A stretch of 62,076 nucleotides of DNA, counting the filler, from Candidatus Rokuibacteriota bacterium (lineage in GTDB: Bacteria > JAUVQV01 > DATDCY01): assembly GCA_031406795.1 (NCBI GenBank). It is 5 parts of 5 records of this genome, joined end to end, with 100 filler letters (N's around TTAATTAATTAA, not from the genome) between each part and the next. Parts side by side here need not be neighbours in the genome. Positions count along the whole stretch, not along the records: positions 1 to 30,389 come from JANOHV010000206.1; 4 more parts are not named here. One strand, given 5' to 3'. A model generated the notes under the pieces. The model saw nothing but the letters and a program-made list of their open reading frames with translations, was not told the DNA's origin and did no database searches. Both the position numbers and the translations under genes were made by a program. This document shows, in pieces, positions 1-62,076 of this stretch (within the stretch, counting starts at the first letter, position 1; each line of letters begins with the position of its first letter).

Positions 1-661
1 GCATGCCGCGGTCGAGAAAGAGGTTGACCAGCGTGCGGTGCAGGATGGTCGCGCCGACCTGGCTCTTGATGTCGTCGCCGATCAGCGGCAGCCCGGCGCT
101 CTTGAAGCGGTTGCTCCAGTAGCTGGTCTGCTTCCAGGCGCCGGCCTCGTCCTGGACCCAGCCCGAGGCGATGAAGACCGGGATGCAGTTGATGAAGCCG
201 CAGCCGCCCTCGAGGGCCTGCTCGACGTACCACTTGGTGGCCATTTCGCTGCCGACGGGCAGGAAGTTGACCACGACGTCGGTCCTGGTCTCGCGCAGAA
301 GCCGGGCGATGTCGGCGGTGGGGCCGGGGGCCTTGTGGATGACGGAGGAGAGGTAGGTGCCGATGCCGTCGTGGGTCATGCCGCGCACGACGGTGACGCC
401 CTGGTGGGGCACGTGCGCGAAGGTTGTGGTGCAGTTGGGGGGCGCGAGGATCGCCTGGGAGAGGTCCTTGCCGACCTTGTCGCGGTTGATGTCGATCGCG
501 ACGGTGAACTCGATGTCGCTGATGCGGTAGCCGCCGAGCACGGGGTGCATCAGCCCGGGGATGAACTGGTCGTGCGCGGTCTTGCGGTAGTACTCGATGC
601 CCTGCACGAGCGAGGAGGCGCAGTTGCCCACGCCGACGATGCCTACGCGAATCTTGCCCAT
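1..661 (-). CDS. ino1: myo-inositol-1-phosphate synthase (5' part; runs off window start)
   Basis: Minus-strand translation MGKIRVGIVGVGNCASSLVQGIEYY...FLPVGSEMATKWY...GDDIKSQVGATILHR, typical INO1 motifs; AGGAGG RBS upstream of the ATG at 661; not in the supplied ORF list because it is open-ended. Confidence 0.92.
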   Translation of the reverse strand, partial: MGKIRVGIVGVGNCASSLVQGIEYYRKTAHDQFIPGLMHPVLGGYRISDIEFTVAIDINRDKVGKDLSQAILAPPNCTTTFAHVPHQGVTVVRGMTHDGIGTYLSSVIHKAPGPTADIARLLRETRTDVVVNFLPVGSEMATKWYVEQALEGGCGFINCIPVFIASGWVQDEAGAWKQTSYWSNRFKSAGLPLIGDDIKSQVGATILHRTLVNLFLDRGM

Positions 662-763
662 GGGATTAATGCCTCCTTGAAGTCCGCCGATGGTGAGTTG
701 AGATGCGGATTGTACCAGAAGCCCTCGCTTTCTGACAAACGGCCGAAAAACAACGGTCGAAAA

Positions 764-794
764 ACGAAAAGGGACGCTTTCGCGCCCCTCTTCC
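764..794 (-). terminator. Rho-independent terminator downstream of first ice-binding gene
   Basis: GC-rich imperfect hairpin ACGAAAAGGGACGC-TTTC-GCGCCCCTCTTCC followed by T-runs on the minus strand; paralogous to 2724-2755. Confidence 0.65.
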
Positions 795-822
795 TGCAGC
801 GGAAGCAGAACAATGGTGACGA

Positions 823-2052
823 CTACGCTTTGCGCCTCCGCAACGCTTCGAAGCCAGTCAACGACAGAAGAGCCAGCAGCGTGATCAGCGCCCATCCGGG
901 AAGCGTGGGAACAGGGATGACTCCCGGAGGAAGGGCCGGGTTGATGGTCAAGATCGCGCTGGCAGGCGCAGGGTTGTTGCCGTTGGTGGTTTGCAAAGCG
1001 CCGGCGGCGATCGTGTTGGTGTAGGTGCCCGCGACCGTACCGGTTACATCCACTGACATCGCACAGGAGCCGCTGCCCGGGATCGAACGCGTCGCCGGCA
1101 ATGTCACGGTGGAACCGCCGGGGTTGGCGACGACCGCCCCGCTGCCGAGACAGGTGGTGCTGGCGTTGGGGGTGGGCGCGATCACCAGGCCGCTCGGCAG
1201 GGTGTCGGGGAACGCAGCGGTGATGGCGGCGGCAACGGCGTTGGGGTTCGTCAGGGTAACGACGAGCCTCGAGACCCCGCCCACACCGATTTCAGTCGGG
1301 GCAAAGCTCTTGAGGATCGCGGGCGGGATGAGAACCGGCGGCACGGCGCAGGCAGGAGGCACCGTGACCGTGTCCGCATTGACCGTGACTGTCCCGCCAA
1401 AAGCCAGGGCTCTCCCCGTCAATGTTGCGGCACCGCCTATCGTGATACCCGCGGCGTCCAGGATATTTCCCGTGAACGTCGAGGATGCCCCAAGCGTCGT
1501 GGCGGCGATGGGAGTCCAGAACACATTGTCGGCGCAGGCGCCAGCCAGGACGACCCGGGAATTGGCCCCGGTAGTCAGCGCGCCGCCCGGCCTGAAGACG
1601 TAAACGCCATCGCCGCTGAGCGTCACCACACCGTTTGCGACGATATCCATGGCGCCGGTGCTGGAATAACAGCCGGGAGGAAAAGTCCCCGGCGGATTGG
1701 CCCCGACCGTTACCCCGCTCAGCTCAACCGCAGTGCCGAGAGAGACGCAGGCTTGACTGTTCAGATTCGCCAGGGCGGAGCCTTGATCCAGCCCTACGGC
1801 AGGAGGACAAGGAACAGTAACCACGCCACCACCGATGAGCAGCGGTGCGAACGTCCCGGGTCCGGTAGTAAAACAGACATCCCCGCCGTTCACGGTGGTT
1901 GCCGCCCCGTTGCCGGTATAGGTGCTGGAAGTGACGCCATAGGCGCCGGTCGTTCCCAGAGGGGGCGCTGTCGCCGCCAGCGCAAGGCAGGGCCCACCGA
2001 GCAGCACCGCCAACCCAACACTCGCCAGAGTACTCAGGCACTCGCTCTTCAT
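823..2052 (-). CDS. DUF3494 ice-binding-like protein with additional DUF11-like beta-sandwich domain and IPTL-CTERM-type sorting signal
   Basis: Signal peptide MKSECLSTLASVGLAVLLGGPCLALA; DUF3494-type motifs (FPPGCYS, GDGVYVF, NVFW, ATTLGASSTFTGNIL, LTGRALA); KSFAPTEI..FPDTLPSGL domain; C-terminus VPTLPGWALITLLALLSLTGFEALRRRKA. Confidence 0.85.
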   Translation of the reverse strand: MKSECLSTLASVGLAVLLGGPCLALAATAPPLGTTGAYGVTSSTYTGNGAATTVNGGDVCFTTGPGTFAPLLIGGGVVTVPCPPAVGLDQGSALANLNSQACVSLGTAVELSGVTVGANPPGTFPPGCYSSTGAMDIVANGVVTLSGDGVYVFRPGGALTTGANSRVVLAGACADNVFWTPIAATTLGASSTFTGNILDAAGITIGGAATLTGRALAFGGTVTVNADTVTVPPACAVPPVLIPPAILKSFAPTEIGVGGVSRLVVTLTNPNAVAAAITAAFPDTLPSGLVIAPTPNASTTCLGSGAVVANPGGSTVTLPATRSIPGSGSCAMSVDVTGTVAGTYTNTIAAGALQTTNGNNPAPASAILTINPALPPGVIPVPTLPGWALITLLALLSLTGFEALRRRKA

Positions 2053-2194
2053 GATCAACCCCCCTCGCTTAGGATGACTCCGGCTTCGCCGGATTTCAAA
2101 ATCAGGCACTGCGTCTTCTTGCAGCATCAAAGGTATTACCTCCTCGCCGATCAGCTTCAGCTGCTGCGCACACTTTCCCTCTCGGGGATCTCTA

Positions 2195-2210
2195 TGCATC
2201 AAATGTGCCG
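2195..2210 (-). promoter_or_regulatory. putative sigma54 (-24/-12) promoter of the first ice-binding gene
   Basis: Minus strand CGGCACATTTGATGCA = GG-N10-GC, about 140 nt upstream of the ATG. Confidence 0.5.
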
Positions 2211-2478
2211 TCCTTGGCTCTTATTTCGGCTGCAAAGCTCAAGTGACAGGAAAGATATACTATTTCGTCTGCGTATCGGCAATGTGACTGCCTGACGACC
2301 ATCACTGCCAAAGGGCGGATTTATGAAACAACTCGCCCACGTCGCCCCCCGAGTATCTCAGGTCCTGTTTCATCAATCAACAGGAATTTCGCGAAACCCT
2401 GCTGTCTCGTAATCCTGTTTTGGGCGTTTTGACACTTTGAGACATGATCGTGCTTGTCACCTGATCACGAGCACCCCA

Positions 2479-2678
2479 GATCCGCGCGTACGCGTGGATC
2501 CAAAGGCAGAGGAGGCATTTCAACCACTGAATAAGCCGGTTTTCGTGCATGAAGCACGGTGTGACAGAGGTCAAGCATCGTTTGAAGAAGGCATTGCGAT
2601 CAGAAATGAGCAACGACTCGGATAAATCCGGACCACGTGACAAGCCTGACGCTCCTGATCCGCGCGTTACGCGCGGAT
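2479..2678. repeat. ~200-bp palindrome-bounded intergenic element, copy 1
   Basis: GATCCGCGCGTACGCGTGGATC (2479-2500) and GATCCGCGCGTTACGCGCGGAT (2657-2678); the interior aligns with copy 2 at 26055-26256. Confidence 0.85.
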
Positions 2679-2723
2679 TTTGGTGCACGGGAAGAGCGTT
2701 CCTCGGCGGGACCTCGGCGAGAA

Positions 2724-2755
2724 ACGAAAAGGGGCGCTTTCGCGCCCCTTTTCGT
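2724..2755 (-). terminator. Rho-independent terminator downstream of second ice-binding gene
   Basis: Perfect hairpin ACGAAAAGGGGCGC-TTTC-GCGCCCCTTTTCGT. Confidence 0.8.
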
Positions 2756-2782
2756 GCTGCAGAATCAGAACAGCGGCGACGA

Positions 2783-3634
2783 CTACACCCGGCGCCTCCG
2801 CAATGCTTCGAAGCCGGCCAGACTCAGAAGAGCCATCAGAGTGATGATCGCCCACTCGGGAAGCGTGGGAACGGGGGTGGGGCCGGGGGTGGGGCCCGGG
2901 ACCGGCACCGGCGCTGGTGCCGCCGTCGCCCCGCAGAAGGCGGCCTCGATAGTGTTGGTATCAAGTGTCACCGCGCCATTCCGCGCCAGAGTTCGACCGG
3001 TCACCGTGGCGCCGGTGTTCAGCGTGATGCTCGTCAGCGCAACGATATTCCCCAGGAATGACGTGGTTGTACCGAGGGTCGCCGAACTGCCCACCTGCCA
3101 GAAGACGTTGCACGGCGATCCGCCGTTGCTCATGACGACACTCGAGCCGCTCGCCGTGGTGAGCGTGCTCCCGATCTGAAAGACCCAGACCGCGTTGGGA
3201 TTGCCTCCGGCGTTGAGCGTGAGGGCTCCGGTCAACTGCGCCGACGTGGAAAAAGAGTAGACACCGGGCGTCAGCGTCAACACCGTGCCGCCAGTGCCCA
3301 ACACCTGACCCGTCAGGTCCGCGGTGACTGGCTGGCCCGCCAGATTGGTGTACAGCGTGGTCGTGGAATTCTGGGCCGCAAGCGCGACGCCGTCGGCAGC
3401 GTTTGTCGTGCCGAACACGAGCCCCGGAGGAAAGCCCGTTATCGAACTGGCCGCGCCGGGACTGAGGCCCAGAGCGCCCCTGATCACGCTCGGTCCGGTG
3501 TTGGTCACCGTCGTGGCGCCCAAGACCGCAAAACTCTGCGCCGATCCCAGCGACTGCGCCAGCGCGAGGGAGGGGCCGAGGAGAAGCACAGCGAATCCGA
3601 CAGCCGTCAGGACACTGAAGCGCGCGTGTTTCAT
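2783..3634 (-). CDS. DUF3494 ice-binding-like protein with IPTL-CTERM-type sorting signal
   Basis: Signal peptide; LGSAQSFAVLGATTVTNTG, ITGFPPG, TLTPGVY, VFQIGSTLTTA, NVFWQVGSSATLG, GRTLARNGAVTLDTNTI are classic DUF3494; Pro-rich linker; tail VPTLPEWAIITLMALLSLAGFEALRRRRV; AAAGGAG RBS. Confidence 0.92.
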   Translation of the reverse strand: MKHARFSVLTAVGFAVLLLGPSLALAQSLGSAQSFAVLGATTVTNTGPSVIRGALGLSPGAASSITGFPPGLVFGTTNAADGVALAAQNSTTTLYTNLAGQPVTADLTGQVLGTGGTVLTLTPGVYSFSTSAQLTGALTLNAGGNPNAVWVFQIGSTLTTASGSSVVMSNGGSPCNVFWQVGSSATLGTTTSFLGNIVALTSITLNTGATVTGRTLARNGAVTLDTNTIEAAFCGATAAPAPVPVPGPTPGPTPVPTLPEWAIITLMALLSLAGFEALRRRRV

Positions 3635-3841
3635 TGTTAAACTCCTTTCGGCAGAGTTACTGTTTATACTCTTGTGTTGATTTGATTATTTTGAGCTTCA
3701 TATTCTGCCGATCAAATCTATATCATCCCGATCCGGGGTTTGCAAGCGCAAACCAGCGCCGTTCCGGCGATATTGATGGAGGGCAATTTGCCGCAGATGC
3801 GCAGTTGACTTCATGGCGTCCATCCCATAAAATCGTTCGCA

Positions 3842-4219
3842 GTGACTCACGCGCAGCCAGTGCTCTATTCGGTTGATTTCAGTGATTGCGGGGCCCTCGC
3901 CGCGCAGAAGCCGGAGGAGATTGCCGCCACATTCGTTGCCGCGCTGGAGCGTGCGGGCGCGACAATCGTTCACGCGGTCTCCCACGCCTTCCCCGGAGCG
4001 GGCATGACCTGCGCCCTCATCCTGCGCGAATCGCACGCTGTCCTGCATACCTGGCCGGAGACGGGCACGGTAAACATCGATATTTTTTCCTGCTCGATCA
4101 GGCTGAACAGCCAGGAAGCCATCGACGAGTTGAGCCGGGCGTTCGGCGCGCGCCACGTCTCGGTCCAGCAGATAGCCCGTGCCGACGGACATCTCCCCCG
4201 GCCGGACCCGCGCCGCTGA
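3842..4219 (+). CDS. speD: S-adenosylmethionine decarboxylase family (pyruvoyl) proenzyme
   Basis: LILRESHAVLHTWPE self-cleavage motif (E-SH) and DIFSC; 125 aa, class 1B size. Confidence 0.85.
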   Translation: MTHAQPVLYSVDFSDCGALAAQKPEEIAATFVAALERAGATIVHAVSHAFPGAGMTCALILRESHAVLHTWPETGTVNIDIFSCSIRLNSQEAIDELSRAFGARHVSVQQIARADGHLPRPDPRR

Positions 4220-5636
4220 GTTCGTGCTCCGGGCCGCGGCCTGGAGCATCGGCATCTTCGGGCTGCTGCGGCTGGACTGGGTCGAGCAGCATGGCCTTCT
4301 GCCGCTGACGCAGTTGCAGGGGTGCGTGGCGGCCGGGCTCTGCGGCACGCCCGCGGGACCCATCACGGCAACGCTGGCGTGCAGCGGCGCCGACGTTCTG
4401 GCGATTTGTCTCGGCGCGATCCTGGCCTACCCGGTGCGGTGGCGCACGCGCCTCGTTGGTGCCGCTTCCGGCGTGGCGGTCATCCTCGCCCTCAACACGC
4501 TGCGCATCGGCACGCTCGGCCGCCTCGCCGCCTCGCCGTCGCTGTTCAACGCCTTCCACGTCTACGTCTGGCCGGCGGCGCTCCTGCTCGCCGTCGGCGG
4601 CTACGTCTTCGCCTGGATGCGCTTCGCGGACCGGCGGCAGCCGCCCGTGAGCCGGTCCATCCCCACGTTCGCAACCGCCACCCCGCCCGCCGAGTACGCG
4701 ATTTTCCGGCCCACGCGCCGCTTCGCGCTTCTCGCGGCGGCCTTGCTGCTGATCTTCACCGCTGCCGCCCCGCTCTACCTCCAGAGCACCCATCTTCTGA
4801 GCGTGGCCGCGTTCATCGCGCGCGCTGCCGCTGCGGCGCTTCGCCTGCTGGGCATCGAGGCCGTGGCAACGGCAAACCAGCTCTGGACCTCCCGGGGCAG
4901 CTTCCTGGTCACCCAGGAGTGCATCTCCACGCCGTTGATTCCGATCTACCTGGCGGCGGTCCTCGCCTTTGGGGGATCGTGGCGCGCCCGACTCCCGGCC
5001 CTGTTGGCTGCGGTGCCGCTTTTCGTCGGGCTCGGCATCGCGCGACTCCTGGTGGTGGCCCTCCCGGTGTCCCTCGCGGCCTCGCCGGTCTATTTGATTC
5101 ACGCCTACTTCCAGATCCTGCTGGCCGTGGTTGTTGTCTTTCTCGCCGCACTCTGGCGCCGCCCGGACCGGGGGACGGCGACGTGTCGGGCTCTCCTTGG
5201 CGTGGGGTCGGGCATTGCCTTCGTTCTGCTGCTGGGCGGCCCCCACACCCGCTTGATCCAGCACGCCGCCCGGGTCCTGGGCGGTGCCGGGATCGCCGGC
5301 ATCGTGGGCCCGCCGCCTGACGACCCGCAAGGAGCCATCGCGCTGCTGCCCGCCTTCCAGGTCGGACTCTACCTGGCGCTGGTCGTTGCAGCCGGCGCAG
5401 CGTTCGCCTGGAGGAGATTCGTCGCCGGCCTCGCGCTGCTCGGCCTCTCCCAGCTGGCGACCCTGATGGTTCTTTCGCTTCTTGCCGGCCGCGTCGGCAC
5501 TTCACTTCAGGTGCAGGGCGTCCGCGCCTGGGCCGTGGCCGCGCCGCTGCTCGTCCTGGCCGCCCTGCACCTCTTGCGGCCGCCGGGCGGGCTCGCGCAG
5601 TCGAGACCTCCCGGGAATGGCGGCGTCCGTGGTTGA
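4179..5636 (+). CDS. exosortase/archaeosortase family protein with two tandem catalytic domains (XrtH-like)
   Basis: Multi-TM protein; triad 1 C68 (TLACSG), R109 (LNTLRI), H127 (FHVYVW); triad 2 C248 (TQECIS), R289 (GIARL), H308 (IHAYFQ); adjacent to IPTL-CTERM-type targets. Confidence 0.8.
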   Translation: MPTDISPGRTRAAEFVLRAAAWSIGIFGLLRLDWVEQHGLLPLTQLQGCVAAGLCGTPAGPITATLACSGADVLAICLGAILAYPVRWRTRLVGAASGVAVILALNTLRIGTLGRLAASPSLFNAFHVYVWPAALLLAVGGYVFAWMRFADRRQPPVSRSIPTFATATPPAEYAIFRPTRRFALLAAALLLIFTAAAPLYLQSTHLLSVAAFIARAAAAALRLLGIEAVATANQLWTSRGSFLVTQECISTPLIPIYLAAVLAFGGSWRARLPALLAAVPLFVGLGIARLLVVALPVSLAASPVYLIHAYFQILLAVVVVFLAALWRRPDRGTATCRALLGVGSGIAFVLLLGGPHTRLIQHAARVLGGAGIAGIVGPPPDDPQGAIALLPAFQVGLYLALVVAAGAAFAWRRFVAGLALLGLSQLATLMVLSLLAGRVGTSLQVQGVRAWAVAAPLLVLAALHLLRPPGGLAQSRPPGNGGVRG

Positions 5637-7293
5637 AGCCCCCCTTTCGCCGGAGGCGGGCCGGTTGCCGTCACCGCTGACCCCGGTGCGCACGGAAGTG
5701 TGCTGGCGGGGGGCTGCGGCGGTCGCGGCGGCCGCTCTGGTGTTCACCGCGGTCATCGCCGCCCCCGTCCTTCTCGCGCCCTCCGAGCGCGTCTTCGGCG
5801 CAGAGATCGTCGGGCGCAACCACGACCCGTTCACCGTGATGCTGCAGTACCTGCGCCCGATCTCCCTCGGCCTCTACACCCAGCCCGTCACCGACGTCGC
5901 CGGCGCGCTGCTCGCGCGGGTGATGAACCCGGTGACGGCATACAACCTCCTCACCCTGCTGAGCTTTCCCCTCTCCGCCGCGACCGCGTACCTCCTCGCC
6001 CGCCACCTCGCGCTCTCCCCTGCCGGAGCCGCCCTGGCGGCGCTGGCCTACGCGTTCTCCCCCTTTCATCTCGCCCACGCCGCCTACCACGTGCACATTG
6101 CCCAGACGCAGTGGCTCCCGCTCTACCTGCTCGCGCTCTTTCGCTGCCTCGACGACCCGACCCCGAAGGCGGTCGGGCTGCTCGCCGTCGCGACCGCTGG
6201 CGTTACCCTCTCGAACTTCTACGGGGGCTTGATCGCCGCCGTCATCACCCCGGTGGCCATCGCCGCCTACTGGCTGGGACGAGCCAATGCGGCCGGGCGA
6301 TCGACGCGCCGGTTGCTCGTCACGATCGGAAGCCTGCTGCTGATCGCCGGCGCCGGGATCGCTTACGTCTGGTCCGTGGCCCCGGGGGTCGTCGCCGACC
6401 CCGTGGCCGTCGCCTTCCGCCGCGCGGACCTCTTCCGGTACAGCGCGAAGTGGTGGGCGTTCTTCGTTCCGCCCCTCCAGCACCCGGTGCTCGGCGACAT
6501 CGCGCGGCGCTTCTGGCTCGACTCCGGCATCGGCGGCGGCATGCTCGAGCAGCAGGTGAGCCTCGGTTGGGGGATCATGGCGCTGGGTCTCGTCGCGGCC
6601 TCGCGGTGGTTGGCCCGGGATCGACGGACTGCGGCGCTCCGGAGCGTGCCGATTATCGCCGCACTCGCGGTCGCCGCGTTCGTGTGCTCGCTCTCCCCCG
6701 AGCGCAGGATCGGCCCGTTCACCATAGTCCGCCCCTCGGGCATTCTGTACGGTGTGGTCCCGATGTTCCGCGCGTATGCCCGCTTCGGTGTGGTGGTCCA
6801 GCTCATGGCGGCGCTGCTGGCGGGCATCGGCGCGGAGTGGCTGCTCCGCGCGGGGTCGCGACGGGGGAAGATCGCCTGCGCGGCGCTGCTGCTGCTCGCC
6901 GTCGGCGAGTACGCGGTCTGGCCGCCATCGCTCTGGCGGGACGTGCTGCCGACCGCCGCACACCGCTGGGTCGCCCGGCAGTCGGTCGGTCTGCGCGTCC
7001 TGGACTGCGCGCGGTCCACGACTGCGGAGAGTTCGGTGCCGTGGTTGACCGGACGGCAGCTGGTGCCGGCCGGCGGTCAGTTCGACGACTGCACGGCGCC
7101 GGATCTCCCCGGCCGGCTCGCGGCCGCCGGGTTCACGCATCTGCTCGTGCGTCGCGAGACCACGGCGGGGCGGTGGTTCGCGAGCCACCCTCCACCGGAC
7201 GGACTGAATCGCCTGGAGCATTTCAGCGACAGCGATGTCTTCGCGGTCGCGGCTGCGGCTGCGGCGCCCCCGGCCCCGGGAGGCCCGCCTTGA
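5617..7293 (+). CDS. multi-pass membrane protein, GT-C-like glycosyltransferase (YfhO/PMT-like)
   Basis: N-terminal loop Asp (RNHDPF), AYNLLTLLSFPLSAATAYLLARHL, AYAFSPFH, QWLPL and FRAYARF motifs typical of GT-C-type membrane proteins; start overlaps the exosortase 3' end. Confidence 0.6.
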   Translation: MAASVVEAPLSPEAGRLPSPLTPVRTEVCWRGAAAVAAAALVFTAVIAAPVLLAPSERVFGAEIVGRNHDPFTVMLQYLRPISLGLYTQPVTDVAGALLARVMNPVTAYNLLTLLSFPLSAATAYLLARHLALSPAGAALAALAYAFSPFHLAHAAYHVHIAQTQWLPLYLLALFRCLDDPTPKAVGLLAVATAGVTLSNFYGGLIAAVITPVAIAAYWLGRANAAGRSTRRLLVTIGSLLLIAGAGIAYVWSVAPGVVADPVAVAFRRADLFRYSAKWWAFFVPPLQHPVLGDIARRFWLDSGIGGGMLEQQVSLGWGIMALGLVAASRWLARDRRTAALRSVPIIAALAVAAFVCSLSPERRIGPFTIVRPSGILYGVVPMFRAYARFGVVVQLMAALLAGIGAEWLLRAGSRRGKIACAALLLLAVGEYAVWPPSLWRDVLPTAAHRWVARQSVGLRVLDCARSTTAESSVPWLTGRQLVPAGGQFDDCTAPDLPGRLAAAGFTHLLVRRETTAGRWFASHPPPDGLNRLEHFSDSDVFAVAAAAAAPPAPGGPP

Positions 7294-8108
7294 CGCGATC
7301 CGCCAGCCAGGACAACCGATCCGCAGCCCCACCCGGATCCGCGTACCGCCGCTTCTGGGAAGACCTGGGCGAGGACTTTCCGGACCTTGCCGGAGCCGCC
7401 TCCACCCGCTTCTATGCTCAGAATGAGCGCCGTCTGTTCGCCGAGCACTTCCCGCCGCTGGAGGGGCTGAAGATTCTCAAGAGCGATCTCTGGGACGAGG
7501 CGAGGAACACGCGCATTCTCGTCTGGGCGGCGGGGCAGGGCGCGCAGGCGTTCGGCGTCGACATCTCGCGGCCGATCGTCGTCCAGGCGCGCGCCGCATT
7601 CGACCGCGCACCGCTGCGTGCCGCGGTTGCCGACATCCGCGAATTGCCTTTCGCCGACGCGAGTTTCGACGCCGTCTACTCGATGGGGACCATCGAGCAC
7701 TTCCGCGACTCGGAGCGCGCGCTCAAGGAACTGGTTCGCGTGCTGCGGCCGGGCGGGTGCGCGATCGTCGGCGTCCCGAACCGTCACGACCCGTTCCTCC
7801 GGCCGCTGCTCAGCGCCGCCCTTCAGGCCCTGGGGCTCTACGCCTACGGCTATGAGAAGTCCTTCTCGCGCCGTTCGCTGAGAATGATGCTCGAGCGCTC
7901 CGGCCTGCGGGTGACCGCCGAGACCGCGATCCTGTTCCTGCCGGGCTGGCTGAGGATGCTCGACCTCGCGTGCCAGAGCTGGTGCCGGCCGCTCGCGCGG
8001 GTCACCGGCGCCCTCGTCCGGCCTTTCGCCCTCCTCGATCGCCATGTCCCGGCCGTCAGGAGGCATGGGTACCTGCTGGCTACCGTTGCGGTGAAGCCCG
8101 AGGCCTGA
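7290..8108 (+). CDS. class I SAM-dependent methyltransferase-fold protein with atypical motif I
   Basis: GVDIS, ADIRELPFADASFDAVYSMGTIEH, ELVRVLRPGG; TTG start overlaps the upstream TGA (TTGA), GGGAGG RBS; Gly-rich loop replaced by KILKSDLWDEA. Confidence 0.8.
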   Translation: MTRSASQDNRSAAPPGSAYRRFWEDLGEDFPDLAGAASTRFYAQNERRLFAEHFPPLEGLKILKSDLWDEARNTRILVWAAGQGAQAFGVDISRPIVVQARAAFDRAPLRAAVADIRELPFADASFDAVYSMGTIEHFRDSERALKELVRVLRPGGCAIVGVPNRHDPFLRPLLSAALQALGLYAYGYEKSFSRRSLRMMLERSGLRVTAETAILFLPGWLRMLDLACQSWCRPLARVTGALVRPFALLDRHVPAVRRHGYLLATVAVKPEA

Positions 8109-8189
8109 GAAAACTCGGCAGGGGCGCTTCAGGTCGTGCGATGCGACTCTTGTAACTTTCGCTCAAGTCTCTACAATCAAATTATCGCC

Positions 8190-9470
8190 ATGAAATTCGT
8201 CAAATTGGCTTTGCCGTTGCTGATCGTCGGCTTGTCGGCGTTTCTGTGCTTTCACATCATTTCACAGTCCTTTTCCTGCCAGCGGAACAAGAATGACTAT
8301 GCCGAACTCAACCACGTGAAGTACGGACTGTTCAGCGTCGACGAATGGAAACGACAGATATCCGCGATCCTCATCGAAGAAATCAACAAACTGTCGCTTT
8401 CGGAGGCGAATGAACAGGAGCTGCGAAAACATGTCGAAGTTCAGTTGAACACGCTGATCGACAATGTCGACAAGAAGATCCGGCAGGCGAATTCCGGCTC
8501 CGCCGGCGGCTGGGTCAAACAATCCCTGATGAACATCTTCGTCAGTCTGGAAGACATCAAGAAGGGTATCCCCGAGTATGCGGATGGGGTCATCCGTGAG
8601 GTGACGAAAGCGAAGACGACGGGTCGGATCAGGCTGGCACTGAACGAACAGTTGAAAATCGTCGTCGCGCAGACCTTCGAGGCCCAGGACAAGACCCGCC
8701 TGCGGCGCATCCTGTACCGGACCGATGCCAAGGACATCCGGAGCGCGAGGACCAGCCTCGAGAACGCGATTGCCGTCGAGCAGGCGCTGATTGCCCGGGA
8801 GGCCATCCTGTTGATCGCGCTGTCGGCTGTCCTGTTTGCCATGTCCGGTTTCAGCAGGCAACCCCTGGCCCCGTCCCGGTACCTGTTTCTCCTCCTGTTG
8901 CTGATCATGCTGCTGCTGGTCGGGGTCACCACGCCCATGATCGACATGGAAGCGAAGATCTCGCAGATGAGTTTCGTGCTGGCGGGGTATCCGATCCAAT
9001 TCGAGAACCAGGTCCTGTATTTCCAGAGCAAGAGCATCCTGGACGTCTTCTGGATCATGATCACCCACCGGGACCTCCAGATGAAGGTGGTCGGGGTCCT
9101 GGTGATCACCTTCAGCGTTCTTTTCCCGCTGCTGAAGATCGTCTCGTCTGTCGGCTACTACTGCAACTACCGGCACGCAAGGGAGAACCCGGCGATCAGG
9201 TTCTTCGTGCTGAAATCCGGGAAATGGTCCATGGCCGATGTGCTGGTGGTGGCGATCTTCATGGCCTATATCGGCTTCAACGGGATCATCACGAGCCAGT
9301 TCGGTCAATTGAGCTCGGCGAGCCAGGAACTGGTGATCCTGACGACGAACGGCACCTCCCTCCAGCCGGGGTATTACCTCTTCCTGAGCTACACGCTGCT
9401 GGCGTTGTTCCTGTCCGGGTTCCTGTCCCGAACCAGCCGGGCACCCGAGCGCGCACCGGCAGACGCCTGA
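8190..9470 (+). CDS. paraquat-inducible protein A (PqiA) domain membrane protein
   Basis: C-terminal FSVLFPLLK..GKWSMADVLVVAIFMAYIGF PqiA signature after a long helical N-terminal region. Confidence 0.75.
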   Translation: MKFVKLALPLLIVGLSAFLCFHIISQSFSCQRNKNDYAELNHVKYGLFSVDEWKRQISAILIEEINKLSLSEANEQELRKHVEVQLNTLIDNVDKKIRQANSGSAGGWVKQSLMNIFVSLEDIKKGIPEYADGVIREVTKAKTTGRIRLALNEQLKIVVAQTFEAQDKTRLRRILYRTDAKDIRSARTSLENAIAVEQALIAREAILLIALSAVLFAMSGFSRQPLAPSRYLFLLLLLIMLLLVGVTTPMIDMEAKISQMSFVLAGYPIQFENQVLYFQSKSILDVFWIMITHRDLQMKVVGVLVITFSVLFPLLKIVSSVGYYCNYRHARENPAIRFFVLKSGKWSMADVLVVAIFMAYIGFNGIITSQFGQLSSASQELVILTTNGTSLQPGYYLFLSYTLLALFLSGFLSRTSRAPERAPADA

Positions 9471-9556
9471 TGGGGATGGTCAACGGTCAATCGAGAAAAG
9501 AGGCCCAGGTGGTTGAAGGTTTCGCAGAGAGTTCCCGTGCGCTCCCGGATGCAGCC

Positions 9557-10738
9557 ATGAACTCACAAAATCCGGTCATACTCTGCGTCGACGACATCGA
9601 GGCGAATCTCGAGCTGCTCGAGAGCATCCTCCTGCCGCGGGGTTACACGGTCGTCAGCGCGGCAGGCGGGAAAGACGCTTTGGGGAAGCTCAGAAATCAG
9701 GCGATCGACCTCGTGCTTCTGGATGTCATGATGCCGGGGATGGATGGCTTCGAGGTCTGCCGCCAGATCAAGAATGACGAGAAACTCCGGAGCATACCGG
9801 TCATCATGATTACCGCACTGGCCGCGAAGGAAGACCGGATTCGCGGTATCGAGGCCGGGGCGGAGGAGTTCCTGTCGAAGCCTTTCGACCAGACGGAGGC
9901 GCTCGCCAGGATCAAGATGCTGTTGAAGGTGAAGGAACTCGACGACGAACGAACGCGGGCGGCACAGGCGCTGCAAGTATCCAATGACCGACTCCGGGAG
10001 CTCGAAGCGCTGCGGGACAGCCTGGTCCACATGGTCATTCACGACCTGCGCAACCCGCTGACGGTCATCATCAACTTCGCCCATTTTCTTGAAACCGCCG
10101 AACGGGAGCAGCTCTCCGAGAAAGGCCGGAAATACGTCGGGTACATCATAAAATCCACCGACTTTCTGATCGAGATGACCAGCTCGATGCTCGATGTGAG
10201 CAAGATGGAGTCCGGCCAGATGCAGCTGAAGCTCGAGGCCTGCGATCTCGGGGCGATCGCCCGCGAGGTCGTCTCGCGGCTGGAAGCCCTGAAAGGCAAG
10301 ACTCAGATCACGCTGGCCCCGCCCGGGCAGCCGGTTCACGTGATTGGCGATGCGCAGCTCTTGTCGCGGCTGTTCCAGAATCTCGTCGGCAACGCCCTCA
10401 AATTCGTGCCCGCGGATACCGGCAGCATCGACATCGCGGTGGAATCGAAAGGCGGCCGGATCCGGTGTGCCGTCCGGGACAACGGGCCCGGCATCCCCCC
10501 CGAGCACCAGGAGAAGGTCTTCGACAAGTTCTGGCAGGCGCAGGCCCGGGAGCAGGGGTTCAAGTATTCGAGCGGGCTGGGGCTGACTTTCTGCAAGATG
10601 GTCGTCGGGGCGCACGGTGGCAGGATCGGGGTCGAAAGCGCGGTTGGCGCGGGGAGCACTTTCTGGTTCGAACTGCCGCAGGACGGACCGCCACCAGTAC
10701 CGCAGGCAGGACAGCAGGAACAAGGGAGTCCCGGCTAA
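9557..10738 (+). CDS. hybrid response regulator / sensor histidine kinase (REC-HisKA-HATPase)
   Basis: ILCVDD..LLDVMMPGMDG..KPF receiver; HDLRNPL H-box; NLVGNALKF, DNGPGI, GLGL; alternative in-frame start at 9470. Confidence 0.9.
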   Translation: MNSQNPVILCVDDIEANLELLESILLPRGYTVVSAAGGKDALGKLRNQAIDLVLLDVMMPGMDGFEVCRQIKNDEKLRSIPVIMITALAAKEDRIRGIEAGAEEFLSKPFDQTEALARIKMLLKVKELDDERTRAAQALQVSNDRLRELEALRDSLVHMVIHDLRNPLTVIINFAHFLETAEREQLSEKGRKYVGYIIKSTDFLIEMTSSMLDVSKMESGQMQLKLEACDLGAIAREVVSRLEALKGKTQITLAPPGQPVHVIGDAQLLSRLFQNLVGNALKFVPADTGSIDIAVESKGGRIRCAVRDNGPGIPPEHQEKVFDKFWQAQAREQGFKYSSGLGLTFCKMVVGAHGGRIGVESAVGAGSTFWFELPQDGPPPVPQAGQQEQGSPG

Positions 10739-12825
10739 AACGCCATCCAGACGCTGAAGTGCCAGGCGAAGCTCGCTTCCCGTTCGGACGCGCGCGGGGC
10801 GGGGTTCCAGGCCAGATCGAGGCGCACGGGGCCGACGGGGGTCAGGTACTGGAAGCCGACGCCGATGCCGGCCCGAAAGTCCCGAAGGTAGTCCTTCCAC
10901 ATGACATCGGCGAGTTCCGCGGTGCTCACCAGGGCCGGATCGACATCCGCAAGCGAACGGTTCGGCGAGACATTGCCGAAGTCCGCGAAGACGCTGGCGG
11001 CGAAATTGCCGTAGATGCGTCGGCGCACCTCGAGCCCCGCGACCGTCGAGGCCAGGCCCCCCAGCGGATCGCCCGAAGCGCCCTTCGGCCCGAGCTGCTG
11101 CTCCTCGAAGCTGCGCACGCTGCTGTCCCCGCCGGTGAAAAAGCGCTCACCGACCGGAATGGCCTCGTTGCCCCGGCTCGGCACGACGAAACCCGAGTCC
11201 AGCCGCAGTCCCAGGACGAGGCCCGCGCCGAGCCCCTGAAAGTATTTCACCGCGGCCGTGCAGCGCAGGAAATCCAGCGTGCCGCCGATCCGCTGATCCG
11301 CGACCTCGACGGCCAGACCGCTCTGCCAGCCGCGCGACGGGTAGAACACGTCGTTGCGCCGGTCGATGTCGAAGTTGACTTTGACGCTGGCGGAACTGTA
11401 GCGCTCATCCCGGGCGTCGGCGGGGACGTCGGGGGAGAGCCGGGAGAGGTCATTGAAGCGAATCCCGTACCGCAACCCGGCCGTGACCCGGCCGGGGAAC
11501 AGGCGGTAGAGCCGCAGGGCCAGTTCCACTTCATCTTCGGTGTAGGCCGGCTCCTCCCGGAAGCGCCAGGAGAGCGGGAGGCTCAGCGAAAAATCGCTGC
11601 CGAGCACCCGCGGGTCGAGAACGTCGGCTTTCACGAACCAGCTTTTCAGCGAGACGCCCGCCTCGGCCCCGGCGCCGCGCATGGTGCCGAAGACGTTGCG
11701 GTCGCGGAAGCTGACGCGGCCGCGCAGCTGCTCGTAGGCGCCCCACCCGGCCTCCACGGCCAGCTCGCGGCCCCGAGCCTCTTCGACCTCAATCCGCAGC
11801 ACGCGCTCGGCGCCTTCCCCGACGAGGGAGTGGCCGACGCGCGAGAAGACGCCCGTGCGGTACAGATCCCGGAAACCGCCGAGCAACGCGGTCTCGTTGA
11901 ACCATTCGCCCTTGCGGACCGGGATGCGGGAGAGGATGAACCAGTTCCGCGTCCGCTTGTTGCCGACGACCTCGACCCGGCTGATCCGCACCCGCGGCCC
12001 GCTGGCGACCGTGACCCGGAGCACGACGTCGCCGGGCAGCTCTCCCGGCTCCTCGCGTACGACGGCCGCGGCGTCCGGGTAGCCCTGCGCGGTGAAGACC
12101 TCGGTCACGCCGTTGCCCAGGATCAGCGCCCGCCGCGGGTAGAACGGCTGCCCCGGCAGGCTGGACGCCAGCTTCGCGAGACCCGGGCCGGCATCGGGCA
12201 GGGCGTCGCCCTCGAGCAGCACGGCCGCGATCATCAGGCGGGTCCCCTCGTCGATCTCGAACAGCACGTCGGCGACGCTGCGGTCGGAGCGCAGCGTGAT
12301 CAGCGGCTCCCCGATCTTCACGTCCGCGAATCCCTCTTCCCGATAGCGCTGGACCAGCGATTGCCGGCCGGCGCGCAGGTCGGCCTCCACGTACGGGGCC
12401 CGGCCTTTCCCCGTGAGATACGGAAGCAGCTGGGCCGCGGTGAAGAACGCGTTCCCCGAGAAGGAGACCTCCCCCAGACGCACCAGGGGACCTTCGGCGA
12501 CCTTGAAGACCACGACGGTGTCGCTCCCCTCGCCCGCAATCGCGTGCTCGACCTCGATGAACGCGTAGCCCTTCCGGCGGCCAACGCCTTCCATCTGGAA
12601 GCCGGCATCTTCGGCGGCGGCCGCTCGTCGCGCCGGCTCCTCCAGCCCCGCCAGCTCGGCGGTGGCCGCCTCACGCAGGTGCCGCGTGCTGATGGCAGCA
12701 TTCCCCTCGATGCGCACCACCGTCGCCGCCCGCGCAGCCGGCGCGACGCTGAGCGCGGCGGCCAGGAGCAGTGCAGCCCTCCGGGCGCTCCTCGCTGAAA
12801 ACATCGCTGTTCCCCCGCCTCTCAT
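10735..12825 (-). CDS. tamA: BamA/TamA family outer-membrane protein (POTRA + Omp85 barrel)
   Basis: POTRA repeats (IEGNAAIS, FSGNAFF, VVGNKRT), ERFFTGGDSSVRSF, YLTPVGPVRLDLA, C-terminal Phe; ATGA overlap with tamB. Confidence 0.85.
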   Translation of the reverse strand: MRGGGTAMFSARSARRAALLLAAALSVAPAARAATVVRIEGNAAISTRHLREAATAELAGLEEPARRAAAAEDAGFQMEGVGRRKGYAFIEVEHAIAGEGSDTVVVFKVAEGPLVRLGEVSFSGNAFFTAAQLLPYLTGKGRAPYVEADLRAGRQSLVQRYREEGFADVKIGEPLITLRSDRSVADVLFEIDEGTRLMIAAVLLEGDALPDAGPGLAKLASSLPGQPFYPRRALILGNGVTEVFTAQGYPDAAAVVREEPGELPGDVVLRVTVASGPRVRISRVEVVGNKRTRNWFILSRIPVRKGEWFNETALLGGFRDLYRTGVFSRVGHSLVGEGAERVLRIEVEEARGRELAVEAGWGAYEQLRGRVSFRDRNVFGTMRGAGAEAGVSLKSWFVKADVLDPRVLGSDFSLSLPLSWRFREEPAYTEDEVELALRLYRLFPGRVTAGLRYGIRFNDLSRLSPDVPADARDERYSSASVKVNFDIDRRNDVFYPSRGWQSGLAVEVADQRIGGTLDFLRCTAAVKYFQGLGAGLVLGLRLDSGFVVPSRGNEAIPVGERFFTGGDSSVRSFEEQQLGPKGASGDPLGGLASTVAGLEVRRRIYGNFAASVFADFGNVSPNRSLADVDPALVSTAELADVMWKDYLRDFRAGIGVGFQYLTPVGPVRLDLAWNPAPRASEREASFAWHFSVWMAF

Positions 12826-15800
12826 TTGAACTTGAAGAGGATTCTCATCCCGGCGTTGTACTGATCGTAGATGTCCTTCTCGCTCGTGACGTACAAGGTG
12901 CTGTTGCGGCCGATCGGATTCTTCTGCAGCAGCAGGCGTGCGTCCACGGTCACGCTCCCGCTCCGGGTCAGCTCCCGGCCGATCTGCAACTCGATCCGGT
13001 CCTGGAGCGCGGTCTTTCCGGATTTTGACTGGCCCCCGAGAATCTGGCCGATGACGTTCTTGCCGAGGTACAGGGCCATCGGGGTCGCCAGGGAGGAGAC
13101 GGAGCCGCCCTCCGCGCTCCAGCTCCCCGGAGGCGCGCCGGTGAGTGCGAAGAGCAGCAGTTCCTCCTTCGGCAGGGGGGGGATTGAGGAGAGAATGATC
13201 TCCGGGGTGGCGAGGGTGCCGCCGATCTGGGCGGTGATCTCATAACCCAGCGTCTGCATCCGGCCGCCGAAATCGAGCGCGGGGCGGTCCGGGTCGCCTT
13301 CACGATACAGTACCGTGCCGCGTTCGATTTCGAGATTCCCCGAGGGGAGCATCACCCGGGCGGTATCGACAAGGATCGGTCCGCTCAGGATCGGCAGCAG
13401 GCCCGTCCCGGTGAGCCGCAGGTCGGGTCGGGCGGTACCGCGCACGACCGTGGTCCTGATCTCGAAGGGTTCGCGGGCGGTCAGACGCACGTCGAAGCGC
13501 ATGTTTCGCAGCGGCGGTTCGGGGAAGGAGATCCCGGCGAGACCCGGGCTCGGGCGTCTTGCCGACTTGTCCTCACGTGAAAAAAGGCTCGCGACGGTGA
13601 TGTCTTTCTGGTAGAGGCTCTTGGTCAGGGCCAGTTCGCCCGTCAGCGAGAGCGCGCTCAGCGGTCCGCGCAGCGTCAGATCGCTGTCGGCCCTGACCCG
13701 CAGCCCCTCGTCGCGGTACAGAAGAACGTTCGTGCCCAGGAGCCGCAGGTCGAGGTCAGGGTCGTCGGGGTGGGAAAAATCCAGGGACCCGGCGAGCGTG
13801 AATGGCGATCCGCCGATGTTGCCGCCGAACTCCCTCAGGGTCACGCGCCGCCGCGCCACGGTTGCCCGGGCGTTGAGGGAGTCGATCGGCGGCAGATCTT
13901 TGTAGCGGAATTCCCCACCCGCGATACGGATCTCCCCGGAGAGGACCGGGTCGCCGGCCGGCCCGTCGATCGCAATCTCGCCCGCCATGCTCCCGTACAG
14001 TCCCCGGAGCCCCGCCACCGATTTCCGCAGCCACCCGACATCCGGGGAGCTGAAGGAGGTGCGGAGGGCGAGCGATCCCGTCGCCGCGGCGCCGAGGTCG
14101 GCGAAGAGCGACGGGAGCGACGGCGGCGAGAACCACGCGCCCGACAGGGAGCATGAGAGCGCCGGCGATTCGAGCCGCACCTTCTCGGCCCGCGCCTCGG
14201 CGGTGCCCCAGGTCAGGGTTCCCGCAAGCGTAAAGGGGTCCGGCGGGGCGAAGCGGGTCCCGGGGGGGAACTGCAGCCGCTCCCCCTGGATTTCCAGGCG
14301 GGCTGCGGGTTCCTTCCAGGATCCGGTGACGACGACATCGGCCCGCAGCCTCCCCGTGACGGCATATGCCGGCGGGACGAGGAAGGACAATTCCTCCAGG
14401 GAGGGGATGCTCGCCTGAGCCCGGAGGGAGAGGGGACCGGGGCCAAAAATGGCCTCCGCGGTCAGATCCAGGGGAATGGTGCCCTCGCCCTTCACCGCCA
14501 GGCCCCCCGTTCCGGCCACGTCGAACGCACTGAGGCGCAGCAGACCGGGAGCGTATCGCGCCTTGAGGATGCCCCGAACTTCCCGCATGCTGCCGATGCG
14601 CCCCCCGGTGAACTCCGCCTCGACGGCGATCGGCGAGGCCGGCAGCGGCCCCGCGGCCCGCAGCCCGATGTGCAAACGGCCCGCCACGGGGATTCCCTCG
14701 CGCACGAACTCCGCGAGATACGGTGCCACGTCCGCGATCGCGATGTCGGCTTCCGCTTCGAGCACCTGCTTGTTCCGCAAGTCGTAGGCGCCCCGCCCGA
14801 GAAGCCGATCTGCGCCGCGGGTGACCTCGAGCGTCTCGATCTTCAACCGTTGCGGCTCTGCCGTGGCCTTGAGGACCACGTCGCCGACGCGCCGACCGCG
14901 GATGGAGATTCCCCGGCCGGAAACCTCCATCCGGCCGCCGGGCGCTCCCCGGGTCCCGGAGATCCGCGCCTGGCCTTTGAGCGTGCCCTGCAGCGGCGGC
15001 AGATCGAAGATCGTCGCGAGCGGTCCGAGGTCGGGGAGGTCGACCTCCAGTTCGCCGCCGATCGTCGTCTCCATCCTCCAGTCCGCCGTGCGAGGGGGCA
15101 GGACGACTCGCGCAGCTCGAAGGGTGACCGCCCCCCCCGCCGCGGCGAAGGATCCCGCGGCGATTGCGAGCGCTCTGCCCCGAACCGTCCCCGTCGCCGT
15201 CAGAAGGTGTTTCGCAGGCGTCCTGGCTGATAATTCCGGCGAGACTCCCACCAGGGCCGCCAGGGCAGGGAGATCGGCGGCGCTGAGCGCGAACGAACCG
15301 GAAAGGCTGTCGAGGACAGCGTCGAGGTCGGCGGCTGCGAGCGCGGCCGGCGAGAACACGACGTTCTGCGCGGTGAAGTGATTGCCCCCTTGCCGCACCT
15401 GCAGCGTGGGGATCTCGATCCTCCCCCCGGAAGCCCGCGCCTCCAGATCCACGTCCCCGAGCGTCTTTCCCGCGACCCTGACCCCCCGGCCCCGGAGCGA
15501 AACGCCGCCCTCCGGGTGTGCGAAGCTGCCCGCGCCGGAGATCTCGCCCCGGAGAGACCCGCTCAGGGGAGGCACCGGAAAGAGCGCCGACACGTCCGTC
15601 AAGTTCGGGATATCGACGGTTGCCTTGCCGCTGAAGGCGGTCTCCCCCCACCCCTGCCCCTCGGGCGGGAAGCTCATCGTGAGTGCAGCGAACGTCGCCT
15701 TCCCGGCTCGGGTCGCGAGGTCCGCCCGCGCGAACTGGAGCCGCCCCTTCTCCAGGGATCCCTCCAGCTGCAGCCGATGCGCAGGTACCGCGACGGAGCC

Positions 15801-17003
15801 AGTGCCCGCGCCGACACCCCAGAGGGCGAGGAAGGCCGGCACATCCCCGAGCCCTGCGGTGAAGGCTCCCGAGGACCCGGCGAGGAGCGCGCGCCAGCGA
15901 CCTTCAAAGAGGGGTGCGGCGGGGAGGCTGACCTGATGCAGTTGGATTTCGTTGGGTCCGATGAGTCCTTCAGCGCGCTCCACGAGCACCACGCCCGGCG
16001 CCGCGGAGCCCTCGAGTATCAGGTGATCCACCTCGCGCCCGGCGAGCAGGGCTCCCGTCCAGTCCAGCGTGAGCTTGCCGGTGAGCGTCGCCACCCCACC
16101 GCCGCCGAGTCGCACCTCGCCGCCCGTCGAAAGTCGCCCGCGCAGGGCGCCGAGAGCCGGGTTGACGAGGAGCAACTGCGGCTGCAGATCGACGCCGCGC
16201 GCATTCCAGTGCGCCTCGGTCCCGGCGGGACTCCGGAGCATCCCGAACTCGATCGTGCCCTGCCAGAGCCTGAGGGCGAGCTGCAGGTCGAAATCCCCCC
16301 GGCGTTCCCCGAAGTCAAGGCGGGCGCGCTCCACGAGCGGCTCGCCGTTCACCTGCGCCGCGGTGATCGACAGCCGCCGCGGCTCGTAGCGCCCCGCGAT
16401 TGCCAGCGAGATGGTTCCCTCCCGCAGCGAGGGATGCCGCAGCGAGAAGCGCTCGGCCTGGAGATCCACGGACTGCTCCTGCGCCCGATTGGCGCGCCCC
16501 ACCAGACCCTGCAGCCCGTCGGCCTCGAGGGTGTAGCCCGGGCCGACCACGCGCAGCAGGGAATTGCGCACCCTCAGCTGCGGCAATCGGGGCAATGAAG
16601 ATCCGCCGGCCGGCTTCGCCGCGTTCGAACCGGCGGCTGCCGGGGCAGTCAGATCGAGGACGATCCGTGCCCCGTCGACGGTCACCTCGAGCGAATCGAG
16701 GAAGGCCTCTCTGCCGCGCAGCAGGGACGCGAGAGAGTAACGGGCGCTGATGCGCTCGGCCGCGAATGCGGCGAGGGGCGCCCCGGCCTCCCCGCGCGCG
16801 TCCAACCCCCGGACGACCAGACCGGTCGCGAGGGTTCCCCCGACCTGCGCAACCGTGGCGTGCAGACCGAGCGTCTGGCGCAGAACGATGACCATGAGCG
16901 GATCAAGCAGGGGGCCGCGAAAAACCGCAGCCAGGAGCAGGACCAGAAGAACGCCACCGCCGACCAGGATCCGGCCGCGTGCGCCGGGAGAAGAAAAGAC
17001 CAT
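12822..17003 (-). CDS. tamB: translocation/assembly module TamB (DUF490) protein
   Basis: N-terminal TM anchor, long beta-taco-like repeats, C-terminal GTLATPEIILSSIPPLPKEELL; directly upstream of tamA. Confidence 0.8.
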   Translation of the reverse strand: MVFSSPGARGRILVGGGVLLVLLLAAVFRGPLLDPLMVIVLRQTLGLHATVAQVGGTLATGLVVRGLDARGEAGAPLAAFAAERISARYSLASLLRGREAFLDSLEVTVDGARIVLDLTAPAAAGSNAAKPAGGSSLPRLPQLRVRNSLLRVVGPGYTLEADGLQGLVGRANRAQEQSVDLQAERFSLRHPSLREGTISLAIAGRYEPRRLSITAAQVNGEPLVERARLDFGERRGDFDLQLALRLWQGTIEFGMLRSPAGTEAHWNARGVDLQPQLLLVNPALGALRGRLSTGGEVRLGGGGVATLTGKLTLDWTGALLAGREVDHLILEGSAAPGVVLVERAEGLIGPNEIQLHQVSLPAAPLFEGRWRALLAGSSGAFTAGLGDVPAFLALWGVGAGTGSVAVPAHRLQLEGSLEKGRLQFARADLATRAGKATFAALTMSFPPEGQGWGETAFSGKATVDIPNLTDVSALFPVPPLSGSLRGEISGAGSFAHPEGGVSLRGRGVRVAGKTLGDVDLEARASGGRIEIPTLQVRQGGNHFTAQNVVFSPAALAAADLDAVLDSLSGSFALSAADLPALAALVGVSPELSARTPAKHLLTATGTVRGRALAIAAGSFAAAGGAVTLRAARVVLPPRTADWRMETTIGGELEVDLPDLGPLATIFDLPPLQGTLKGQARISGTRGAPGGRMEVSGRGISIRGRRVGDVVLKATAEPQRLKIETLEVTRGADRLLGRGAYDLRNKQVLEAEADIAIADVAPYLAEFVREGIPVAGRLHIGLRAAGPLPASPIAVEAEFTGGRIGSMREVRGILKARYAPGLLRLSAFDVAGTGGLAVKGEGTIPLDLTAEAIFGPGPLSLRAQASIPSLEELSFLVPPAYAVTGRLRADVVVTGSWKEPAARLEIQGERLQFPPGTRFAPPDPFTLAGTLTWGTAEARAEKVRLESPALSCSLSGAWFSPPSLPSLFADLGAAATGSLALRTSFSSPDVGWLRKSVAGLRGLYGSMAGEIAIDGPAGDPVLSGEIRIAGGEFRYKDLPPIDSLNARATVARRRVTLREFGGNIGGSPFTLAGSLDFSHPDDPDLDLRLLGTNVLLYRDEGLRVRADSDLTLRGPLSALSLTGELALTKSLYQKDITVASLFSREDKSARRPSPGLAGISFPEPPLRNMRFDVRLTAREPFEIRTTVVRGTARPDLRLTGTGLLPILSGPILVDTARVMLPSGNLEIERGTVLYREGDPDRPALDFGGRMQTLGYEITAQIGGTLATPEIILSSIPPLPKEELLLFALTGAPPGSWSAEGGSVSSLATPMALYLGKNVIGQILGGQSKSGKTALQDRIELQIGRELTRSGSVTVDARLLLQKNPIGRNSTLYVTSEKDIYDQYNAGMRILFKFK

Positions 17004-17173
17004 TCGTTTTGCCGTGGGCCGCTCCTTGTATTCGCGCACGACGACGAACGCCGGCGAACTGAATGCGCCGCGATGCGCCCTCGCACGGCGGCCGCAATCC
17101 GCATTCATCCTGCCACGAGCATCGGCGGGTGGCAAGCCCGGCGCCGGTTGCGTCGACGGCTTTCAGCGACCGG

Positions 17174-20100
17174 CTAGGCTCCTGGAGCCAGCCTGACCTC
17201 GACTTCATGCTCCTGATGGTCGTCGACGAGCGCAATCGCCCCGTCGGGTTGCTCGACGCCGTCGACGCTCAGGCCGGGGCTGCCGTCGCTCGATTGGCGC
17301 ACCGCGATGTGGTAGACGGTCTCCCGATACCGGTAGTGAATCTTGAAGGCCGGCCAATCCGCCGGGAGACACGGCGCAAGACGCAGTCGCTCCCCTTCGC
17401 GCCTCAGCCCGAGGAGTGATTCCATGATCAGCCGGTACAGCCAGCCCGCCGATCCGGTGTACCAGCTCCAGCCCCCGCGGCCGGTGTGCGGAAAGACCGC
17501 GTAGACGTCGGCGGCGACGACATACGGCTCCGCTTTGTATCTCGCGACATCTTCGGGAGATCCCGCGTGGTGTACCGGGTTGATCATGGTCAGCAGCTCC
17601 CATGCGCGGCTGCGGTCGCCCAACGCGGCGAAGGCCATCGCCGCCCAGATCGCCGCATGCGTGTATTGCCCGCCGTTCTCCCTGACCCCCGGGACGTAGC
17701 CCTTGATGTAGCCGGGATTCAGGCTCGACGTGTCGAACGGCGGGTCCAGGAGCTGGATCAGTCCCTGGTCGCGGCGAACGAGGCGCTTGTCCAGCGCATC
17801 CATGGCCGTGCGCGCGCGCCCGGCATCCCCGGCGCCCGAGAGCACCGACCAGCTCTGCGCGATCGAATCGATCTGGCATTCGGCATTGTCCGCGGAACCC
17901 AGCGGCGAGCCGTCGTCGAAGTACGCGCGGCGGTACCACCCGCCGTCCCAGCCATGCTCCTCGAGATTTCCGCGCAGCCGGGCGGCCTCCTCCCGACAGC
18001 GCCCGGAAAAGGAGAGATCGCCGCGTCGCCGCGCAATCTCGCCGAATTCCCCGAATACGGCGTGGAGGAAGAATCCCAGCCAGACGCTCTCCCCCTTGCC
18101 GTGTGCGCCGACCATGTTCATGCCGTCGTTCCAGTCACCCGTGCCGATCAGCGGCAGGCCGTGCGCGCCGCTGGTGAGGCCGCGATTGATGGCCCGCACA
18201 CAGTGCTCGTACAAGCTCGCCGCTTCCTCGGACGCGTGGGGGAGATCGTAATAGGAGTCCTCGTCCTTGCCGACCGCGCGGCCCTCGATGAAGCGGACGG
18301 TCTCGTCCAGAACTCCGGTGTCCCCGGTCGTCAGCACATAGCGGCACACCGCCAGGGGCAGCCAGAGCAGGTCGTCGGAGCAGTGCGTGCGCACGCCCCG
18401 CCCGGCGGGGGGATGCCACCAGTGCTGGACGTCCCCCTCCCTGAACTGATGGGCCGCGCTGAGCAGGAGGTGGTCGCGCACCAGCTGCGGCTCGGCGTGG
18501 ACAAGCGCCATCCCATCCTGCAGCTGGTCGCGGAAACCGAAGGCGCCCCCCGACTGGTAGTAGCCGCTGCGCGCCCAGAGGCGACAGGCCAGCGTCTGGT
18601 ACAACAGCCAGCCGTTGGCCAGCACATTGACGGAGTCATCCGGTGTTTCCACCTGCACGGCGCCGAGGGTGTGATTCCAGTAGTGCCAGACCCGTTCGAG
18701 CGCCTCGCGCGCGGCGGCGGAGCCCCGGAACCGGCGCACGAGTCGGCCGGCGTCGTATGAGTCGCGGCCGACGCCGAGCCTGAAGATGATTTCGCGTTCC
18801 TGCCCCGGGGCCAGCTCGAACGGGACCTGGATGGCGGCGCAGGGGTCCAGGGCCGCCCCCACCCTGCCGGAAAGCCGCACGCGGGTCAGCGCCGCCGGGT
18901 TCCGCAGCGAGCCGTTGCGGCCGAGGAATTCGGTCCGGTCGCCGCTCACGCTGCGGCTTGCTTCGTCCACGTCGAAAAACGCGGTCCGGTCGGCAAACTC
19001 CGTGTGGTACGGGTTGCGCCCGAAAAGCGCACCAGTCTTGGGGTCGATTTCGGTGCTGACATGCATGGCCGTCTTCGGCCGCAGATCTCCCAGCACCCAT
19101 TCCACGTATCCGGTGGCCGAGAGGCTGCGGGATCGGCCCGAGTTGTTCCGAACCTTCAGCACCGTAAACTTGATCGGTGCGTCCGGCGCCACATACACCC
19201 ACATTTCCGAGCTCACGCCGTCCTCGGTGTGCTCGAAGACGCTGTACCCGAAGCCGTGGCGGCTGACATAATGCGTCACGCCCCGGCGCGGCAGGGGCGT
19301 GGGAGACCAGTAATGACCGCTCTCTTCATCGCGCAGATAGAAAGCCTCGCCGCTGGCATCGCTGACCGGGTCGTTGTACCAGGGGGTGAGGCGGAACTCG
19401 TGAGCGTTTTCGCTCCAGGTGTAGGCACCGCCGCTCTCCGAGATGACCGTTCCGAATTGCGGGTTGGCGATCACATTGACCCAGGGCGCCGGAGTCACCT
19501 CTCCGCGCGTGGTCGTAATGACGTATTCTCGGCCATCGTGAGTGAATCCGCCGAGTCCGTTGAAGAACAGCAGATCGCTGAGCGGTATTGCCGCGGCGGT
19601 CGAGGTCGGTGCGCGCCGGCTGCGGGTCTGCGCCAGGCGCGGCACGAGCGGCGGCTCGCTGTCGCGGCGGTTGATTTGGTCCGCGAGCGCTCCGAAGCTG
19701 TCGCTGATGATGGCGCGACTGACCGTCTTGAACAGGACGCGGTCCTCGCTCGAAATCTGGTCGATGGGCCGCACGAAGATGCCGCCCGGTCGACTCGACA
19801 TGGTTGTTTCGACGCCCGCGGCGATGAGTCCCATGATCCGCTCCTGCAGCAGCTGGCGGTAACCGGCGTGGTCTTCGTTCCAGATCACCAGGTCCACCGC
19901 CAGTCCTTTGAGGCGCCAGTAGGTGTGGGCCTGCACGAGCTGGCGCACCAGTTCGATATTGGCCGGATCGCCGATCCGCAGCAGCACGATCGGGAGGTCG
20001 CCGGAGATGGCGTAGCCCCAGAGGCCGGATTGCCCGCGGCGGTTCGCGACGATCAGACCCGGGTCCGCGCGCAGCGAGGCATTGGCGTAGATCACGGAGC

Positions 20101-23100
20101 CGCAAAGACGTCCATAGAGCTGAGCATCGGCCTCAGTGGCGTTGATTTGCCGCAGGAGCACCTGATTGTGCGTCCAGGCGAGATCGAAGACGCGATCCGC
20201 GAGATACCGGTCCTGATATTTCTCGACGAGACCCAGACAGACCTCCCGGGTGTCACCGGCGCCGGTGACGAAGTTGATCGTGGCCGCCGCGTCCGGGTCC
20301 AGGGTCACCCGATACCGGATGGCGACAATCGGATCGAGCACCGAACCTGCGCTGCCCGAGAGCGGGGCGGACCCAACCCTGCCGCCCGACGCGGCGGGGC
20401 CGGTCATGGCCTGCGGCTCCGCGACCGTGTTGCCGCGACCGATGAAGCGCAGGCGATCGGTCTCATAGGAAATCTTCCCGGCATCCACCCCGGGGACCGC
20501 CATCATGTGAAACATCCACGGCGCGTGCTCGTCGCGGGAGCGGGGGCGGCGCGTGCAGAGGATCGCCTGCCGCTGCTCGAGGATCTGCGTCTGAACGAAC
20601 AGATTGCTGAAGGCCGGATGCAGCGTGTCCGAGGCGGGCGGCGCCAGCACGACCTCCGCGTAACTGGTGATTTCGATCTCCCGGCGCGTTCTGCCGTGGT
20701 TGGTGATCGTGATCCGGCGCAGCTCGATATCATCTTCGGGAGAAACCGCGATCTCGGTGTGGGTTTCGAAGTCGTGGTCCCGGCGGCGGAACTCGGCCCG
20801 GCCTTCCGAGAAGACCGCTTCGTATTCCTCCGGGCGTTTGAGCGTCGGCTGGAACGCCGCCGACCAGAACTCCCCGCTCGCGACCTCACGGAGATAGCAG
20901 AACGAGCCCCACTCGTCGCGGGTGCTGTCCTCGCGCCAGCGCGTGACGGCGAGGTCCTTCCAGCGGCTGGAGCCGCCGCCGGCGTTCGTGATCATCACGT
21001 GGTATCTGCCGTTCGACAGCAGCTGCACCTGGGGAGACGACGTGTCGGCACTGCTGAACGAACGCACGACCGGCGCCGCCCCGGCGGGGGTCGAGGGGGA
21101 GTCGGCGAGGTCGGTGGTCTGCGAATAGTACCCCGTCGCCCGGGGCACCCGCTCCTGGAGCAGCAGCGCGGTCGCCTGAAACAAGGGGTCCGCCGCGAAG
21201 CGCTTCTGCATCGGCTGGTCCAGCAGCAGCGCGGCCAGGGAGAGGAAGGTCATCCCCTGGTGATGGGCCATGAAGGAGCGGATCACCACGCTCGCCTGTC
21301 TGCGCGGCAGACGTGAAGCGGTGTAATCGATCGCTTCATAAAAGCCGAATTGCCCCATGGCTCCCGCCGCGGCGAGCCGCTGCAGGTTCAGGCACGCCGC
21401 CTCGGGCGCCACCATCAGCGCCAGGGCCGAAGCATACGGCGCGATGACCAGGTCGTCCGCGAGGCCACGCTTGAGTCCCAGGCCGGGTACGCCGAAGGCG
21501 CGGTACTGGTAGTTGAGATGAGCGTCGATCGTGTTGTAGCCGGATTCCGAAATGCCCCAGGGCACCCCGCGCTTGCTGCCGTACTCGATCTGCCGGGCCA
21601 CCGCCGCCTTGCAGGTGGCATCGAGCAGCGTGCGTTCATAGGCCGGCATCACCAGAAGCGGCATCAGGTATTCGAACATCGAGCCGCTCCAGGAAACGAG
21701 GATCGGTTCACCGCCGACGTTCGAGAGCAGTCGCCCCAGGGCGAACCAGCTCTCCTGCGGCAATTGGCCCTGCGCGATCGCGACGAAGGTGCAGAGTCGC
21801 GCCTCCGACGCGAGCAGGTCGTAGTAACTCGTGTCCCGCCGGTGGGCGTCGACGTTGTAGCCGATGGCCAGCAGGTGACTCGCCCGGTCGTACAGGAAGT
21901 CGTACTCCATGCGGCTGAGCTCCCCGGATTGACGCGCCAGCCTTTCGAGCGCGGCGATCCTCCCGACGGCCTGCGGGTTTCCCCGGCGCGCGAGTTCGCG
22001 CAGCGTCGGGATCCCGTCGCCGACGTCGCTGCTCGACGGGGCGAGCAGCAGCAGTTCATCGAGTGCGGCGCGACATTGCGCGGCAAAGGCGCGCGTCCAC
22101 CAGCCGGCCGGGTGCTCCGGGCCGAGGCTCATCCCGTCGATGCCGGCGCGCACCTGCGCTGCGTGCTCCGCGAGCTGTTCGAGCTGCAGCCGCACCGGCG
22201 CCAGCGCAGTCGCCGGTGCAGCGCACGCCGCTTCCAGCGCCTGCTGCAGCCTGGCGAGTGCGGCGGTGACTGCATCGCCGGCACGGGCGTCGGCCGCCGC
22301 GTCGAGCAGAATCCCGAGCGTGTCGCGGAGCCCCGCGAAGACGCGGGGATTCAGGATCGCCTGCTCGGGAAGCGCGAGCAGTCCCTGCCGAAGCGTGAGC
22401 AGATGACCGGCAAGGTTCCCGCTGTCCACGCTCGAAACGTACCGGGGCGAGAGCGGCTTGAGGGATTGGGTGTCGTACCAGTTGAAGAAGTGACCGCGGT
22501 GGCGTTCCAGCGCTTCCATCGTGGCCAGGGCATTGGTCGTGCGCTCGACGAGTTGACCGGCGGAGAGGTAGCCGAAGTCGGCGGCGGCCATGTTCGCGAG
22601 CAACGCGAGTCCCATGTTCGTCGGCGATGTCCGGTGGGCGACGACGGGAGCCGGGTGGTTCTGATAGTTGTCGGGCGGCAGCCAGTGATCGTCAGGGCCG
22701 ACAAACCTCTCGAAAAATGCCCAGGTTTTTCGGGACAGCTTCTGGAGAAAGAGCGTCTGCTCGGGCCGCAGCCGCGCCTTGGTGCGGGCGAACGGCCGGC
22801 TGATCAGCCAGGCGATGACGGGCGAGAAGAACCAGAGGCCCAGCAGGGGGGCGGCCGCCGCCAACGACGCCGGCCACGAATGCGCCAGACAGGCCAGCGT
22901 GGCGGCGGCAATGACCGGGGCGATCCCCATCGAGCGACAGGTGCCCGCGAACCCCTCCGCGTTCTTGCGGCTCGCACGGTCGGCGTCGCCCGACGGACTC
23001 CACTCGAGGAGCCGCCGGTGCGTGATCAACATTCTCCCGATGGTCCGCACGATCGCATCCAGACTGAAATAGGCTTCGTAGGGGAGGAATGCCAGCGTCA

Positions 23101-25903
23101 GGACACCCTGAGCAAGACGGCTGACGGTCGAGCGTCCGACGGTGGCGAGGTGCTGCCCATGACGCAGATCGTCCGGTTTCCGGAGCAGGTCGAGGAACGC
23201 GGCAATCAGGGACGGGATCAGCACGATGCCGAGGACCGTCAGGGTCCAGAACCAGGGCGATGCCAGGACCGACCAGCCCAGCACGAGCAGGGACGCCGCC
23301 GCAGCAGGCGCGAGACTGCGCCGCAGGTTGTCCAGGAGCTTCCAGCGGGACAGAACCGAGAGGGGGTTCTTGTGGCGTCTCCCGTCGGGGCCGGGAACGC
23401 CCGGCAGCAGCCAGCGCAGCAGCTGCCAATCCCCGCGAATCCAGCGGTGCCGGCGGCTCACGTCTGCGTCGTAGCGGCTGGGAAACTCCTCGTAGAGCAT
23501 GACGTCGCTCAGGAGCCCGGCGCGCGCGTAACAGCCCTCGATGAGATCGTGGCTGAGGATCCGGTTCTCGGGGAAACGTCCGCCCACCGCCCGTTCGAAG
23601 GCGTCGACGTCATAGATCCCCTTGCCGATGAAGGAGCCTTCACGGAAGAGGTCCTGGTAGACGTCCGAGACGGCGCGCGTGTACGGGTCGATGCCGGGGT
23701 CGCTTCCGTACAGGCGCGCATAGCGCGAGCGGTTCGTGCCCGGCAGACTCACCGCCACCCGCGGCTGCAGGATGCCGTACCCGGCAACGATGCGCTGCCG
23801 GTCTTCGTCGAAATGCGCACGGTGCAAGGGGTGCGCCATGGCCCCCACGAGCTGGCGCGCCGAATCGCGCGGCAGCTGCGTATCCGTGTCCAGGGTGATC
23901 ACGTACCTGACCGTCGTCAGCACCGCAGTCTCGCCGATGATGAGCGAGAAGCGCTCCCGCGCGCGAGCAGCGGTCCCGTCCTCGCTTTTGCCGCGCAACA
24001 GGGAGTTCAATGCCGAGAGTTTCCCGCGCTTGCGCTCGTAACCCATCCAGACCCGCTCCCGGGGATTCCAGCGGCGGGGGCGGTGAAAAAGGCAGAACGG
24101 GGCGCCGTGCGGGCTCCGGTACTTCTGATTCAGTGCCTCGATCCTCCGGCGGGCCAGCAGAACGAGCGGTCCGTCCGCCGCCAGGGTCTCCTCGGCCGCA
24201 TCCTGCAGGTCGGTGAGCAGGCCGAAGAGCAGGTTCTCGTCGCGATTCGCGAGGAACCGCACCTCCAGCGCCTCCACGAGGTCCTCGATGCCCGGGGCGC
24301 TGACGAGCATGGTCGGGACAACGGCGAGGGTCCGCGCTTCGGGCGGGATGCCCTTGGAAAAGTCCATGCGCGGCAGTTGCTGCGGGCCGACCAGCAGCGT
24401 CGCCAGCCAGTTCGCCACGGCTACCGCGAGCTGGCTGGTGCAGAGCACCGCGAGGATGCCGGTTGCCGCGAGCAGCCAATGCGACAAGCCGGCATGGTGC
24501 GCCCGGGCGAGCAAACCTGCGCTGAGGAGCGCCGTCAGCAGCGTGATCGCGCCCAGATACAGGGGCACCGGGAACCGGGAGCCCACACTCCGGAGGACTG
24601 CGGTGGGCGGTGCTCGCACCCCGGCCAGCATTTCAAGCTGCGAGACTCCCTGGTCGACGAGGTAATAGCCCACGTGAGCCGCCCGCCGATCGTCGCCCGG
24701 CGCGCCGTCGCCCCCGGACGCGCTCTGCCGGGCGAGCCGGATCGCCGCGGCCGCCACCTCGCTCTCCGAGAGCCGGCCGCCCTTGGCGATTCTTTCAACC
24801 ACGTGTCGGTACTGGTCGCGCGTCGAGAAATCCATGTTGCCGTAGGTCCCGTCGCCGTCCTCGCGCAGGGTCTGCTCGACCGCGCTCATCGTCTCGACGA
24901 ACGCGCGCCAGTCCATCGTGCCGAGGAACCGGAGGCTGCCGATGCTGTTGCTCATCGAGACCTGATCCGCGGCTTGCTGTTGGCTCTCCGACTGCACCAG
25001 ATGGTCGATCGTCATGCTGGACTCGGAGAGCCGCTGTTCTACCCAGGTGAGCGGCATGGCCAGCGCCAGCCCACGGCCCTGAAGCCGGCGGGCAAATTCC
25101 GCAACGAACGCGCTCTTCAGCGGCGGGTTCGAGCGCGCCATGTCCGCGATGACCAGAATCAGGCTCTTGGGGTCTTTGCCGGCGACCTCGAGGATCCGGT
25201 CCGCCCAGTGATCGGCCTGGTTGCGGTCGAGCCGGTCGGCCGCGATCCGCGCCCCGATGCGACGGAGGTTTTCGATCAACGCGAGCCTCAGCATGATGGG
25301 GATGGCCCACAACTCCCCCAGCTTCAGGACGGAGACGCTCTGGTAGGCGGCAACCAACCTGCTGAGGCTCTGCGGGTCGATCCGTCCGTCGCTGTGCGAA
25401 ATCGTCTCCAGCGCAATGTCATACACGCGCGGCAGCCCGGCCGATGGGCAGTCCCGCAGCTGAGGCAGCTCGCGGCTGTAGCCTTTCGGCAGGTGTCTCC
25501 TGGCCGTACGGATCTGCTCTTCGATCAGGTAGAAGTTGTCGAGCAGCCAGTCGCCGGCCGGCGTGATCCGGCGATCGGTCAGAAGCGCCTCCAGCAGCAG
25601 GCTGCGGGTCGCGGTGAGGATGGCTTCATTCTCGGCCAGCCGCGCCAGAAGCTGGTCGGGAGAATGGCCCGGGCTCAGCTGGTGCCGGCCGGCCAGAACC
25701 CTGCCATGCAGCTCCATCTGGTCGCTGCTGAAGAGCTCCGACCGCAACGGCGGCTCGGAAACGGCGAACTTCTGCGCCAGGTCCGTGCCGCAGAAGAGCG
25801 TACGCAACCGCGGCCGGCTGCCGGGAAAGGCCTTGTTGCCGGTCTTCAACGATGAGGTCTCCTGTTTTCTGAAGGTGCTTGCCATTCTCGAGATCGAGTT
25901 CAC
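17174..25903 (-). CDS. ndvB: cyclic beta-1,2-glucan synthase (GT84 + glucoamylase-like + GH94 domains; Cgs/NdvB/ChvB type)
   Basis: [82 protein letters not shown]; 2909 aa; exact start uncertain. Confidence 0.93.
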
Positions 25904-26054
25904 GCGGCTGGTTCCGGCACTCTCAAGCTTGTCCGGAGAAAGGCCGTCCTCGAGAATCGTTTCCCGGGCCGCGATCCAGTCATGCTGAAGTAATAATCCT
26001 CCTTGCAGGCGAATTGCGCAACGGGCGGCATCGATATTCGACGGTCCGCACCTA

Positions 26055-26256
26055 GATCCGCGCGTACGCGCGGATCCAGCAGAACAGCAGGCATCTCAAC
26101 TCACCGGGAAGAGCCTGATTTCGCTCACGAGGAGCAGGGGGGCAGCGGTCAAGCAACGCTTGCAGCGAACCGCACGGTCCGGCATGAACCACCAGACACG
26201 AAAAACAAGACCAGTCAACAAGCCTGCCTCAGCTGATCCGCGCGTTACGCGCGGAT
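26055..26256. repeat. ~200-bp palindrome-bounded intergenic element, copy 2
   Basis: GATCCGCGCGTACGCGCGGATC (26055-26076) and GATCCGCGCGTTACGCGCGGAT (26235-26256); same orientation as copy 1. Confidence 0.85.
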
Positions 26257-26590
26257 TTGGGCCGCACATCGACTCTTGCGCATCGCGGCCGGCCGGCCGC
26301 GCACGGAAACGGACATCTGCACAAAAAGCAGTTTCGTTATGTTGGATGTTTCGAAATTGCATTACGTGACAACAGCCCCGCCGTCAGCGATGCAGCGTTC
26401 ATGGCAACTCTTGGATCTTGTTGTATTCCTGCCGCGAGAAAGACAGATCGAGAAGCGGTGATCCGGAGTGGTCGTCTCATTAAGGGGCTCAACAGCCCGA
26501 GCCTGAGTTTCCGATTTCTGCGCCGACCGTATATGATATCGACAGCATTTCCGACAGTTGCGTGTTCCGCTCGGCGTGCAGGCCAGCCGA

Positions 26591-26606
26591 CGGCACGATT
26601 GATGCA
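26591..26606 (+). promoter_or_regulatory. putative sigma54 promoter of cti
   Basis: CGGCACGATTGATGCA = GG-N10-GC, about 28 nt before the ATG at 26635. Confidence 0.55.
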
Positions 26607-26634
26607 GGCAGAGATTGCAGGGGGGGCGTGTGCG

Positions 26635-29001
26635 ATGAGGGACAAAGCCGACGGGCAGATCCGTCTGGTTCTGGTGACGATCGGGCTGCTCGCCGGCTGT
26701 GCCGTGGCGCCGCCGGTTCCGGTGGCTTTCAACGCGCCGGCCCGGACGATCGATTTTCTGCAGGAGGTCAAACCGCTGCTCGACAAGCGCTGCGTCGTCT
26801 GCCACTCCTGCTACAACTCGCCCTGCCAGCTCAAGCTGGACTCGTTCGAAGGCGCGGACCGTGGAGCGACGAAAAAGGCGATCTACAACGCCTCGCGGCT
26901 GAGGACCATGGATCCGACGCGGCTCTTCACCGACGCCCGAAGCACCGAAGAGTGGCGCAGCAAGTCGTTCTTCAGCGTCACCGACAGCAATGCGTCGGGT
27001 GGATTGAACGATTCCACGATGATCGAATTGCTCTCCCACAAGATGAAGAACCCGGAGAGCGTCGGCGAGTACCGTGCGGAAGCGGAAGACCTGACCTGCG
27101 CCGAGAACGGGAAGGAGCTCGGGGAATACCTCGAAAAGCACCCGAACCGCGGCATGCCCTTCGGCTTCCCTCCATTGAAGCAGGAAGAGTTCGAGCTCCT
27201 GGCGGGCTGGCTGGTCCAGGGCGCGAGAGGACCGGCCGCGGCCGAACAGCTGGAACTCGTCTCGCCAACGGCGGCGGATGCGTTGGCCATCGCGCAGTGG
27301 GAAGCTTTCTTCAACCAGGACGACGCCAAGCACGCCATGACCGCTCGCTACCTCTACGAGCATCTCTTTCTGGCGCATCTGAACTTCGGCGGCGCGAGCC
27401 CCGACTTCTTCGAGCTGGTCCGTTCGCGGACCGCACCGGGCGAGCCGCTCGACCTCGTCGCCACCGTGCGCCCGTATGACGACCCGGGCGCGACTCGCGT
27501 CTATTATCGCTTCCGGAAGATCCACGCCACGATCGTCGTGAAGACGCACCTGGTGTTCGTGCTGGACGATGCGAAGCTGCAACGCTTCGACGAGTTGTTC
27601 ATTGCGCCCGAATGGCTGCAGCCCCCGCACCCGGTGGGATATGACCCGAGGCTGAGCGCCAATCCCTTCGCGGCGTTCGAGCAGATCCCCCCGCGTTCGC
27701 GCTACCAGTTCCTGCTCGACAATGTGAACTACATCATCATGAGCTTCATTCACGGTCCGGTCTGCAAAGGTCAGATCGCGCTCAATGTGCTCGACGATCA
27801 TTTCTGGGTCATGTTCGTGGACCCCGACCACGACTTGAGCGTCGCCTATCCGGCATTCCTGAAACTGCACTACGACAAACTGCGCCTGCCCACGGAGAAA
27901 GGGAGCGACTTCGGCATCTTCGACGCGCTGACCGATGAGTACCGCAAAGCCGCGGTGGAATTCTACCGGGTTCGCCAGGACTTCTACACGGCGCACAACT
28001 ACCGCGGTCTCGGTTATGAGTCCATCTGGAAGGGTGCGGTCTCCTCGGACACCCCGGCGCTCACCATCTATCGCCATTTCGAGAGCGCGTCCGTGCACCG
28101 CGGACTGCTCGGCAACCTGCCGAAAACCATGTGGGTCGTCGATTTCCCGCTGCTGGAGCGGGTCTACTATGGGCTCGTCGCCGGTTTCGACGTCTACGGC
28201 ACGGCCGGACACCAGCTGGCGCTGCGCAACTACATGGACGAGCTGCGCGTCGAAGGGGAGAGCTACTTCCTGGATTTTCTGCCCCCCTCGCTGCGGCGGG
28301 AGATCATGCAGTCCTGGTACCGGGATGTCGATCTCGAGAAGATGCACTATTACCCGACCGCGCTGCCCGCGAAGATCCCCTTCGTCACCACGGAGCCGCA
28401 GCGCGAGTTCATCGAGGCGCTCGTGAACGATCATCTCGCGCCCGCCGCGAAGATCGGCTTCGACCCGGTGAACTATCTGCGGGCGGGAGAGGTCTATCCC
28501 GGCTTGCCGGGAAAACCTGAAGCTGCGATCGACTACCTGCGGGCCTTGCGCGTTCTGACCCAGCCCGGCAGGCCCTTCCTCGCTTTGGTCGACGACTTCA
28601 ACGCCAACCTGGCCTACCTGAGAATCCGCCTGAAGAGCGGCCGGGATGTCGCCTGCTCGATCGTGGTCAATCGCTGGCACGACAACGTCGCGTACCTGTT
28701 CGGCGAGAGCGGCGCGCTTGACGCGTCGAAGGACAGCGCCGATTTCATCCCGGGCCTCGTCGGCTCCTACCCGAACTACTTCTTCGACGTCCGGGAAGAG
28801 GATTTCCCGGACTTCATCGATCTGCTCGCGCATTTCGAGAAGGGCCCGAGAGACCTCGAACGACTGTCACGGTACGGCGTCAACCGGGCCGACGAGAGAC
28901 TGTGGGAGGCCTACGACTGGTTTCAGAAACGCTTTTTGGAGGATGAGCCGACGGACGGCGGGCTCTTCGACTTGAACCGGTACTACCACTATGCGCGCTG
29001 A
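26635..29001 (+). CDS. cti: fatty acid cis/trans isomerase (cytochrome c-type lipoprotein)
   Basis: Lipobox LLAGC; RCVVCHSCYNSPCQLKL heme motif; RYLYEHLFLAHL, FIHGPVCKGQIALNV, GLFDLNRY. Confidence 0.92.
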   Translation: MRDKADGQIRLVLVTIGLLAGCAVAPPVPVAFNAPARTIDFLQEVKPLLDKRCVVCHSCYNSPCQLKLDSFEGADRGATKKAIYNASRLRTMDPTRLFTDARSTEEWRSKSFFSVTDSNASGGLNDSTMIELLSHKMKNPESVGEYRAEAEDLTCAENGKELGEYLEKHPNRGMPFGFPPLKQEEFELLAGWLVQGARGPAAAEQLELVSPTAADALAIAQWEAFFNQDDAKHAMTARYLYEHLFLAHLNFGGASPDFFELVRSRTAPGEPLDLVATVRPYDDPGATRVYYRFRKIHATIVVKTHLVFVLDDAKLQRFDELFIAPEWLQPPHPVGYDPRLSANPFAAFEQIPPRSRYQFLLDNVNYIIMSFIHGPVCKGQIALNVLDDHFWVMFVDPDHDLSVAYPAFLKLHYDKLRLPTEKGSDFGIFDALTDEYRKAAVEFYRVRQDFYTAHNYRGLGYESIWKGAVSSDTPALTIYRHFESASVHRGLLGNLPKTMWVVDFPLLERVYYGLVAGFDVYGTAGHQLALRNYMDELRVEGESYFLDFLPPSLRREIMQSWYRDVDLEKMHYYPTALPAKIPFVTTEPQREFIEALVNDHLAPAAKIGFDPVNYLRAGEVYPGLPGKPEAAIDYLRALRVLTQPGRPFLALVDDFNANLAYLRIRLKSGRDVACSIVVNRWHDNVAYLFGESGALDASKDSADFIPGLVGSYPNYFFDVREEDFPDFIDLLAHFEKGPRDLERLSRYGVNRADERLWEAYDWFQKRFLEDEPTDGGLFDLNRYYHYAR

Positions 29002-29079
29002 GAGCGCCGCCCCGCGGTTGAGACGCCAACCCTGGTTCAGGGTGAACCCAAGGCCGCACCGAGAGCAGGGAGACGGAAG

Positions 29080-30389
29080 ATGCCCGGGATAAGCACCGAA
29101 GCCAGCGCCCAGGAATACTCGGAAAGTATCGTCAATACCGTACGAGAGCCCCTGATCGTTCTGGATCAGGACCTGCGGGTCGTATCCGCGAGTCGCTCCT
29201 TCTATGAAGTGTTCAAGGTGAATCCCGAGCAGACCGTGGGGCAGCTCATCTACGACCTGGGAAACAGGCAGTGGGATATCCCCAAGCTCCGGGAGCTGCT
29301 GGAAACCATCCTTCCCCTGAAGGCGACCTTCGACGACTATGAGGTCGAACACGATTTCGCCTCGATCGGCAGGCGCGTCATGCTGTTGAATGCCCGGAGG
29401 ATCCCCCGCCCGCCGGAAAAGCCGAGAGTCATCCTGCTGGCGATCGAGGATATCACCCAGCGCAAGAGACGGGACGAGACGTATCATCGGTTGGCGGCGA
29501 TCGTCAACACTTCCCTTGACGGCATCATCGGCAAAGACTTGCACGGCGATGTGACGAGCTGGAACAAGGCGGCCGAGCGAATCTACGGTTATACGGAAGA
29601 GGAGATGCGGGGCAAGAACATTTCTCTGCTGGCGCCTCCCGGGTATGAAGACGAAATACGCAACCAGATCAAGAGACTGCAAGACGGGGAAGCGATCGCC
29701 AATTACGAAACGAAGCGTCTGCGGAAAGACGGGGCCGTGATCGACATCTCGTTGACGCTATCATCGATCCAGGACGCGTCGGGCAGTGTCCGCGGCGTGT
29801 CGGCGATCATGCACGATATCACCGAGCAGAAAAAGGCGAAGCAGGTGCTGATGGTCAGTGAATACGCCGAGAGCATCATCAACACCGTGCGGGAGCCGCT
29901 GATCGTTCTGGACCAGGATTTGCGGGTGGTGACCGTCAGCCGCAGCTTCTACGACGTCTTCAAGGCCAATCCCGAGGAGACGGTGGGGCAGTTGATCTAC
30001 GACCTGGGGAACAAGCAGTGGGATATCCCCAAGTTGCGGGAGCTGCTGGAGGACATCCTGCCCAAGAAGGCGACCTTCGACAATTACGAGGTCGAACACG
30101 TCTTTTCCGCCATCGGCCGACGCGTCATGCTGCTGAACGCCCGACAGATTCTCAGGGGAAAAGGTAAGGAGCGGATCATCCTGCTGGCCATCGAGGACAT
30201 CACCGAGCGCAAGGTGATAGAGGCCGGTCTGGAAAAAACCCGCAAAGAACTCGAAGTTATCAAGAAAACCGCGGATGAAGTCAGTGAATTCGCCGAGAGT
30301 GTCATCAACACCGTGCGTGAACCCCTGATTTCGCTGGATCAAGACCTCAGGGTGGTCACCGTCAGCCGTTCCTTCTATGAATTCTTCAA
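29080..30389 (+). CDS. multi-PAS sensor protein (truncated by contig end)
   Basis: Three repeats of ESIxNTVREPLIxLDQDLRVV plus a canonical PAS (DGIIGKDLHGDVTSWNKAAERIYGY). Confidence 0.85.
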
Positions 30390-30489
30390 NNNNNNNNNNN
30401 NNNNNNNNNNNNNNNNNNNNNNNNNNNNNNNNNTTAATTAATTAANNNNNNNNNNNNNNNNNNNNNNNNNNNNNNNNNNNNNNNNNNNN
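30390..30489. other. artificial contig linker
   Basis: N-run containing TTAATTAATTAA (stops in all frames). Confidence 0.97.
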
Positions 30490-31536
30490 GCCCTGGGATT
30501 TGCGTTGTCTTTCGCCTGTACGGTTTTTCCGCCTTTCTTCTCGGCTATCGGTATCCCCGCCATTCTCGACATCGTCTTCTATCCGCTCTTCAAGCGGCTC
30601 AAGCGACTCTTCGGCGGGCGCCGGGTCCTCGCGGCTTTCGTCACCGTCCTCGTGGTCGTGCTCAGCGTCATTCTGCCGCTCGTCGGGATGGGCATCCTGT
30701 TCACCAAGCAGGCCCTCGATCTCTACCAGGGACTGAGCCTCAAGGCCCAGGACGGCAGCCTGGACGCCATCCTGCAATTCCGGAACTGGTCGGCGGTCGA
30801 GGGCTGGCTTGCCGCGCACGCCCCCTGGCTCGACACTCAGGCCCTCAACCTCAAGGGGGTGTTCCTGAACTTCCTCCAGAAGCTCAGCGGCTACGGCGTC
30901 GCCTTCGGCACCGCCGTGGCCTCGAACGTGCTCTCGACCGTCGGCACCTTCGCCGTGGTGCTCTTCTCGCTGTTCTTCGTGCTGCTCGACGGGGCGGCGT
31001 TCGCCGAGTACGCCTGGGGGCTGGCGCCGCTCCACGAGAAACACCGGGGCATCCTCTCCCGCACCTTCGTCGGGATCATCAAGTCGGCCGTCCTGGGCAG
31101 CGGCGTCGTCGGCGTCGTCCAGGGGGTGCTGGGCGGGCTGGCCTTCATGCTCGTCGGGTTCCCCGGCGTGCTCTGGGGCTTCGTCATGGCGTTCACGAGC
31201 CTGGTGCCGGTCATCGGCACGGCGGTCGTCTGGGTGCCGGCGGGGCTCGTGCTGCTGCTCCAGGGACACACCGGCGCGGGTCTCTTCATCCTGGTCTGGG
31301 GCGCGGTGGTCATCTCGAACGCCGACAACGTGATCCGGATCTTCGTGGTCAAGGGGCCGGTGCGGATGCACCCGCTGCTGCTCTTTTTCGCGATCATGGG
31401 CGGGCTCAACCTCGCGGGGCTCCTCGGGGTCGTCTACGGGCCGCTCGTGCTCGCGATGGTGCAGGCGCTGCTCGAAATCTTCCGCGTCCAGTTCATCGAG
31501 CGGCATGCGTCGGCCGCAACGCCGCTGCAGCCTTGA
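30490..31536 (+). CDS. AI-2E family transporter (5' truncated)
   Basis: Multi-TM; SLVPVIGTAVVWVP, DNVIR, MHPLLLFFAIMGG..GLLGVVYGP. Confidence 0.88.
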   Translation, partial: ALGFALSFACTVFPPFFSAIGIPAILDIVFYPLFKRLKRLFGGRRVLAAFVTVLVVVLSVILPLVGMGILFTKQALDLYQGLSLKAQDGSLDAILQFRNWSAVEGWLAAHAPWLDTQALNLKGVFLNFLQKLSGYGVAFGTAVASNVLSTVGTFAVVLFSLFFVLLDGAAFAEYAWGLAPLHEKHRGILSRTFVGIIKSAVLGSGVVGVVQGVLGGLAFMLVGFPGVLWGFVMAFTSLVPVIGTAVVWVPAGLVLLLQGHTGAGLFILVWGAVVISNADNVIRIFVVKGPVRMHPLLLFFAIMGGLNLAGLLGVVYGPLVLAMVQALLEIFRVQFIERHASAATPLQP

Positions 31537-31579
31537 ACATGGTCATGAACGCGCGGCGCAGCACCGGTCGCACCTGCCC

Positions 31580-32311
31580 GTGATACCGTCGGCCGTGGCC
31601 CGCGTCGGCGGGTCCCGTACCTCCGCCGTCCTGTTCGATGCCGTCGACACCCTGATCCGTCCCTGGCCCTCCGTCGGCTCGGTCTATGCCCGCGCCGCCG
31701 CCGGGCTTGGGCTGCGCTGCCCGGCGCGTGCCCTCGAGGCGGCGTTCCGCCCGGCCTACCGCGAGCTTTACCCGGAACGCTTCTGCGGCCGCTCGGGGCT
31801 GCAGACCTCGGAGCCGCGCGAGCGGCGCTGGTGGACGCGGGTCGTCGCCCGCACCTTCGAGCGGGCCGGTTGCGGCGTTCCGGCCGGCGCCGTGATCGCC
31901 GCGGGCTTCGAAGCGTTCTCTCGCGGCGAGGCCTGGCGTCCCGTGCCGGGCGCCGTCGAGACGCTCCGGACGCTCAGGGCGCGCGGACTGAAGATCGGTC
32001 TGGTCTCGAACTACGACGCCCGGCTGCACCGCGTTGTCGCCGAATTGGGCCTGCGCCCCTTTTTCGCAGCCGTCATCGTCTCCGCCGAGACCGGCTGGGC
32101 GAAGCCCTCGCCGCGGATTTACGCCGCCGCGCTGCACGCGCTCGGCGTCGACCCCCCCGAGGCGCTGATGGTCGGCGACCGGCCGAAGGAGGACGTCGCG
32201 GGCGCGGCGGCGGCGGGTCTGCGGGCGCTGCTCTACGATCCGCGCGGCCGCGTCCCCGGGGCGGGTTCGATCCGCGACCTGCGGCAGGTGCCGCGGTTCC
32301 TGGGGGACTAA
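31580..32311 (+). CDS. HAD-IA family hydrolase
   Basis: VLFDAVDTL motif I, LVSNYD, KPSPRIY, MVGD..EDVAGAAAAG; start uncertain. Confidence 0.85.
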   Translation: MIPSAVARVGGSRTSAVLFDAVDTLIRPWPSVGSVYARAAAGLGLRCPARALEAAFRPAYRELYPERFCGRSGLQTSEPRERRWWTRVVARTFERAGCGVPAGAVIAAGFEAFSRGEAWRPVPGAVETLRTLRARGLKIGLVSNYDARLHRVVAELGLRPFFAAVIVSAETGWAKPSPRIYAAALHALGVDPPEALMVGDRPKEDVAGAAAAGLRALLYDPRGRVPGAGSIRDLRQVPRFLGD

Positions 32312-32658
32312 CCCCGCAGGCGTTCGACCGTGCGCTTGTCGAGGATGACGCGGCCCTCGACGTCGGTCGGCGGGGTCCCCACGCAGTAGAGGATGAAGTC
32401 CACGATCGTCCAGATCCCGCAGGCGCCGAAAGTCAGCAGTTTGAGAACGCCCACGCCGATCTCGCCGCGGTAGAAGCGGTCGACGCCGAAACTCCCCAGC
32501 AGCGAAGCGAGCAGGATCAGGACCCCTTTGTCGCGGGGGGAGATGTCGGTGGGCGACGCGGCTGCCGCGGGAATCGCCGCCGAGACGCTGCCGGCTGCGC
32601 AGACGGGGCAGGGGCTGCCGTCGGGGGGGAGGGACGTGCCGCAGAAGCTGCAATACAT
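32308..32658 (-). CDS. TM2 domain protein with N-terminal zinc ribbon
   Basis: MYCSFCG..CPVC; LGSFGVDRFYRG..KLLTFGACGIWTIVD; AAGGAG RBS. Confidence 0.85.
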   Translation of the reverse strand: MYCSFCGTSLPPDGSPCPVCAAGSVSAAIPAAAASPTDISPRDKGVLILLASLLGSFGVDRFYRGEIGVGVLKLLTFGACGIWTIVDFILYCVGTPPTDVEGRVILDKRTVERLRG

Positions 32659-32678
32659 GGCGTCTCCTTGGTTGCGGT

Positions 32679-32963
32679 TCACGGGGGACGATCGCGGAGG
32701 ATCCGCGCGATGCCGGTCGCGGCCAGCGCCGCCACGATCGCGTAGGCGAGGACGCTTGCGGGGTGCAGCGCCATTGCGGCGGCAATCTGGCCGTGACCGA
32801 TGAACAGGAACGCTCGTGTCATGCCGCAGCCTGGGCAGTCGAGGCCCGTGAGCCCCTTGACGAGACAGAGCGGGACGGGCGACACCCACCCCGCCGGCAG
32901 CAGCGTCGCCGCGGCGAGCACCGCGGCCGGGGTCAGCAGCAGCAGGCGGCGGGCAGGGGTCAC
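32679..32963 (-). CDS. DUF2752 domain membrane protein
   Basis: LCLVKGLTGLDCPGCGMTRA..HP motif; next to the TM2 gene as usual for this family. Confidence 0.85.
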   Translation of the reverse strand: MTPARRLLLLTPAAVLAAATLLPAGWVSPVPLCLVKGLTGLDCPGCGMTRAFLFIGHGQIAAAMALHPASVLAYAIVAALAATGIARILRDRPP

Positions 32964-33481
32964 GGCCGCCCCCTGGCCGTCCAGCGCCACCAGGCGCAGG
33001 CGAGACCGCCGAGGAGCGCGGCCGCGACGTTGAGCGCAACGTCCCACCAGTCGAAGACCCGGCCCGGCGTGACCAGTTGCACCAGTTCGTCGAGAAAGCC
33101 GACGCTCGCGGCCGCGACACCGCTGCCGAAGGCCGCGCCTGCGCCGCCGCCGAGAGCCCGGGCGGTGAGGATGGCGAGCAACCCGTACTCCGGCAGGTGA
33201 ACGCGGCCGATCGGCGAGGAGGCGAGCAGAAGCCAGGTGGCCGAGGCGGCCAGCCCGAGAGCGGCCAGCGCGAGGTGCGGCCACGGGAATGCCGCGCGGG
33301 CGCTCAGGAGACGGCGTACGAAGACCACGCCGGCGAGCGCGAGAACGGCGCCGACCACGAGGAGAGCCGCCCCCGGGCCGAATCGGGCATTCGACCACTT
33401 GACGAGCCGCGGGGTGTAGGGCAGCGACAGGAAGATGCCCGCCGTGTACATCACGAGGACGGCCCAGCGCGTGCGGCTCAT
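32960..33481 (-). CDS. VanZ family membrane protein
   Basis: HLPEYGLL..DELVQLVTPGRVFDWWDVALN. Confidence 0.8.
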   Translation of the reverse strand: MSRTRWAVLVMYTAGIFLSLPYTPRLVKWSNARFGPGAALLVVGAVLALAGVVFVRRLLSARAAFPWPHLALAALGLAASATWLLLASSPIGRVHLPEYGLLAILTARALGGGAGAAFGSGVAAASVGFLDELVQLVTPGRVFDWWDVALNVAAALLGGLACAWWRWTARGRP

Positions 33482-33551
33482 GCGTCGGACGATACCCGGG
33501 CACGGGCGCGTTGACAACCGGGTCCTCGCAGATTTTTGCTACACTGGCACC

Positions 33552-34349
33552 ATGGTGCCGTCCATTGCTGCCGCGCTGCTCCTGCCGCTGCTGGCCGCGT
33601 GCGCGTTTGCGCCCGGACTTCCGCCCGCCGCGGGGTCTGGATCCACCCCCGTGCCGTTCGCGGCCCCGACCCAGGGTGTCCGCGGGACGCTGACTTACCA
33701 GGGCCGCCCGCTCGCCGGCGCGAGCGTATCCGCCTACCGCCGCCAGAGTTCGAACTTCCTCGGCCCGGCCGACTTCGCGAGCGCGCCTTCGGGCCGCGAC
33801 GGGTCGTACCTGATCGACCTCGTCGAGGGCAGTTACTGGCTGGTCGCCCGCAAGCGCGCCTCGGGAAGCGATGCCGGCCCGCTCGTGCCCGGCGATCTCC
33901 AGCGCGTCCACCCCGGCAACCCCGCGGTAGTGGCCGCGGGAGCGTTCACCGCCATTGATCTCGAACTGGAGGAGATGCGCGACCTGATGTTCTCGCGCAC
34001 CGGGCCCCGCGGCCCGACGGCAACCGGCATCCGCGGTCGTATCACCGACGAGTCGGGCGCCCCCGTCGCCTGGGTCTTCGCGATCGCCTATGCCAGCGCC
34101 GACATGCGCCGGGTGCCGGACTTCACCTCGGCGATGACCGCCGCCGACGGCCGTTTCGTCATCTATCTGCCGGCCGGGGGGCGCTATTGGGTCGGGGCCC
34201 GCAAGCACATCCGCGAGAAGCCGGCGCCCGGGGAGCCTTACGGCCTCTACGAGGGTGCGCCCGACCACGCGGTTGAGGTCGCCACCGGCGCCTTCGCGAA
34301 CGGCATCGACATCGTCCTCCGGGAGTTCGGCCGCCCCGCCGAACCGTAG
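33552..34349 (+). CDS. lipoprotein with two carboxypeptidase-regulatory-like (SdrD-B-like) beta domains
   Basis: Lipobox LLAAC; repeated GxRGxxT..GxPxA..DGxY/F..GxYW units. Confidence 0.6.
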   Translation: MVPSIAAALLLPLLAACAFAPGLPPAAGSGSTPVPFAAPTQGVRGTLTYQGRPLAGASVSAYRRQSSNFLGPADFASAPSGRDGSYLIDLVEGSYWLVARKRASGSDAGPLVPGDLQRVHPGNPAVVAAGAFTAIDLELEEMRDLMFSRTGPRGPTATGIRGRITDESGAPVAWVFAIAYASADMRRVPDFTSAMTAADGRFVIYLPAGGRYWVGARKHIREKPAPGEPYGLYEGAPDHAVEVATGAFANGIDIVLREFGRPAEP

Positions 34350-34481
34350 CTCTGCAGCAGTGCCCTCTGCGTTGAGGAAACCCCGGCAAACAAACCATTG
34401 GATTTCAGTTTGCGGTAATAATATAGTTTCAATAAGTGGAAGGTGAACTTCATTCCTGCGTTCACAAGGAGATAGCGGCTC

Positions 34482-35099
34482 ATGATCAGAAAAGCATTCG
34501 CTTCATGCATGGTTGTGCCCATCCTCCTGGCGTCGGCACCGCTTGCGGCCGCCGATCGCGTCACCGTCGAATACTCCGCCGACCAGACGATCGAATCCGA
34601 GGCCGCCGCGATGAAGAGCAAGGTTTTCGCGACGCCGACCAGGGAGCGTCGCGAGATGAATCAGGGCGGGACGAACATGATCATGATCACGCGCCTCGAC
34701 AAGAAGGTGGTCTGGACGCTGATGCCGGAACAGAAAATGTACATGGAGATGCCGATCCAGGAGTCCTCCGACAAGTCGGACCTGTCGGCGTACAAAATCG
34801 AACAGACGCCGCTCGGCCAGGAAACGATCGACGGCCAGAGCACGGACAAGAGCAAGATCATCATGACCCACAGCAGTGGGAGCAAGTTCGGCGGCTTCAT
34901 GTGGACGACGAAGGACGGCATCCTGGCCAAGATCGACGCGATCGCCGTGGACAAGGGGAGCAAGGAGCGTTTCAAGATGGAGCAGACGAACATTAAAGTC
35001 GGCAAGCAGCCCGCCGACTTGTTCGAAATCCCCAGGGGCTTCCAGGCGATGAACATGGGCGGCATGGGCGACATGCTCAAGGGCATGATGGGCCGTTAG
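34482..35099 (+). CDS. secreted DUF4412-like protein
   Basis: Signal peptide; MITRLDKKVVWTLMPEQKMYME, GQETIDG, DLFEIP; AGGAG RBS. Confidence 0.7.
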   Translation: MIRKAFASCMVVPILLASAPLAAADRVTVEYSADQTIESEAAAMKSKVFATPTRERREMNQGGTNMIMITRLDKKVVWTLMPEQKMYMEMPIQESSDKSDLSAYKIEQTPLGQETIDGQSTDKSKIIMTHSSGSKFGGFMWTTKDGILAKIDAIAVDKGSKERFKMEQTNIKVGKQPADLFEIPRGFQAMNMGGMGDMLKGMMGR

Positions 35100-36017
35100 G
35101 TGACGCTCATGAGGATTTCCCGGATCGCCAGCGCAGTCATCGCGGGGCTCATCGGTTTGGGCGGCCCGGCCGCCCGGGCGGACTCGCTCTGTCCGGAAAG
35201 ATCGCAGCAAGTCGCCGCCGAGGCGCAGCTGAAGCAGGCGGAGGAGTTCGAGCGGGCCGGCAAGGCCCGCGAGGCCTACGCCGCCGCCGGGAAAGTGAAC
35301 AGCGACTGCGTGACGGACTACAAACGACACGAGACGCTGAAGAAACGCGCCGCCAGAGCGGTCGCGGCGGATGAAGAGCGCAAGGGGAAGTTCGAGGAGG
35401 CGTTCGACTGGTTCGAGCGTGCGCAGAGCAGCGCGGACGCGGGCCGCATGCAGCGCCGGCTGGTGGAGACCCGACCCGACGACATCAACGTCCTCTCGCA
35501 CGCCATCGATTTCTTCGTGCGCCACCAGGACAGCGCGCAGGAAAAAGCTCTGCGCGACCATGCCCTGAACAACGTCGAAAAGGCGCTGGTCGCGGAGGAG
35601 AAGCAATTTGCCTCGGTCACGAAGGACTCGCTCCGGGAACTGGGGTTGGCGCGGGACTGGTCTTCCCGCGCCAAGTCGGGGGAGGAGCGCATGCGCGCCC
35701 GGGCCGCCAAGCGCGGCGACGCGCTCGCCGGCGAGGAAAGCCGCACATTTCTGAGCCTCGCTCTCAGGTACTACAAGGCCGCCGGAGCGCCCGACAAGGA
35801 GCAGGGAGTGCGCGAAAAGGCGCGGGCCCTGGCAAAGAAGTTCGAGAGCAAGGGTGAGGGCGAGGTCGCCGCCGAGTATTACGCCATCGCCGGCGATTCC
35901 GCCAAGGCGGCGGCCGTGCGCCAGCAGACCGAGGCGCGCGATCAGCAGGCCGAGGAGAGCCGCCAGAAGAGCTTCAAGAAGGGCCAGGGCGACCTGGAGA
36001 AGGCGCTGGGTTTCTGA
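35100..36017 (+). CDS. hypothetical secreted alpha-helical (TPR-like) protein
   Basis: Signal peptide (ARA-DS), Ala/Glu/Lys-rich helical repeats, GC3-rich codons. Confidence 0.6.
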   Translation: MTLMRISRIASAVIAGLIGLGGPAARADSLCPERSQQVAAEAQLKQAEEFERAGKAREAYAAAGKVNSDCVTDYKRHETLKKRAARAVAADEERKGKFEEAFDWFERAQSSADAGRMQRRLVETRPDDINVLSHAIDFFVRHQDSAQEKALRDHALNNVEKALVAEEKQFASVTKDSLRELGLARDWSSRAKSGEERMRARAAKRGDALAGEESRTFLSLALRYYKAAGAPDKEQGVREKARALAKKFESKGEGEVAAEYYAIAGDSAKAAAVRQQTEARDQQAEESRQKSFKKGQGDLEKALGF

Positions 36018-36045
36018 TCCGCCGGGCGCGGGCGCTCCGGGTGCT

Positions 36046-36074
36046 TTGACACCCTTCGCCCCCTCGCCTATCAT
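36046..36074 (+). promoter_or_regulatory. sigma70 promoter of dnaE-accA
   Basis: TTGACA-N17-TATCAT 30 nt before the dnaE ATG. Confidence 0.75.
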
Positions 36075-36104
36075 CTCGCGATGGACGGACATCGCTGAGC
36101 CATC

Positions 36105-39100
36105 ATGACGCAAAAACACGCGGACTTCGTGCACCTGCACGTGCACACCCAGTACAGCCTGCTCGACGGGATGATCCTCGTCTCCAAGCTCGTCAAGCAA
36201 GCCGCCCGGTTCAGGATGCCGGCGGTTGCCATCACCGACCACGGGCAGATGTACGGGGTCGTCGACTTCTACGGCCAGGCCCTGAAGGCCGGCGTCAAAC
36301 CGATCCTCGGCGTCGAGCTCTACGTCGCCCCCGGCAGCCGGCTCGACAAGTCCGGCGGCCCCGGGGGATCGGCGAACCACCTGACGCTGCTTGCCCGGGA
36401 CGAGCAGGGCTACCGCAACCTCGTCAAGCTGACTTCGGCCGCGAACCTCGACGGCTTCTACTACAAACCGCGTGTCGACAAGGAATTGCTGCGCACGCAC
36501 GCGGCCGGCCTGATCGCGCTCTCCGGGTGCCTGAAGGGCGAAGTCGCACAGAAAGCGGTCCGCGGCGACGACGCCGGCGCTTTGAAGGCCGCCGGCGAGT
36601 TCCGCGACATCTTCGGCGCGGGCAACTACTACTTCGAGCTGATGGTCAACGGCATACCCGAACAGGAGAAGGCCAACCGCGCGCTGATCGCCTTGTCGAA
36701 ATCCTCCGGGATCCCGGTGGTCGCGACCAACGACTGCCATTACCTGCGCCGCGAGGATGCCCCGGTCCACGAGGTGCTGCTGTGCATTCAGACGCGCAAG
36801 ACGCTCCAGGAGTCGGACCGGATGCGCCTCTCGACCGACCAGTTCTATTTCCGCTCCCCCGAGGAGATGGCGCAGCTCTTCGCCGATATCCCGGAGGCGC
36901 TTCGGGCCACCGTCGAGATCGCCGAGCGCTGCAACGTCGAGCTCAAGCTCGGGGAGTTCCGGTTCCCGAAGGTCGAGGTCCCGGACGGCGCCACGCCGGC
37001 GAGTCAGCTGCGCCGGCTCGCCGGGGAGGGCCTCGCCGTCCGGCTCGGCCCCGCCGTCGAACCCGGGCGCCGCGGCGCGTACGAGAAGCGGCTGGACTAC
37101 GAACTCGGCGTCATCGAGCACATGGACTTCCCGAGCTACTTCCTCGCGGTCTGGGACTTCGTGCACTTCGCCAAGACGAGCGGCATCCCGGTCGGGCCGG
37201 GGCGCGGCTCGGCGGCCGGGAGCCTCGCGGCCTGGGCGCTCGGGATCACGGACCTCGACCCGCTCGTGTACGGCCTGCTCTTCGAGCGCTTTCTCAACCC
37301 GGGGCGCAAGAGCATGCCCGACATCGACATCGATTTCGAACAGGGGCGCCGCGACGAGGTGATTGCCTATGTCCGGCAGAAGTACGGCGAGGACCGGGTC
37401 GCCCAGATCATCACCTTCGGCACCCTGCAGGCCAAGGGGGTCATCCGCGATGTCGGACGGGTGCTCGGCATGCCGCTGGCCGAGGTCGACAAGATCGCCA
37501 AGCTCGTTCCGGCCGAGCTCAAGATCACGATCGAGGAGGCGCTCGAGAAGGAGCCGCGCCTCGCCGAGCTGGCCAAGAATGACCTGCAGGTCGCCCGCCT
37601 GCTCGAGACCGCGCAGTCGCTCGAGGGGCTCAACCGCCACGCGTCGACCCACGCTTCGGGGCTGTTGATCTCCCCCGAGCCCCTCTCGAACCTCGTGCCG
37701 CTGTGCAAGGGTTCCAACGGCGAGACACTGACGCAGTTCGACATGGAAAGCGTCCAGAAGATCGGCCTGGTGAAGTTCGATTTCCTCGGCCTGATCACGC
37801 TGACCGTGATCCAGGACGCGGAACGGTTCATCCGGAGCCGCCAGTCGCCCGGCGAACCGCCCTTCAGCGTCCAGGACGTCCCTCTCGACGACCCGGCGAC
37901 CTTCAAACTGCTGGCGAGCGGCCGGACGAGCGGCATCTTCCAGTTCGAGTCTTCGGGGATGCGCGACACCGTCGTGAAGATGCGTCCGGACAAGCTCGAC
38001 GACCTGATCGCCCTCAACGCCCTCTACCGGCCCGGCGCGCTCAAGGCAGGGGGCGTCGACCTCTACCTCGACCGGCGCCACGGCAAGCAGGCCGTCCAGT
38101 ATCGCCACCCGGTGCTCAAGGAGACGCTGGAGGCGACCTACGGCGTTCCCGTCTATCAGGAGCAGGTCATGCAGATTGCCGCGGCACTCTCGGGTTTCAC
38201 CCCGTCGGAGACCGACGACCTGCGCAAGGCGATGGGAAAGAAGAACAAGGAGGTCATGGCACTCCAGCGCGAGAAGTTTGTCGCGGGTGCCGCCGCCAAG
38301 CATCAGGTCCCCGCCGCCCTCGCCGAGGAGATCTTCACCGAGATCGAGCACTTCGCGGAGTACGGCTTCAACAAGTCGCACAGCGCGGCGTACGCGCTGA
38401 TTGCCTACCACACGGCCTGGCTCAAGACGCACTACCCGGTGGAGTACATGGCGGCGCTGCTCACGAGCGTGGCGGCGGACACCGACCAGATCGTCAAGTA
38501 TATCGCCGAGTGCCGCGAGATGGGACTTAAGGTGCTCCCCCCGGACGTCAATGCCTCCGGGAGCAGCTTCACCGTGGTCGAGGACTCGATCCGCTTCGGG
38601 CTCGCCGCCGTGAAGAACGTCGGCGAAGGGGCCATTGAGTCGATCGTCGCGGCGCGCACGGCGCACGGGCGTTTCACGTCGCTGTTCGATTTCTGCTCCC
38701 ACATCGACCTGCGCCGGGTCAACAAGCGCGTGCTCGAGGGACTGGTCAAGTGCGGCGCCCTCGACTCCGTGGGGGCCCGCCGCTCCCAGATGACGGAGGC
38801 GCTCGACTTGGCGATGGAGGCCGCGCAGGGCACCCAGCGCGACCGCAACGACGGGCAGGTCAGTCTGTTCGCCGCCGCCCCCCAGCCGCTGATGGAGCCG
38901 ACCCTCCCGGACGTGCCGGAGTGGCCGGAGCACCAGCTGCTGGCGCTCGAGAAGGAGGCGCTCGGCTTCTACGTCACCGGGCACCCGCTCGGCGAGTTCG
39001 CCGGGGATCTCGCCAGACTGACGACCGCGAGCAGCGATTTCGAAAAGATCAAAGAGGGCGCGGAGATCCGGGTCGGCGGCATGGTCAAGGCGGTCAAGAA

Positions 39101-39557
39101 CCACACCGACCGCAAGGGCGAAACCATGGCGTTCGTCACGCTCGAAGACCTGAACGGGACCATGGAGGTCACGATCTTCTCGAAGCTGTTCAAGGTCGTC
39201 GCGCCTCTCGTGGTCGCCGAAGCGGCGCTGGTCGTGACCGGCAAGGCCAACGTGACCGAGGGCGGGGTCAAGATCCTCGCCGACGCCGTCTTCCCGATCG
39301 CCGAAGCGAAGGAGCGGCTGACGCGCGCCGTGCACCTGCGCCTGCAGACGCCGGGCCTGGAGCGCGAGACGCTCGAGCTGGTCGGCCAGATGGTGAAGCG
39401 GTACCGGGGTGCCGTCCCGGTGTACGTCCACCTCGTGACCCCGCTGCACAGCGAGGTCGTTCTGAAGGCGGGAGGAAGCTGCCTGGTCCGGCCGGCGCCG
39501 GAGTTCGTGCTCGGCCTGGAGCAGCTGCTCGGAAAGGAAGCGGTGACGCTGACGTGA
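36105..39557 (+). CDS. dnaE: DNA polymerase III alpha subunit
   Basis: FVHLHVHTQYSLLDG PHP domain, GPGRGSAAGS, PDIDIDF, YGFNKSHSAAY, OB fold. Confidence 0.97.
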   Translation: MTQKHADFVHLHVHTQYSLLDGMILVSKLVKQAARFRMPAVAITDHGQMYGVVDFYGQALKAGVKPILGVELYVAPGSRLDKSGGPGGSANHLTLLARDEQGYRNLVKLTSAANLDGFYYKPRVDKELLRTHAAGLIALSGCLKGEVAQKAVRGDDAGALKAAGEFRDIFGAGNYYFELMVNGIPEQEKANRALIALSKSSGIPVVATNDCHYLRREDAPVHEVLLCIQTRKTLQESDRMRLSTDQFYFRSPEEMAQLFADIPEALRATVEIAERCNVELKLGEFRFPKVEVPDGATPASQLRRLAGEGLAVRLGPAVEPGRRGAYEKRLDYELGVIEHMDFPSYFLAVWDFVHFAKTSGIPVGPGRGSAAGSLAAWALGITDLDPLVYGLLFERFLNPGRKSMPDIDIDFEQGRRDEVIAYVRQKYGEDRVAQIITFGTLQAKGVIRDVGRVLGMPLAEVDKIAKLVPAELKITIEEALEKEPRLAELAKNDLQVARLLETAQSLEGLNRHASTHASGLLISPEPLSNLVPLCKGSNGETLTQFDMESVQKIGLVKFDFLGLITLTVIQDAERFIRSRQSPGEPPFSVQDVPLDDPATFKLLASGRTSGIFQFESSGMRDTVVKMRPDKLDDLIALNALYRPGALKAGGVDLYLDRRHGKQAVQYRHPVLKETLEATYGVPVYQEQVMQIAAALSGFTPSETDDLRKAMGKKNKEVMALQREKFVAGAAAKHQVPAALAEEIFTEIEHFAEYGFNKSHSAAYALIAYHTAWLKTHYPVEYMAALLTSVAADTDQIVKYIAECREMGLKVLPPDVNASGSSFTVVEDSIRFGLAAVKNVGEGAIESIVAARTAHGRFTSLFDFCSHIDLRRVNKRVLEGLVKCGALDSVGARRSQMTEALDLAMEAAQGTQRDRNDGQVSLFAAAPQPLMEPTLPDVPEWPEHQLLALEKEALGFYVTGHPLGEFAGDLARLTTASSDFEKIKEGAEIRVGGMVKAVKNHTDRKGETMAFVTLEDLNGTMEVTIFSKLFKVVAPLVVAEAALVVTGKANVTEGGVKILADAVFPIAEAKERLTRAVHLRLQTPGLERETLELVGQMVKRYRGAVPVYVHLVTPLHSEVVLKAGGSCLVRPAPEFVLGLEQLLGKEAVTLT

Positions 39558-39562
39558 ACAAG

Positions 39563-40528
39563 ATGCAAGGAGCGCTCGATTTCGAGAAGCCGCTGATCGA
39601 GGCGGAGGGGAATCTCGAGGCGTTGTTCGCCGACGCCGGCGGGCGCTTCGTCTCCCTCGAGGAAGTGACGAAGCTGCGCCGCAAGATCCGCCGCCTGCGT
39701 CACGACATCTTCGCGAAGCTCACCCCCTGGCAGCGCGCGCAGATCGCGCGTCACCCCGCGCGGCCGTACTTCCTGGATTTCGTGAAACTGATGTTCGAGG
39801 AGGCGATCGAGATCCACGGCGACCGCACGTTCGCCGACGACCAGTCGATCGTCACGATGCTCGCGCGCTTCGAAGGCCGCTCCGTGGTGGCCATCGGGCA
39901 CCAGAAGGGGCGCAACGTGAAGGAGAACATCCTGCGCAACTTCGGCATGTCCAACCCCGAGGGCTACCGCAAGGCGCTGCGGGCGATGAAGCTGGCGGAG
40001 AAGTTCGGCAAGCCGGTGCTGACGTTCATCGACACGCCGGGGGCCTACCCCGGGATCGGCGCCGAGGAGCGCGGCCAGTCCGAGGCGATCGCGCGAAACA
40101 TCCAGGAGATGAGCCAGCTGCGCGTCCCGGTGATCTGCACGGTGATCGGCGAAGGGGGCAGCGGCGGCGCGCTCGCGATCGGGGTCGGCAACCGCGTGCA
40201 GATGCTGCAGAACGCCGTCTATTCGGTGATCTCGCCCGAGGCCTGCGCGGCCATTCTCTGGCGCAACGACCGCTCGCGCGCGCCGGAGGCGGCGGGGACG
40301 CTCAAGATGAGCGCCGGGGACGCGCTGGGGTTCGGACTCATCGACGAGATCGTGCGCGAACCGCTCGGCGGCGCGCATCGCAACCACCGCTGGGCGGCCA
40401 ACCTGCTGCGACGCGCGCTGCGGCGCGGCCTGGCCGAGCTGTCGGAGCTCTCGGGCGACGAGCTCGTCCGGCAGCGCGAGGACAAGTTCCGCAACATGGG
40501 CAGCTTCACGGAGGCGCCGGTCAAATAG
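39563..40528 (+). CDS. accA: acetyl-CoA carboxylase carboxyltransferase alpha subunit
   Basis: LDFEKPL, ARHPARP, GYRKALR, DTPGAYPGIGAEERGQ, GEGGSGGAL. Confidence 0.96.
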   Translation: MQGALDFEKPLIEAEGNLEALFADAGGRFVSLEEVTKLRRKIRRLRHDIFAKLTPWQRAQIARHPARPYFLDFVKLMFEEAIEIHGDRTFADDQSIVTMLARFEGRSVVAIGHQKGRNVKENILRNFGMSNPEGYRKALRAMKLAEKFGKPVLTFIDTPGAYPGIGAEERGQSEAIARNIQEMSQLRVPVICTVIGEGGSGGALAIGVGNRVQMLQNAVYSVISPEACAAILWRNDRSRAPEAAGTLKMSAGDALGFGLIDEIVREPLGGAHRNHRWAANLLRRALRRGLAELSELSGDELVRQREDKFRNMGSFTEAPVK

Positions 40529-40596
40529 GGCGGGGATCAACCCCGCCCCTACGAAGAACCCCACAAACGGCGTAGGGGAGGGGTTCACCCCCTCCC
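40528..40596. repeat. GTAG-family REP pair
   Basis: GGGCGGGGATCAACCCCGCCCCTAC (40528-40552) and GTAGGGGAGGGGTTCACCCCCTCCC (40572-40596), inverted, between convergent genes. Confidence 0.75.
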
Positions 40597-40626
40597 GAGC
40601 CACAGGTGGGTCCTCGTCGCAGCCGG

Positions 40627-41346
40627 CTAGAACCGCACCTGCAGGGCGCCGCCGATCGCGATGCCGTCGATGAAGCGCCCCTCGATCGCCAGTTGGAGCC
40701 GCTCGCCCAGCTCGATGGCGAGCCCGATCGGGATGTGCAGCGCGGGAATCCAGATGTCGGCCTCGACCAGTTCGTCCTTGTCCCGGTAGTGCCCCTTGAC
40801 GTGAGCCGCGCCGATGCCGATCCCGGCGTAGGGGTGGACGTACCAGGAGGGGAACAGGCTCCAGTAGCCGGTCAGGGTGATCGCGAGGATGTCGATCTCG
40901 CCGGTCACCTGCTGGGGGGCATCCGACTCGTGCTGCTGCCACGTGCCGTCGGCGGTGGCCGAGGCGGTCTCGAGCCCGAGTCCGATGCTGGCGCCGCCCC
41001 GCCCGCCGTCATCGCCGTGGTAGCGGATCTCCGCGCCGAAGCTCATGCCGCTGACCTCGGGGTGGCCGAAGAAGAGTTCGTCGGCGATGAAGTTCGGGAC
41101 GCCGAAGTACCCGCCGCGCACGAGCAGTCCCCAGGAAGTGTCGTCCGCCTTCCCGGGTTCCGCTGCGATCGCCGCCTCGGCGGGGTCCTCGCGCGGCGGC
41201 GCCGCGGTCGTCGCGCTGTTTTCGTACGTCGGCAGCGCCAGCAGCCCGCCGCTGCCGGGATCCTTTTCGGCGGCACGGGCGACGCCCGCTGCGGCGCAGA
41301 GGGCGAGCGCGAGCCCCGCTATGAACACCCTTCCGGAACTACCCAT
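40627..41346 (-). CDS. outer-membrane beta-barrel protein
   Basis: Signal peptide; alternating beta strands, HPYAGIGIG, C-terminal QVRF. Confidence 0.65.
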   Translation of the reverse strand: MGSSGRVFIAGLALALCAAAGVARAAEKDPGSGGLLALPTYENSATTAAPPREDPAEAAIAAEPGKADDTSWGLLVRGGYFGVPNFIADELFFGHPEVSGMSFGAEIRYHGDDGGRGGASIGLGLETASATADGTWQQHESDAPQQVTGEIDILAITLTGYWSLFPSWYVHPYAGIGIGAAHVKGHYRDKDELVEADIWIPALHIPIGLAIELGERLQLAIEGRFIDGIAIGGALQVRF

Positions 41347-41487
41347 CGGCCGGCCCTCCCGTAGTTGTCGTGCCTCACCGCCGCGATACTATAGGAGAGA
41401 CTAGTTGCTGACAATGAACGGCGCGAGTGACCGGCGTCACCTCGAGGGCACGGGGCCCCCGGCGCCCCGCGTCCTCCCGGCCGGATG

Positions 41488-41661
41488 GTAACCCTTCAGT
41501 GAACGGTGGCCCGATCAGTACCGTTCGCCCTGAGCCGTGAGCTTGTCTAACGGTCGATGGGCGTTTTTATTAAGACTCTTTCCCTTTCGTGGTTCGACCG
41601 TTCGTCAAGCTCACGGCTCACCACGAACGGGAGAAGTTACCGCATTTCATTGAACGCTTAC
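41488..41661. mobile_element. MITE-like element (174 bp) with 8-bp target-site duplication
   Basis: Ends GTAACCCTTCAGTGAA / reverse-complement GTAAGCGTTCAATGAA; flanked by direct GCCGGATG (41480-41487, 41662-41669); internal inverted repeat 41521-41563 / 41587-41630. Confidence 0.75.
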
Positions 41662-41675
41662 GCCGGATGGCCGGA

Positions 41676-41704
41676 TTGACAAGCCACTCCCGCCTCCCTA
41701 GGAT
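41676..41704 (+). promoter_or_regulatory. sigma70 promoter of dnaJ operon
   Basis: TTGACA-N17-TAGGAT. Confidence 0.65.
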
Positions 41705-41818
41705 ACCCTGAACGCACGCAACAATGAGGAATCATCCCCGCGGTTGCACGACGTACCCGGCCCGATCGAGCGCGGGCGCGGCGTCGCCGCCGGGTGGTCG
41801 GCAGGAGGGGAGCTCGCC

Positions 41819-42904
41819 GTGACCGCCAGACACACCAAGAAGGATTTCTACGAAGTTCTCGGCATCGCCCGCGAGGCCGACGCCGCCGAGATCAAGAAGG
41901 CTTATCGCGCCAAGGCCATGCTGCACCACCCCGACCGCAATCCGGGCGACAAGGAGGCCGAGACGCTCTTCAAGTCGTGCGCCGAGGCCTATGAGGTGCT
42001 GTGCGACCCGCAGAAACGCGATCTCTATGACCGCCACGGGGTCGCCGGTCTCAAGGGGACGGACTTTCGGCACTACTCCTCACCGGAGGACGTCTTCGGC
42101 GCGTTCGGCGACATCTTCGGCGATCACTTCGGCTTCGGCGGCGCGCGCCAGGCCTGGCACCGCGGCTCGGATCTGCGCTACCAGATCGATCTGGAGTTCG
42201 TCGAAGCCGCCCGCGGCGTCAAGAAGGAGATCGAACTGGAGCGCCCCGCCCTGTGCGCGCACTGCCAGGGCTCCGGCGCCGAGTCCCCCGAGGACGTCGA
42301 AACCTGTTCGACCTGCCGCGGGCAGGGGCAGGTGTTGCGCCAGCGCGGCTTTCTGACCATCAGCACCGCCTGCCCCGCCTGTCGCGGCGAGGGCCGCGTG
42401 ATCAGGAAGCACTGCACCTCCTGCAAGGGCCACGGTCAGGTGAGCGAAAAGAAGACGGTCGAGGTTGCGATACCGGCAGGGGTCGAGGAGGGCAATGTCC
42501 TGCGTGTGCGCGGCGAGGGGATGCCGAGCCCGAGTCCGGGCGGCCCGCCCGGGGACCTGCTGATCGTGCTGCGCGTGCTCGAACACCCGGTCTTCCGGCG
42601 CCACGGCCTCGATCTGGTGCTGGCGTTCCCGGTTTCGTTCATCCAGGCCGCGCTCGGCGACACCTTGACGGTGCCGACCCTCGATGGCGAGGAGGAACTG
42701 AAGCTTCCCGCGGGCACCCAGCCGCAGGCGGTGCTGCGTCTCAGCGGGATGGGGATCAAGGCCGGCCGCCGCGTCGGCGATCTGCTGGTGCAGGTCGACG
42801 TGAAGATCCCGACGAAGCTCTCGGCCGAGCAGAAGGAGATCCTCCGGTCGTATGCGGCAACCGAGGGCGTCTCGCCAAAAGGGAAACATTGGTGGAACCT
42901 GTAG
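41819..42904 (+). CDS. dnaJ: molecular chaperone DnaJ (class A)
   Basis: J domain with HPD, four CxxCxGxG repeats, C-terminal domain; GGAGGGG RBS before GTG. Confidence 0.9.
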   Translation: MTARHTKKDFYEVLGIAREADAAEIKKAYRAKAMLHHPDRNPGDKEAETLFKSCAEAYEVLCDPQKRDLYDRHGVAGLKGTDFRHYSSPEDVFGAFGDIFGDHFGFGGARQAWHRGSDLRYQIDLEFVEAARGVKKEIELERPALCAHCQGSGAESPEDVETCSTCRGQGQVLRQRGFLTISTACPACRGEGRVIRKHCTSCKGHGQVSEKKTVEVAIPAGVEEGNVLRVRGEGMPSPSPGGPPGDLLIVLRVLEHPVFRRHGLDLVLAFPVSFIQAALGDTLTVPTLDGEEELKLPAGTQPQAVLRLSGMGIKAGRRVGDLLVQVDVKIPTKLSAEQKEILRSYAATEGVSPKGKHWWNL

Positions 42905-42915
42905 AAGCCGGGGCG

Positions 42916-44661
42916 ATGGACCCGCGCGAGCTCGAGCGCGAGCTGCGCGAATTCCTCGGGAAGCGCTTCGGCGGGGCGGTCCAGCTGGCGGGAGCGCTGC
43001 CCTTCGACGCGCCGCAACCCGCCGCCGACGGCGCCGGCGAGGACGAGCCGCCGGCTCCCGCGGCGGCGCCGCTGCCCGAGTTCGACCTCAAGCCCGAGCA
43101 GCTGGAGGCCTACCTCGACCAGTTCGTCGTGCGCCAGGACGCGGCCAAAGAGGTCCTGGCCACCAAGGTCTGCACCCACTACAACCGCATCAAGCTCTTC
43201 CGTGAGCACCCCGGGGAGAGCCGCTTCGCCGGGGTCGGCAACATCAAGAGCAACATCCTGATGCTCGGCCCGACGGGCGTCGGCAAGACCTATCTCGTCA
43301 AGCTCGTCGCGCGCAAGATCGGCATTCCGTTCGTCAAGGGCGACGCCACCAAGTTCTCCGAGACCGGCTACGTCGGCGCGGACGTCGAGGACCTGGTGCG
43401 CGACCTGGTGCGCGAGGCCGGCGGCGACATCCGGCTGGCCGAGCACGGCATCGTCTACATCGACGAGATCGACAAGATCGCCTCGGCAAACTCCCTGCAC
43501 GGTCCCGATGTCTCGCGCACCGGCGTGCAGCGCGCGCTGCTCAAGCCGATGGAGGAAACCGACGTCGAGCTGCGCGTCGCCCACGACATGATCTCCCAGA
43601 TGGAGGCGCTCGAGGACTGGCGGCGCACCGGCAAGCGGGAGAAGAAGACCGTCAGCACGCGCAATATCCTGTTCATTCTCAGCGGCGCGTTCACCGGCCT
43701 CGACGAGATCGTCAAGCGCCGGCTGACCCGCGCCGACATCGGTTTTCGCTCCGTGGAACGGGCGCCCACCGACGCGCCGCCCTCCTGGTACCTGCACCAG
43801 GCGGCCCCCGAGGATCTCATCGCCTACGGCTTCGAATCGGAGTTCGTCGGCCGCCTGCCGGTGACCGTGGTGCTCGACCCGCTGAGCGAGGCCGATCTCT
43901 TCGCGATCCTGCGCAACCCGAACTGCCCGGTCGTCCAGGGGAAGAAAGCCGATTTCAAGGCCTACGGCATCGACGTGCACTTCGAGGACGAGGCGCTGCG
44001 CAAACTCGCGACGCTGGCCCACCGGCAGCGCACCGGTGCCCGCGGCCTGGCGAGCGTGGTCGAGGCGGCGCTGCTGAAGTTCGAGAAGAAACTCCCCTCC
44101 ACCGACATCCGGCGACTCGTGGTGACCCCCGAGTTGGTCGAGGACCCGGTGCGCGAGCTGGCGCGGCTGCTCGCCGACCCCGGCGCGGCCGATCTGGCCG
44201 AACGCTTCGAACGGCTCGCCGCGGCGGAGCGCGCCGAGTTGACGCGGGCCTTCGAAGCGCAGATGGCGCTGCTCGGGGAGCGCTGCCGTGTGCCGGCCGG
44301 CGCCGAGATCGTCGAACTGGCGGTCCGGCGCATGAGCGCCCGCGGCACCGACGCGGAGGAAGCCTGCCGGGCCATCGGGGACGCCGCCGCTGCGCTCGAC
44401 GGCTTCCTCGCGGCCTTTCGCGAGAAGCACGCGATCACCCTCGAGTTCACCCCGGAGGCGCGCGCGCGGGTCATCGTGCTGGCCGGGGCCGGCGCCGCGC
44501 AGGTCGGGGAGTTGTGTTCGAAGCTCTTCGCGAACTACCCGCTCGGGCTCAACCTGCTGCGCGAGCGCACCGGGCGCGACACGTTCGCCATCGCGGCGGC
44601 CGCGATCGGCGACCCCGATGGTTTTCTCAACGGCCTGATCCGGGAGAACTACGCGCGATGA
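42916..44661 (+). CDS. ClpX-like AAA+ ATPase lacking N-terminal Zn-binding domain, with C-terminal extension
   Basis: [37 protein letters not shown] loop, [14 protein letters not shown]. Confidence 0.85.
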
Positions 44662-45638
44662 AAAACAAGGACTACTACGCCGCCCTCGGGGTGGCCCGCG
44701 GCGCGACCGAAGACGAGATCAAGAAGTCCTACCGCAAGCTTGCGATGCAGTACCACCCGGATCGCAACAAGGGCGACAAGAAGGCCGAGGAGAAGTTCAA
44801 GGACATCAGCGAGGCCTACGCCGTGCTCTCCGACAAAGAGAAGCGCGCGCAGTTCGACCAGATCGGCGCCGCGGGCTTCCGCCAGCGCTACAGCCAGGAG
44901 GACATCTTTCGCGGCGCGGACTTCGGCGACGCCTTCAGCGGCACGGGGGTCGACCCCAACGACATCTTCAGCGCGCTTTTCGGCGGCCGGGGGGGGCGCG
45001 GCGGTTCGGGCGGGCGTGGCGGCTTCCGGGTGAAGTACGGCGGGGGCGCCCCCGGCGGGGCTTCGGGGTTCGATTTCAGCCAGATGTTCGGACCCGCCGA
45101 CGGCCGGGCGGGGCGCAACGCGGACGGCGAGGACATCTCGTACGAATTGCCGGTGTCGATCGAGGAAGCGCACCACGGGGCGGAGAAGCAGGTGACCTAC
45201 CAGGGCCCCGCCGGCCCGAAGGAGATCAAGGTCCGCATCCCCGCCGGAATCGCCGAGGGCCAGCGCCTGCGCGTGCCGGGCCGGGGAGAGCCGGCGCACG
45301 GCGGCGGGGCGGCCGGCGATCTGTATTTCGTGGTTCGCATCGAGGATCACCCGATCTACGAACGCGAGGGGACCGACCTGATCCTGCACCGCGAGGTGCC
45401 GTTCACGCTCGTCGCGCTCGGCGGCTCGCTCGAGGTGCCGACGCTCGATGGCGTCCGGAAAGTCAAACTCGCGCCCGGGACGCAGCCGCAGACGCGCATC
45501 CGCCTCGCCGGCCACGGGATGGCCGGGCGCGGGGGCAGCCGCGGCGACTTTTACCTGATTGTCATGCCGCGCGTGCCGGTCAAGCTCACCGCGAAGCAGA
45601 AGAAGCTGCTCGAACAGTTGGTGGACGAAGATCTGTGA
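44658..45638 (+). CDS. class B J-domain protein (CbpA/DnaJ2-like, no zinc finger)
   Basis: KDYY..YHPDRN, G/F-rich region, DnaJ C-terminal domain; ATGA overlap with the ATPase gene. Confidence 0.88.
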
Positions 45639-45639
45639 A

Positions 45640-45668
45640 TTGACAACCAGGTCGCCGACGCTTACCTT
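45640..45668 (+). promoter_or_regulatory. putative sigma70 promoter
   Basis: TTGACA-N17-TACCTT upstream of the two-CW gene. Confidence 0.55.
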
Positions 45669-45708
45669 AGCTAGATAAGTGGTTTAATTGGCATTGGGAG
45701 GGCCTGGT

Positions 45709-46014
45709 ATGGCGGTGAAGAAGAATTGCTGGGAAGTCAAAAAATGCGGTCGTGAGCCGAAAGGCGCAAAGGTCGCTGAATTTGGCGTTTGTCCGGTTAC
45801 GGTTGAGACGAAGCTCGACGCGGTTCACGGCGGCAGTCACGCCGGCCGCTCCTGCTGGGTGGTTGCCGGGAGCCTCTGCGGCGGCAAGGTGCAGGGGACG
45901 TTCGCGGCGAAATTCGAAAACTGTGAGACGTGCGATTTCTACGCCGCGGTGCGCGAGGAGGAGTTCCCCAACTTCCAGTACTCCAGCACGTTGCTGGCGA
46001 AACTGAGGCGCTGA
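45709..46014 (+). CDS. two-CW domain Cys-rich protein
   Basis: NCWEVKKCGRE..CPV..GRSCWVVAGSLCGG..CETCDFY; GGGAGG RBS. Confidence 0.8.
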   Translation: MAVKKNCWEVKKCGREPKGAKVAEFGVCPVTVETKLDAVHGGSHAGRSCWVVAGSLCGGKVQGTFAAKFENCETCDFYAAVREEEFPNFQYSSTLLAKLRR

Positions 46015-46079
46015 CAGGCCGCTGAAAAAGGCCCATCTGCCAGGCGTGGCCTTGCTTCTGGACCTTTTTGATCAGCCTG
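46015..46079. repeat. short inverted-repeat (MITE remnant) element, copy A
   Basis: CAGGCCGCTGAAAAAGGCCCATCTGC..CTTGCTTCTGGACCTTTTTGATCAGCCTG; matches the reverse complement of 47388-47440. Confidence 0.65.
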
Positions 46080-46131
46080 TCCGTTCTGAGTGCTCCCGCA
46101 ACCCGTTAAACTGCGGCGGCTATCGATCACG

Positions 46132-47163
46132 ATGAGGGTGCTGGTCGCGATGAGCGGCGGGGTGGACAGCACCCTTGCCGCGGCCCTGCTGATCGAGCAG
46201 GGCCACGAGGTTCTGGGCGGAAATCTGTGCCTGGTGGATCACCCGCCGGGCGACGACGCGCCTGATCCGGCGGGGGCGGCCGATGCTCTCGGCATCTCGT
46301 TCACCCGCTGGGATCTGCGCGCTGAATTCGAGCGGCTGGTCATTGCGCCCTTCACCGCGTCGTACGCGACCGGGCGCACGCCGAATCCCTGCGCCCTCTG
46401 CAACGCCCGCGTGAAGTTCGGACTCCTGCTCGAGAAGGCGCGCGAGGCGGGGGCCGATGCCCTCGCCACGGGCCACTACGCGGGCATCGACTCGGCGCCG
46501 GACGGGCCGCCGCGCCTTGTCAGGGGGGCGGACCGCCGCAAGGATCAATCGTATTTCCTCTTCGCGATCTCCCGCGCGTCGCTTCCTCATCTTCTCTTCC
46601 CGCTCGGCGGGCTCACCAAGAGCGAGGTGCGGGCGATGGCACGCGCGCGCGGCCTCGCGGCGGCCGAGCGGGCGGAGAGCCAGGAGATCTGCTTCGTCCC
46701 CGACAACGACTACGCCGGGTTCCTGGCGCGCCGGTCGCCGCCGGCGGCGTTCGTCCCCGGCGACGTCGTCGACACGGCGGGCCGGCGGCTCGGCGGCCAC
46801 GGTGGCCTGGCGAACTTCACGGTGGGCCAGCGGCGTGGCCTCGGTTTTGCGACTGGGCGCCCGCTGTATGTGGTGTCGCTCGATGCCGCCCGCAACGAGG
46901 TTGTCGTCGGCGGCGACGCCGAGCTCTGGCGGCGCGACCTGATTGCCGCCGGCGTGAATTGGCTGGTGGACGAACCGCGCGGCGATTTTCGAGCGGCGGT
47001 CCGAATCCGCTCACGGCACGAGCCGGCGCCCGCGACGCTCGCGCCGGCGGGCGCCGGCGCCTGGCGGGTGCGGTTCGACGAGCCCCAACGGGCGATCACG
47101 CCGGGGCAGGGGGCGGTCTTCTACGACGGCGAAACAGTCCTCGGCGGCGGCTGGATCCAGTAA
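46132..47163 (+). CDS. mnmA: tRNA 2-thiouridine(34) synthase MnmA
   Basis: VAMSGGVDS, TPNPCALCN, ATGHY, KDQSYFL, ESQEICF, TVGQRRGLG, TPGQGAVFY. Confidence 0.95.
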   Translation: MRVLVAMSGGVDSTLAAALLIEQGHEVLGGNLCLVDHPPGDDAPDPAGAADALGISFTRWDLRAEFERLVIAPFTASYATGRTPNPCALCNARVKFGLLLEKAREAGADALATGHYAGIDSAPDGPPRLVRGADRRKDQSYFLFAISRASLPHLLFPLGGLTKSEVRAMARARGLAAAERAESQEICFVPDNDYAGFLARRSPPAAFVPGDVVDTAGRRLGGHGGLANFTVGQRRGLGFATGRPLYVVSLDAARNEVVVGGDAELWRRDLIAAGVNWLVDEPRGDFRAAVRIRSRHEPAPATLAPAGAGAWRVRFDEPQRAITPGQGAVFYDGETVLGGGWIQ

Positions 47164-47387
47164 CCGTCGGCCCGGGCCGCTGGGGAGGCCACGATGCGCC
47201 CCGGCGGCGTTGGTCATCGCGCCGCTTGTGCGGCGGGCACGAGCCCGCCTCCGCGCACGCTCTTCACCGCCTTGCCGGGACGCATCGTGACGCTCCCGAT
47301 CGGCCGGACAGCAGATGCCGGGAAATCCGTGCTAATATTCGGCGCCAATCAACCTCATACAAGGATGCCGAAAACATAGAAAACTGG

Positions 47388-47440
47388 CAGGTTGCTCAAG
47401 AAGGTCCAGATGCAAGCAGATGGGCCTCTTCAGCGACCTG
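47388..47440. repeat. short inverted-repeat (MITE remnant) element, copy B
   Basis: CAGGTTGCTCAAGAAGGTCCAGATGCAAGCAGATGGGCCTCTTCAGCGACCTG. Confidence 0.65.
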
Positions 47441-47502
47441 CTCTACCGGAGGTCAGGTCACATGGTTCGCAGGGAATCAGATCGGTCGATCGCCTATTTC
47501 AC

Positions 47503-47602
47503 NNNNNNNNNNNNNNNNNNNNNNNNNNNNNNNNNNNNNNNNNNNNTTAATTAATTAANNNNNNNNNNNNNNNNNNNNNNNNNNNNNNNNNNNNNNNNNN
47601 NN
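47503..47602. other. artificial contig linker
   Basis: N-run with TTAATTAATTAA. Confidence 0.97.
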
Positions 47603-47604
47603 GG

Positions 47605-47892
47605 CACCGGGTGTTCGGGATGCTTCGACGCAAGGGGCTGCTGAGCCCCGAGCGCATCAAGCTGAGGGAATCCGGGACGCATTCCGGGTTCAATGTGAGC
47701 ACTCAGGTGCGCATCGGCGCCTACGATGCCGCCGGCCGCGACAACCTGGCGCGCTACCTGATCCGCGCACCGTTCTCGATGAACAAGATCCGCTACGACC
47801 CCGCGGCGCAGACTGTGATTAACAAGACGAAGATGGTCGAGGTGCCGAACCGCAACTTCGAGATTTTCGATCCGCTGGACTTCCTCGCCGCC
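47605..47892 (+). pseudogene. IS91-family (Y2) transposase fragment
   Basis: HSGFNV..DAAGRDNLARYLIRAPFS..FDPLDFLA, then similarity is lost before the expected conserved C-terminal motif. Confidence 0.7.
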
Positions 47893-48196
47893 GCGACCGC
47901 CACCGGTCGCCGCCGTCGCGCCGGGGGACTTCGAGTACGTCCCCTGCGAGGACTGAGATCTTCTCGCGGGAAAGCGAAGGGGGGCGTCCGTCTTCTCAGG
48001 GCTCTGCCGTCCCTGTCACGGGTCTTCAAGGACCCAACGACGGGGTCCCAAGGGAGTTGAACTTGACAAGCACGGTCGCCGCCATGAAGATCGGCCGCAC
48101 CAGGGGTGAAACACCGCCAGCCGAGTCTGCTCGCTGGGCGGGTTGCTGCGAGGGTCGCGGAAGGGAAGGCTTATGGGCCTTCTGTTGGCATGAGCC

Positions 48197-48937
48197 ATGG
48201 TTGTCAGAGAGATCTACGCGAAGACCATCCTCTCGAAGTCCGCGGTTCAGGACTATGCGTTGAACGCCTACGTCGGCTGCAAACACAACTGTCGCTACTG
48301 CTATGCGCGATTCATGAAACGGTTCACCGGGCACCCCGAGGCCTGGGGGGCGTTCGTCGACGCCAAGGTCAATGCCCCTGAACTGTTGGCCCGCGAGATC
48401 CTGCGCAAGCAGCGCGGCCGGGTCTGGATCAGCGGCGTCTGCGACGCGTACCAGGACCTCGAGGCGCAGTACCAGCTCACCCGGCGCTGCCTCGAAATCC
48501 TCGTCGCTCACGGCTGGCCGGTCACGGTCCAGACGAAATCCCCGCTCGTGCTGCGCGATCTGGAGATCCTGAAGCGCTCGGCGGACGCCGAGGTCGGCCT
48601 CTCGATCGCCACTGCGGACGAGCGGTTGCGGCAGATCTTCGAGCCGGGCGCCCCGCCGATTGCCCGGCGGATCGAAACGCTGGGGGTCCTTCACGCGGCC
48701 GGGATAGCGACCTTCGTCATGGTCGCGCCGCTGCTGCCCAACGCCGCGGGGCTCGTCGGGCTGCTCGCGGGCAAGGTCGACAGCGCGCTGATCGACCGCT
48801 ACAACTATCACTACGCCGACTGGACGTACCGGGAGCAGGGCCTGCAAGCGGCCATGTCGGAGGACTTCTACCTGGCGGAGGGGGAGCGGCTGCGGGCCGC
48901 TTTCGAACAGGCGGGAATCCCGTGCCGGATGCTCTGA
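48197..48937 (+). CDS. radical SAM protein (SplB/Rv2578c-like)
   Basis: LNAYVGCKHNCRYCYA CxxxCxxC; DAYQ, TRRCLE, TKS, FEPGAP. Confidence 0.85.
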   Translation: MVVREIYAKTILSKSAVQDYALNAYVGCKHNCRYCYARFMKRFTGHPEAWGAFVDAKVNAPELLAREILRKQRGRVWISGVCDAYQDLEAQYQLTRRCLEILVAHGWPVTVQTKSPLVLRDLEILKRSADAEVGLSIATADERLRQIFEPGAPPIARRIETLGVLHAAGIATFVMVAPLLPNAAGLVGLLAGKVDSALIDRYNYHYADWTYREQGLQAAMSEDFYLAEGERLRAAFEQAGIPCRML

Positions 48938-48947
48938 CGCGCGCCGC

Positions 48948-50108
48948 CTAAGGGGCCCCGAGCGCTGCTTCGACCACCGCAGCCACCGCTTTGCGCAACG
49001 GACGGGCATCGCCCCGGCCATCGGGGTAGACACGGTTCGAGAGGATGATGACGTAGGTGCCGGACGCGGGGTCGACCCACAGGGACGTCCCCGTGTAGCC
49101 CGAGTGGCCATACACGATCGCCGGCTCCGCGTTGACGCCCCCGAATGGCGTGTCGAGGTCCCAGGCGAGGCCCCGTGCACCGGCACTGCCGGCGTGACCC
49201 TGCGGGGTTGTCATCATGGCGATCGTCTCCGGCGACAGGATGCGCACGCCGTCGAGGCTGCCGCCCCCGAGCATCATCTGCGCGAAGCGGGCGAGGTCGG
49301 TGGCGGTTCCGAAGAGCCCGGCGTTCCCGGCGACGCCGCCCATTCTGCAGGCGGTGGGGTCGTGCACGGTGCCGGCGATCGCCGCGCCCCGCCGCACTCC
49401 GGTCGGGGCGATGCGGGGTCGCAGTTCCGGCGGCGGGCAGAAGCCGGTGTCGCGCATGCCGAGCGGCGAGAAGACGAAGCGCGCGCAGTACTCGTCCAGC
49501 GGGAGTCCCGAGGCCCGGCGCACCAGTTCGCCGAGGACCTGGAAGTTGATGTCACTGTAGATGGTGCCCGCGCCCGGTTCGCGGACGGGCCGCTCGTCAG
49601 CGATCATCCGGAGGCCGGCTTCGTAGCCGGACCAGCGCTCGCGGGTGTCGAGGTCGGCGCGCAGTCCGGAGGTGTGCGTCAGCAGTTGGCGCACGGTGAT
49701 CCCCGCCTTGCCGTTGCCGGCGAATTCGGGCCAGTACTTCGACGCCGGCGCATCGAGCGCCAGCCGGTGCGACTCGACCAACTGCAGCACCGCGACGCCG
49801 GTGGCGACGACCTTGGTCAGCGATGCCAGATCGAAGATCGTGTCTTCGCTCATGGCGATCTTCCGCGGGAGGAGCTCACGGTTCCCGGCGGCCAGCCGGT
49901 AGAGGATTTCCGCGCGTTGACCGATCAGCACCACGGCGCCCGGTACGGCGCCGGAGCGGATCTGCTGCTCGACGACCTCTCGCAGCGGCTCGAGCGCAGC
50001 CCGAGTCGGCGCGCCTCGCACTTCCGCGGCCGCAGCGATGATGAAAAGCGCCGCGCACGGCAATGCGATCGCGGCTGCGAAGCCGGATCTCGCGACCCTA
50101 GTCGACAT
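48948..50108 (-). CDS. serine hydrolase, beta-lactamase class C family
   Basis: FDLASLTK (SxxK), LLTHTSG, YSDINF, VHDP, GNAGLF, GHSGYTG. Confidence 0.88.
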   Translation of the reverse strand: MSTRVARSGFAAAIALPCAALFIIAAAAEVRGAPTRAALEPLREVVEQQIRSGAVPGAVVLIGQRAEILYRLAAGNRELLPRKIAMSEDTIFDLASLTKVVATGVAVLQLVESHRLALDAPASKYWPEFAGNGKAGITVRQLLTHTSGLRADLDTRERWSGYEAGLRMIADERPVREPGAGTIYSDINFQVLGELVRRASGLPLDEYCARFVFSPLGMRDTGFCPPPELRPRIAPTGVRRGAAIAGTVHDPTACRMGGVAGNAGLFGTATDLARFAQMMLGGGSLDGVRILSPETIAMMTTPQGHAGSAGARGLAWDLDTPFGGVNAEPAIVYGHSGYTGTSLWVDPASGTYVIILSNRVYPDGRGDARPLRKAVAAVVEAALGAP

Positions 50109-50529
50109 GGCCGGCCCCCTCCCTGATCGGTACCCGCTTGCCAATCCCGTCGGCCTCGTACCGATTCAGGGGATTCCACAGCATCCAGCCGTTGCTGCCG
50201 AAGTCCTCGGCCGCCTTGATCTGTTGGCCGATCTGCTCGCCCCCGAATCGCCGCTTGTCGAAGGCGTAGTCGCGGAAGGCCTGGAGCCACGGCCTGAACC
50301 GGACCGGCTCGAGCCGCAGCCGCAGCCGCGCGTTCTGCAGCGAATTGAAGACGATTGCGTAAGGGGACTTCACCGGGACCCGGTGCCCCGGCAGGCCGAA
50401 CTGGAACGTCGTGGGGTAGAGCATCGGCGAGAGGTAGTCGAGATGATCGGGGAGCGCCTCGAGCTTCTGTCCGATCTGCGTGTCGTCCCGATTCCAGAGG
50501 ACGTAGCCGAAGATGTCCGCCGCGAGGAA
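50098..50529 (-). CDS. putative glycoside hydrolase DUF4015-like (C-terminal part)
   Basis: ADIFGY..IGQ..DYLSPMLYP..RPWLQAF..QIKAAED..GWMLWNP; open at the contig end. Confidence 0.75.
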   Translation of the reverse strand, partial: FLAADIFGYVLWNRDDTQIGQKLEALPDHLDYLSPMLYPTTFQFGLPGHRVPVKSPYAIVFNSLQNARLRLRLEPVRFRPWLQAFRDYAFDKRRFGGEQIGQQIKAAEDFGSNGWMLWNPLNRYEADGIGKRVPIREGAGHVD

Positions 50530-50530
50530 G

Positions 50531-50630
50531 NNNNNNNNNNNNNNNNNNNNNNNNNNNNNNNNNNNNNNNNNNNNTTAATTAATTAANNNNNNNNNNNNNN
50601 NNNNNNNNNNNNNNNNNNNNNNNNNNNNNN
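50531..50630. other. artificial contig linker
   Basis: N-run with TTAATTAATTAA. Confidence 0.97.
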
Positions 50631-53600
50631 CAGGAGTGCCACTACGCAGCGGCCGACGTTGCCGAGTGGAATGGCCAGAACAAGACCGCTTCGATGATGA
50701 ACAGCACCGAGTACTCGGCGGTCGGACACGGCCCGAAGGCCGGCATCACGTGCGCGAGCTGCCACAATATCGCTGTTGCGCACGACACGACGACGACGCT
50801 CGCCGGCACGAATCCCTTCCGCCTCAATGACCAGGACGGCGGGACCGCCGGTATCCAGTTCAGCTGCAACTACAACGGTGCCGGCTGTCACACGCCGGGA
50901 ACGATCGGCCCGAGGACCGGGTTGAACATCGGCACCTCGATCGTCACCCACTCCTCGGCGGCGATGACAGCGTCCGGGTATACGCCGAAGCGCACCTGGA
51001 ACTACTCGCCGGAGTGCATGAACTGCCACGATCCGCACGGCGACGGCACGAACCTGTCGATGGTTTCCAAGCAGCTCTACGACAAGGCGGCCTTCGCGCT
51101 CCCGGCCGGTGCGCCCCCCGCGTACCCGACCGAGATGATCACGCTGGCCTTCACCGACGACACGACGGGTGTCTCGACGACCTCCTATGCGAACAACGCC
51201 GTTGACTACTCGGGCCTCTGCCAGGAGTGCCACGAGCGCGCTACGGCATCAGGCGGCCTGGTCGCCTGGCACGACGGCGCTGCCGGCACCGGCACGGGGG
51301 GGACGGGGAACATCGCGCCGCACTCGTCCGTCGCCGACTGCTCCGGTTGCCACAAGCACGACTCGGCGTTCAAGCCCTCGGGCTGCTCGGGTTGCCACGG
51401 CGACGGCGTCAGCAGCAACGCCCCCGACAGCAACCCGTCGAATGTCTACGAGGATCGCGCCGGCGCCCACGCCGTTCACATCACGGCGATCGGCAACGCG
51501 GTTCCTGCCGCTGCAGGCAACAATTCCTGCGCCTACTGTCACCCGGGCAACCCGCCGGCCGGACACTCGGCCGACGCCTCGACGGGCGCCAGCCAGGCTG
51601 AAATCATCCGGATGAGCACCGACGGCACGTACGTCGGCCCGCCGACCGTCGGCGACTTCTGGATTCGCGACGTCAGCTCGGTCGCGACGGCAGGTGGGAA
51701 CCTTGTCTACTTCAAGACCCTCGCCGGGGCCAACGACACGGACGCTTTCTACAACTCCACGGCCAAGACCTGCCAGAACGTGAACTGCCACGGCGGCAGC
51801 GCTACGCCGAACTGGCTCACCGGGCTGCTCGCGGATGCGGTGGGACCGGTCTTTTCGCCTGACAACACGATTACGGTCTCCGATACGGGGACCAGCCAGG
51901 ATCTCCAGATCAGCTGGAATGTGGCGACCGACCTCTCGGAGCCGGTGTCCTACGACCTCTATCGGATCACCAACGCGACCACGGGCGACGCGTGCGTCAC
52001 CGGCGTCGTGATCGCGGCTGGTCTCGGCACGACTGCCTACTTCGACTCGGGACTCACCAACGGCACAAACTACCGGTACTGCGTCAAGGCGAAGGACGGT
52101 GTGACCCCGACGCCGAACGGCACGAACTCGACGAGCGCCCACGCGGCGCCGACCGCCCCCGTGCCGGGAACGACGACGTACATCCTGACGAAGCGCAACA
52201 CCGGCGCGATTTATGGCGCGACCAACTTCAACGGCGGGACCTGCGCCACGGTCGGGACGTCCGCCGCCGCGACCACGACGCCTGCCACAGTCCCCTACGT
52301 CTGGCGCGGCGGTCTTGAGTCGGCGGTCTTCTGCGGCGCAGCCGACCCGAACAACTACGTCACCAACAGCAGCCCGAACTCCGGGGGCGGCACGCTCTTC
52401 GAGAACATGCAGGCCTTCTACACGCCGACGACCTACGCCAACTCCACAGTCGTCACCGGCGCGACTGCCGGCACCAGCGTCTGGATGCGCGGCTCCGGCG
52501 GCACGGAGGACGTGCGCGTCTGGCTCGCCGCCTCCAACCCGACGACCGGTGCGCTGACGCCGATGTCGGCGGCTTTCAACTGGGCGGATATCGGCACCGC
52601 GGTTGTCGCGAAGACCGGAAACCTGAGCCCGATGACGGTTACGGTGCCGGCGGGCTCGCGGCTGGCGTTCCTGGTCACCTGGGCCGACACCAGCACGACC
52701 GCAAACGCGAACGACCTGATCATGGTCGACAATGTCGCGGGGCAGATCAGCCAGATCGCGGTCACCGAGGTCGCGACCGACGCGACGCCACCGGCGTTCC
52801 CCGGAAACGCCAGCGGCATCACCGCTGCTGACGCCCAAACAGGCGGCGCGGTCGATCTCGCCTGGGCAGCGGCCACCGACGCCTTCCCGTCGAATCCCGT
52901 GCGCTACACGGTCTACGGGGTGCAGAGCGCAGCGGCGCCTGCGGCGGGAGTGCTCTTCATTGCCGGCAACATCAAGCAGAACAACATCCTCGGAACCTTG
53001 ACGACCGTGACCGGCCTCGCCGTCGGCAACCCCTGGTGGTTCGGGGTGCGGGCGACGGACGCCGCGGGCAACATCGAGACGGCGAACGTCACGATCTCCA
53101 CGCCCGGGGTCGTCCCGACCGAAGGCGGGTACGGCTGCACGCTCTGCCACGCCATCCCGCCCAGTTCGGCCGGGAACGCCGGTTCGCATGCGGCTCACGC
53201 CAACAGCGACAACAACTACACCGACTGCAACAAGTGCCACCCCGGCACGACCGCCTACACGTCCGCGCACTCGGACGGCGTCGGCCAGCTGGCCTTCGAC
53301 GGCAGCGCGGTCAACGGTGTCTATGGCGCCGGCCTGACGTACACGGACGGCGCGGTCATCTACAACGACGCTGACGGCTACGGCACGCTCACCGGTACCG
53401 CGGGTGACGGGATCGACGACGGCACCTGCTCCAGCACCGGCACCGGCTGCCACAGCGCCGGCACGCCGCAGTGGGGCAACCCCGCCACGGTCGCGTGCGG
53501 CTCCTGCCACGGCACGGCTGCCCGGAACTACGGCTCCGATCCGTCAACAACCGACGACGGCGCACCGCCCGACGACACGCTCGGAGCGGTGACCGGCACC

Positions 53601-55208
53601 CGAGTCGGCAAGCACCTGACCCATGTCAACGTCAGCTTTGGCCACACGGGCGATTCCTGCAGCCTCTGCCACCTGAACGCGGGGAGCGGCACGGCCGCCC
53701 ACGCCGACGGCACGCCGAGCGGGAACGGCCGCACGGCCGACGTCGCGTTCGCCACGGCCTACGCTGGCGCCACAGCTACGTTCACGGCCGGGGCTCCCCC
53801 GACGTGCACGAACCTCAGCGCGGCGAACTGCCACACCGGTTCGGCCCAGTGGGATTCAGCGGCCGCGGCATTCCCCTGCACGAACTGCCACACCATTGCT
53901 GCCGGGAAGCATATGGCGATCACCAAGGGCGGCGCCGACCAGGCGTGCACCGCTTGCCACCCAGGTGGGACCGCCTACCCGACAAAGCACAGTAAAAATG
54001 CGAATGCCAACGTCATCGAGATCCCGACCTACACGGTGGTCGGCATCACGGCATCGCCGGGCATTCACCTCGGCGGCGACCACACGGCCACCAAGGCGAT
54101 CGGCTCCTGGGGCGTGCGGCCTACGACGGAGGCGGAGATGTGCTGGTTCTGCCACGACCAGAGCGGCAACGCGATCCTCGAGCCGGCGACCGAGGCCTCG
54201 GAGTGGTCGTCGAACTTCGGCAGCACCTATAACGAGGGCTCGATCAGCACGGCGCGCTGGATCGGCTCCACGTGGACCTCGGCGCAGACCGCCAGCCCGA
54301 GTTTCGCCTACAAGTCCGCGGTGATCAACCCGGACGTGGTGGGTAACTCGCGGCGCGGCTCCATTCACACCGCGATGACCCAGGCGCAGGGTGGGCCGTC
54401 GAACAACTTCGGCGACACGACGGCTCAGATCCGCTGCTCCTACTGCCACGACGTTCACGATTTCAACAAGGCCACCGGCGACACCACCAGCGGGCGGCCG
54501 TGGCTGCGCGGACAGTGGAAGGCCAGCACCTACAAGCAAGACGGCGCACCCCAGTCGGGGACCAACTATCCGTCCACCACCCCGTTCGGTGCCGTGCCGC
54601 GTGCCAGAACCATCAACACCCACTCGATGGGCGGCTACTGGATCGACCAGAACAGCAACAGCCCGGCGAGTGCGTGGACGCCGGCGGTGTTCGGCGGACT
54701 GTGCGCTCTGTGTCACGACGGGACGCCTGGTGATGACCAGGACTGGACTTCTGCCGAGATCGGCACCATCAACGTGTTCGGCACCAATTCCGACTGGGTC
54801 AGCGGGAACAACGGTCACGCCAACTCGGTCAAGGGCGGGGCTGGCGCCGGCGGCGTCACCGCTCGGAACATCTACAACGCCCGAGGCGGCACTTCGGCTT
54901 ACGCCACCAACGGGTTTGCGCACTTCCAGGGGATGACCGAGCCGGGCAACAACGGCAATTTTGGATTCCGGGAGGGTGCGAGCTTCTACACCTACACTCC
55001 GTCAACGATGACCAACGAGGGCAATCCGGTTAACACCGATCAGTGGGGAGTCGACGAGACCGGCGTTACGCTGCAGAACAACTACCACCAATTCCCCTGC
55101 TCAAAGTGCCACGTTCCGCACGCCTCGCGGCTCCCCCGCCTGATGAAGACCAACTGCCTCGACACGAAGAAGAACACCTGGGACAACACGTACCAGCTGA
55201 GCGCGGCA
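50631..55208 (+). CDS. giant multiheme c-type cytochrome (CxxCH/CxxxxCH type) with fibronectin-III-like domains; both ends missing
   Basis: Open frame across the whole contig; 16 complete CxxCH plus truncated QECH at the start, and Cx4CH, two Cx6CH and one Cx7CH; FnIII-like W..ATD..Y..Y..GL..Y/W..V.A.D segments. Confidence 0.9.
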
Positions 55209-55308
55209 NNNNNNNNNNNNNNNNNNNNNNNNNNNNNNNNNNNNNNNNNNNNTTAATTAATTAANNNNNNNNNNNNNNNNNNNNNNNNNNNNNNNNNNNN
55301 NNNNNNNN
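55209..55308. other. artificial contig linker
   Basis: N-run with TTAATTAATTAA. Confidence 0.97.
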
Positions 55309-55309
55309 G

Positions 55310-57250
55310 GCCGCGCGGGCCCGCGAAAAGGTGGAGTACGCGCTCGCAACCGAGCCGGCCAACGTCGATGGGCACCTGCTGATGAGTTCCGTTCATGTCG
55401 CCGAGAAGGACCTCGAGAAGGCGATCGCCGAGGCGCGCAAGGCCGTCGAACTCGACCCGAAGCGAATCGGCGCGCGCATCCGGCTGGCGGAGTTGCTCGC
55501 CGCCGCGAGACGGCCCGTCGAGGCCGAGGAGGCGCTAAAGGCCGCGCTTGCGGTCGATGACGCCTCAGTCGAGGCGCACGCTGCTTACGGGGAGTTCTGC
55601 CGCGTTTTCGGCCGGCTCGATGAGGCCGAGGCGCAGTTCAAACGCGTCGTGGAGCTTCAGCCGCAGAAGGCGGAGTCGCACATCCTGCTCGCCCGCTTCT
55701 ACGTGGCCGGAAAACGCCTGGATGCCGCGGAAAAGGCGCTGGTTGCCGCGACCGCCGCCGAGCCGAAGAACCCCAACCCGTTCTTTGCGCTGGCCGAGTT
55801 CCACCGCCTGCAGGGCAAGAGCGAAGAGGCGGCCGCGACATGGCGCAAGGTGCTTGAGTTCGAACCCGGCAACGCCCGCGCGCTCGGGTTACTGGCAGAG
55901 CAGGCTCTCGCGGCGGGCAAGCCCGAGGAGGCGGCCGGGCGGGTCGAGGAGCTGCTGAAGCAGCATCCCGGCGACCCGCAGGGGCTGGTTCTGAAAGGGC
56001 GCCTCGCCATGGGCAAACGCCAGTTCCGCGAGGCGGTCGAGGCCTTCCAGGGGGCCGCCAAGGCCGCGCCGCGCCACGCGCCGGCCCAGTTCTTCCTCGC
56101 GCTCGCCCATTTTGCGAACAAGGACGGGGAGCAGGGGAAGACCGCGCTGCTCGAGGCGCTCAAGATCGACCCCGAGTACCGCGATGCCCGACTGACGCTC
56201 GCCGATCTTTCGCTCAAGAGCGGAAACCTCGACGCCGCGCTCGAGGAGTCCGGCAAGATCCTCCAGGCGCAGCCTGATAATTTCCAGGCGCGGCTGATCG
56301 CCGGCACCGCGGCATTCCGCAAGCGCGACGCCGTCACCGCCGAGCGGCACTTCCAGGAGCTGTTGCGCATCGACCCGAAGAACCCGAACGGCTACCACCT
56401 GATGGGGCGCCTGGCGCTGGCGAAAAAGCAGCCCGCCGAGGCGACCGCCCAGTTCGAGAAGGCGCTCGCGATCGCGCCCGACTTCCTCCCCGCGCTGACG
56501 GACCTGGTCATGGTCGCCCTCTCGCAGAAGGACCCCGCGAAGGCCATCGCCCGGGTGAAGAAGCAGGTCGAGCTCTCGCCGCGCACGGGTTCCTTCCAGA
56601 TGCTGCTCGGCCAACTCTATGAGCGCGATGGCAAGGCCGATCTGGCCGAGACCAGTCTCAAGAAGGCGATGGAGCTGGACCCCGCGAACAACGCGCTTTA
56701 CGTCGCGCTCGGCAGTTTTTACGCACGGCACAAGATGCTGGACAAGGCCCAACGTGAATACGAGACGGCGGTCGCGAAGCAGCCGGACCTGCTGCCGGCG
56801 CGGATGCTGCTCGGCGTCGTCCACGATTCGAAGAAGGACTATGTCAAGGCTCGCGAGCAATACGAAGCGGTGCTGAGGATCGACCCGAAGTTCGGCCCTG
56901 CGGCGAACAACCTGGCCTGGATCGAGGCCGAGCACGGTGGCAGCCTGGACCGCGCGGTGCAGCTGATCCAGGTCGCCGAAGAGAAGATGCCGCAGGACCC
57001 GAGCGTGGCCGATACGCAGGGGTGGATCTTCTACAAGATGAACACCTTCGCACGCGCGGTGACGTCACTCGAGGAGGCTCGCGAGAAGCTCGGGGAGAAC
57101 CCGGTCGTCCGGTACCACCTGGGCATGGCCTACTTCAAGACCGGGAAGAAGGACGCGGCGGCCGCGGAATTGAAGAAGGCGCTGGAGCTGAGCGCGACGT
57201 TCGAAGGTGCGGACGAGGCCCGCAAGACTCTCGGGGAGATCGGGAAGTAG
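55310..57250 (+). CDS. prsT: TPR-repeat protein, PEP-CTERM system PrsT-like (5' truncated)
   Basis: Many TPRs; C-terminal AANNLAW..DTQGWIFYK..YHLGMAY..EARKTL; next to prsR. Confidence 0.75.
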   Translation, partial: AARAREKVEYALATEPANVDGHLLMSSVHVAEKDLEKAIAEARKAVELDPKRIGARIRLAELLAAARRPVEAEEALKAALAVDDASVEAHAAYGEFCRVFGRLDEAEAQFKRVVELQPQKAESHILLARFYVAGKRLDAAEKALVAATAAEPKNPNPFFALAEFHRLQGKSEEAAATWRKVLEFEPGNARALGLLAEQALAAGKPEEAAGRVEELLKQHPGDPQGLVLKGRLAMGKRQFREAVEAFQGAAKAAPRHAPAQFFLALAHFANKDGEQGKTALLEALKIDPEYRDARLTLADLSLKSGNLDAALEESGKILQAQPDNFQARLIAGTAAFRKRDAVTAERHFQELLRIDPKNPNGYHLMGRLALAKKQPAEATAQFEKALAIAPDFLPALTDLVMVALSQKDPAKAIARVKKQVELSPRTGSFQMLLGQLYERDGKADLAETSLKKAMELDPANNALYVALGSFYARHKMLDKAQREYETAVAKQPDLLPARMLLGVVHDSKKDYVKAREQYEAVLRIDPKFGPAANNLAWIEAEHGGSLDRAVQLIQVAEEKMPQDPSVADTQGWIFYKMNTFARAVTSLEEAREKLGENPVVRYHLGMAYFKTGKKDAAAAELKKALELSATFEGADEARKTLGEIGK

Positions 57251-57426
57251 ATGCATGTGGACTGCCGGAACGTGCGGGACCCGGGACCGTTCGGACTGCG
57301 GGGTCCTGTCGCTGCGGACCTCCATCGTGCTGTGCACGCTGGAGACCTCCCCTCCGCGCCACCCCTCCGTCCAGACCGTGCATCAAATTCGCGGCTATGG
57401 TGAGTAGGGGTCGGGGACATTGGTTC

Positions 57427-57507
57427 GTAGGGGCGGGGTTGACCCCCGCCCGAAATCGAGAATGTCATACGGGGAACAGTCGGGAGGGGATAAACCCGCT
57501 CCCCTAC
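57427..57507. repeat. GTAG-family REP pair (REPIN-like)
   Basis: GTAGGGGCGGGGTTGACCCCCGCCC ... GGGAGGGGATAAACCCGCTCCCCTAC; same family as 40528-40596. Confidence 0.75.
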
Positions 57508-57551
57508 GATTCAACAACGGATCAAGCTAACGGGAAAGATTCCTCGTACGG

Positions 57552-58937
57552 ATGAGCATGGTGAAAACAACGGAGTCCGCGCCCGCCAAGCCCAAGCTCC
57601 TCATCGTCGACGATGAAGAGAGCATCCGCACGCAGCTCAAGTGGGCGCTGGCCAAGGAGTACCAGATCCTCACCGCCGAGGACCGGCCGGGCGCGCTCGC
57701 GACGTTCCTCTCCGAGCGCCCCGAGGTCGTCATCCTCGACCTGGGGCTGCCGCCTCACCCCGACGCGGTCAGCGAGGGTTTCGCGGCCCTCGAGGCGATG
57801 CGCCGCGAGGACGAGCTGGTCAAGGTCATCGTCAGCTCGGGCCGCAGCGAAAAAGAGAACGCGCTGCAGGCTATCGGCCGCGGGGCGTACGACTTCCTCC
57901 CGAAGCCGGTGCAGGTCGACGAACTCAAGCTGATCCTCTCCCGCGCTTTCCACGTCGCGCGCCTGGAGCGCGAGTTCCGCGACCTGCAGCACCGGGTCGC
58001 CTCCGGCTCCTTCGAGGGGATGCTCGGCACCAGCCCGCAGATCCAGGAAGTCTTCGGCGCGATCCGCAAGGTGGCCACCACCGACGCCCCGGTGCTGATC
58101 ACCGGCGAGAACGGCACCGGCAAGGAACTGGCTGCGCTGGCCATCCACCGCAGCGGCAGCCGGGGGGGCGGCCCGTTCATCGCGATTAACTGCGGCGCCA
58201 TCCCCGAAAGTCTGCTTGAGAGCGAACTGTTCGGGCACGAAAAGGGAGCCTTCACCGGCGCCCACGTCCAGCGCAAGGGTCGGGTCGAGCTGGCTCAGGG
58301 CGGCACGCTCTTCCTCGACGAGATCGGTGACCTCTCCGCGCCGCTGCAGGTTAAGCTGCTGCGCTTCCTTCAGGAGCATCGGATCGAGCGTGTCGGCGGC
58401 CGTGAGCAGATCGAGGTCGACGTCCGGGTTATCGCCGCGACGAACCGCGACCTCAAGACGGCGATGCGCGAGGGCCGCTTTCGCGAGGACCTCTACTACC
58501 GGCTCGGCGTCGTCGTGATACCGCTGCCGCCGCTGCGCGACCGTGAGGGGGACATCCCGCTGCTGGCGACCACGCTGCTGCAGCGCTTCGGCGCCGAGGC
58601 CAAGCGCAAGATCTCGGCCTTCACCCCGCAGGCGCTGCGCGCGATGGAGCGCTATCAGTGGCCGGGGAACGTCCGTGAGCTGGAGAACCGCGTCAAACGC
58701 GCGGTGATCATGGCCGAGGGCACGAAAATCACCCCGGCCGATCTCGACCTGGATTCAGGCCCTGGACAATATGCGGGCACGACTCTGCGCGAGGTGCGCG
58801 ACGCGGTCGAGAAGGAACTTGTCCAGCGGGCGCTCAAGCGCCACAACGGCAACGTCACGCGCGCCGCCGCGGAGTTGGACGTCAGCCGCCCGACGATGTA
58901 CGAGTTGATGGAGAAGCTGGGGATTCCGCGGGAGTGA
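57552..58937 (+). CDS. prsR: PEP-CTERM-box sigma54 response regulator PrsR
   Basis: KPKLLIVDD..QLKWAL..LDLGLPPHPD..EG, GENGTGKE, GAFTGA, FREDLYYRL, WPGNVRELEN, Fis HTH; PEP-CTERM gene nearby. Confidence 0.88.
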   Translation: MSMVKTTESAPAKPKLLIVDDEESIRTQLKWALAKEYQILTAEDRPGALATFLSERPEVVILDLGLPPHPDAVSEGFAALEAMRREDELVKVIVSSGRSEKENALQAIGRGAYDFLPKPVQVDELKLILSRAFHVARLEREFRDLQHRVASGSFEGMLGTSPQIQEVFGAIRKVATTDAPVLITGENGTGKELAALAIHRSGSRGGGPFIAINCGAIPESLLESELFGHEKGAFTGAHVQRKGRVELAQGGTLFLDEIGDLSAPLQVKLLRFLQEHRIERVGGREQIEVDVRVIAATNRDLKTAMREGRFREDLYYRLGVVVIPLPPLRDREGDIPLLATTLLQRFGAEAKRKISAFTPQALRAMERYQWPGNVRELENRVKRAVIMAEGTKITPADLDLDSGPGQYAGTTLREVRDAVEKELVQRALKRHNGNVTRAAAELDVSRPTMYELMEKLGIPRE

Positions 58938-58947
58938 TAAGGAGTTG

Positions 58948-59277
58948 CTACTCTTTCCAGCGATAGCGGTTCTGCCCGCCAATCCTGATGTTGAGGAGTA
59001 GCACCGGCTCTTCAGGGTCCGCAGGGATCCAGTACAGAACCAGGAAATCGCGGGCGCCGGCATCCAGGAGATACTCGCGCGCGGTGATGGACTTTCCGCC
59101 GATAGTACGCCGGCGTGCAGGCGCGATCTCTTCGAAACCGGCTACGTTTTCCAGCATGACCAGATAACTCGCCTTCAAACGTTCAACAAAGCGGACTGCG
59201 CCCTTTTCACTGTAATCGTCGAGAAAAACCTGTAATCGCCGTGCAAACAGGGGAGTGGCGATAACTTCGCGTCTCAC
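58948..59277 (-). CDS. putative RelE/ParE-like toxin
   Basis: 109 aa; N-terminal beta-helix (REVIATPLFARRL), REYLL..FLVLYW..VLLLNIR pattern; overlaps upstream small gene by 4 nt. Confidence 0.5.
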   Translation of the reverse strand: MRREVIATPLFARRLQVFLDDYSEKGAVRFVERLKASYLVMLENVAGFEEIAPARRRTIGGKSITAREYLLDAGARDFLVLYWIPADPEEPVLLLNIRIGGQNRYRWKE

Positions 59278-59552
59278 CGACCATCGCCCGCGGCAACTGC
59301 CTTCGACCGGGTCAAGGCCGCGTCAAACATCGCAGAGATGGCGTCACTCGTCACATGCCTGCCGGTCAGCTGGAACTCCTCCCAGGCGATGAACGCTTCC
59401 GCCTCGAACTGTGCATCAGCTTCTGCTGCTTCGAGCGCAGGCGTGCCGACCGACTCGATTACCGCTGCCATCGGTTGCCCAAAGCGCTTGGCCACCCTGT
59501 CGAGACACTCGGCGAACTGGTCGCTGACTCTTAGATTCAGTTGTCGGCTCAT
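59274..59552 (-). CDS. putative ribbon-helix-helix antitoxin
   Basis: MSRQLNLRVSDQFAECLDRVAK RHH-like N-terminus, acidic C-terminus AWEEFQLTGRHVT; AGGAGG RBS. Confidence 0.55.
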   Translation of the reverse strand: MSRQLNLRVSDQFAECLDRVAKRFGQPMAAVIESVGTPALEAAEADAQFEAEAFIAWEEFQLTGRHVTSDAISAMFDAALTRSKAVAAGDGR

Positions 59553-59571
59553 GTTCCCACCTCCTGTAGCG

Positions 59572-59601
59572 CATGCTATCACTAGATAGCATGGTCGTCA
59601 A
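59572..59601 (-). promoter_or_regulatory. sigma70 promoter with overlapping palindromic operator for the TA-like pair
   Basis: Minus strand TTGACG-N17-TAGCAT; palindrome CATGCTATC-ACTA-GATAGCATG (59572-59593) covers the -10 box and spacer. Confidence 0.7.
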
Positions 59602-59607
59602 ACATGC

Positions 59608-59694
59608 CGCGAGGCCGCCGACAAGATCCTGGTCCCGCGGGCCCTGAAGCGCCATAACGGGAAAGTGACCCGCGCCGAGTTTGGAGTTCCGACC
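59608..59694 (+). pseudogene. degenerate copy of prsR 3' HTH segment
   Basis: Translates REAADKILVPRALKRHNGKVTRAEFGVPT versus PrsR RDAVEKELVQRALKRHNGNVTRAAAELDVSRPT. Confidence 0.75.
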
Positions 59695-59782
59695 TGCAGG
59701 AACTTCAGTTCCCTGGGAAGGACAAGTTCTGAGATTGCTACCGTCTATGCGGTGGCAACGGGGAGTGATTCAACCAGCTTGA

Positions 59783-60076
59783 ATGGAGCGCTACCAGTGG
59801 CCGGGGAACGTCCGCAAGCTGGAGAACCGCGTCAAACGCGTGGTGATCATGGCCGAGGGGACGAAGATCACCCCGGCCGATCTCGACCTGGACAGCGGCC
59901 CCGCGAAGTACGAGGGGACCACCCTCAAGGAGGTCCGCGAGGCGGTCGAAAGGGAGTTCGTCCAGCGGGCGCTCAAGCGCCACAACGGCAACGACACCCG
60001 CGCCGCCGCCGAACTGGACGTCAGCCGCCCGACGAGGTACGAGTTGATGGAGAAGCTGGGGATTCCGCGGGAGTGA
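59783..60076 (+). pseudogene. duplicated prsR 3' end (97 codons)
   Basis: Direct repeat of 58644-58937 with substitutions (ELEN>KLEN, NVTR>NDTR, TMYE>TRYE). Confidence 0.85.
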
Positions 60077-60095
60077 CAGGGGAATCGACTCGTTG

Positions 60096-60259
60096 TGTCA
60101 GTTTTGAAAAGCGTCGGAAATATTTACAATTTCCAGTGGTATGGTATTCCCAGTGGCTGTCATCTCCCGCTGGCAAGTTTCGAAACTATCCAATATCAGT
60201 ATGTTACAGGTTCCAGGAATTCGAGCGCGTGGTTCGTTTTCAATGGCATGGTTGTTGCT
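60096..60259 (+). promoter_or_regulatory. sigma54 promoter with IHF site and candidate PrsR enhancer
   Basis: TGGCATGGTTGTTGCT (60244-60259, GG-N10-GC); IHF consensus TATCAG-TATG-TTA (60194-60206); upstream TGTCAG..ATATTTACA (60096-60128). Confidence 0.7.
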
Positions 60260-60310
60260 TCTTGCCCGGACATGGGTTTGAGTGCGGCCATAAGTGAACT
60301 TGGAGGTCTT

Positions 60311-61216
60311 ATGAAAGTTCAGCCATCAAGAAGGGTGATCACAGCACTCTTTTCGCTCTTCGTCGGAATGGTCGTTCCACACAGTGCATATGCCATCCCT
60401 TCATTGCAACTAGATGTCACCCCTGGTTTCTATAACACTGCTGCCGGATCGGGTGGTATGCCGACAAAAGAAACTATTGTCGCGACCGGCGACAGTTTCA
60501 CCCTAAGCGCCTACATGACCCCGGATGGCAGGAACTCGCTTGATCAGAAGTATTATATCTCTGCCGCTCTTATCCCGAGTCCCGGAAATCAGGGCATAAA
60601 TCCGAGTGGCGACTATGGGACTTTCCAGTTTGGGGGGGTCACCATTGACACCAGTTCGATGCTTTACGGATACCCCCCCATCGAAAATCTCACCTCGGGC
60701 ACTAGCGTCGGGTGGGATTGCGGAGATCTTCCCAAACATAGCATATTCCCGACTTACTTCACCGAGATCATGTTCAACTTCGAGGGCGGCGACGTCCCGA
60801 GCCTCAACACGCAGACCGGCGAGCCGGCAGCGGGAACCATGTTCGCAGAGAACTTCGACGTCGACGTCTCCAACATCCTGGAAGGGTACGCCATCCACTT
60901 CGACCTCTACAACGAGAACTTCTACAATACCTTCAGCACCACAACAAACGTGTTGACCTGGGAGAAGAGCTGCACGGGGAAGGGGAGCAAGAAGACCTGC
61001 GTGTCCGTCCCGATCTACAAGCAGTTGGTCAGCACGAACACGACCTTGACGACCGAATGGACACCCTCGACGACAGATGTCGATATCAGGGACTTCGCCC
61101 CCTTCTCCCACGATGCGGAGTCGGGCAACCATCGGGCAGTACCTGAACCGGGAACCATCATTCTGCTCGGTTCCGGTCTCCTCGGTCTCGGCCTCCTCCG
61201 CCGTCGCAAGAACTAG
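60311..61216 (+). CDS. PEP-CTERM protein (choice-of-anchor N-like)
   Basis: Signal peptide AYA-IPSLQLD; HSIFPTYF, IHFDLY, FAPFSHDA; tail VPEPGTIILLGSGLLGLGLLRRRKN; GGAGG RBS. Confidence 0.9.
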   Translation: MKVQPSRRVITALFSLFVGMVVPHSAYAIPSLQLDVTPGFYNTAAGSGGMPTKETIVATGDSFTLSAYMTPDGRNSLDQKYYISAALIPSPGNQGINPSGDYGTFQFGGVTIDTSSMLYGYPPIENLTSGTSVGWDCGDLPKHSIFPTYFTEIMFNFEGGDVPSLNTQTGEPAAGTMFAENFDVDVSNILEGYAIHFDLYNENFYNTFSTTTNVLTWEKSCTGKGSKKTCVSVPIYKQLVSTNTTLTTEWTPSTTDVDIRDFAPFSHDAESGNHRAVPEPGTIILLGSGLLGLGLLRRRKN

Positions 61217-61232
61217 CAACAGCCAGTAACAC

Positions 61233-61278
61233 TTAAAGCGATGGCCGCCCGGGATGAACCGGGCGGCCATCGCTTTAA
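61233..61278. terminator. bidirectional Rho-independent terminator
   Basis: TTAAAGCGATGGCCGCCCGG-GATGAA-CCGGGCGGCCATCGCTTTAA. Confidence 0.85.
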
Positions 61279-61322
61279 ATGCGTCCGGATTTCACGGTGA
61301 AGATTGCTGCTCAAAGCGTTGC

Positions 61323-61538
61323 TTAACTATGCAGACTACGCACTGTCGATTGTGCACATCGAGGCCCGCGGCCGAGGACGGCGACCGTGCGCCCGGACAG
61401 GATATTCGCCAGCTTGCCGTCACTGATCGATATGGTCTTGACGGTCAGTCGCCCGGGTTCGACGACTGCGCCGTAGATTAAAACGGCGACGATCAGGAGC
61501 AGCAGTCCGAGCTTAGCTGGAAGCCGCCTCCGCGACAT
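61323..61538 (-). pseudogene. truncated/frameshifted membrane-anchored metallophosphoesterase N-terminus
   Basis: TM, then VEPGRLTVKTISI..LSGRTVAVL; the expected DxH motif (GAT GTG CAC) follows out of frame. Confidence 0.5.
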
Positions 61539-61761
61539 GAGCGGGCATCATGCACGAGAACAGATCGGAATGCCACGATCAGGTCGGCATGCCCGCCCTT
61601 CACCGCAGCCTGGCGCGTACGCGGGTGCACGGGGAAGCCCAGAGGCAAGCTCGCGGAAGAATACCTCAGCCAACGCCCGCGGGGACAATCTCTTGACGCT
61701 CGCAGTCAGAAAAGACTACTGTATGACATCGCGTGTAGATGTAATGAAACGGAGGTGAGAG

Positions 61762-62016
61762 ATGGCTCTCAACATCAGGAATCCGGAGACGGAGAAACTC
61801 GCGCAAACATTGGCGCGGCTCACCGGAGAAAGCAAGACCGAAGCAGTCACCCGGGCCCTTCGCGACAGGCTGACCCGCTTAAACAGAAAGCGTTCGCAAC
61901 GCCGACTCGCCGACGAGCTCGACGAGATAGCGCGGCATTGCGCGCGGCTCACGGAGCTGGATGATCGGGCTGCCGACGACATCCTGGGGTACGACGCCAA
62001 TGGGCTGCCGCGCTGA
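61762..62016 (+). CDS. vapB: VapB family antitoxin (Rv0623-like)
   Basis: MALNIRNPETEKLA..LTGESKTEAVTRALRDRL..DDILGYDANGLP; GGAGG RBS. Confidence 0.9.
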   Translation: MALNIRNPETEKLAQTLARLTGESKTEAVTRALRDRLTRLNRKRSQRRLADELDEIARHCARLTELDDRAADDILGYDANGLPR

Positions 62017-62076
62017 TGGTCATCGATACCTCCGCCATCCTTGCCATCCTGCAGGACGAGCCCGAACGCCGCGCCT
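62016..62076 (+). CDS. vapC: VapC PIN-domain toxin (5' part; runs off window)
   Basis: MVIDTSAILAILQDEPERR; TGATG overlap with vapB. Confidence 0.85.
   Translation, partial: MVIDTSAILAILQDEPERRA

Follow-up and report, generated by a model that had tools for sequence, protein, structure and literature searches.

To what do exosortase-type sorting enzymes attach surface proteins? The gene set described here may reveal it. In the window (the whole stretch of 62,076 nucleotides that was analysed), two DUF3494 genes lie divergently from four genes that overlap one another, and the original prediction read them as an anchoring system that builds its own acceptor. An ORF check recovered all six genes as originally placed, two on the minus and four on the plus strand, and their start and stop codons confirm the divergent tail-bearing genes and the mutual overlap of the other four: 41 nt are common to the end of speD and the start of the exosortase gene, 20 nt to the exosortase and GT-C genes, and 4 nt (TTGA) to the GT-C and methyltransferase (MTase)-fold genes.

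823 to 2202 as listed, 823 to 2052 probable, minus strand: cargo 1, from ORF and translation
826 to 915, minus strand: cargo 1 sorting tail (PVPTLPGW, hydrophobic helix, RRRKA)
2783 to 3634, minus strand: cargo 2, with DUF3494 and IPTL-CTERM matches
2786 to 2875, minus strand: cargo 2 sorting tail (PVPTLPEW, hydrophobic helix, RRRRV)
3635 to 3841, no strand: 207 nt separating the divergent cargo 2 and speD genes, a presumed shared promoter region
3842 to 4219, plus strand: SpeD-like pyruvoyl-dependent decarboxylase proenzyme, class 1b AdoMetDC family, 125 aa
4179 to 5636, plus strand: tandem ("double") exosortase, 485 aa, matching TIGR04178 in two stretches
5617 to 7293, plus strand: GT-C-fold integral membrane glycosyltransferase-like protein, 558 aa (AF2 model, Foldseek)
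7290 to 8108, plus strand: atypical class I methyltransferase-fold protein, 272 aa (Methyltransf_11)

Conservation and fusion of the gene set

How tightly are these genes bound to one another? The six-gene arrangement is found again in 62 species-level genomes, drawn mostly from one order, which is beyond chance. Among the assessable loci of these genomes, speD is present in 58 of 59, cargo in 54 of 57, the GT-C gene in 49 of 53 and the MTase gene in 39 of 44, and all five components occur together in 36 of 43. The co-conservation on which the original prediction had staked itself is found across related genomes: over the 62 loci the four genes form one unit tied to tail-bearing cargo genes. 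Where speD is missing (locus L005), the genome has that speD type on a separate contig, flanked by two DUF3494 genes; the GT-C gene is absent at L014, L036, L049 and L055. At divergent loci the order of genes is shuffled and speD, MTase and the double exosortase are still together, and in genome G330 speD and MTase adjoin each other, apart from the exosortases. The GT-C gene was not found by tblastn at seven of ten divergent loci; speD and MTase are kept at L064, L065, L069, L070 and L072, where it was not found.

The system has a core of three enzymes, the tandem exosortase, the SpeD-like decarboxylase and the atypical MTase-fold protein, which form a single polypeptide in some lineages; the GT-C protein usually accompanies this core. 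Among the best 150 exosortase family representatives, 18 are at least 683 aa long; an MTase domain is present in all ten of the long representatives scanned, and an AdoMet_dc domain as well in two. For example, P0015 (728 aa) joins exosortase and MTase, and P0121 (862 aa) and P0122 (901 aa) join exosortase, MTase and AdoMet_dc in one chain; the triple-fusion locus is a row of cargo, fusion and GT-C. Exosortases across the lineages with conserved or fused partners are 36–82% identical. These fusions bind SpeD and the MTase functionally to the exosortase, and the functional coupling of the gene set is well supported.

The double exosortase occurs in 14 of 401 sampled Acidobacteriota genomes, with a PF02675 match within 4.2 kb in 12 of the 14. 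Canonical single-domain XrtH occurs in 44 of the 401, and none of these 44 genes has a speD within 5 kb on its contig (0 of 43 without the unpublished genome G029). The accessory enzymes therefore characterise the subfamily of double exosortases and not IPTL-type sorting at large.

The enzymes and their cargo

Scanning with the family profiles that the original prediction had suggested gave matches to IPTL-CTERM, exosortase, AdoMet_dc and Methyltransf_11, with XrtH just short of its cut-off. The exosortase signature TIGR04178 (46.9 > 23) falls on two domains, residues ~15–152 (window 4221–4634) and ~178–326 (window 4710–5156), followed by a conserved four-helix C-terminal region (residues ~330–465). 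The first scores 83.0 against the XrtH profile (cut-off 86); the second scores 71.8 against XrtX, far below the cut-off of 170. Compared with each other, the two halves show 28% identity (E 1e-4), their Cys, Arg and His being in register, and all 17 sequences aligned share C68, R109, H127 and C248, R289, H308, R327. The spacing within this set (C+41=R, R+38/39=R) equals that of Cys173, Arg214 and Arg253 of ArtA, as given in the available part of PMC9263693. The protein is a true tandem, as predicted, with two intact active sites and with Cys and Arg invariant in each half. Its structure model (pLDDT 57.5) is too low in confidence for reading topology.

The SpeD-like protein matches AdoMet_dc (PF02675, 4.5e-27) and TIGR03330 (83.1 > 75.65). 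Aligned to T. maritima AdoMetDC, it retains the ESH...H...C positions and closely resembles that enzyme in its central catalytic region; all 23 sequences compared share E63, S64, H65, H69 and C84, and the processing and catalytic residues of the family are named in the available text of PMC10407285. In the SpeD tree the exosortase-linked proteins fall in at least three places, one group forming its own clade (25 rows, 99/100) and others lying inside a standalone clade or with canonical SpeDs. The window-type SpeD is only 26–38% identical to standalone SpeDs, and the SpeD domain of P0121 43–61%. The tree argues that SpeD joined exosortase systems more than once, and such multiple recruitments would imply that the needed activity is one common to these SpeD lineages. 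No PF02675 gene other than the operon speD occurs in 5 of 5 genomes searched, nor in a further 5 of 5, and spermidine-synthase-like domains are present elsewhere in the first five; it may therefore also serve polyamine synthesis.

Both remaining folds were correctly predicted. The MTase-fold protein matches Methyltransf_11 (1.1e-20) from profile position 10 onwards, its glycine-rich motif I being replaced by an invariant K-x-D-L-W-D-E-A-x-N-T-R-I-L; among solved structures it is closest to N-methyltransferases of small molecules and of phospholipids or phosphoethanolamine (8ys9, 4krh and 5wp5 being the phosphatidylethanolamine and phosphoethanolamine enzymes), and the profile scan gave no match to the spermidine-synthase family (PF01564). 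The GT-C model (AF2, pLDDT 82.3) has top Foldseek matches that are all GT-C, namely ArnT (5f15), AglB, STT3, AftD, DPY19, PglB and Pmt4 (PMT); its YfhO match (25.2) lies below the cut-off of 28.5. All 29 sequences compared share D70-P71 and further first-loop residues, and most relatives are ~655 aa, with an additional C-terminal domain.

Both cargo proteins end in VPTLPxW, a membrane helix and RRR, in tails that are 80% identical when aligned (PVPTLPGWALITLLALLSLTGFEALRRRKA and PVPTLPEWAIITLMALLSLAGFEALRRRRV). Cargo 1, which likely starts at the Met at 2052 and so gains a signal-peptide N-terminus, is a secreted protein with a partial DUF3494/ice-binding-like domain (Ice_binding 3e-22), DUF7933 (4.4e-28) and a below-threshold midcut_by_XrtH match at residues 401–458. 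Cargo 2 is a secreted DUF3494 protein (an ice-binding-like beta-solenoid) of 283 aa (Ice_binding 2.7e-60), and it alone scores above cut-off for IPTL-CTERM (27.6 > 20.8; TIGR04174 28.9 > 20.5). Ice-binding targets were predicted and DUF3494 is present in both, but the cargo domain differs among divergent lineages (DUF3494, fn3, DUF4215, IPT-like repeats). The tails adjoining the module follow [VA]P[TA][LA]P, membrane helix and Arg cluster, and the tail profile has one match at E <= 4.5e-10 per genome, always adjoining the operon (5 of 5 genomes).

A proposed mechanism and its alternatives

We tentatively propose, with somewhat less than even confidence, a dedicated exosortase system in which one or few cargos become amide-linked to a (glyco)lipid through a SAM-derived amine acceptor. 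Sec would export the cargo, which its C-terminal helix would retain in the membrane, and the exosortase would cut at the VPTLP motif via a Cys acyl-enzyme. Tethered to the exosortase or beside it, on the cytoplasmic side, the decarboxylase and MTase-fold enzyme would use SAM to equip a membrane carrier with a primary amine of the aminopropyl type, either by way of dcSAM or by first forming an amino-carboxypropyl intermediate and decarboxylating it afterwards. The GT-C enzyme would add or relocate a sugar-containing part of the carrier at the outer face, and the amine would resolve the acyl-enzyme, leaving the cargo amide-linked to a cell-surface lipid or glycolipid. Reactions with SAM take place in the cytoplasm, while the active sites of the exosortase should face outwards, so that the mechanism would require flipping or export; a conserved flippase was sought and none was found. 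We infer the SAM-derived acceptor and the GPI-like anchor, and further observations count against this mechanism: SpeD homologues have repeatedly turned into Arg or Orn decarboxylases (PMC10407285), the MTase-fold protein matches ordinary methyltransferase models, with true methyltransferases as its nearest solved relatives and no spermidine-synthase match, the operon speD may also serve polyamine synthesis, canonical XrtH works without speD, and the GT-C gene is missing at some loci. As a whole, the original reading stands in its conserved coupled unit, folds and tandem, and falls in the generality of its cargo and in taking ArtA and PssD as established fact; the authors themselves, in the available text of PMC7157517, call transfer to an amine-bearing lipid a "speculative model".

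Could the accessory enzymes instead decorate the cargo or a surface glycan, while the exosortase attaches or releases cargo independently? The GT-C protein would then glycosylate cargo in the manner of OST, PMT and DPY19 enzymes, and SpeD and the MTase-fold enzyme would add aminopropyl or methyl groups to the glycan or a lipid-linked precursor. Protein glycosyltransferases (AglB/STT3, PglB, Pmt4, DPY19) are among its best structural matches, its linkage is looser than that of speD and MTase, and exosortase A systems carry glycosylation-type partners (TIGRFAMs descriptions). We nevertheless consider this unlikely, because it is the exosortase, not GT-C, that carries the MTase and SpeD domains in fusions, and the pair is kept at five loci where GT-C was not found; moreover, an IPTL-CTERM-tailed S-layer protein of M. 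lanthanidiphila is glycan-free on the covered peptides in the available part of PMC8671808, which leaves the sortase unnamed.

Similarly doubtful is that a neofunctionalised SpeD acts on Arg, Orn or a lipid-bound amino acid without any dcSAM, beside a genuine methyltransferase that, for example, N-methylates the resulting amine or a phospholipid head group, the product being a special lipid or small molecule that serves the double exosortase as acceptor or cofactor. Arg and Orn decarboxylases have arisen repeatedly and widely from SpeD homologues (PMC10407285, available text), the window-type SpeD is a divergent clade of its own, and phosphatidylethanolamine/phosphoethanolamine N-methyltransferases are among the nearest solved relatives. 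However, exosortase-linked SpeDs come from at least three lineages, some near standalone or canonical SpeDs, so that a shared AdoMetDC activity is the easier explanation; the T. maritima-like catalytic centre, the tandem fusion of MTase and SpeD, and the invariant acidic motif in place of the loop that binds the amino-acid end of SAM likewise speak against it.

It is more improbable still that the double exosortase cleaves and releases cargo without transfer, its second domain, SpeD and MTase being regulatory or unrelated. Cleavage needs nothing beyond the cargo tail, and transfer is what we infer, but release alone is hard to square with two intact active sites and two conserved or fused metabolic enzymes, and related sortase-like systems attach their substrates (PMC7157517, available text). 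Finally, speD as a housekeeping polyamine gene, a neighbour merely through the shared ancestry of close genomes, would suit its being the sole PF02675 gene and the sampling of mostly one order, but is barely credible given the fusion proteins, which already contradict it, linkage that survives shuffled gene order, a speD-MTase pair that stays together apart from the exosortase, a speD that accompanies cargo genes in the split locus, and speD-free canonical XrtH surroundings, with no PF02675 match at all in 268 of 401 Acidobacteriota genomes.

Comparison with known systems

How does the proposed amine-acceptor system relate to those already described? The first half of the double exosortase is XrtH-like (TIGR04177, 83.0 bits), and the cargo tail is a variant of IPTL-CTERM (TIGR04174 / PF18203), both models recognising cargo 2. 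In contrast to XrtH, with open frames of ~170–250 aa, the 485-aa tandem carries a further active domain as well as a conserved region at its C-terminus, and speD is nearby in 12 of 14 cases (0 of 44 for XrtH). XrtA/PEP-CTERM loci also carry a decarboxylase and glycosylation genes (TIGRFAMs descriptions), but that decarboxylase is PLP-dependent and unrelated to the pyruvoyl enzyme here; an XrtA system serves many cargo proteins within a genome, the double-exosortase system one or two, and we know of no XrtA fusions. Like SpeD and SpeE, the pair here combines a class 1b AdoMetDC proenzyme, with full processing and catalytic residues, and a Rossmann-fold SAM-type partner; unlike them, the partner lies outside the spermidine-synthase family and lacks the glycine-rich loop, and both enzymes are linked to, or fused with, a membrane exosortase.

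In eukaryotic GPI anchoring, a Cys transamidase swaps a C-terminal hydrophobic signal for a glycolipid amine, and GT-C mannosyltransferases assemble the glycan. The likeness would be an analogy of logic, as nothing found here points to an inositol lipid, ethanolamine phosphate or any glycolipid; we know of no homology between GPI transamidase and exosortase, and the ino1 gene adjoining the window cargo is conserved in no related locus. Rhombosortase, for which no dedicated biosynthetic partners are known to us, is a protease non-homologous to exosortase, and its acceptor is an ordinary phospholipid head group. It removes the tripartite C-terminal signal of GlyGly-CTERM proteins, with a glycerophosphoethanolamine-containing moiety involved (as cited in PMC7157517). 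Likewise, ArtA, known from Haloferax and syntenic with pssA and pssD in Methanosarcina, is proposed in the same text to have its acyl-enzyme resolved by a PssA/PssD-derived amine (PMC7157517). Both it and the present system tie a sortase-like Cys transpeptidase genetically to a pyruvoyl-type decarboxylase and a proposed amine-bearing product. There, however, the decarboxylase acts on phosphatidylserine and PssA is the partner, whereas here the decarboxylase is AdoMetDC-like and is accompanied by MTase-fold and GT-C enzymes, with partners that in some lineages form one chain with the sortase. Precedent for an amine acceptor exists in the ArtA/PssA/PssD model and in rhombosortase.

Layout of the operon, its cargo genes and their surroundings

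What are the components of the locus? All six open reading frames of the original prediction, two minus-strand cargo genes divergent from four overlapping operon genes, were found in the window, and they are listed here with neighbouring features.

Features of the window (coordinates, strand, description)
2-661, minus: N-terminal part of a myo-inositol-1-phosphate synthase-like gene (ino1), read by eye; adjoins cargo 1
823-2052, minus: cargo 1
2783-3634, minus: cargo 2, 283 aa
3842-4219, plus: SpeD-like decarboxylase
4179-5636, plus: tandem (double) exosortase
5617-7293, plus: GT-C protein
7290-8108, plus: MTase-fold protein
8136-9470, plus: PqiA-like membrane protein (PF04403, 1.5e-10), directly downstream of the operon, in lower-G+C DNA
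10735-17135, minus: Omp85/POTRA protein (696 aa), then TamB-like protein (1437 aa)
17174-25903, minus (2909 aa), and 21350-25855, plus (1501 aa): very long open frames on opposite strands
50694-55256, plus: 1520-aa ORF with a weak multihaem cytochrome c7-like match (1.5e-8), then a 639-aa TPR protein

Successive operon genes overlap by 41, 20 and 4 nt, and their start codons are GTG, GTG, ATG and TTG. Because the homologues of the exosortase share a conserved N-terminus (MPTD...), its start, and hence the 41-nt overlap, is supported. The window holds chromosomal DNA from a diderm bacterium and includes DnaE and TamB/Omp85 genes; the Omp85/POTRA and TamB-like proteins, encoded 2.6 kb from the operon, form a pair of the TAM type for outer-membrane assembly. 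The four-gene operon, measured over 3501-8000, has a G+C content of 70-72% versus 57-64% in the flanking DNA, a possible sign of acquisition by transfer. Two neighbours were considered and discarded: a counterpart of the PqiA-like gene is absent from all 62 related loci, and ino1, a potential hint of an inositol lipid, has a match in none of approximately 106 loci.

Both cargo proteins are secreted and contain DUF3494/ice-binding-like domains (Pfam, 2.7e-60 and 3e-22). Cargo 1, the longer of the two, also contains a DUF7933 domain, and translation probably begins at the Met at 2052, giving a normal signal peptide. Each protein ends, as predicted, in PVPTLP(G/E)W followed by a hydrophobic helix and RRR. 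The IPTL-CTERM models PF18203 and TIGR04174 match the extreme C-terminus of cargo 2 (27.6 against a cut-off of 20.8 and 28.9 against 20.5, respectively), and neither reports cargo 1, though its tail is 80% identical to that of cargo 2. Likewise, TIGR04174 misses many relatives with tails of the VPTLPQxF type, finding matches in only two of five genomes. An alignment of 52 cargo tails contains two subtypes, that of the window, VPTLP(E/Q)W-A/M-I..L..LLALAG..A.RRR, and a second, VPTLPQ.F...LALGL...GY.RLRRR, which TIGR04174 mostly misses. Searched against five genomes (4.1-8 Mb), a profile built from the 52 tails found a single match per genome at E <= 4.5e-10; in all five this was the gene beside the operon, and the next matches had E > 0.05. 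Similarly, when the loci were scanned for tail-like C-termini, matches were confined to cargo genes adjoining the operon. In divergent lineages the candidate cargo carries DUF3494, fn3, DUF4215 or no Pfam domain, and it always ends in a [VA]P[TA][LA]P-like motif, a helix and basic residues.

Genes for Crp/Fnr-type regulators are neighbours of the cargo gene at 28 of the 62 related loci, frequently as multiple copies; examples are L018:8002-8658(+), L013:2784-3458(+) and L044:7747-8400(+), assigned to the family by eye, with N-termini of the form ...FSQGD...YIQKGGIKLSVLS.... These regulators may control the cargo; none was seen near the operon of the window. Clustering of 3057 neighbourhood ORFs found no other conserved neighbour such as a flippase, GT2 or transporter, only the Crp/Fnr-type genes recurring.

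Co-conservation, fusion and distribution of the components

The double exosortase has more than 1000 homologues (90% clusters), or 253 representatives at 50% identity and E <= 1e-30, and the system is found widely in metagenomes from soil and freshwater. Its hosts are Acidobacteriota (Vicinamibacterales), a small separate phylum, and metagenome bin material labelled Methylomirabilia. A genome scan identified 62 loci in 62 species-level genomes, mostly MAGs of Vicinamibacterales/Acidobacteriota; three have record titles that give other phyla, possibly a result of binning. The window's closest relative, locus L001, comes from the small phylum, represented by only five genomes in the collection, and the system therefore spans at least two phyla.

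Components at the related loci, counted where enough flanking DNA is present
speD directly upstream of the exosortase: 58 of 59 assessable loci
DUF3494 gene within 3.5 kb upstream: 54 of 57
Intact tail ORF by pattern: 48 of 57
GT-C downstream: 49 of 53
MTase: 39 of 44
All five components: 36 of 43

Several long-read MAGs among the loci without an intact tail ORF show frameshifts. Components are missing at L005, L008, L014, L020, L036, L049 and L055. At L036 the MTase is fused to the exosortase and the GT-C gene is absent; the L005 system is split, not lost, with speD on another contig between two DUF3494 genes.

Fusion proteins join the components directly. P0015 (728 aa) is an exosortase-MTase fusion, and P0121 (862 aa) and P0122 (901 aa) are exosortase-MTase-AdoMet_dc fusions. 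Eighteen of the best 150 representatives are at least 683 aa long, and in the long exosortases scanned an MTase domain follows the exosortase in ten of ten, accompanied by AdoMet_dc in two of the ten. The contig order at a P0122-type fusion is cargo, fusion, GT-C homologue, and the cargo there has IPT-like repeats and the tail SVPALPAW, a helix and RQR.

The linkage extends to divergent lineages. Among 401 sampled Acidobacteriota genomes, 133 have a PF02675 match and at least 14 have a double exosortase at E <= 1e-20, a lower bound since three candidates were scored per genome. PF02675 matches lie within 4.2 kb of the exosortase in 12 of these 14, and in one of the other two the exosortase is at a contig edge. 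The other (G330) encodes two exosortase copies with fn3 cargo, and its speD and MTase genes are adjacent to each other elsewhere. At the divergent loci the exosortase is 36-45% identical to that of the window, the gene order is shuffled, and tblastn finds the GT-C gene in three of ten; GT-C is dispensable in some lineages. As a control, canonical single-domain XrtH scored above its cut-off in 44 of the 401 genomes (43 without one flagged unpublished). PF02675 occurred within 5 kb on the same contig in none of the 44, and 29 of them had no PF02675 match at all, as judged by comparing two lists.

Gene-neighbourhood analysis thus bears out the prediction of a co-conserved unit, through the loci with all five components, the fusions and the linkage in divergent lineages. 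Co-conservation and fusion also uphold that part of the original interpretation which coupled the components to one another, whereas the canonical XrtH control indicates that SpeD is not general to XrtH sorting.

Properties of the four enzymes

Profile searches recovered most of the predicted domains, namely exosortase, AdoMet_dc, Methyltransf_11 and, in cargo 2 only, IPTL-CTERM; the exosortase fell below the XrtH cut-off, and no curated GT-C family matched. The SpeD-like protein belongs to the class 1b AdoMet decarboxylase family (PF02675, 4.5e-27, 94.9 against 25; TIGR03330, 83.1 against 75.65) and aligns with Thermotoga maritima AdoMetDC (1tlu) through ...ESH..HTWPE...C. Its residues S64, H69 and C84, invariant in 23 of 23 relatives, correspond to T. 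maritima S63, H68 and C83, which PMC10407285 describes as the self-processing Ser and the catalytic His and Cys. The same paper reports that some SpeD homologues have become Arg/Orn decarboxylases.

In a SpeD tree (62 sequences, 124 columns; bootstrap not fully settled, some long branches), 25 rows including the window form an exclusive exosortase-linked clade (99/100). The exosortase-linked SpeDs of L063, P0121 and P0122 fall inside a standalone-SpeD clade, those of L069 and L071 lie next to canonical high-scoring SpeDs, and the starred branches force at least three changes. The SpeD domain of P0121 is 43-61% identical to standalone SpeDs of genomes without a double exosortase at E <= 1e-20. 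Because SpeD has been recruited repeatedly from different branches, the tree suggests that the system needs the shared ancestral activity, SAM decarboxylation. The operon speD is the sole PF02675 gene in five of five genomes and in five of five further genomes, and spermidine-synthase-like domains occur elsewhere in the genomes, in long ORFs; the operon speD may conceivably serve polyamine synthesis as a second role. At one locus a second, diverged speD copy of 121 aa with a long tree branch (L017:1559-1924(+)) lies about 2.5 kb upstream of the operon's speD. Mid-scoring SpeDs of other Acidobacteriota were considered as markers of hidden copies of the system, and the idea was rejected: neither an exosortase nor an MTase lies within 7 kb at 19 of 20 such loci, and the remaining one has an MTase-SpeD fusion alone.

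The exosortase is double, as predicted. The TIGR04178 signature (46.9 bits against a cut-off of 23) matches in two stretches, one per half, and in an alignment of the halves (28% identity, E 1e-4) the Cys, Arg and His positions coincide. The first half resembles XrtH (TIGR04177, 83.0 bits, under the curated cut-off of 86), and members of the double family score 38-60 bits against this model in a six-frame genome search; the second half is nearest XrtX at 71.8 bits, far under the cut-off of 170. Across 17 of 17 homologues (54-77% identity) the residues C68/R109/H127 and C248/R289/H308/R327 do not vary; R148 is usual in them, not invariant. A review (PMC9263693) reports Cys173, Arg214 and Arg253 of ArtA as critical. 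The exosortase Cys/Arg spacings of 41 and 38-39 equal those in the ArtA numbering of that source, compared by numbering and not by alignment, and on this match both halves look active. The conserved C-terminal region (about residues 330-465) matched no family. An AF2 model of the exosortase from a 17-row alignment (pLDDT 57.5) was not good enough to support a fold search, and of the topology it gave no more than a rough helix count; a profile search of PDB sequences found no solved relative.

The GT-C protein is about 655 aa in most loci, where its stop overlaps the MTase start. Its AF2 model (pLDDT 82.3, pTM 0.83) gave 30 PDB matches at E <= 0.001 in Foldseek, and among the matches listed all are GT-C enzymes, with ArnT first, followed by AglB/STT3, AftD, DPY19, PglB, Pmt4 and ALG9/12, at modest TM-scores of 0.32-0.45. 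In GT-C enzymes the first outer loop contains a catalytic acidic residue. Several first-loop residues of this protein, D70-P71 among them, are the same in 29 of 29 sequences, and D70 sits in a low-confidence loop between helices 26-52 and 71-79 (residues 54-69, pLDDT < 50). Among curated families YfhO (25.2 against 28.5) and PTPS_related (16.9 against 26.4) stay under their cut-offs, NCBIfam gave no match, and a sequence search of the PDB found none. At locus L064 a 668-aa protein (L064:10541-12547(+)) follows the exosortase; the window GT-C finds no tblastn match in it, it has a DEPHY-like motif near its N-terminus (by eye), and it could represent another GT-C family that performs the same role.

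The MTase-fold protein matches Methyltransf_11 (1.1e-20, 74.5 bits against 21.2). Motif I of class I methyltransferases is the glycine-rich E/DxGxGxG, a loop that contacts the amino-acid end of SAM. This motif is absent here: the Pfam matches begin at profile position 9-10 in 14 of 14 family members scanned, and its place is occupied by an invariant K64-x-D-L-W-D-E-A-x-N-T-R-I-L77. D91 and D115, the acidic residues expected to hold adenosine, are kept. The replacement of the glycine loop by an invariant acidic motif fits a changed cofactor or reaction. PF01564 (spermidine synthase/aminopropyltransferase) gave no match at E <= 0.01, the nearest solved relatives are true methyltransferases, including phosphatidylethanolamine and phosphoethanolamine N-methyltransferases, and the ESM Atlas returned generic 'methyltransferase' clusters only (Acidobacteriota, Methylomirabilota and others). 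A 445-aa MTase-fold/SpeD fusion at another locus (L078:6975-8312(-)) has no exosortase within 7 kb, on a contig that ends nearby, and its motif-I region is unlike that of the exosortase-linked proteins; the pairing of MTase and SpeD may have uses beyond protein sorting as well.

A proposed mechanism and its relation to known sorting systems

The operon represents a conserved, sometimes fused module of a decarboxylase, an MTase-fold enzyme and a two-site exosortase, usually with a GT-C protein, dedicated to one or two tail-bearing secreted proteins. These components are very probably coupled in function. We propose a mechanism of four steps, in order of decreasing support. First, the exosortase would cleave the cargo at the VPTLP motif via a Cys acyl-enzyme, as suggested by knowledge of the family and by ArtA mutagenesis as quoted in PMC9263693. 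Second, SpeD and the MTase-fold enzyme would act in one pathway, since they occur in tandem fusions and stay adjacent when unlinked from the exosortase. Third, the ArtA/PssD model and rhombosortase (PMC7157517) offer an analogy by which their product may be a primary amine derived from SAM and placed on a membrane carrier, where it would resolve the acyl-enzyme. Fourth, the GT-C protein may supply or relocate a sugar part on the outer face. We regard the amine-acceptor mechanism as stated as tentative, and slightly on the doubtful side. It faces a topological difficulty: the chemistry is cytoplasmic, the exosortase active sites are expected on the outer face, and there is no flippase among the conserved neighbours. 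Since canonical XrtH needs no SpeD, we speculate that the extra chemistry is tied to the second exosortase domain.

The fullest form of the proposal is a bacterial GPI-like anchoring pathway. A hitherto unrecognised Methyltransf_11-fold aminopropyl (or amino-carboxypropyl) transferase, fed by a dedicated AdoMet decarboxylase, would put a primary amine on a membrane glycolipid assembled by the GT-C enzyme, and the two-headed exosortase would transamidate one chosen surface protein onto the glycolipid amine. We consider this full pathway unlikely. If true, it would identify an exosortase acceptor for the first time and give dcSAM a new use besides polyamine synthesis. To our knowledge, the attachment target of exosortases has been an open question since the family was defined, and the only mechanistic hints on the acceptor that we know of are the archaeal ArtA/PssD model and rhombosortase. 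The module further suggests that an AdoMetDC-type enzyme may have a role other than in polyamine synthesis and that the class I methyltransferase fold has an unusual branch.

How does the module compare with known sorting systems? Literature searches on exosortase/IPTL-CTERM with partner enzymes found no description of this gene set, in agreement with the initial belief that it was undescribed, and in the June 2026 release of NCBIfam neither the double exosortase nor the GT-C protein nor the MTase-fold protein has a model of its own. The likeness to XrtH/IPTL-CTERM lies in the cargo tail and the first exosortase domain. Exosortase H is a short single-domain protein of about 160 aa, whereas the window enzyme, below the XrtH cut-off, is a 485-aa tandem with a C-terminal region. 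In the cultured Methylomirabilis lanthanidiphila, according to PMC8671808, an S-layer protein that is anchored to the outer membrane ends in an IPTL-CTERM tail, and MS did not detect this C-terminal tail. Finally, this exosortase subfamily brings its own accessory chemistry, in some cases within one polypeptide, and has just one cargo to sort, and the acceptor question is therefore directly testable with one operon and one substrate.
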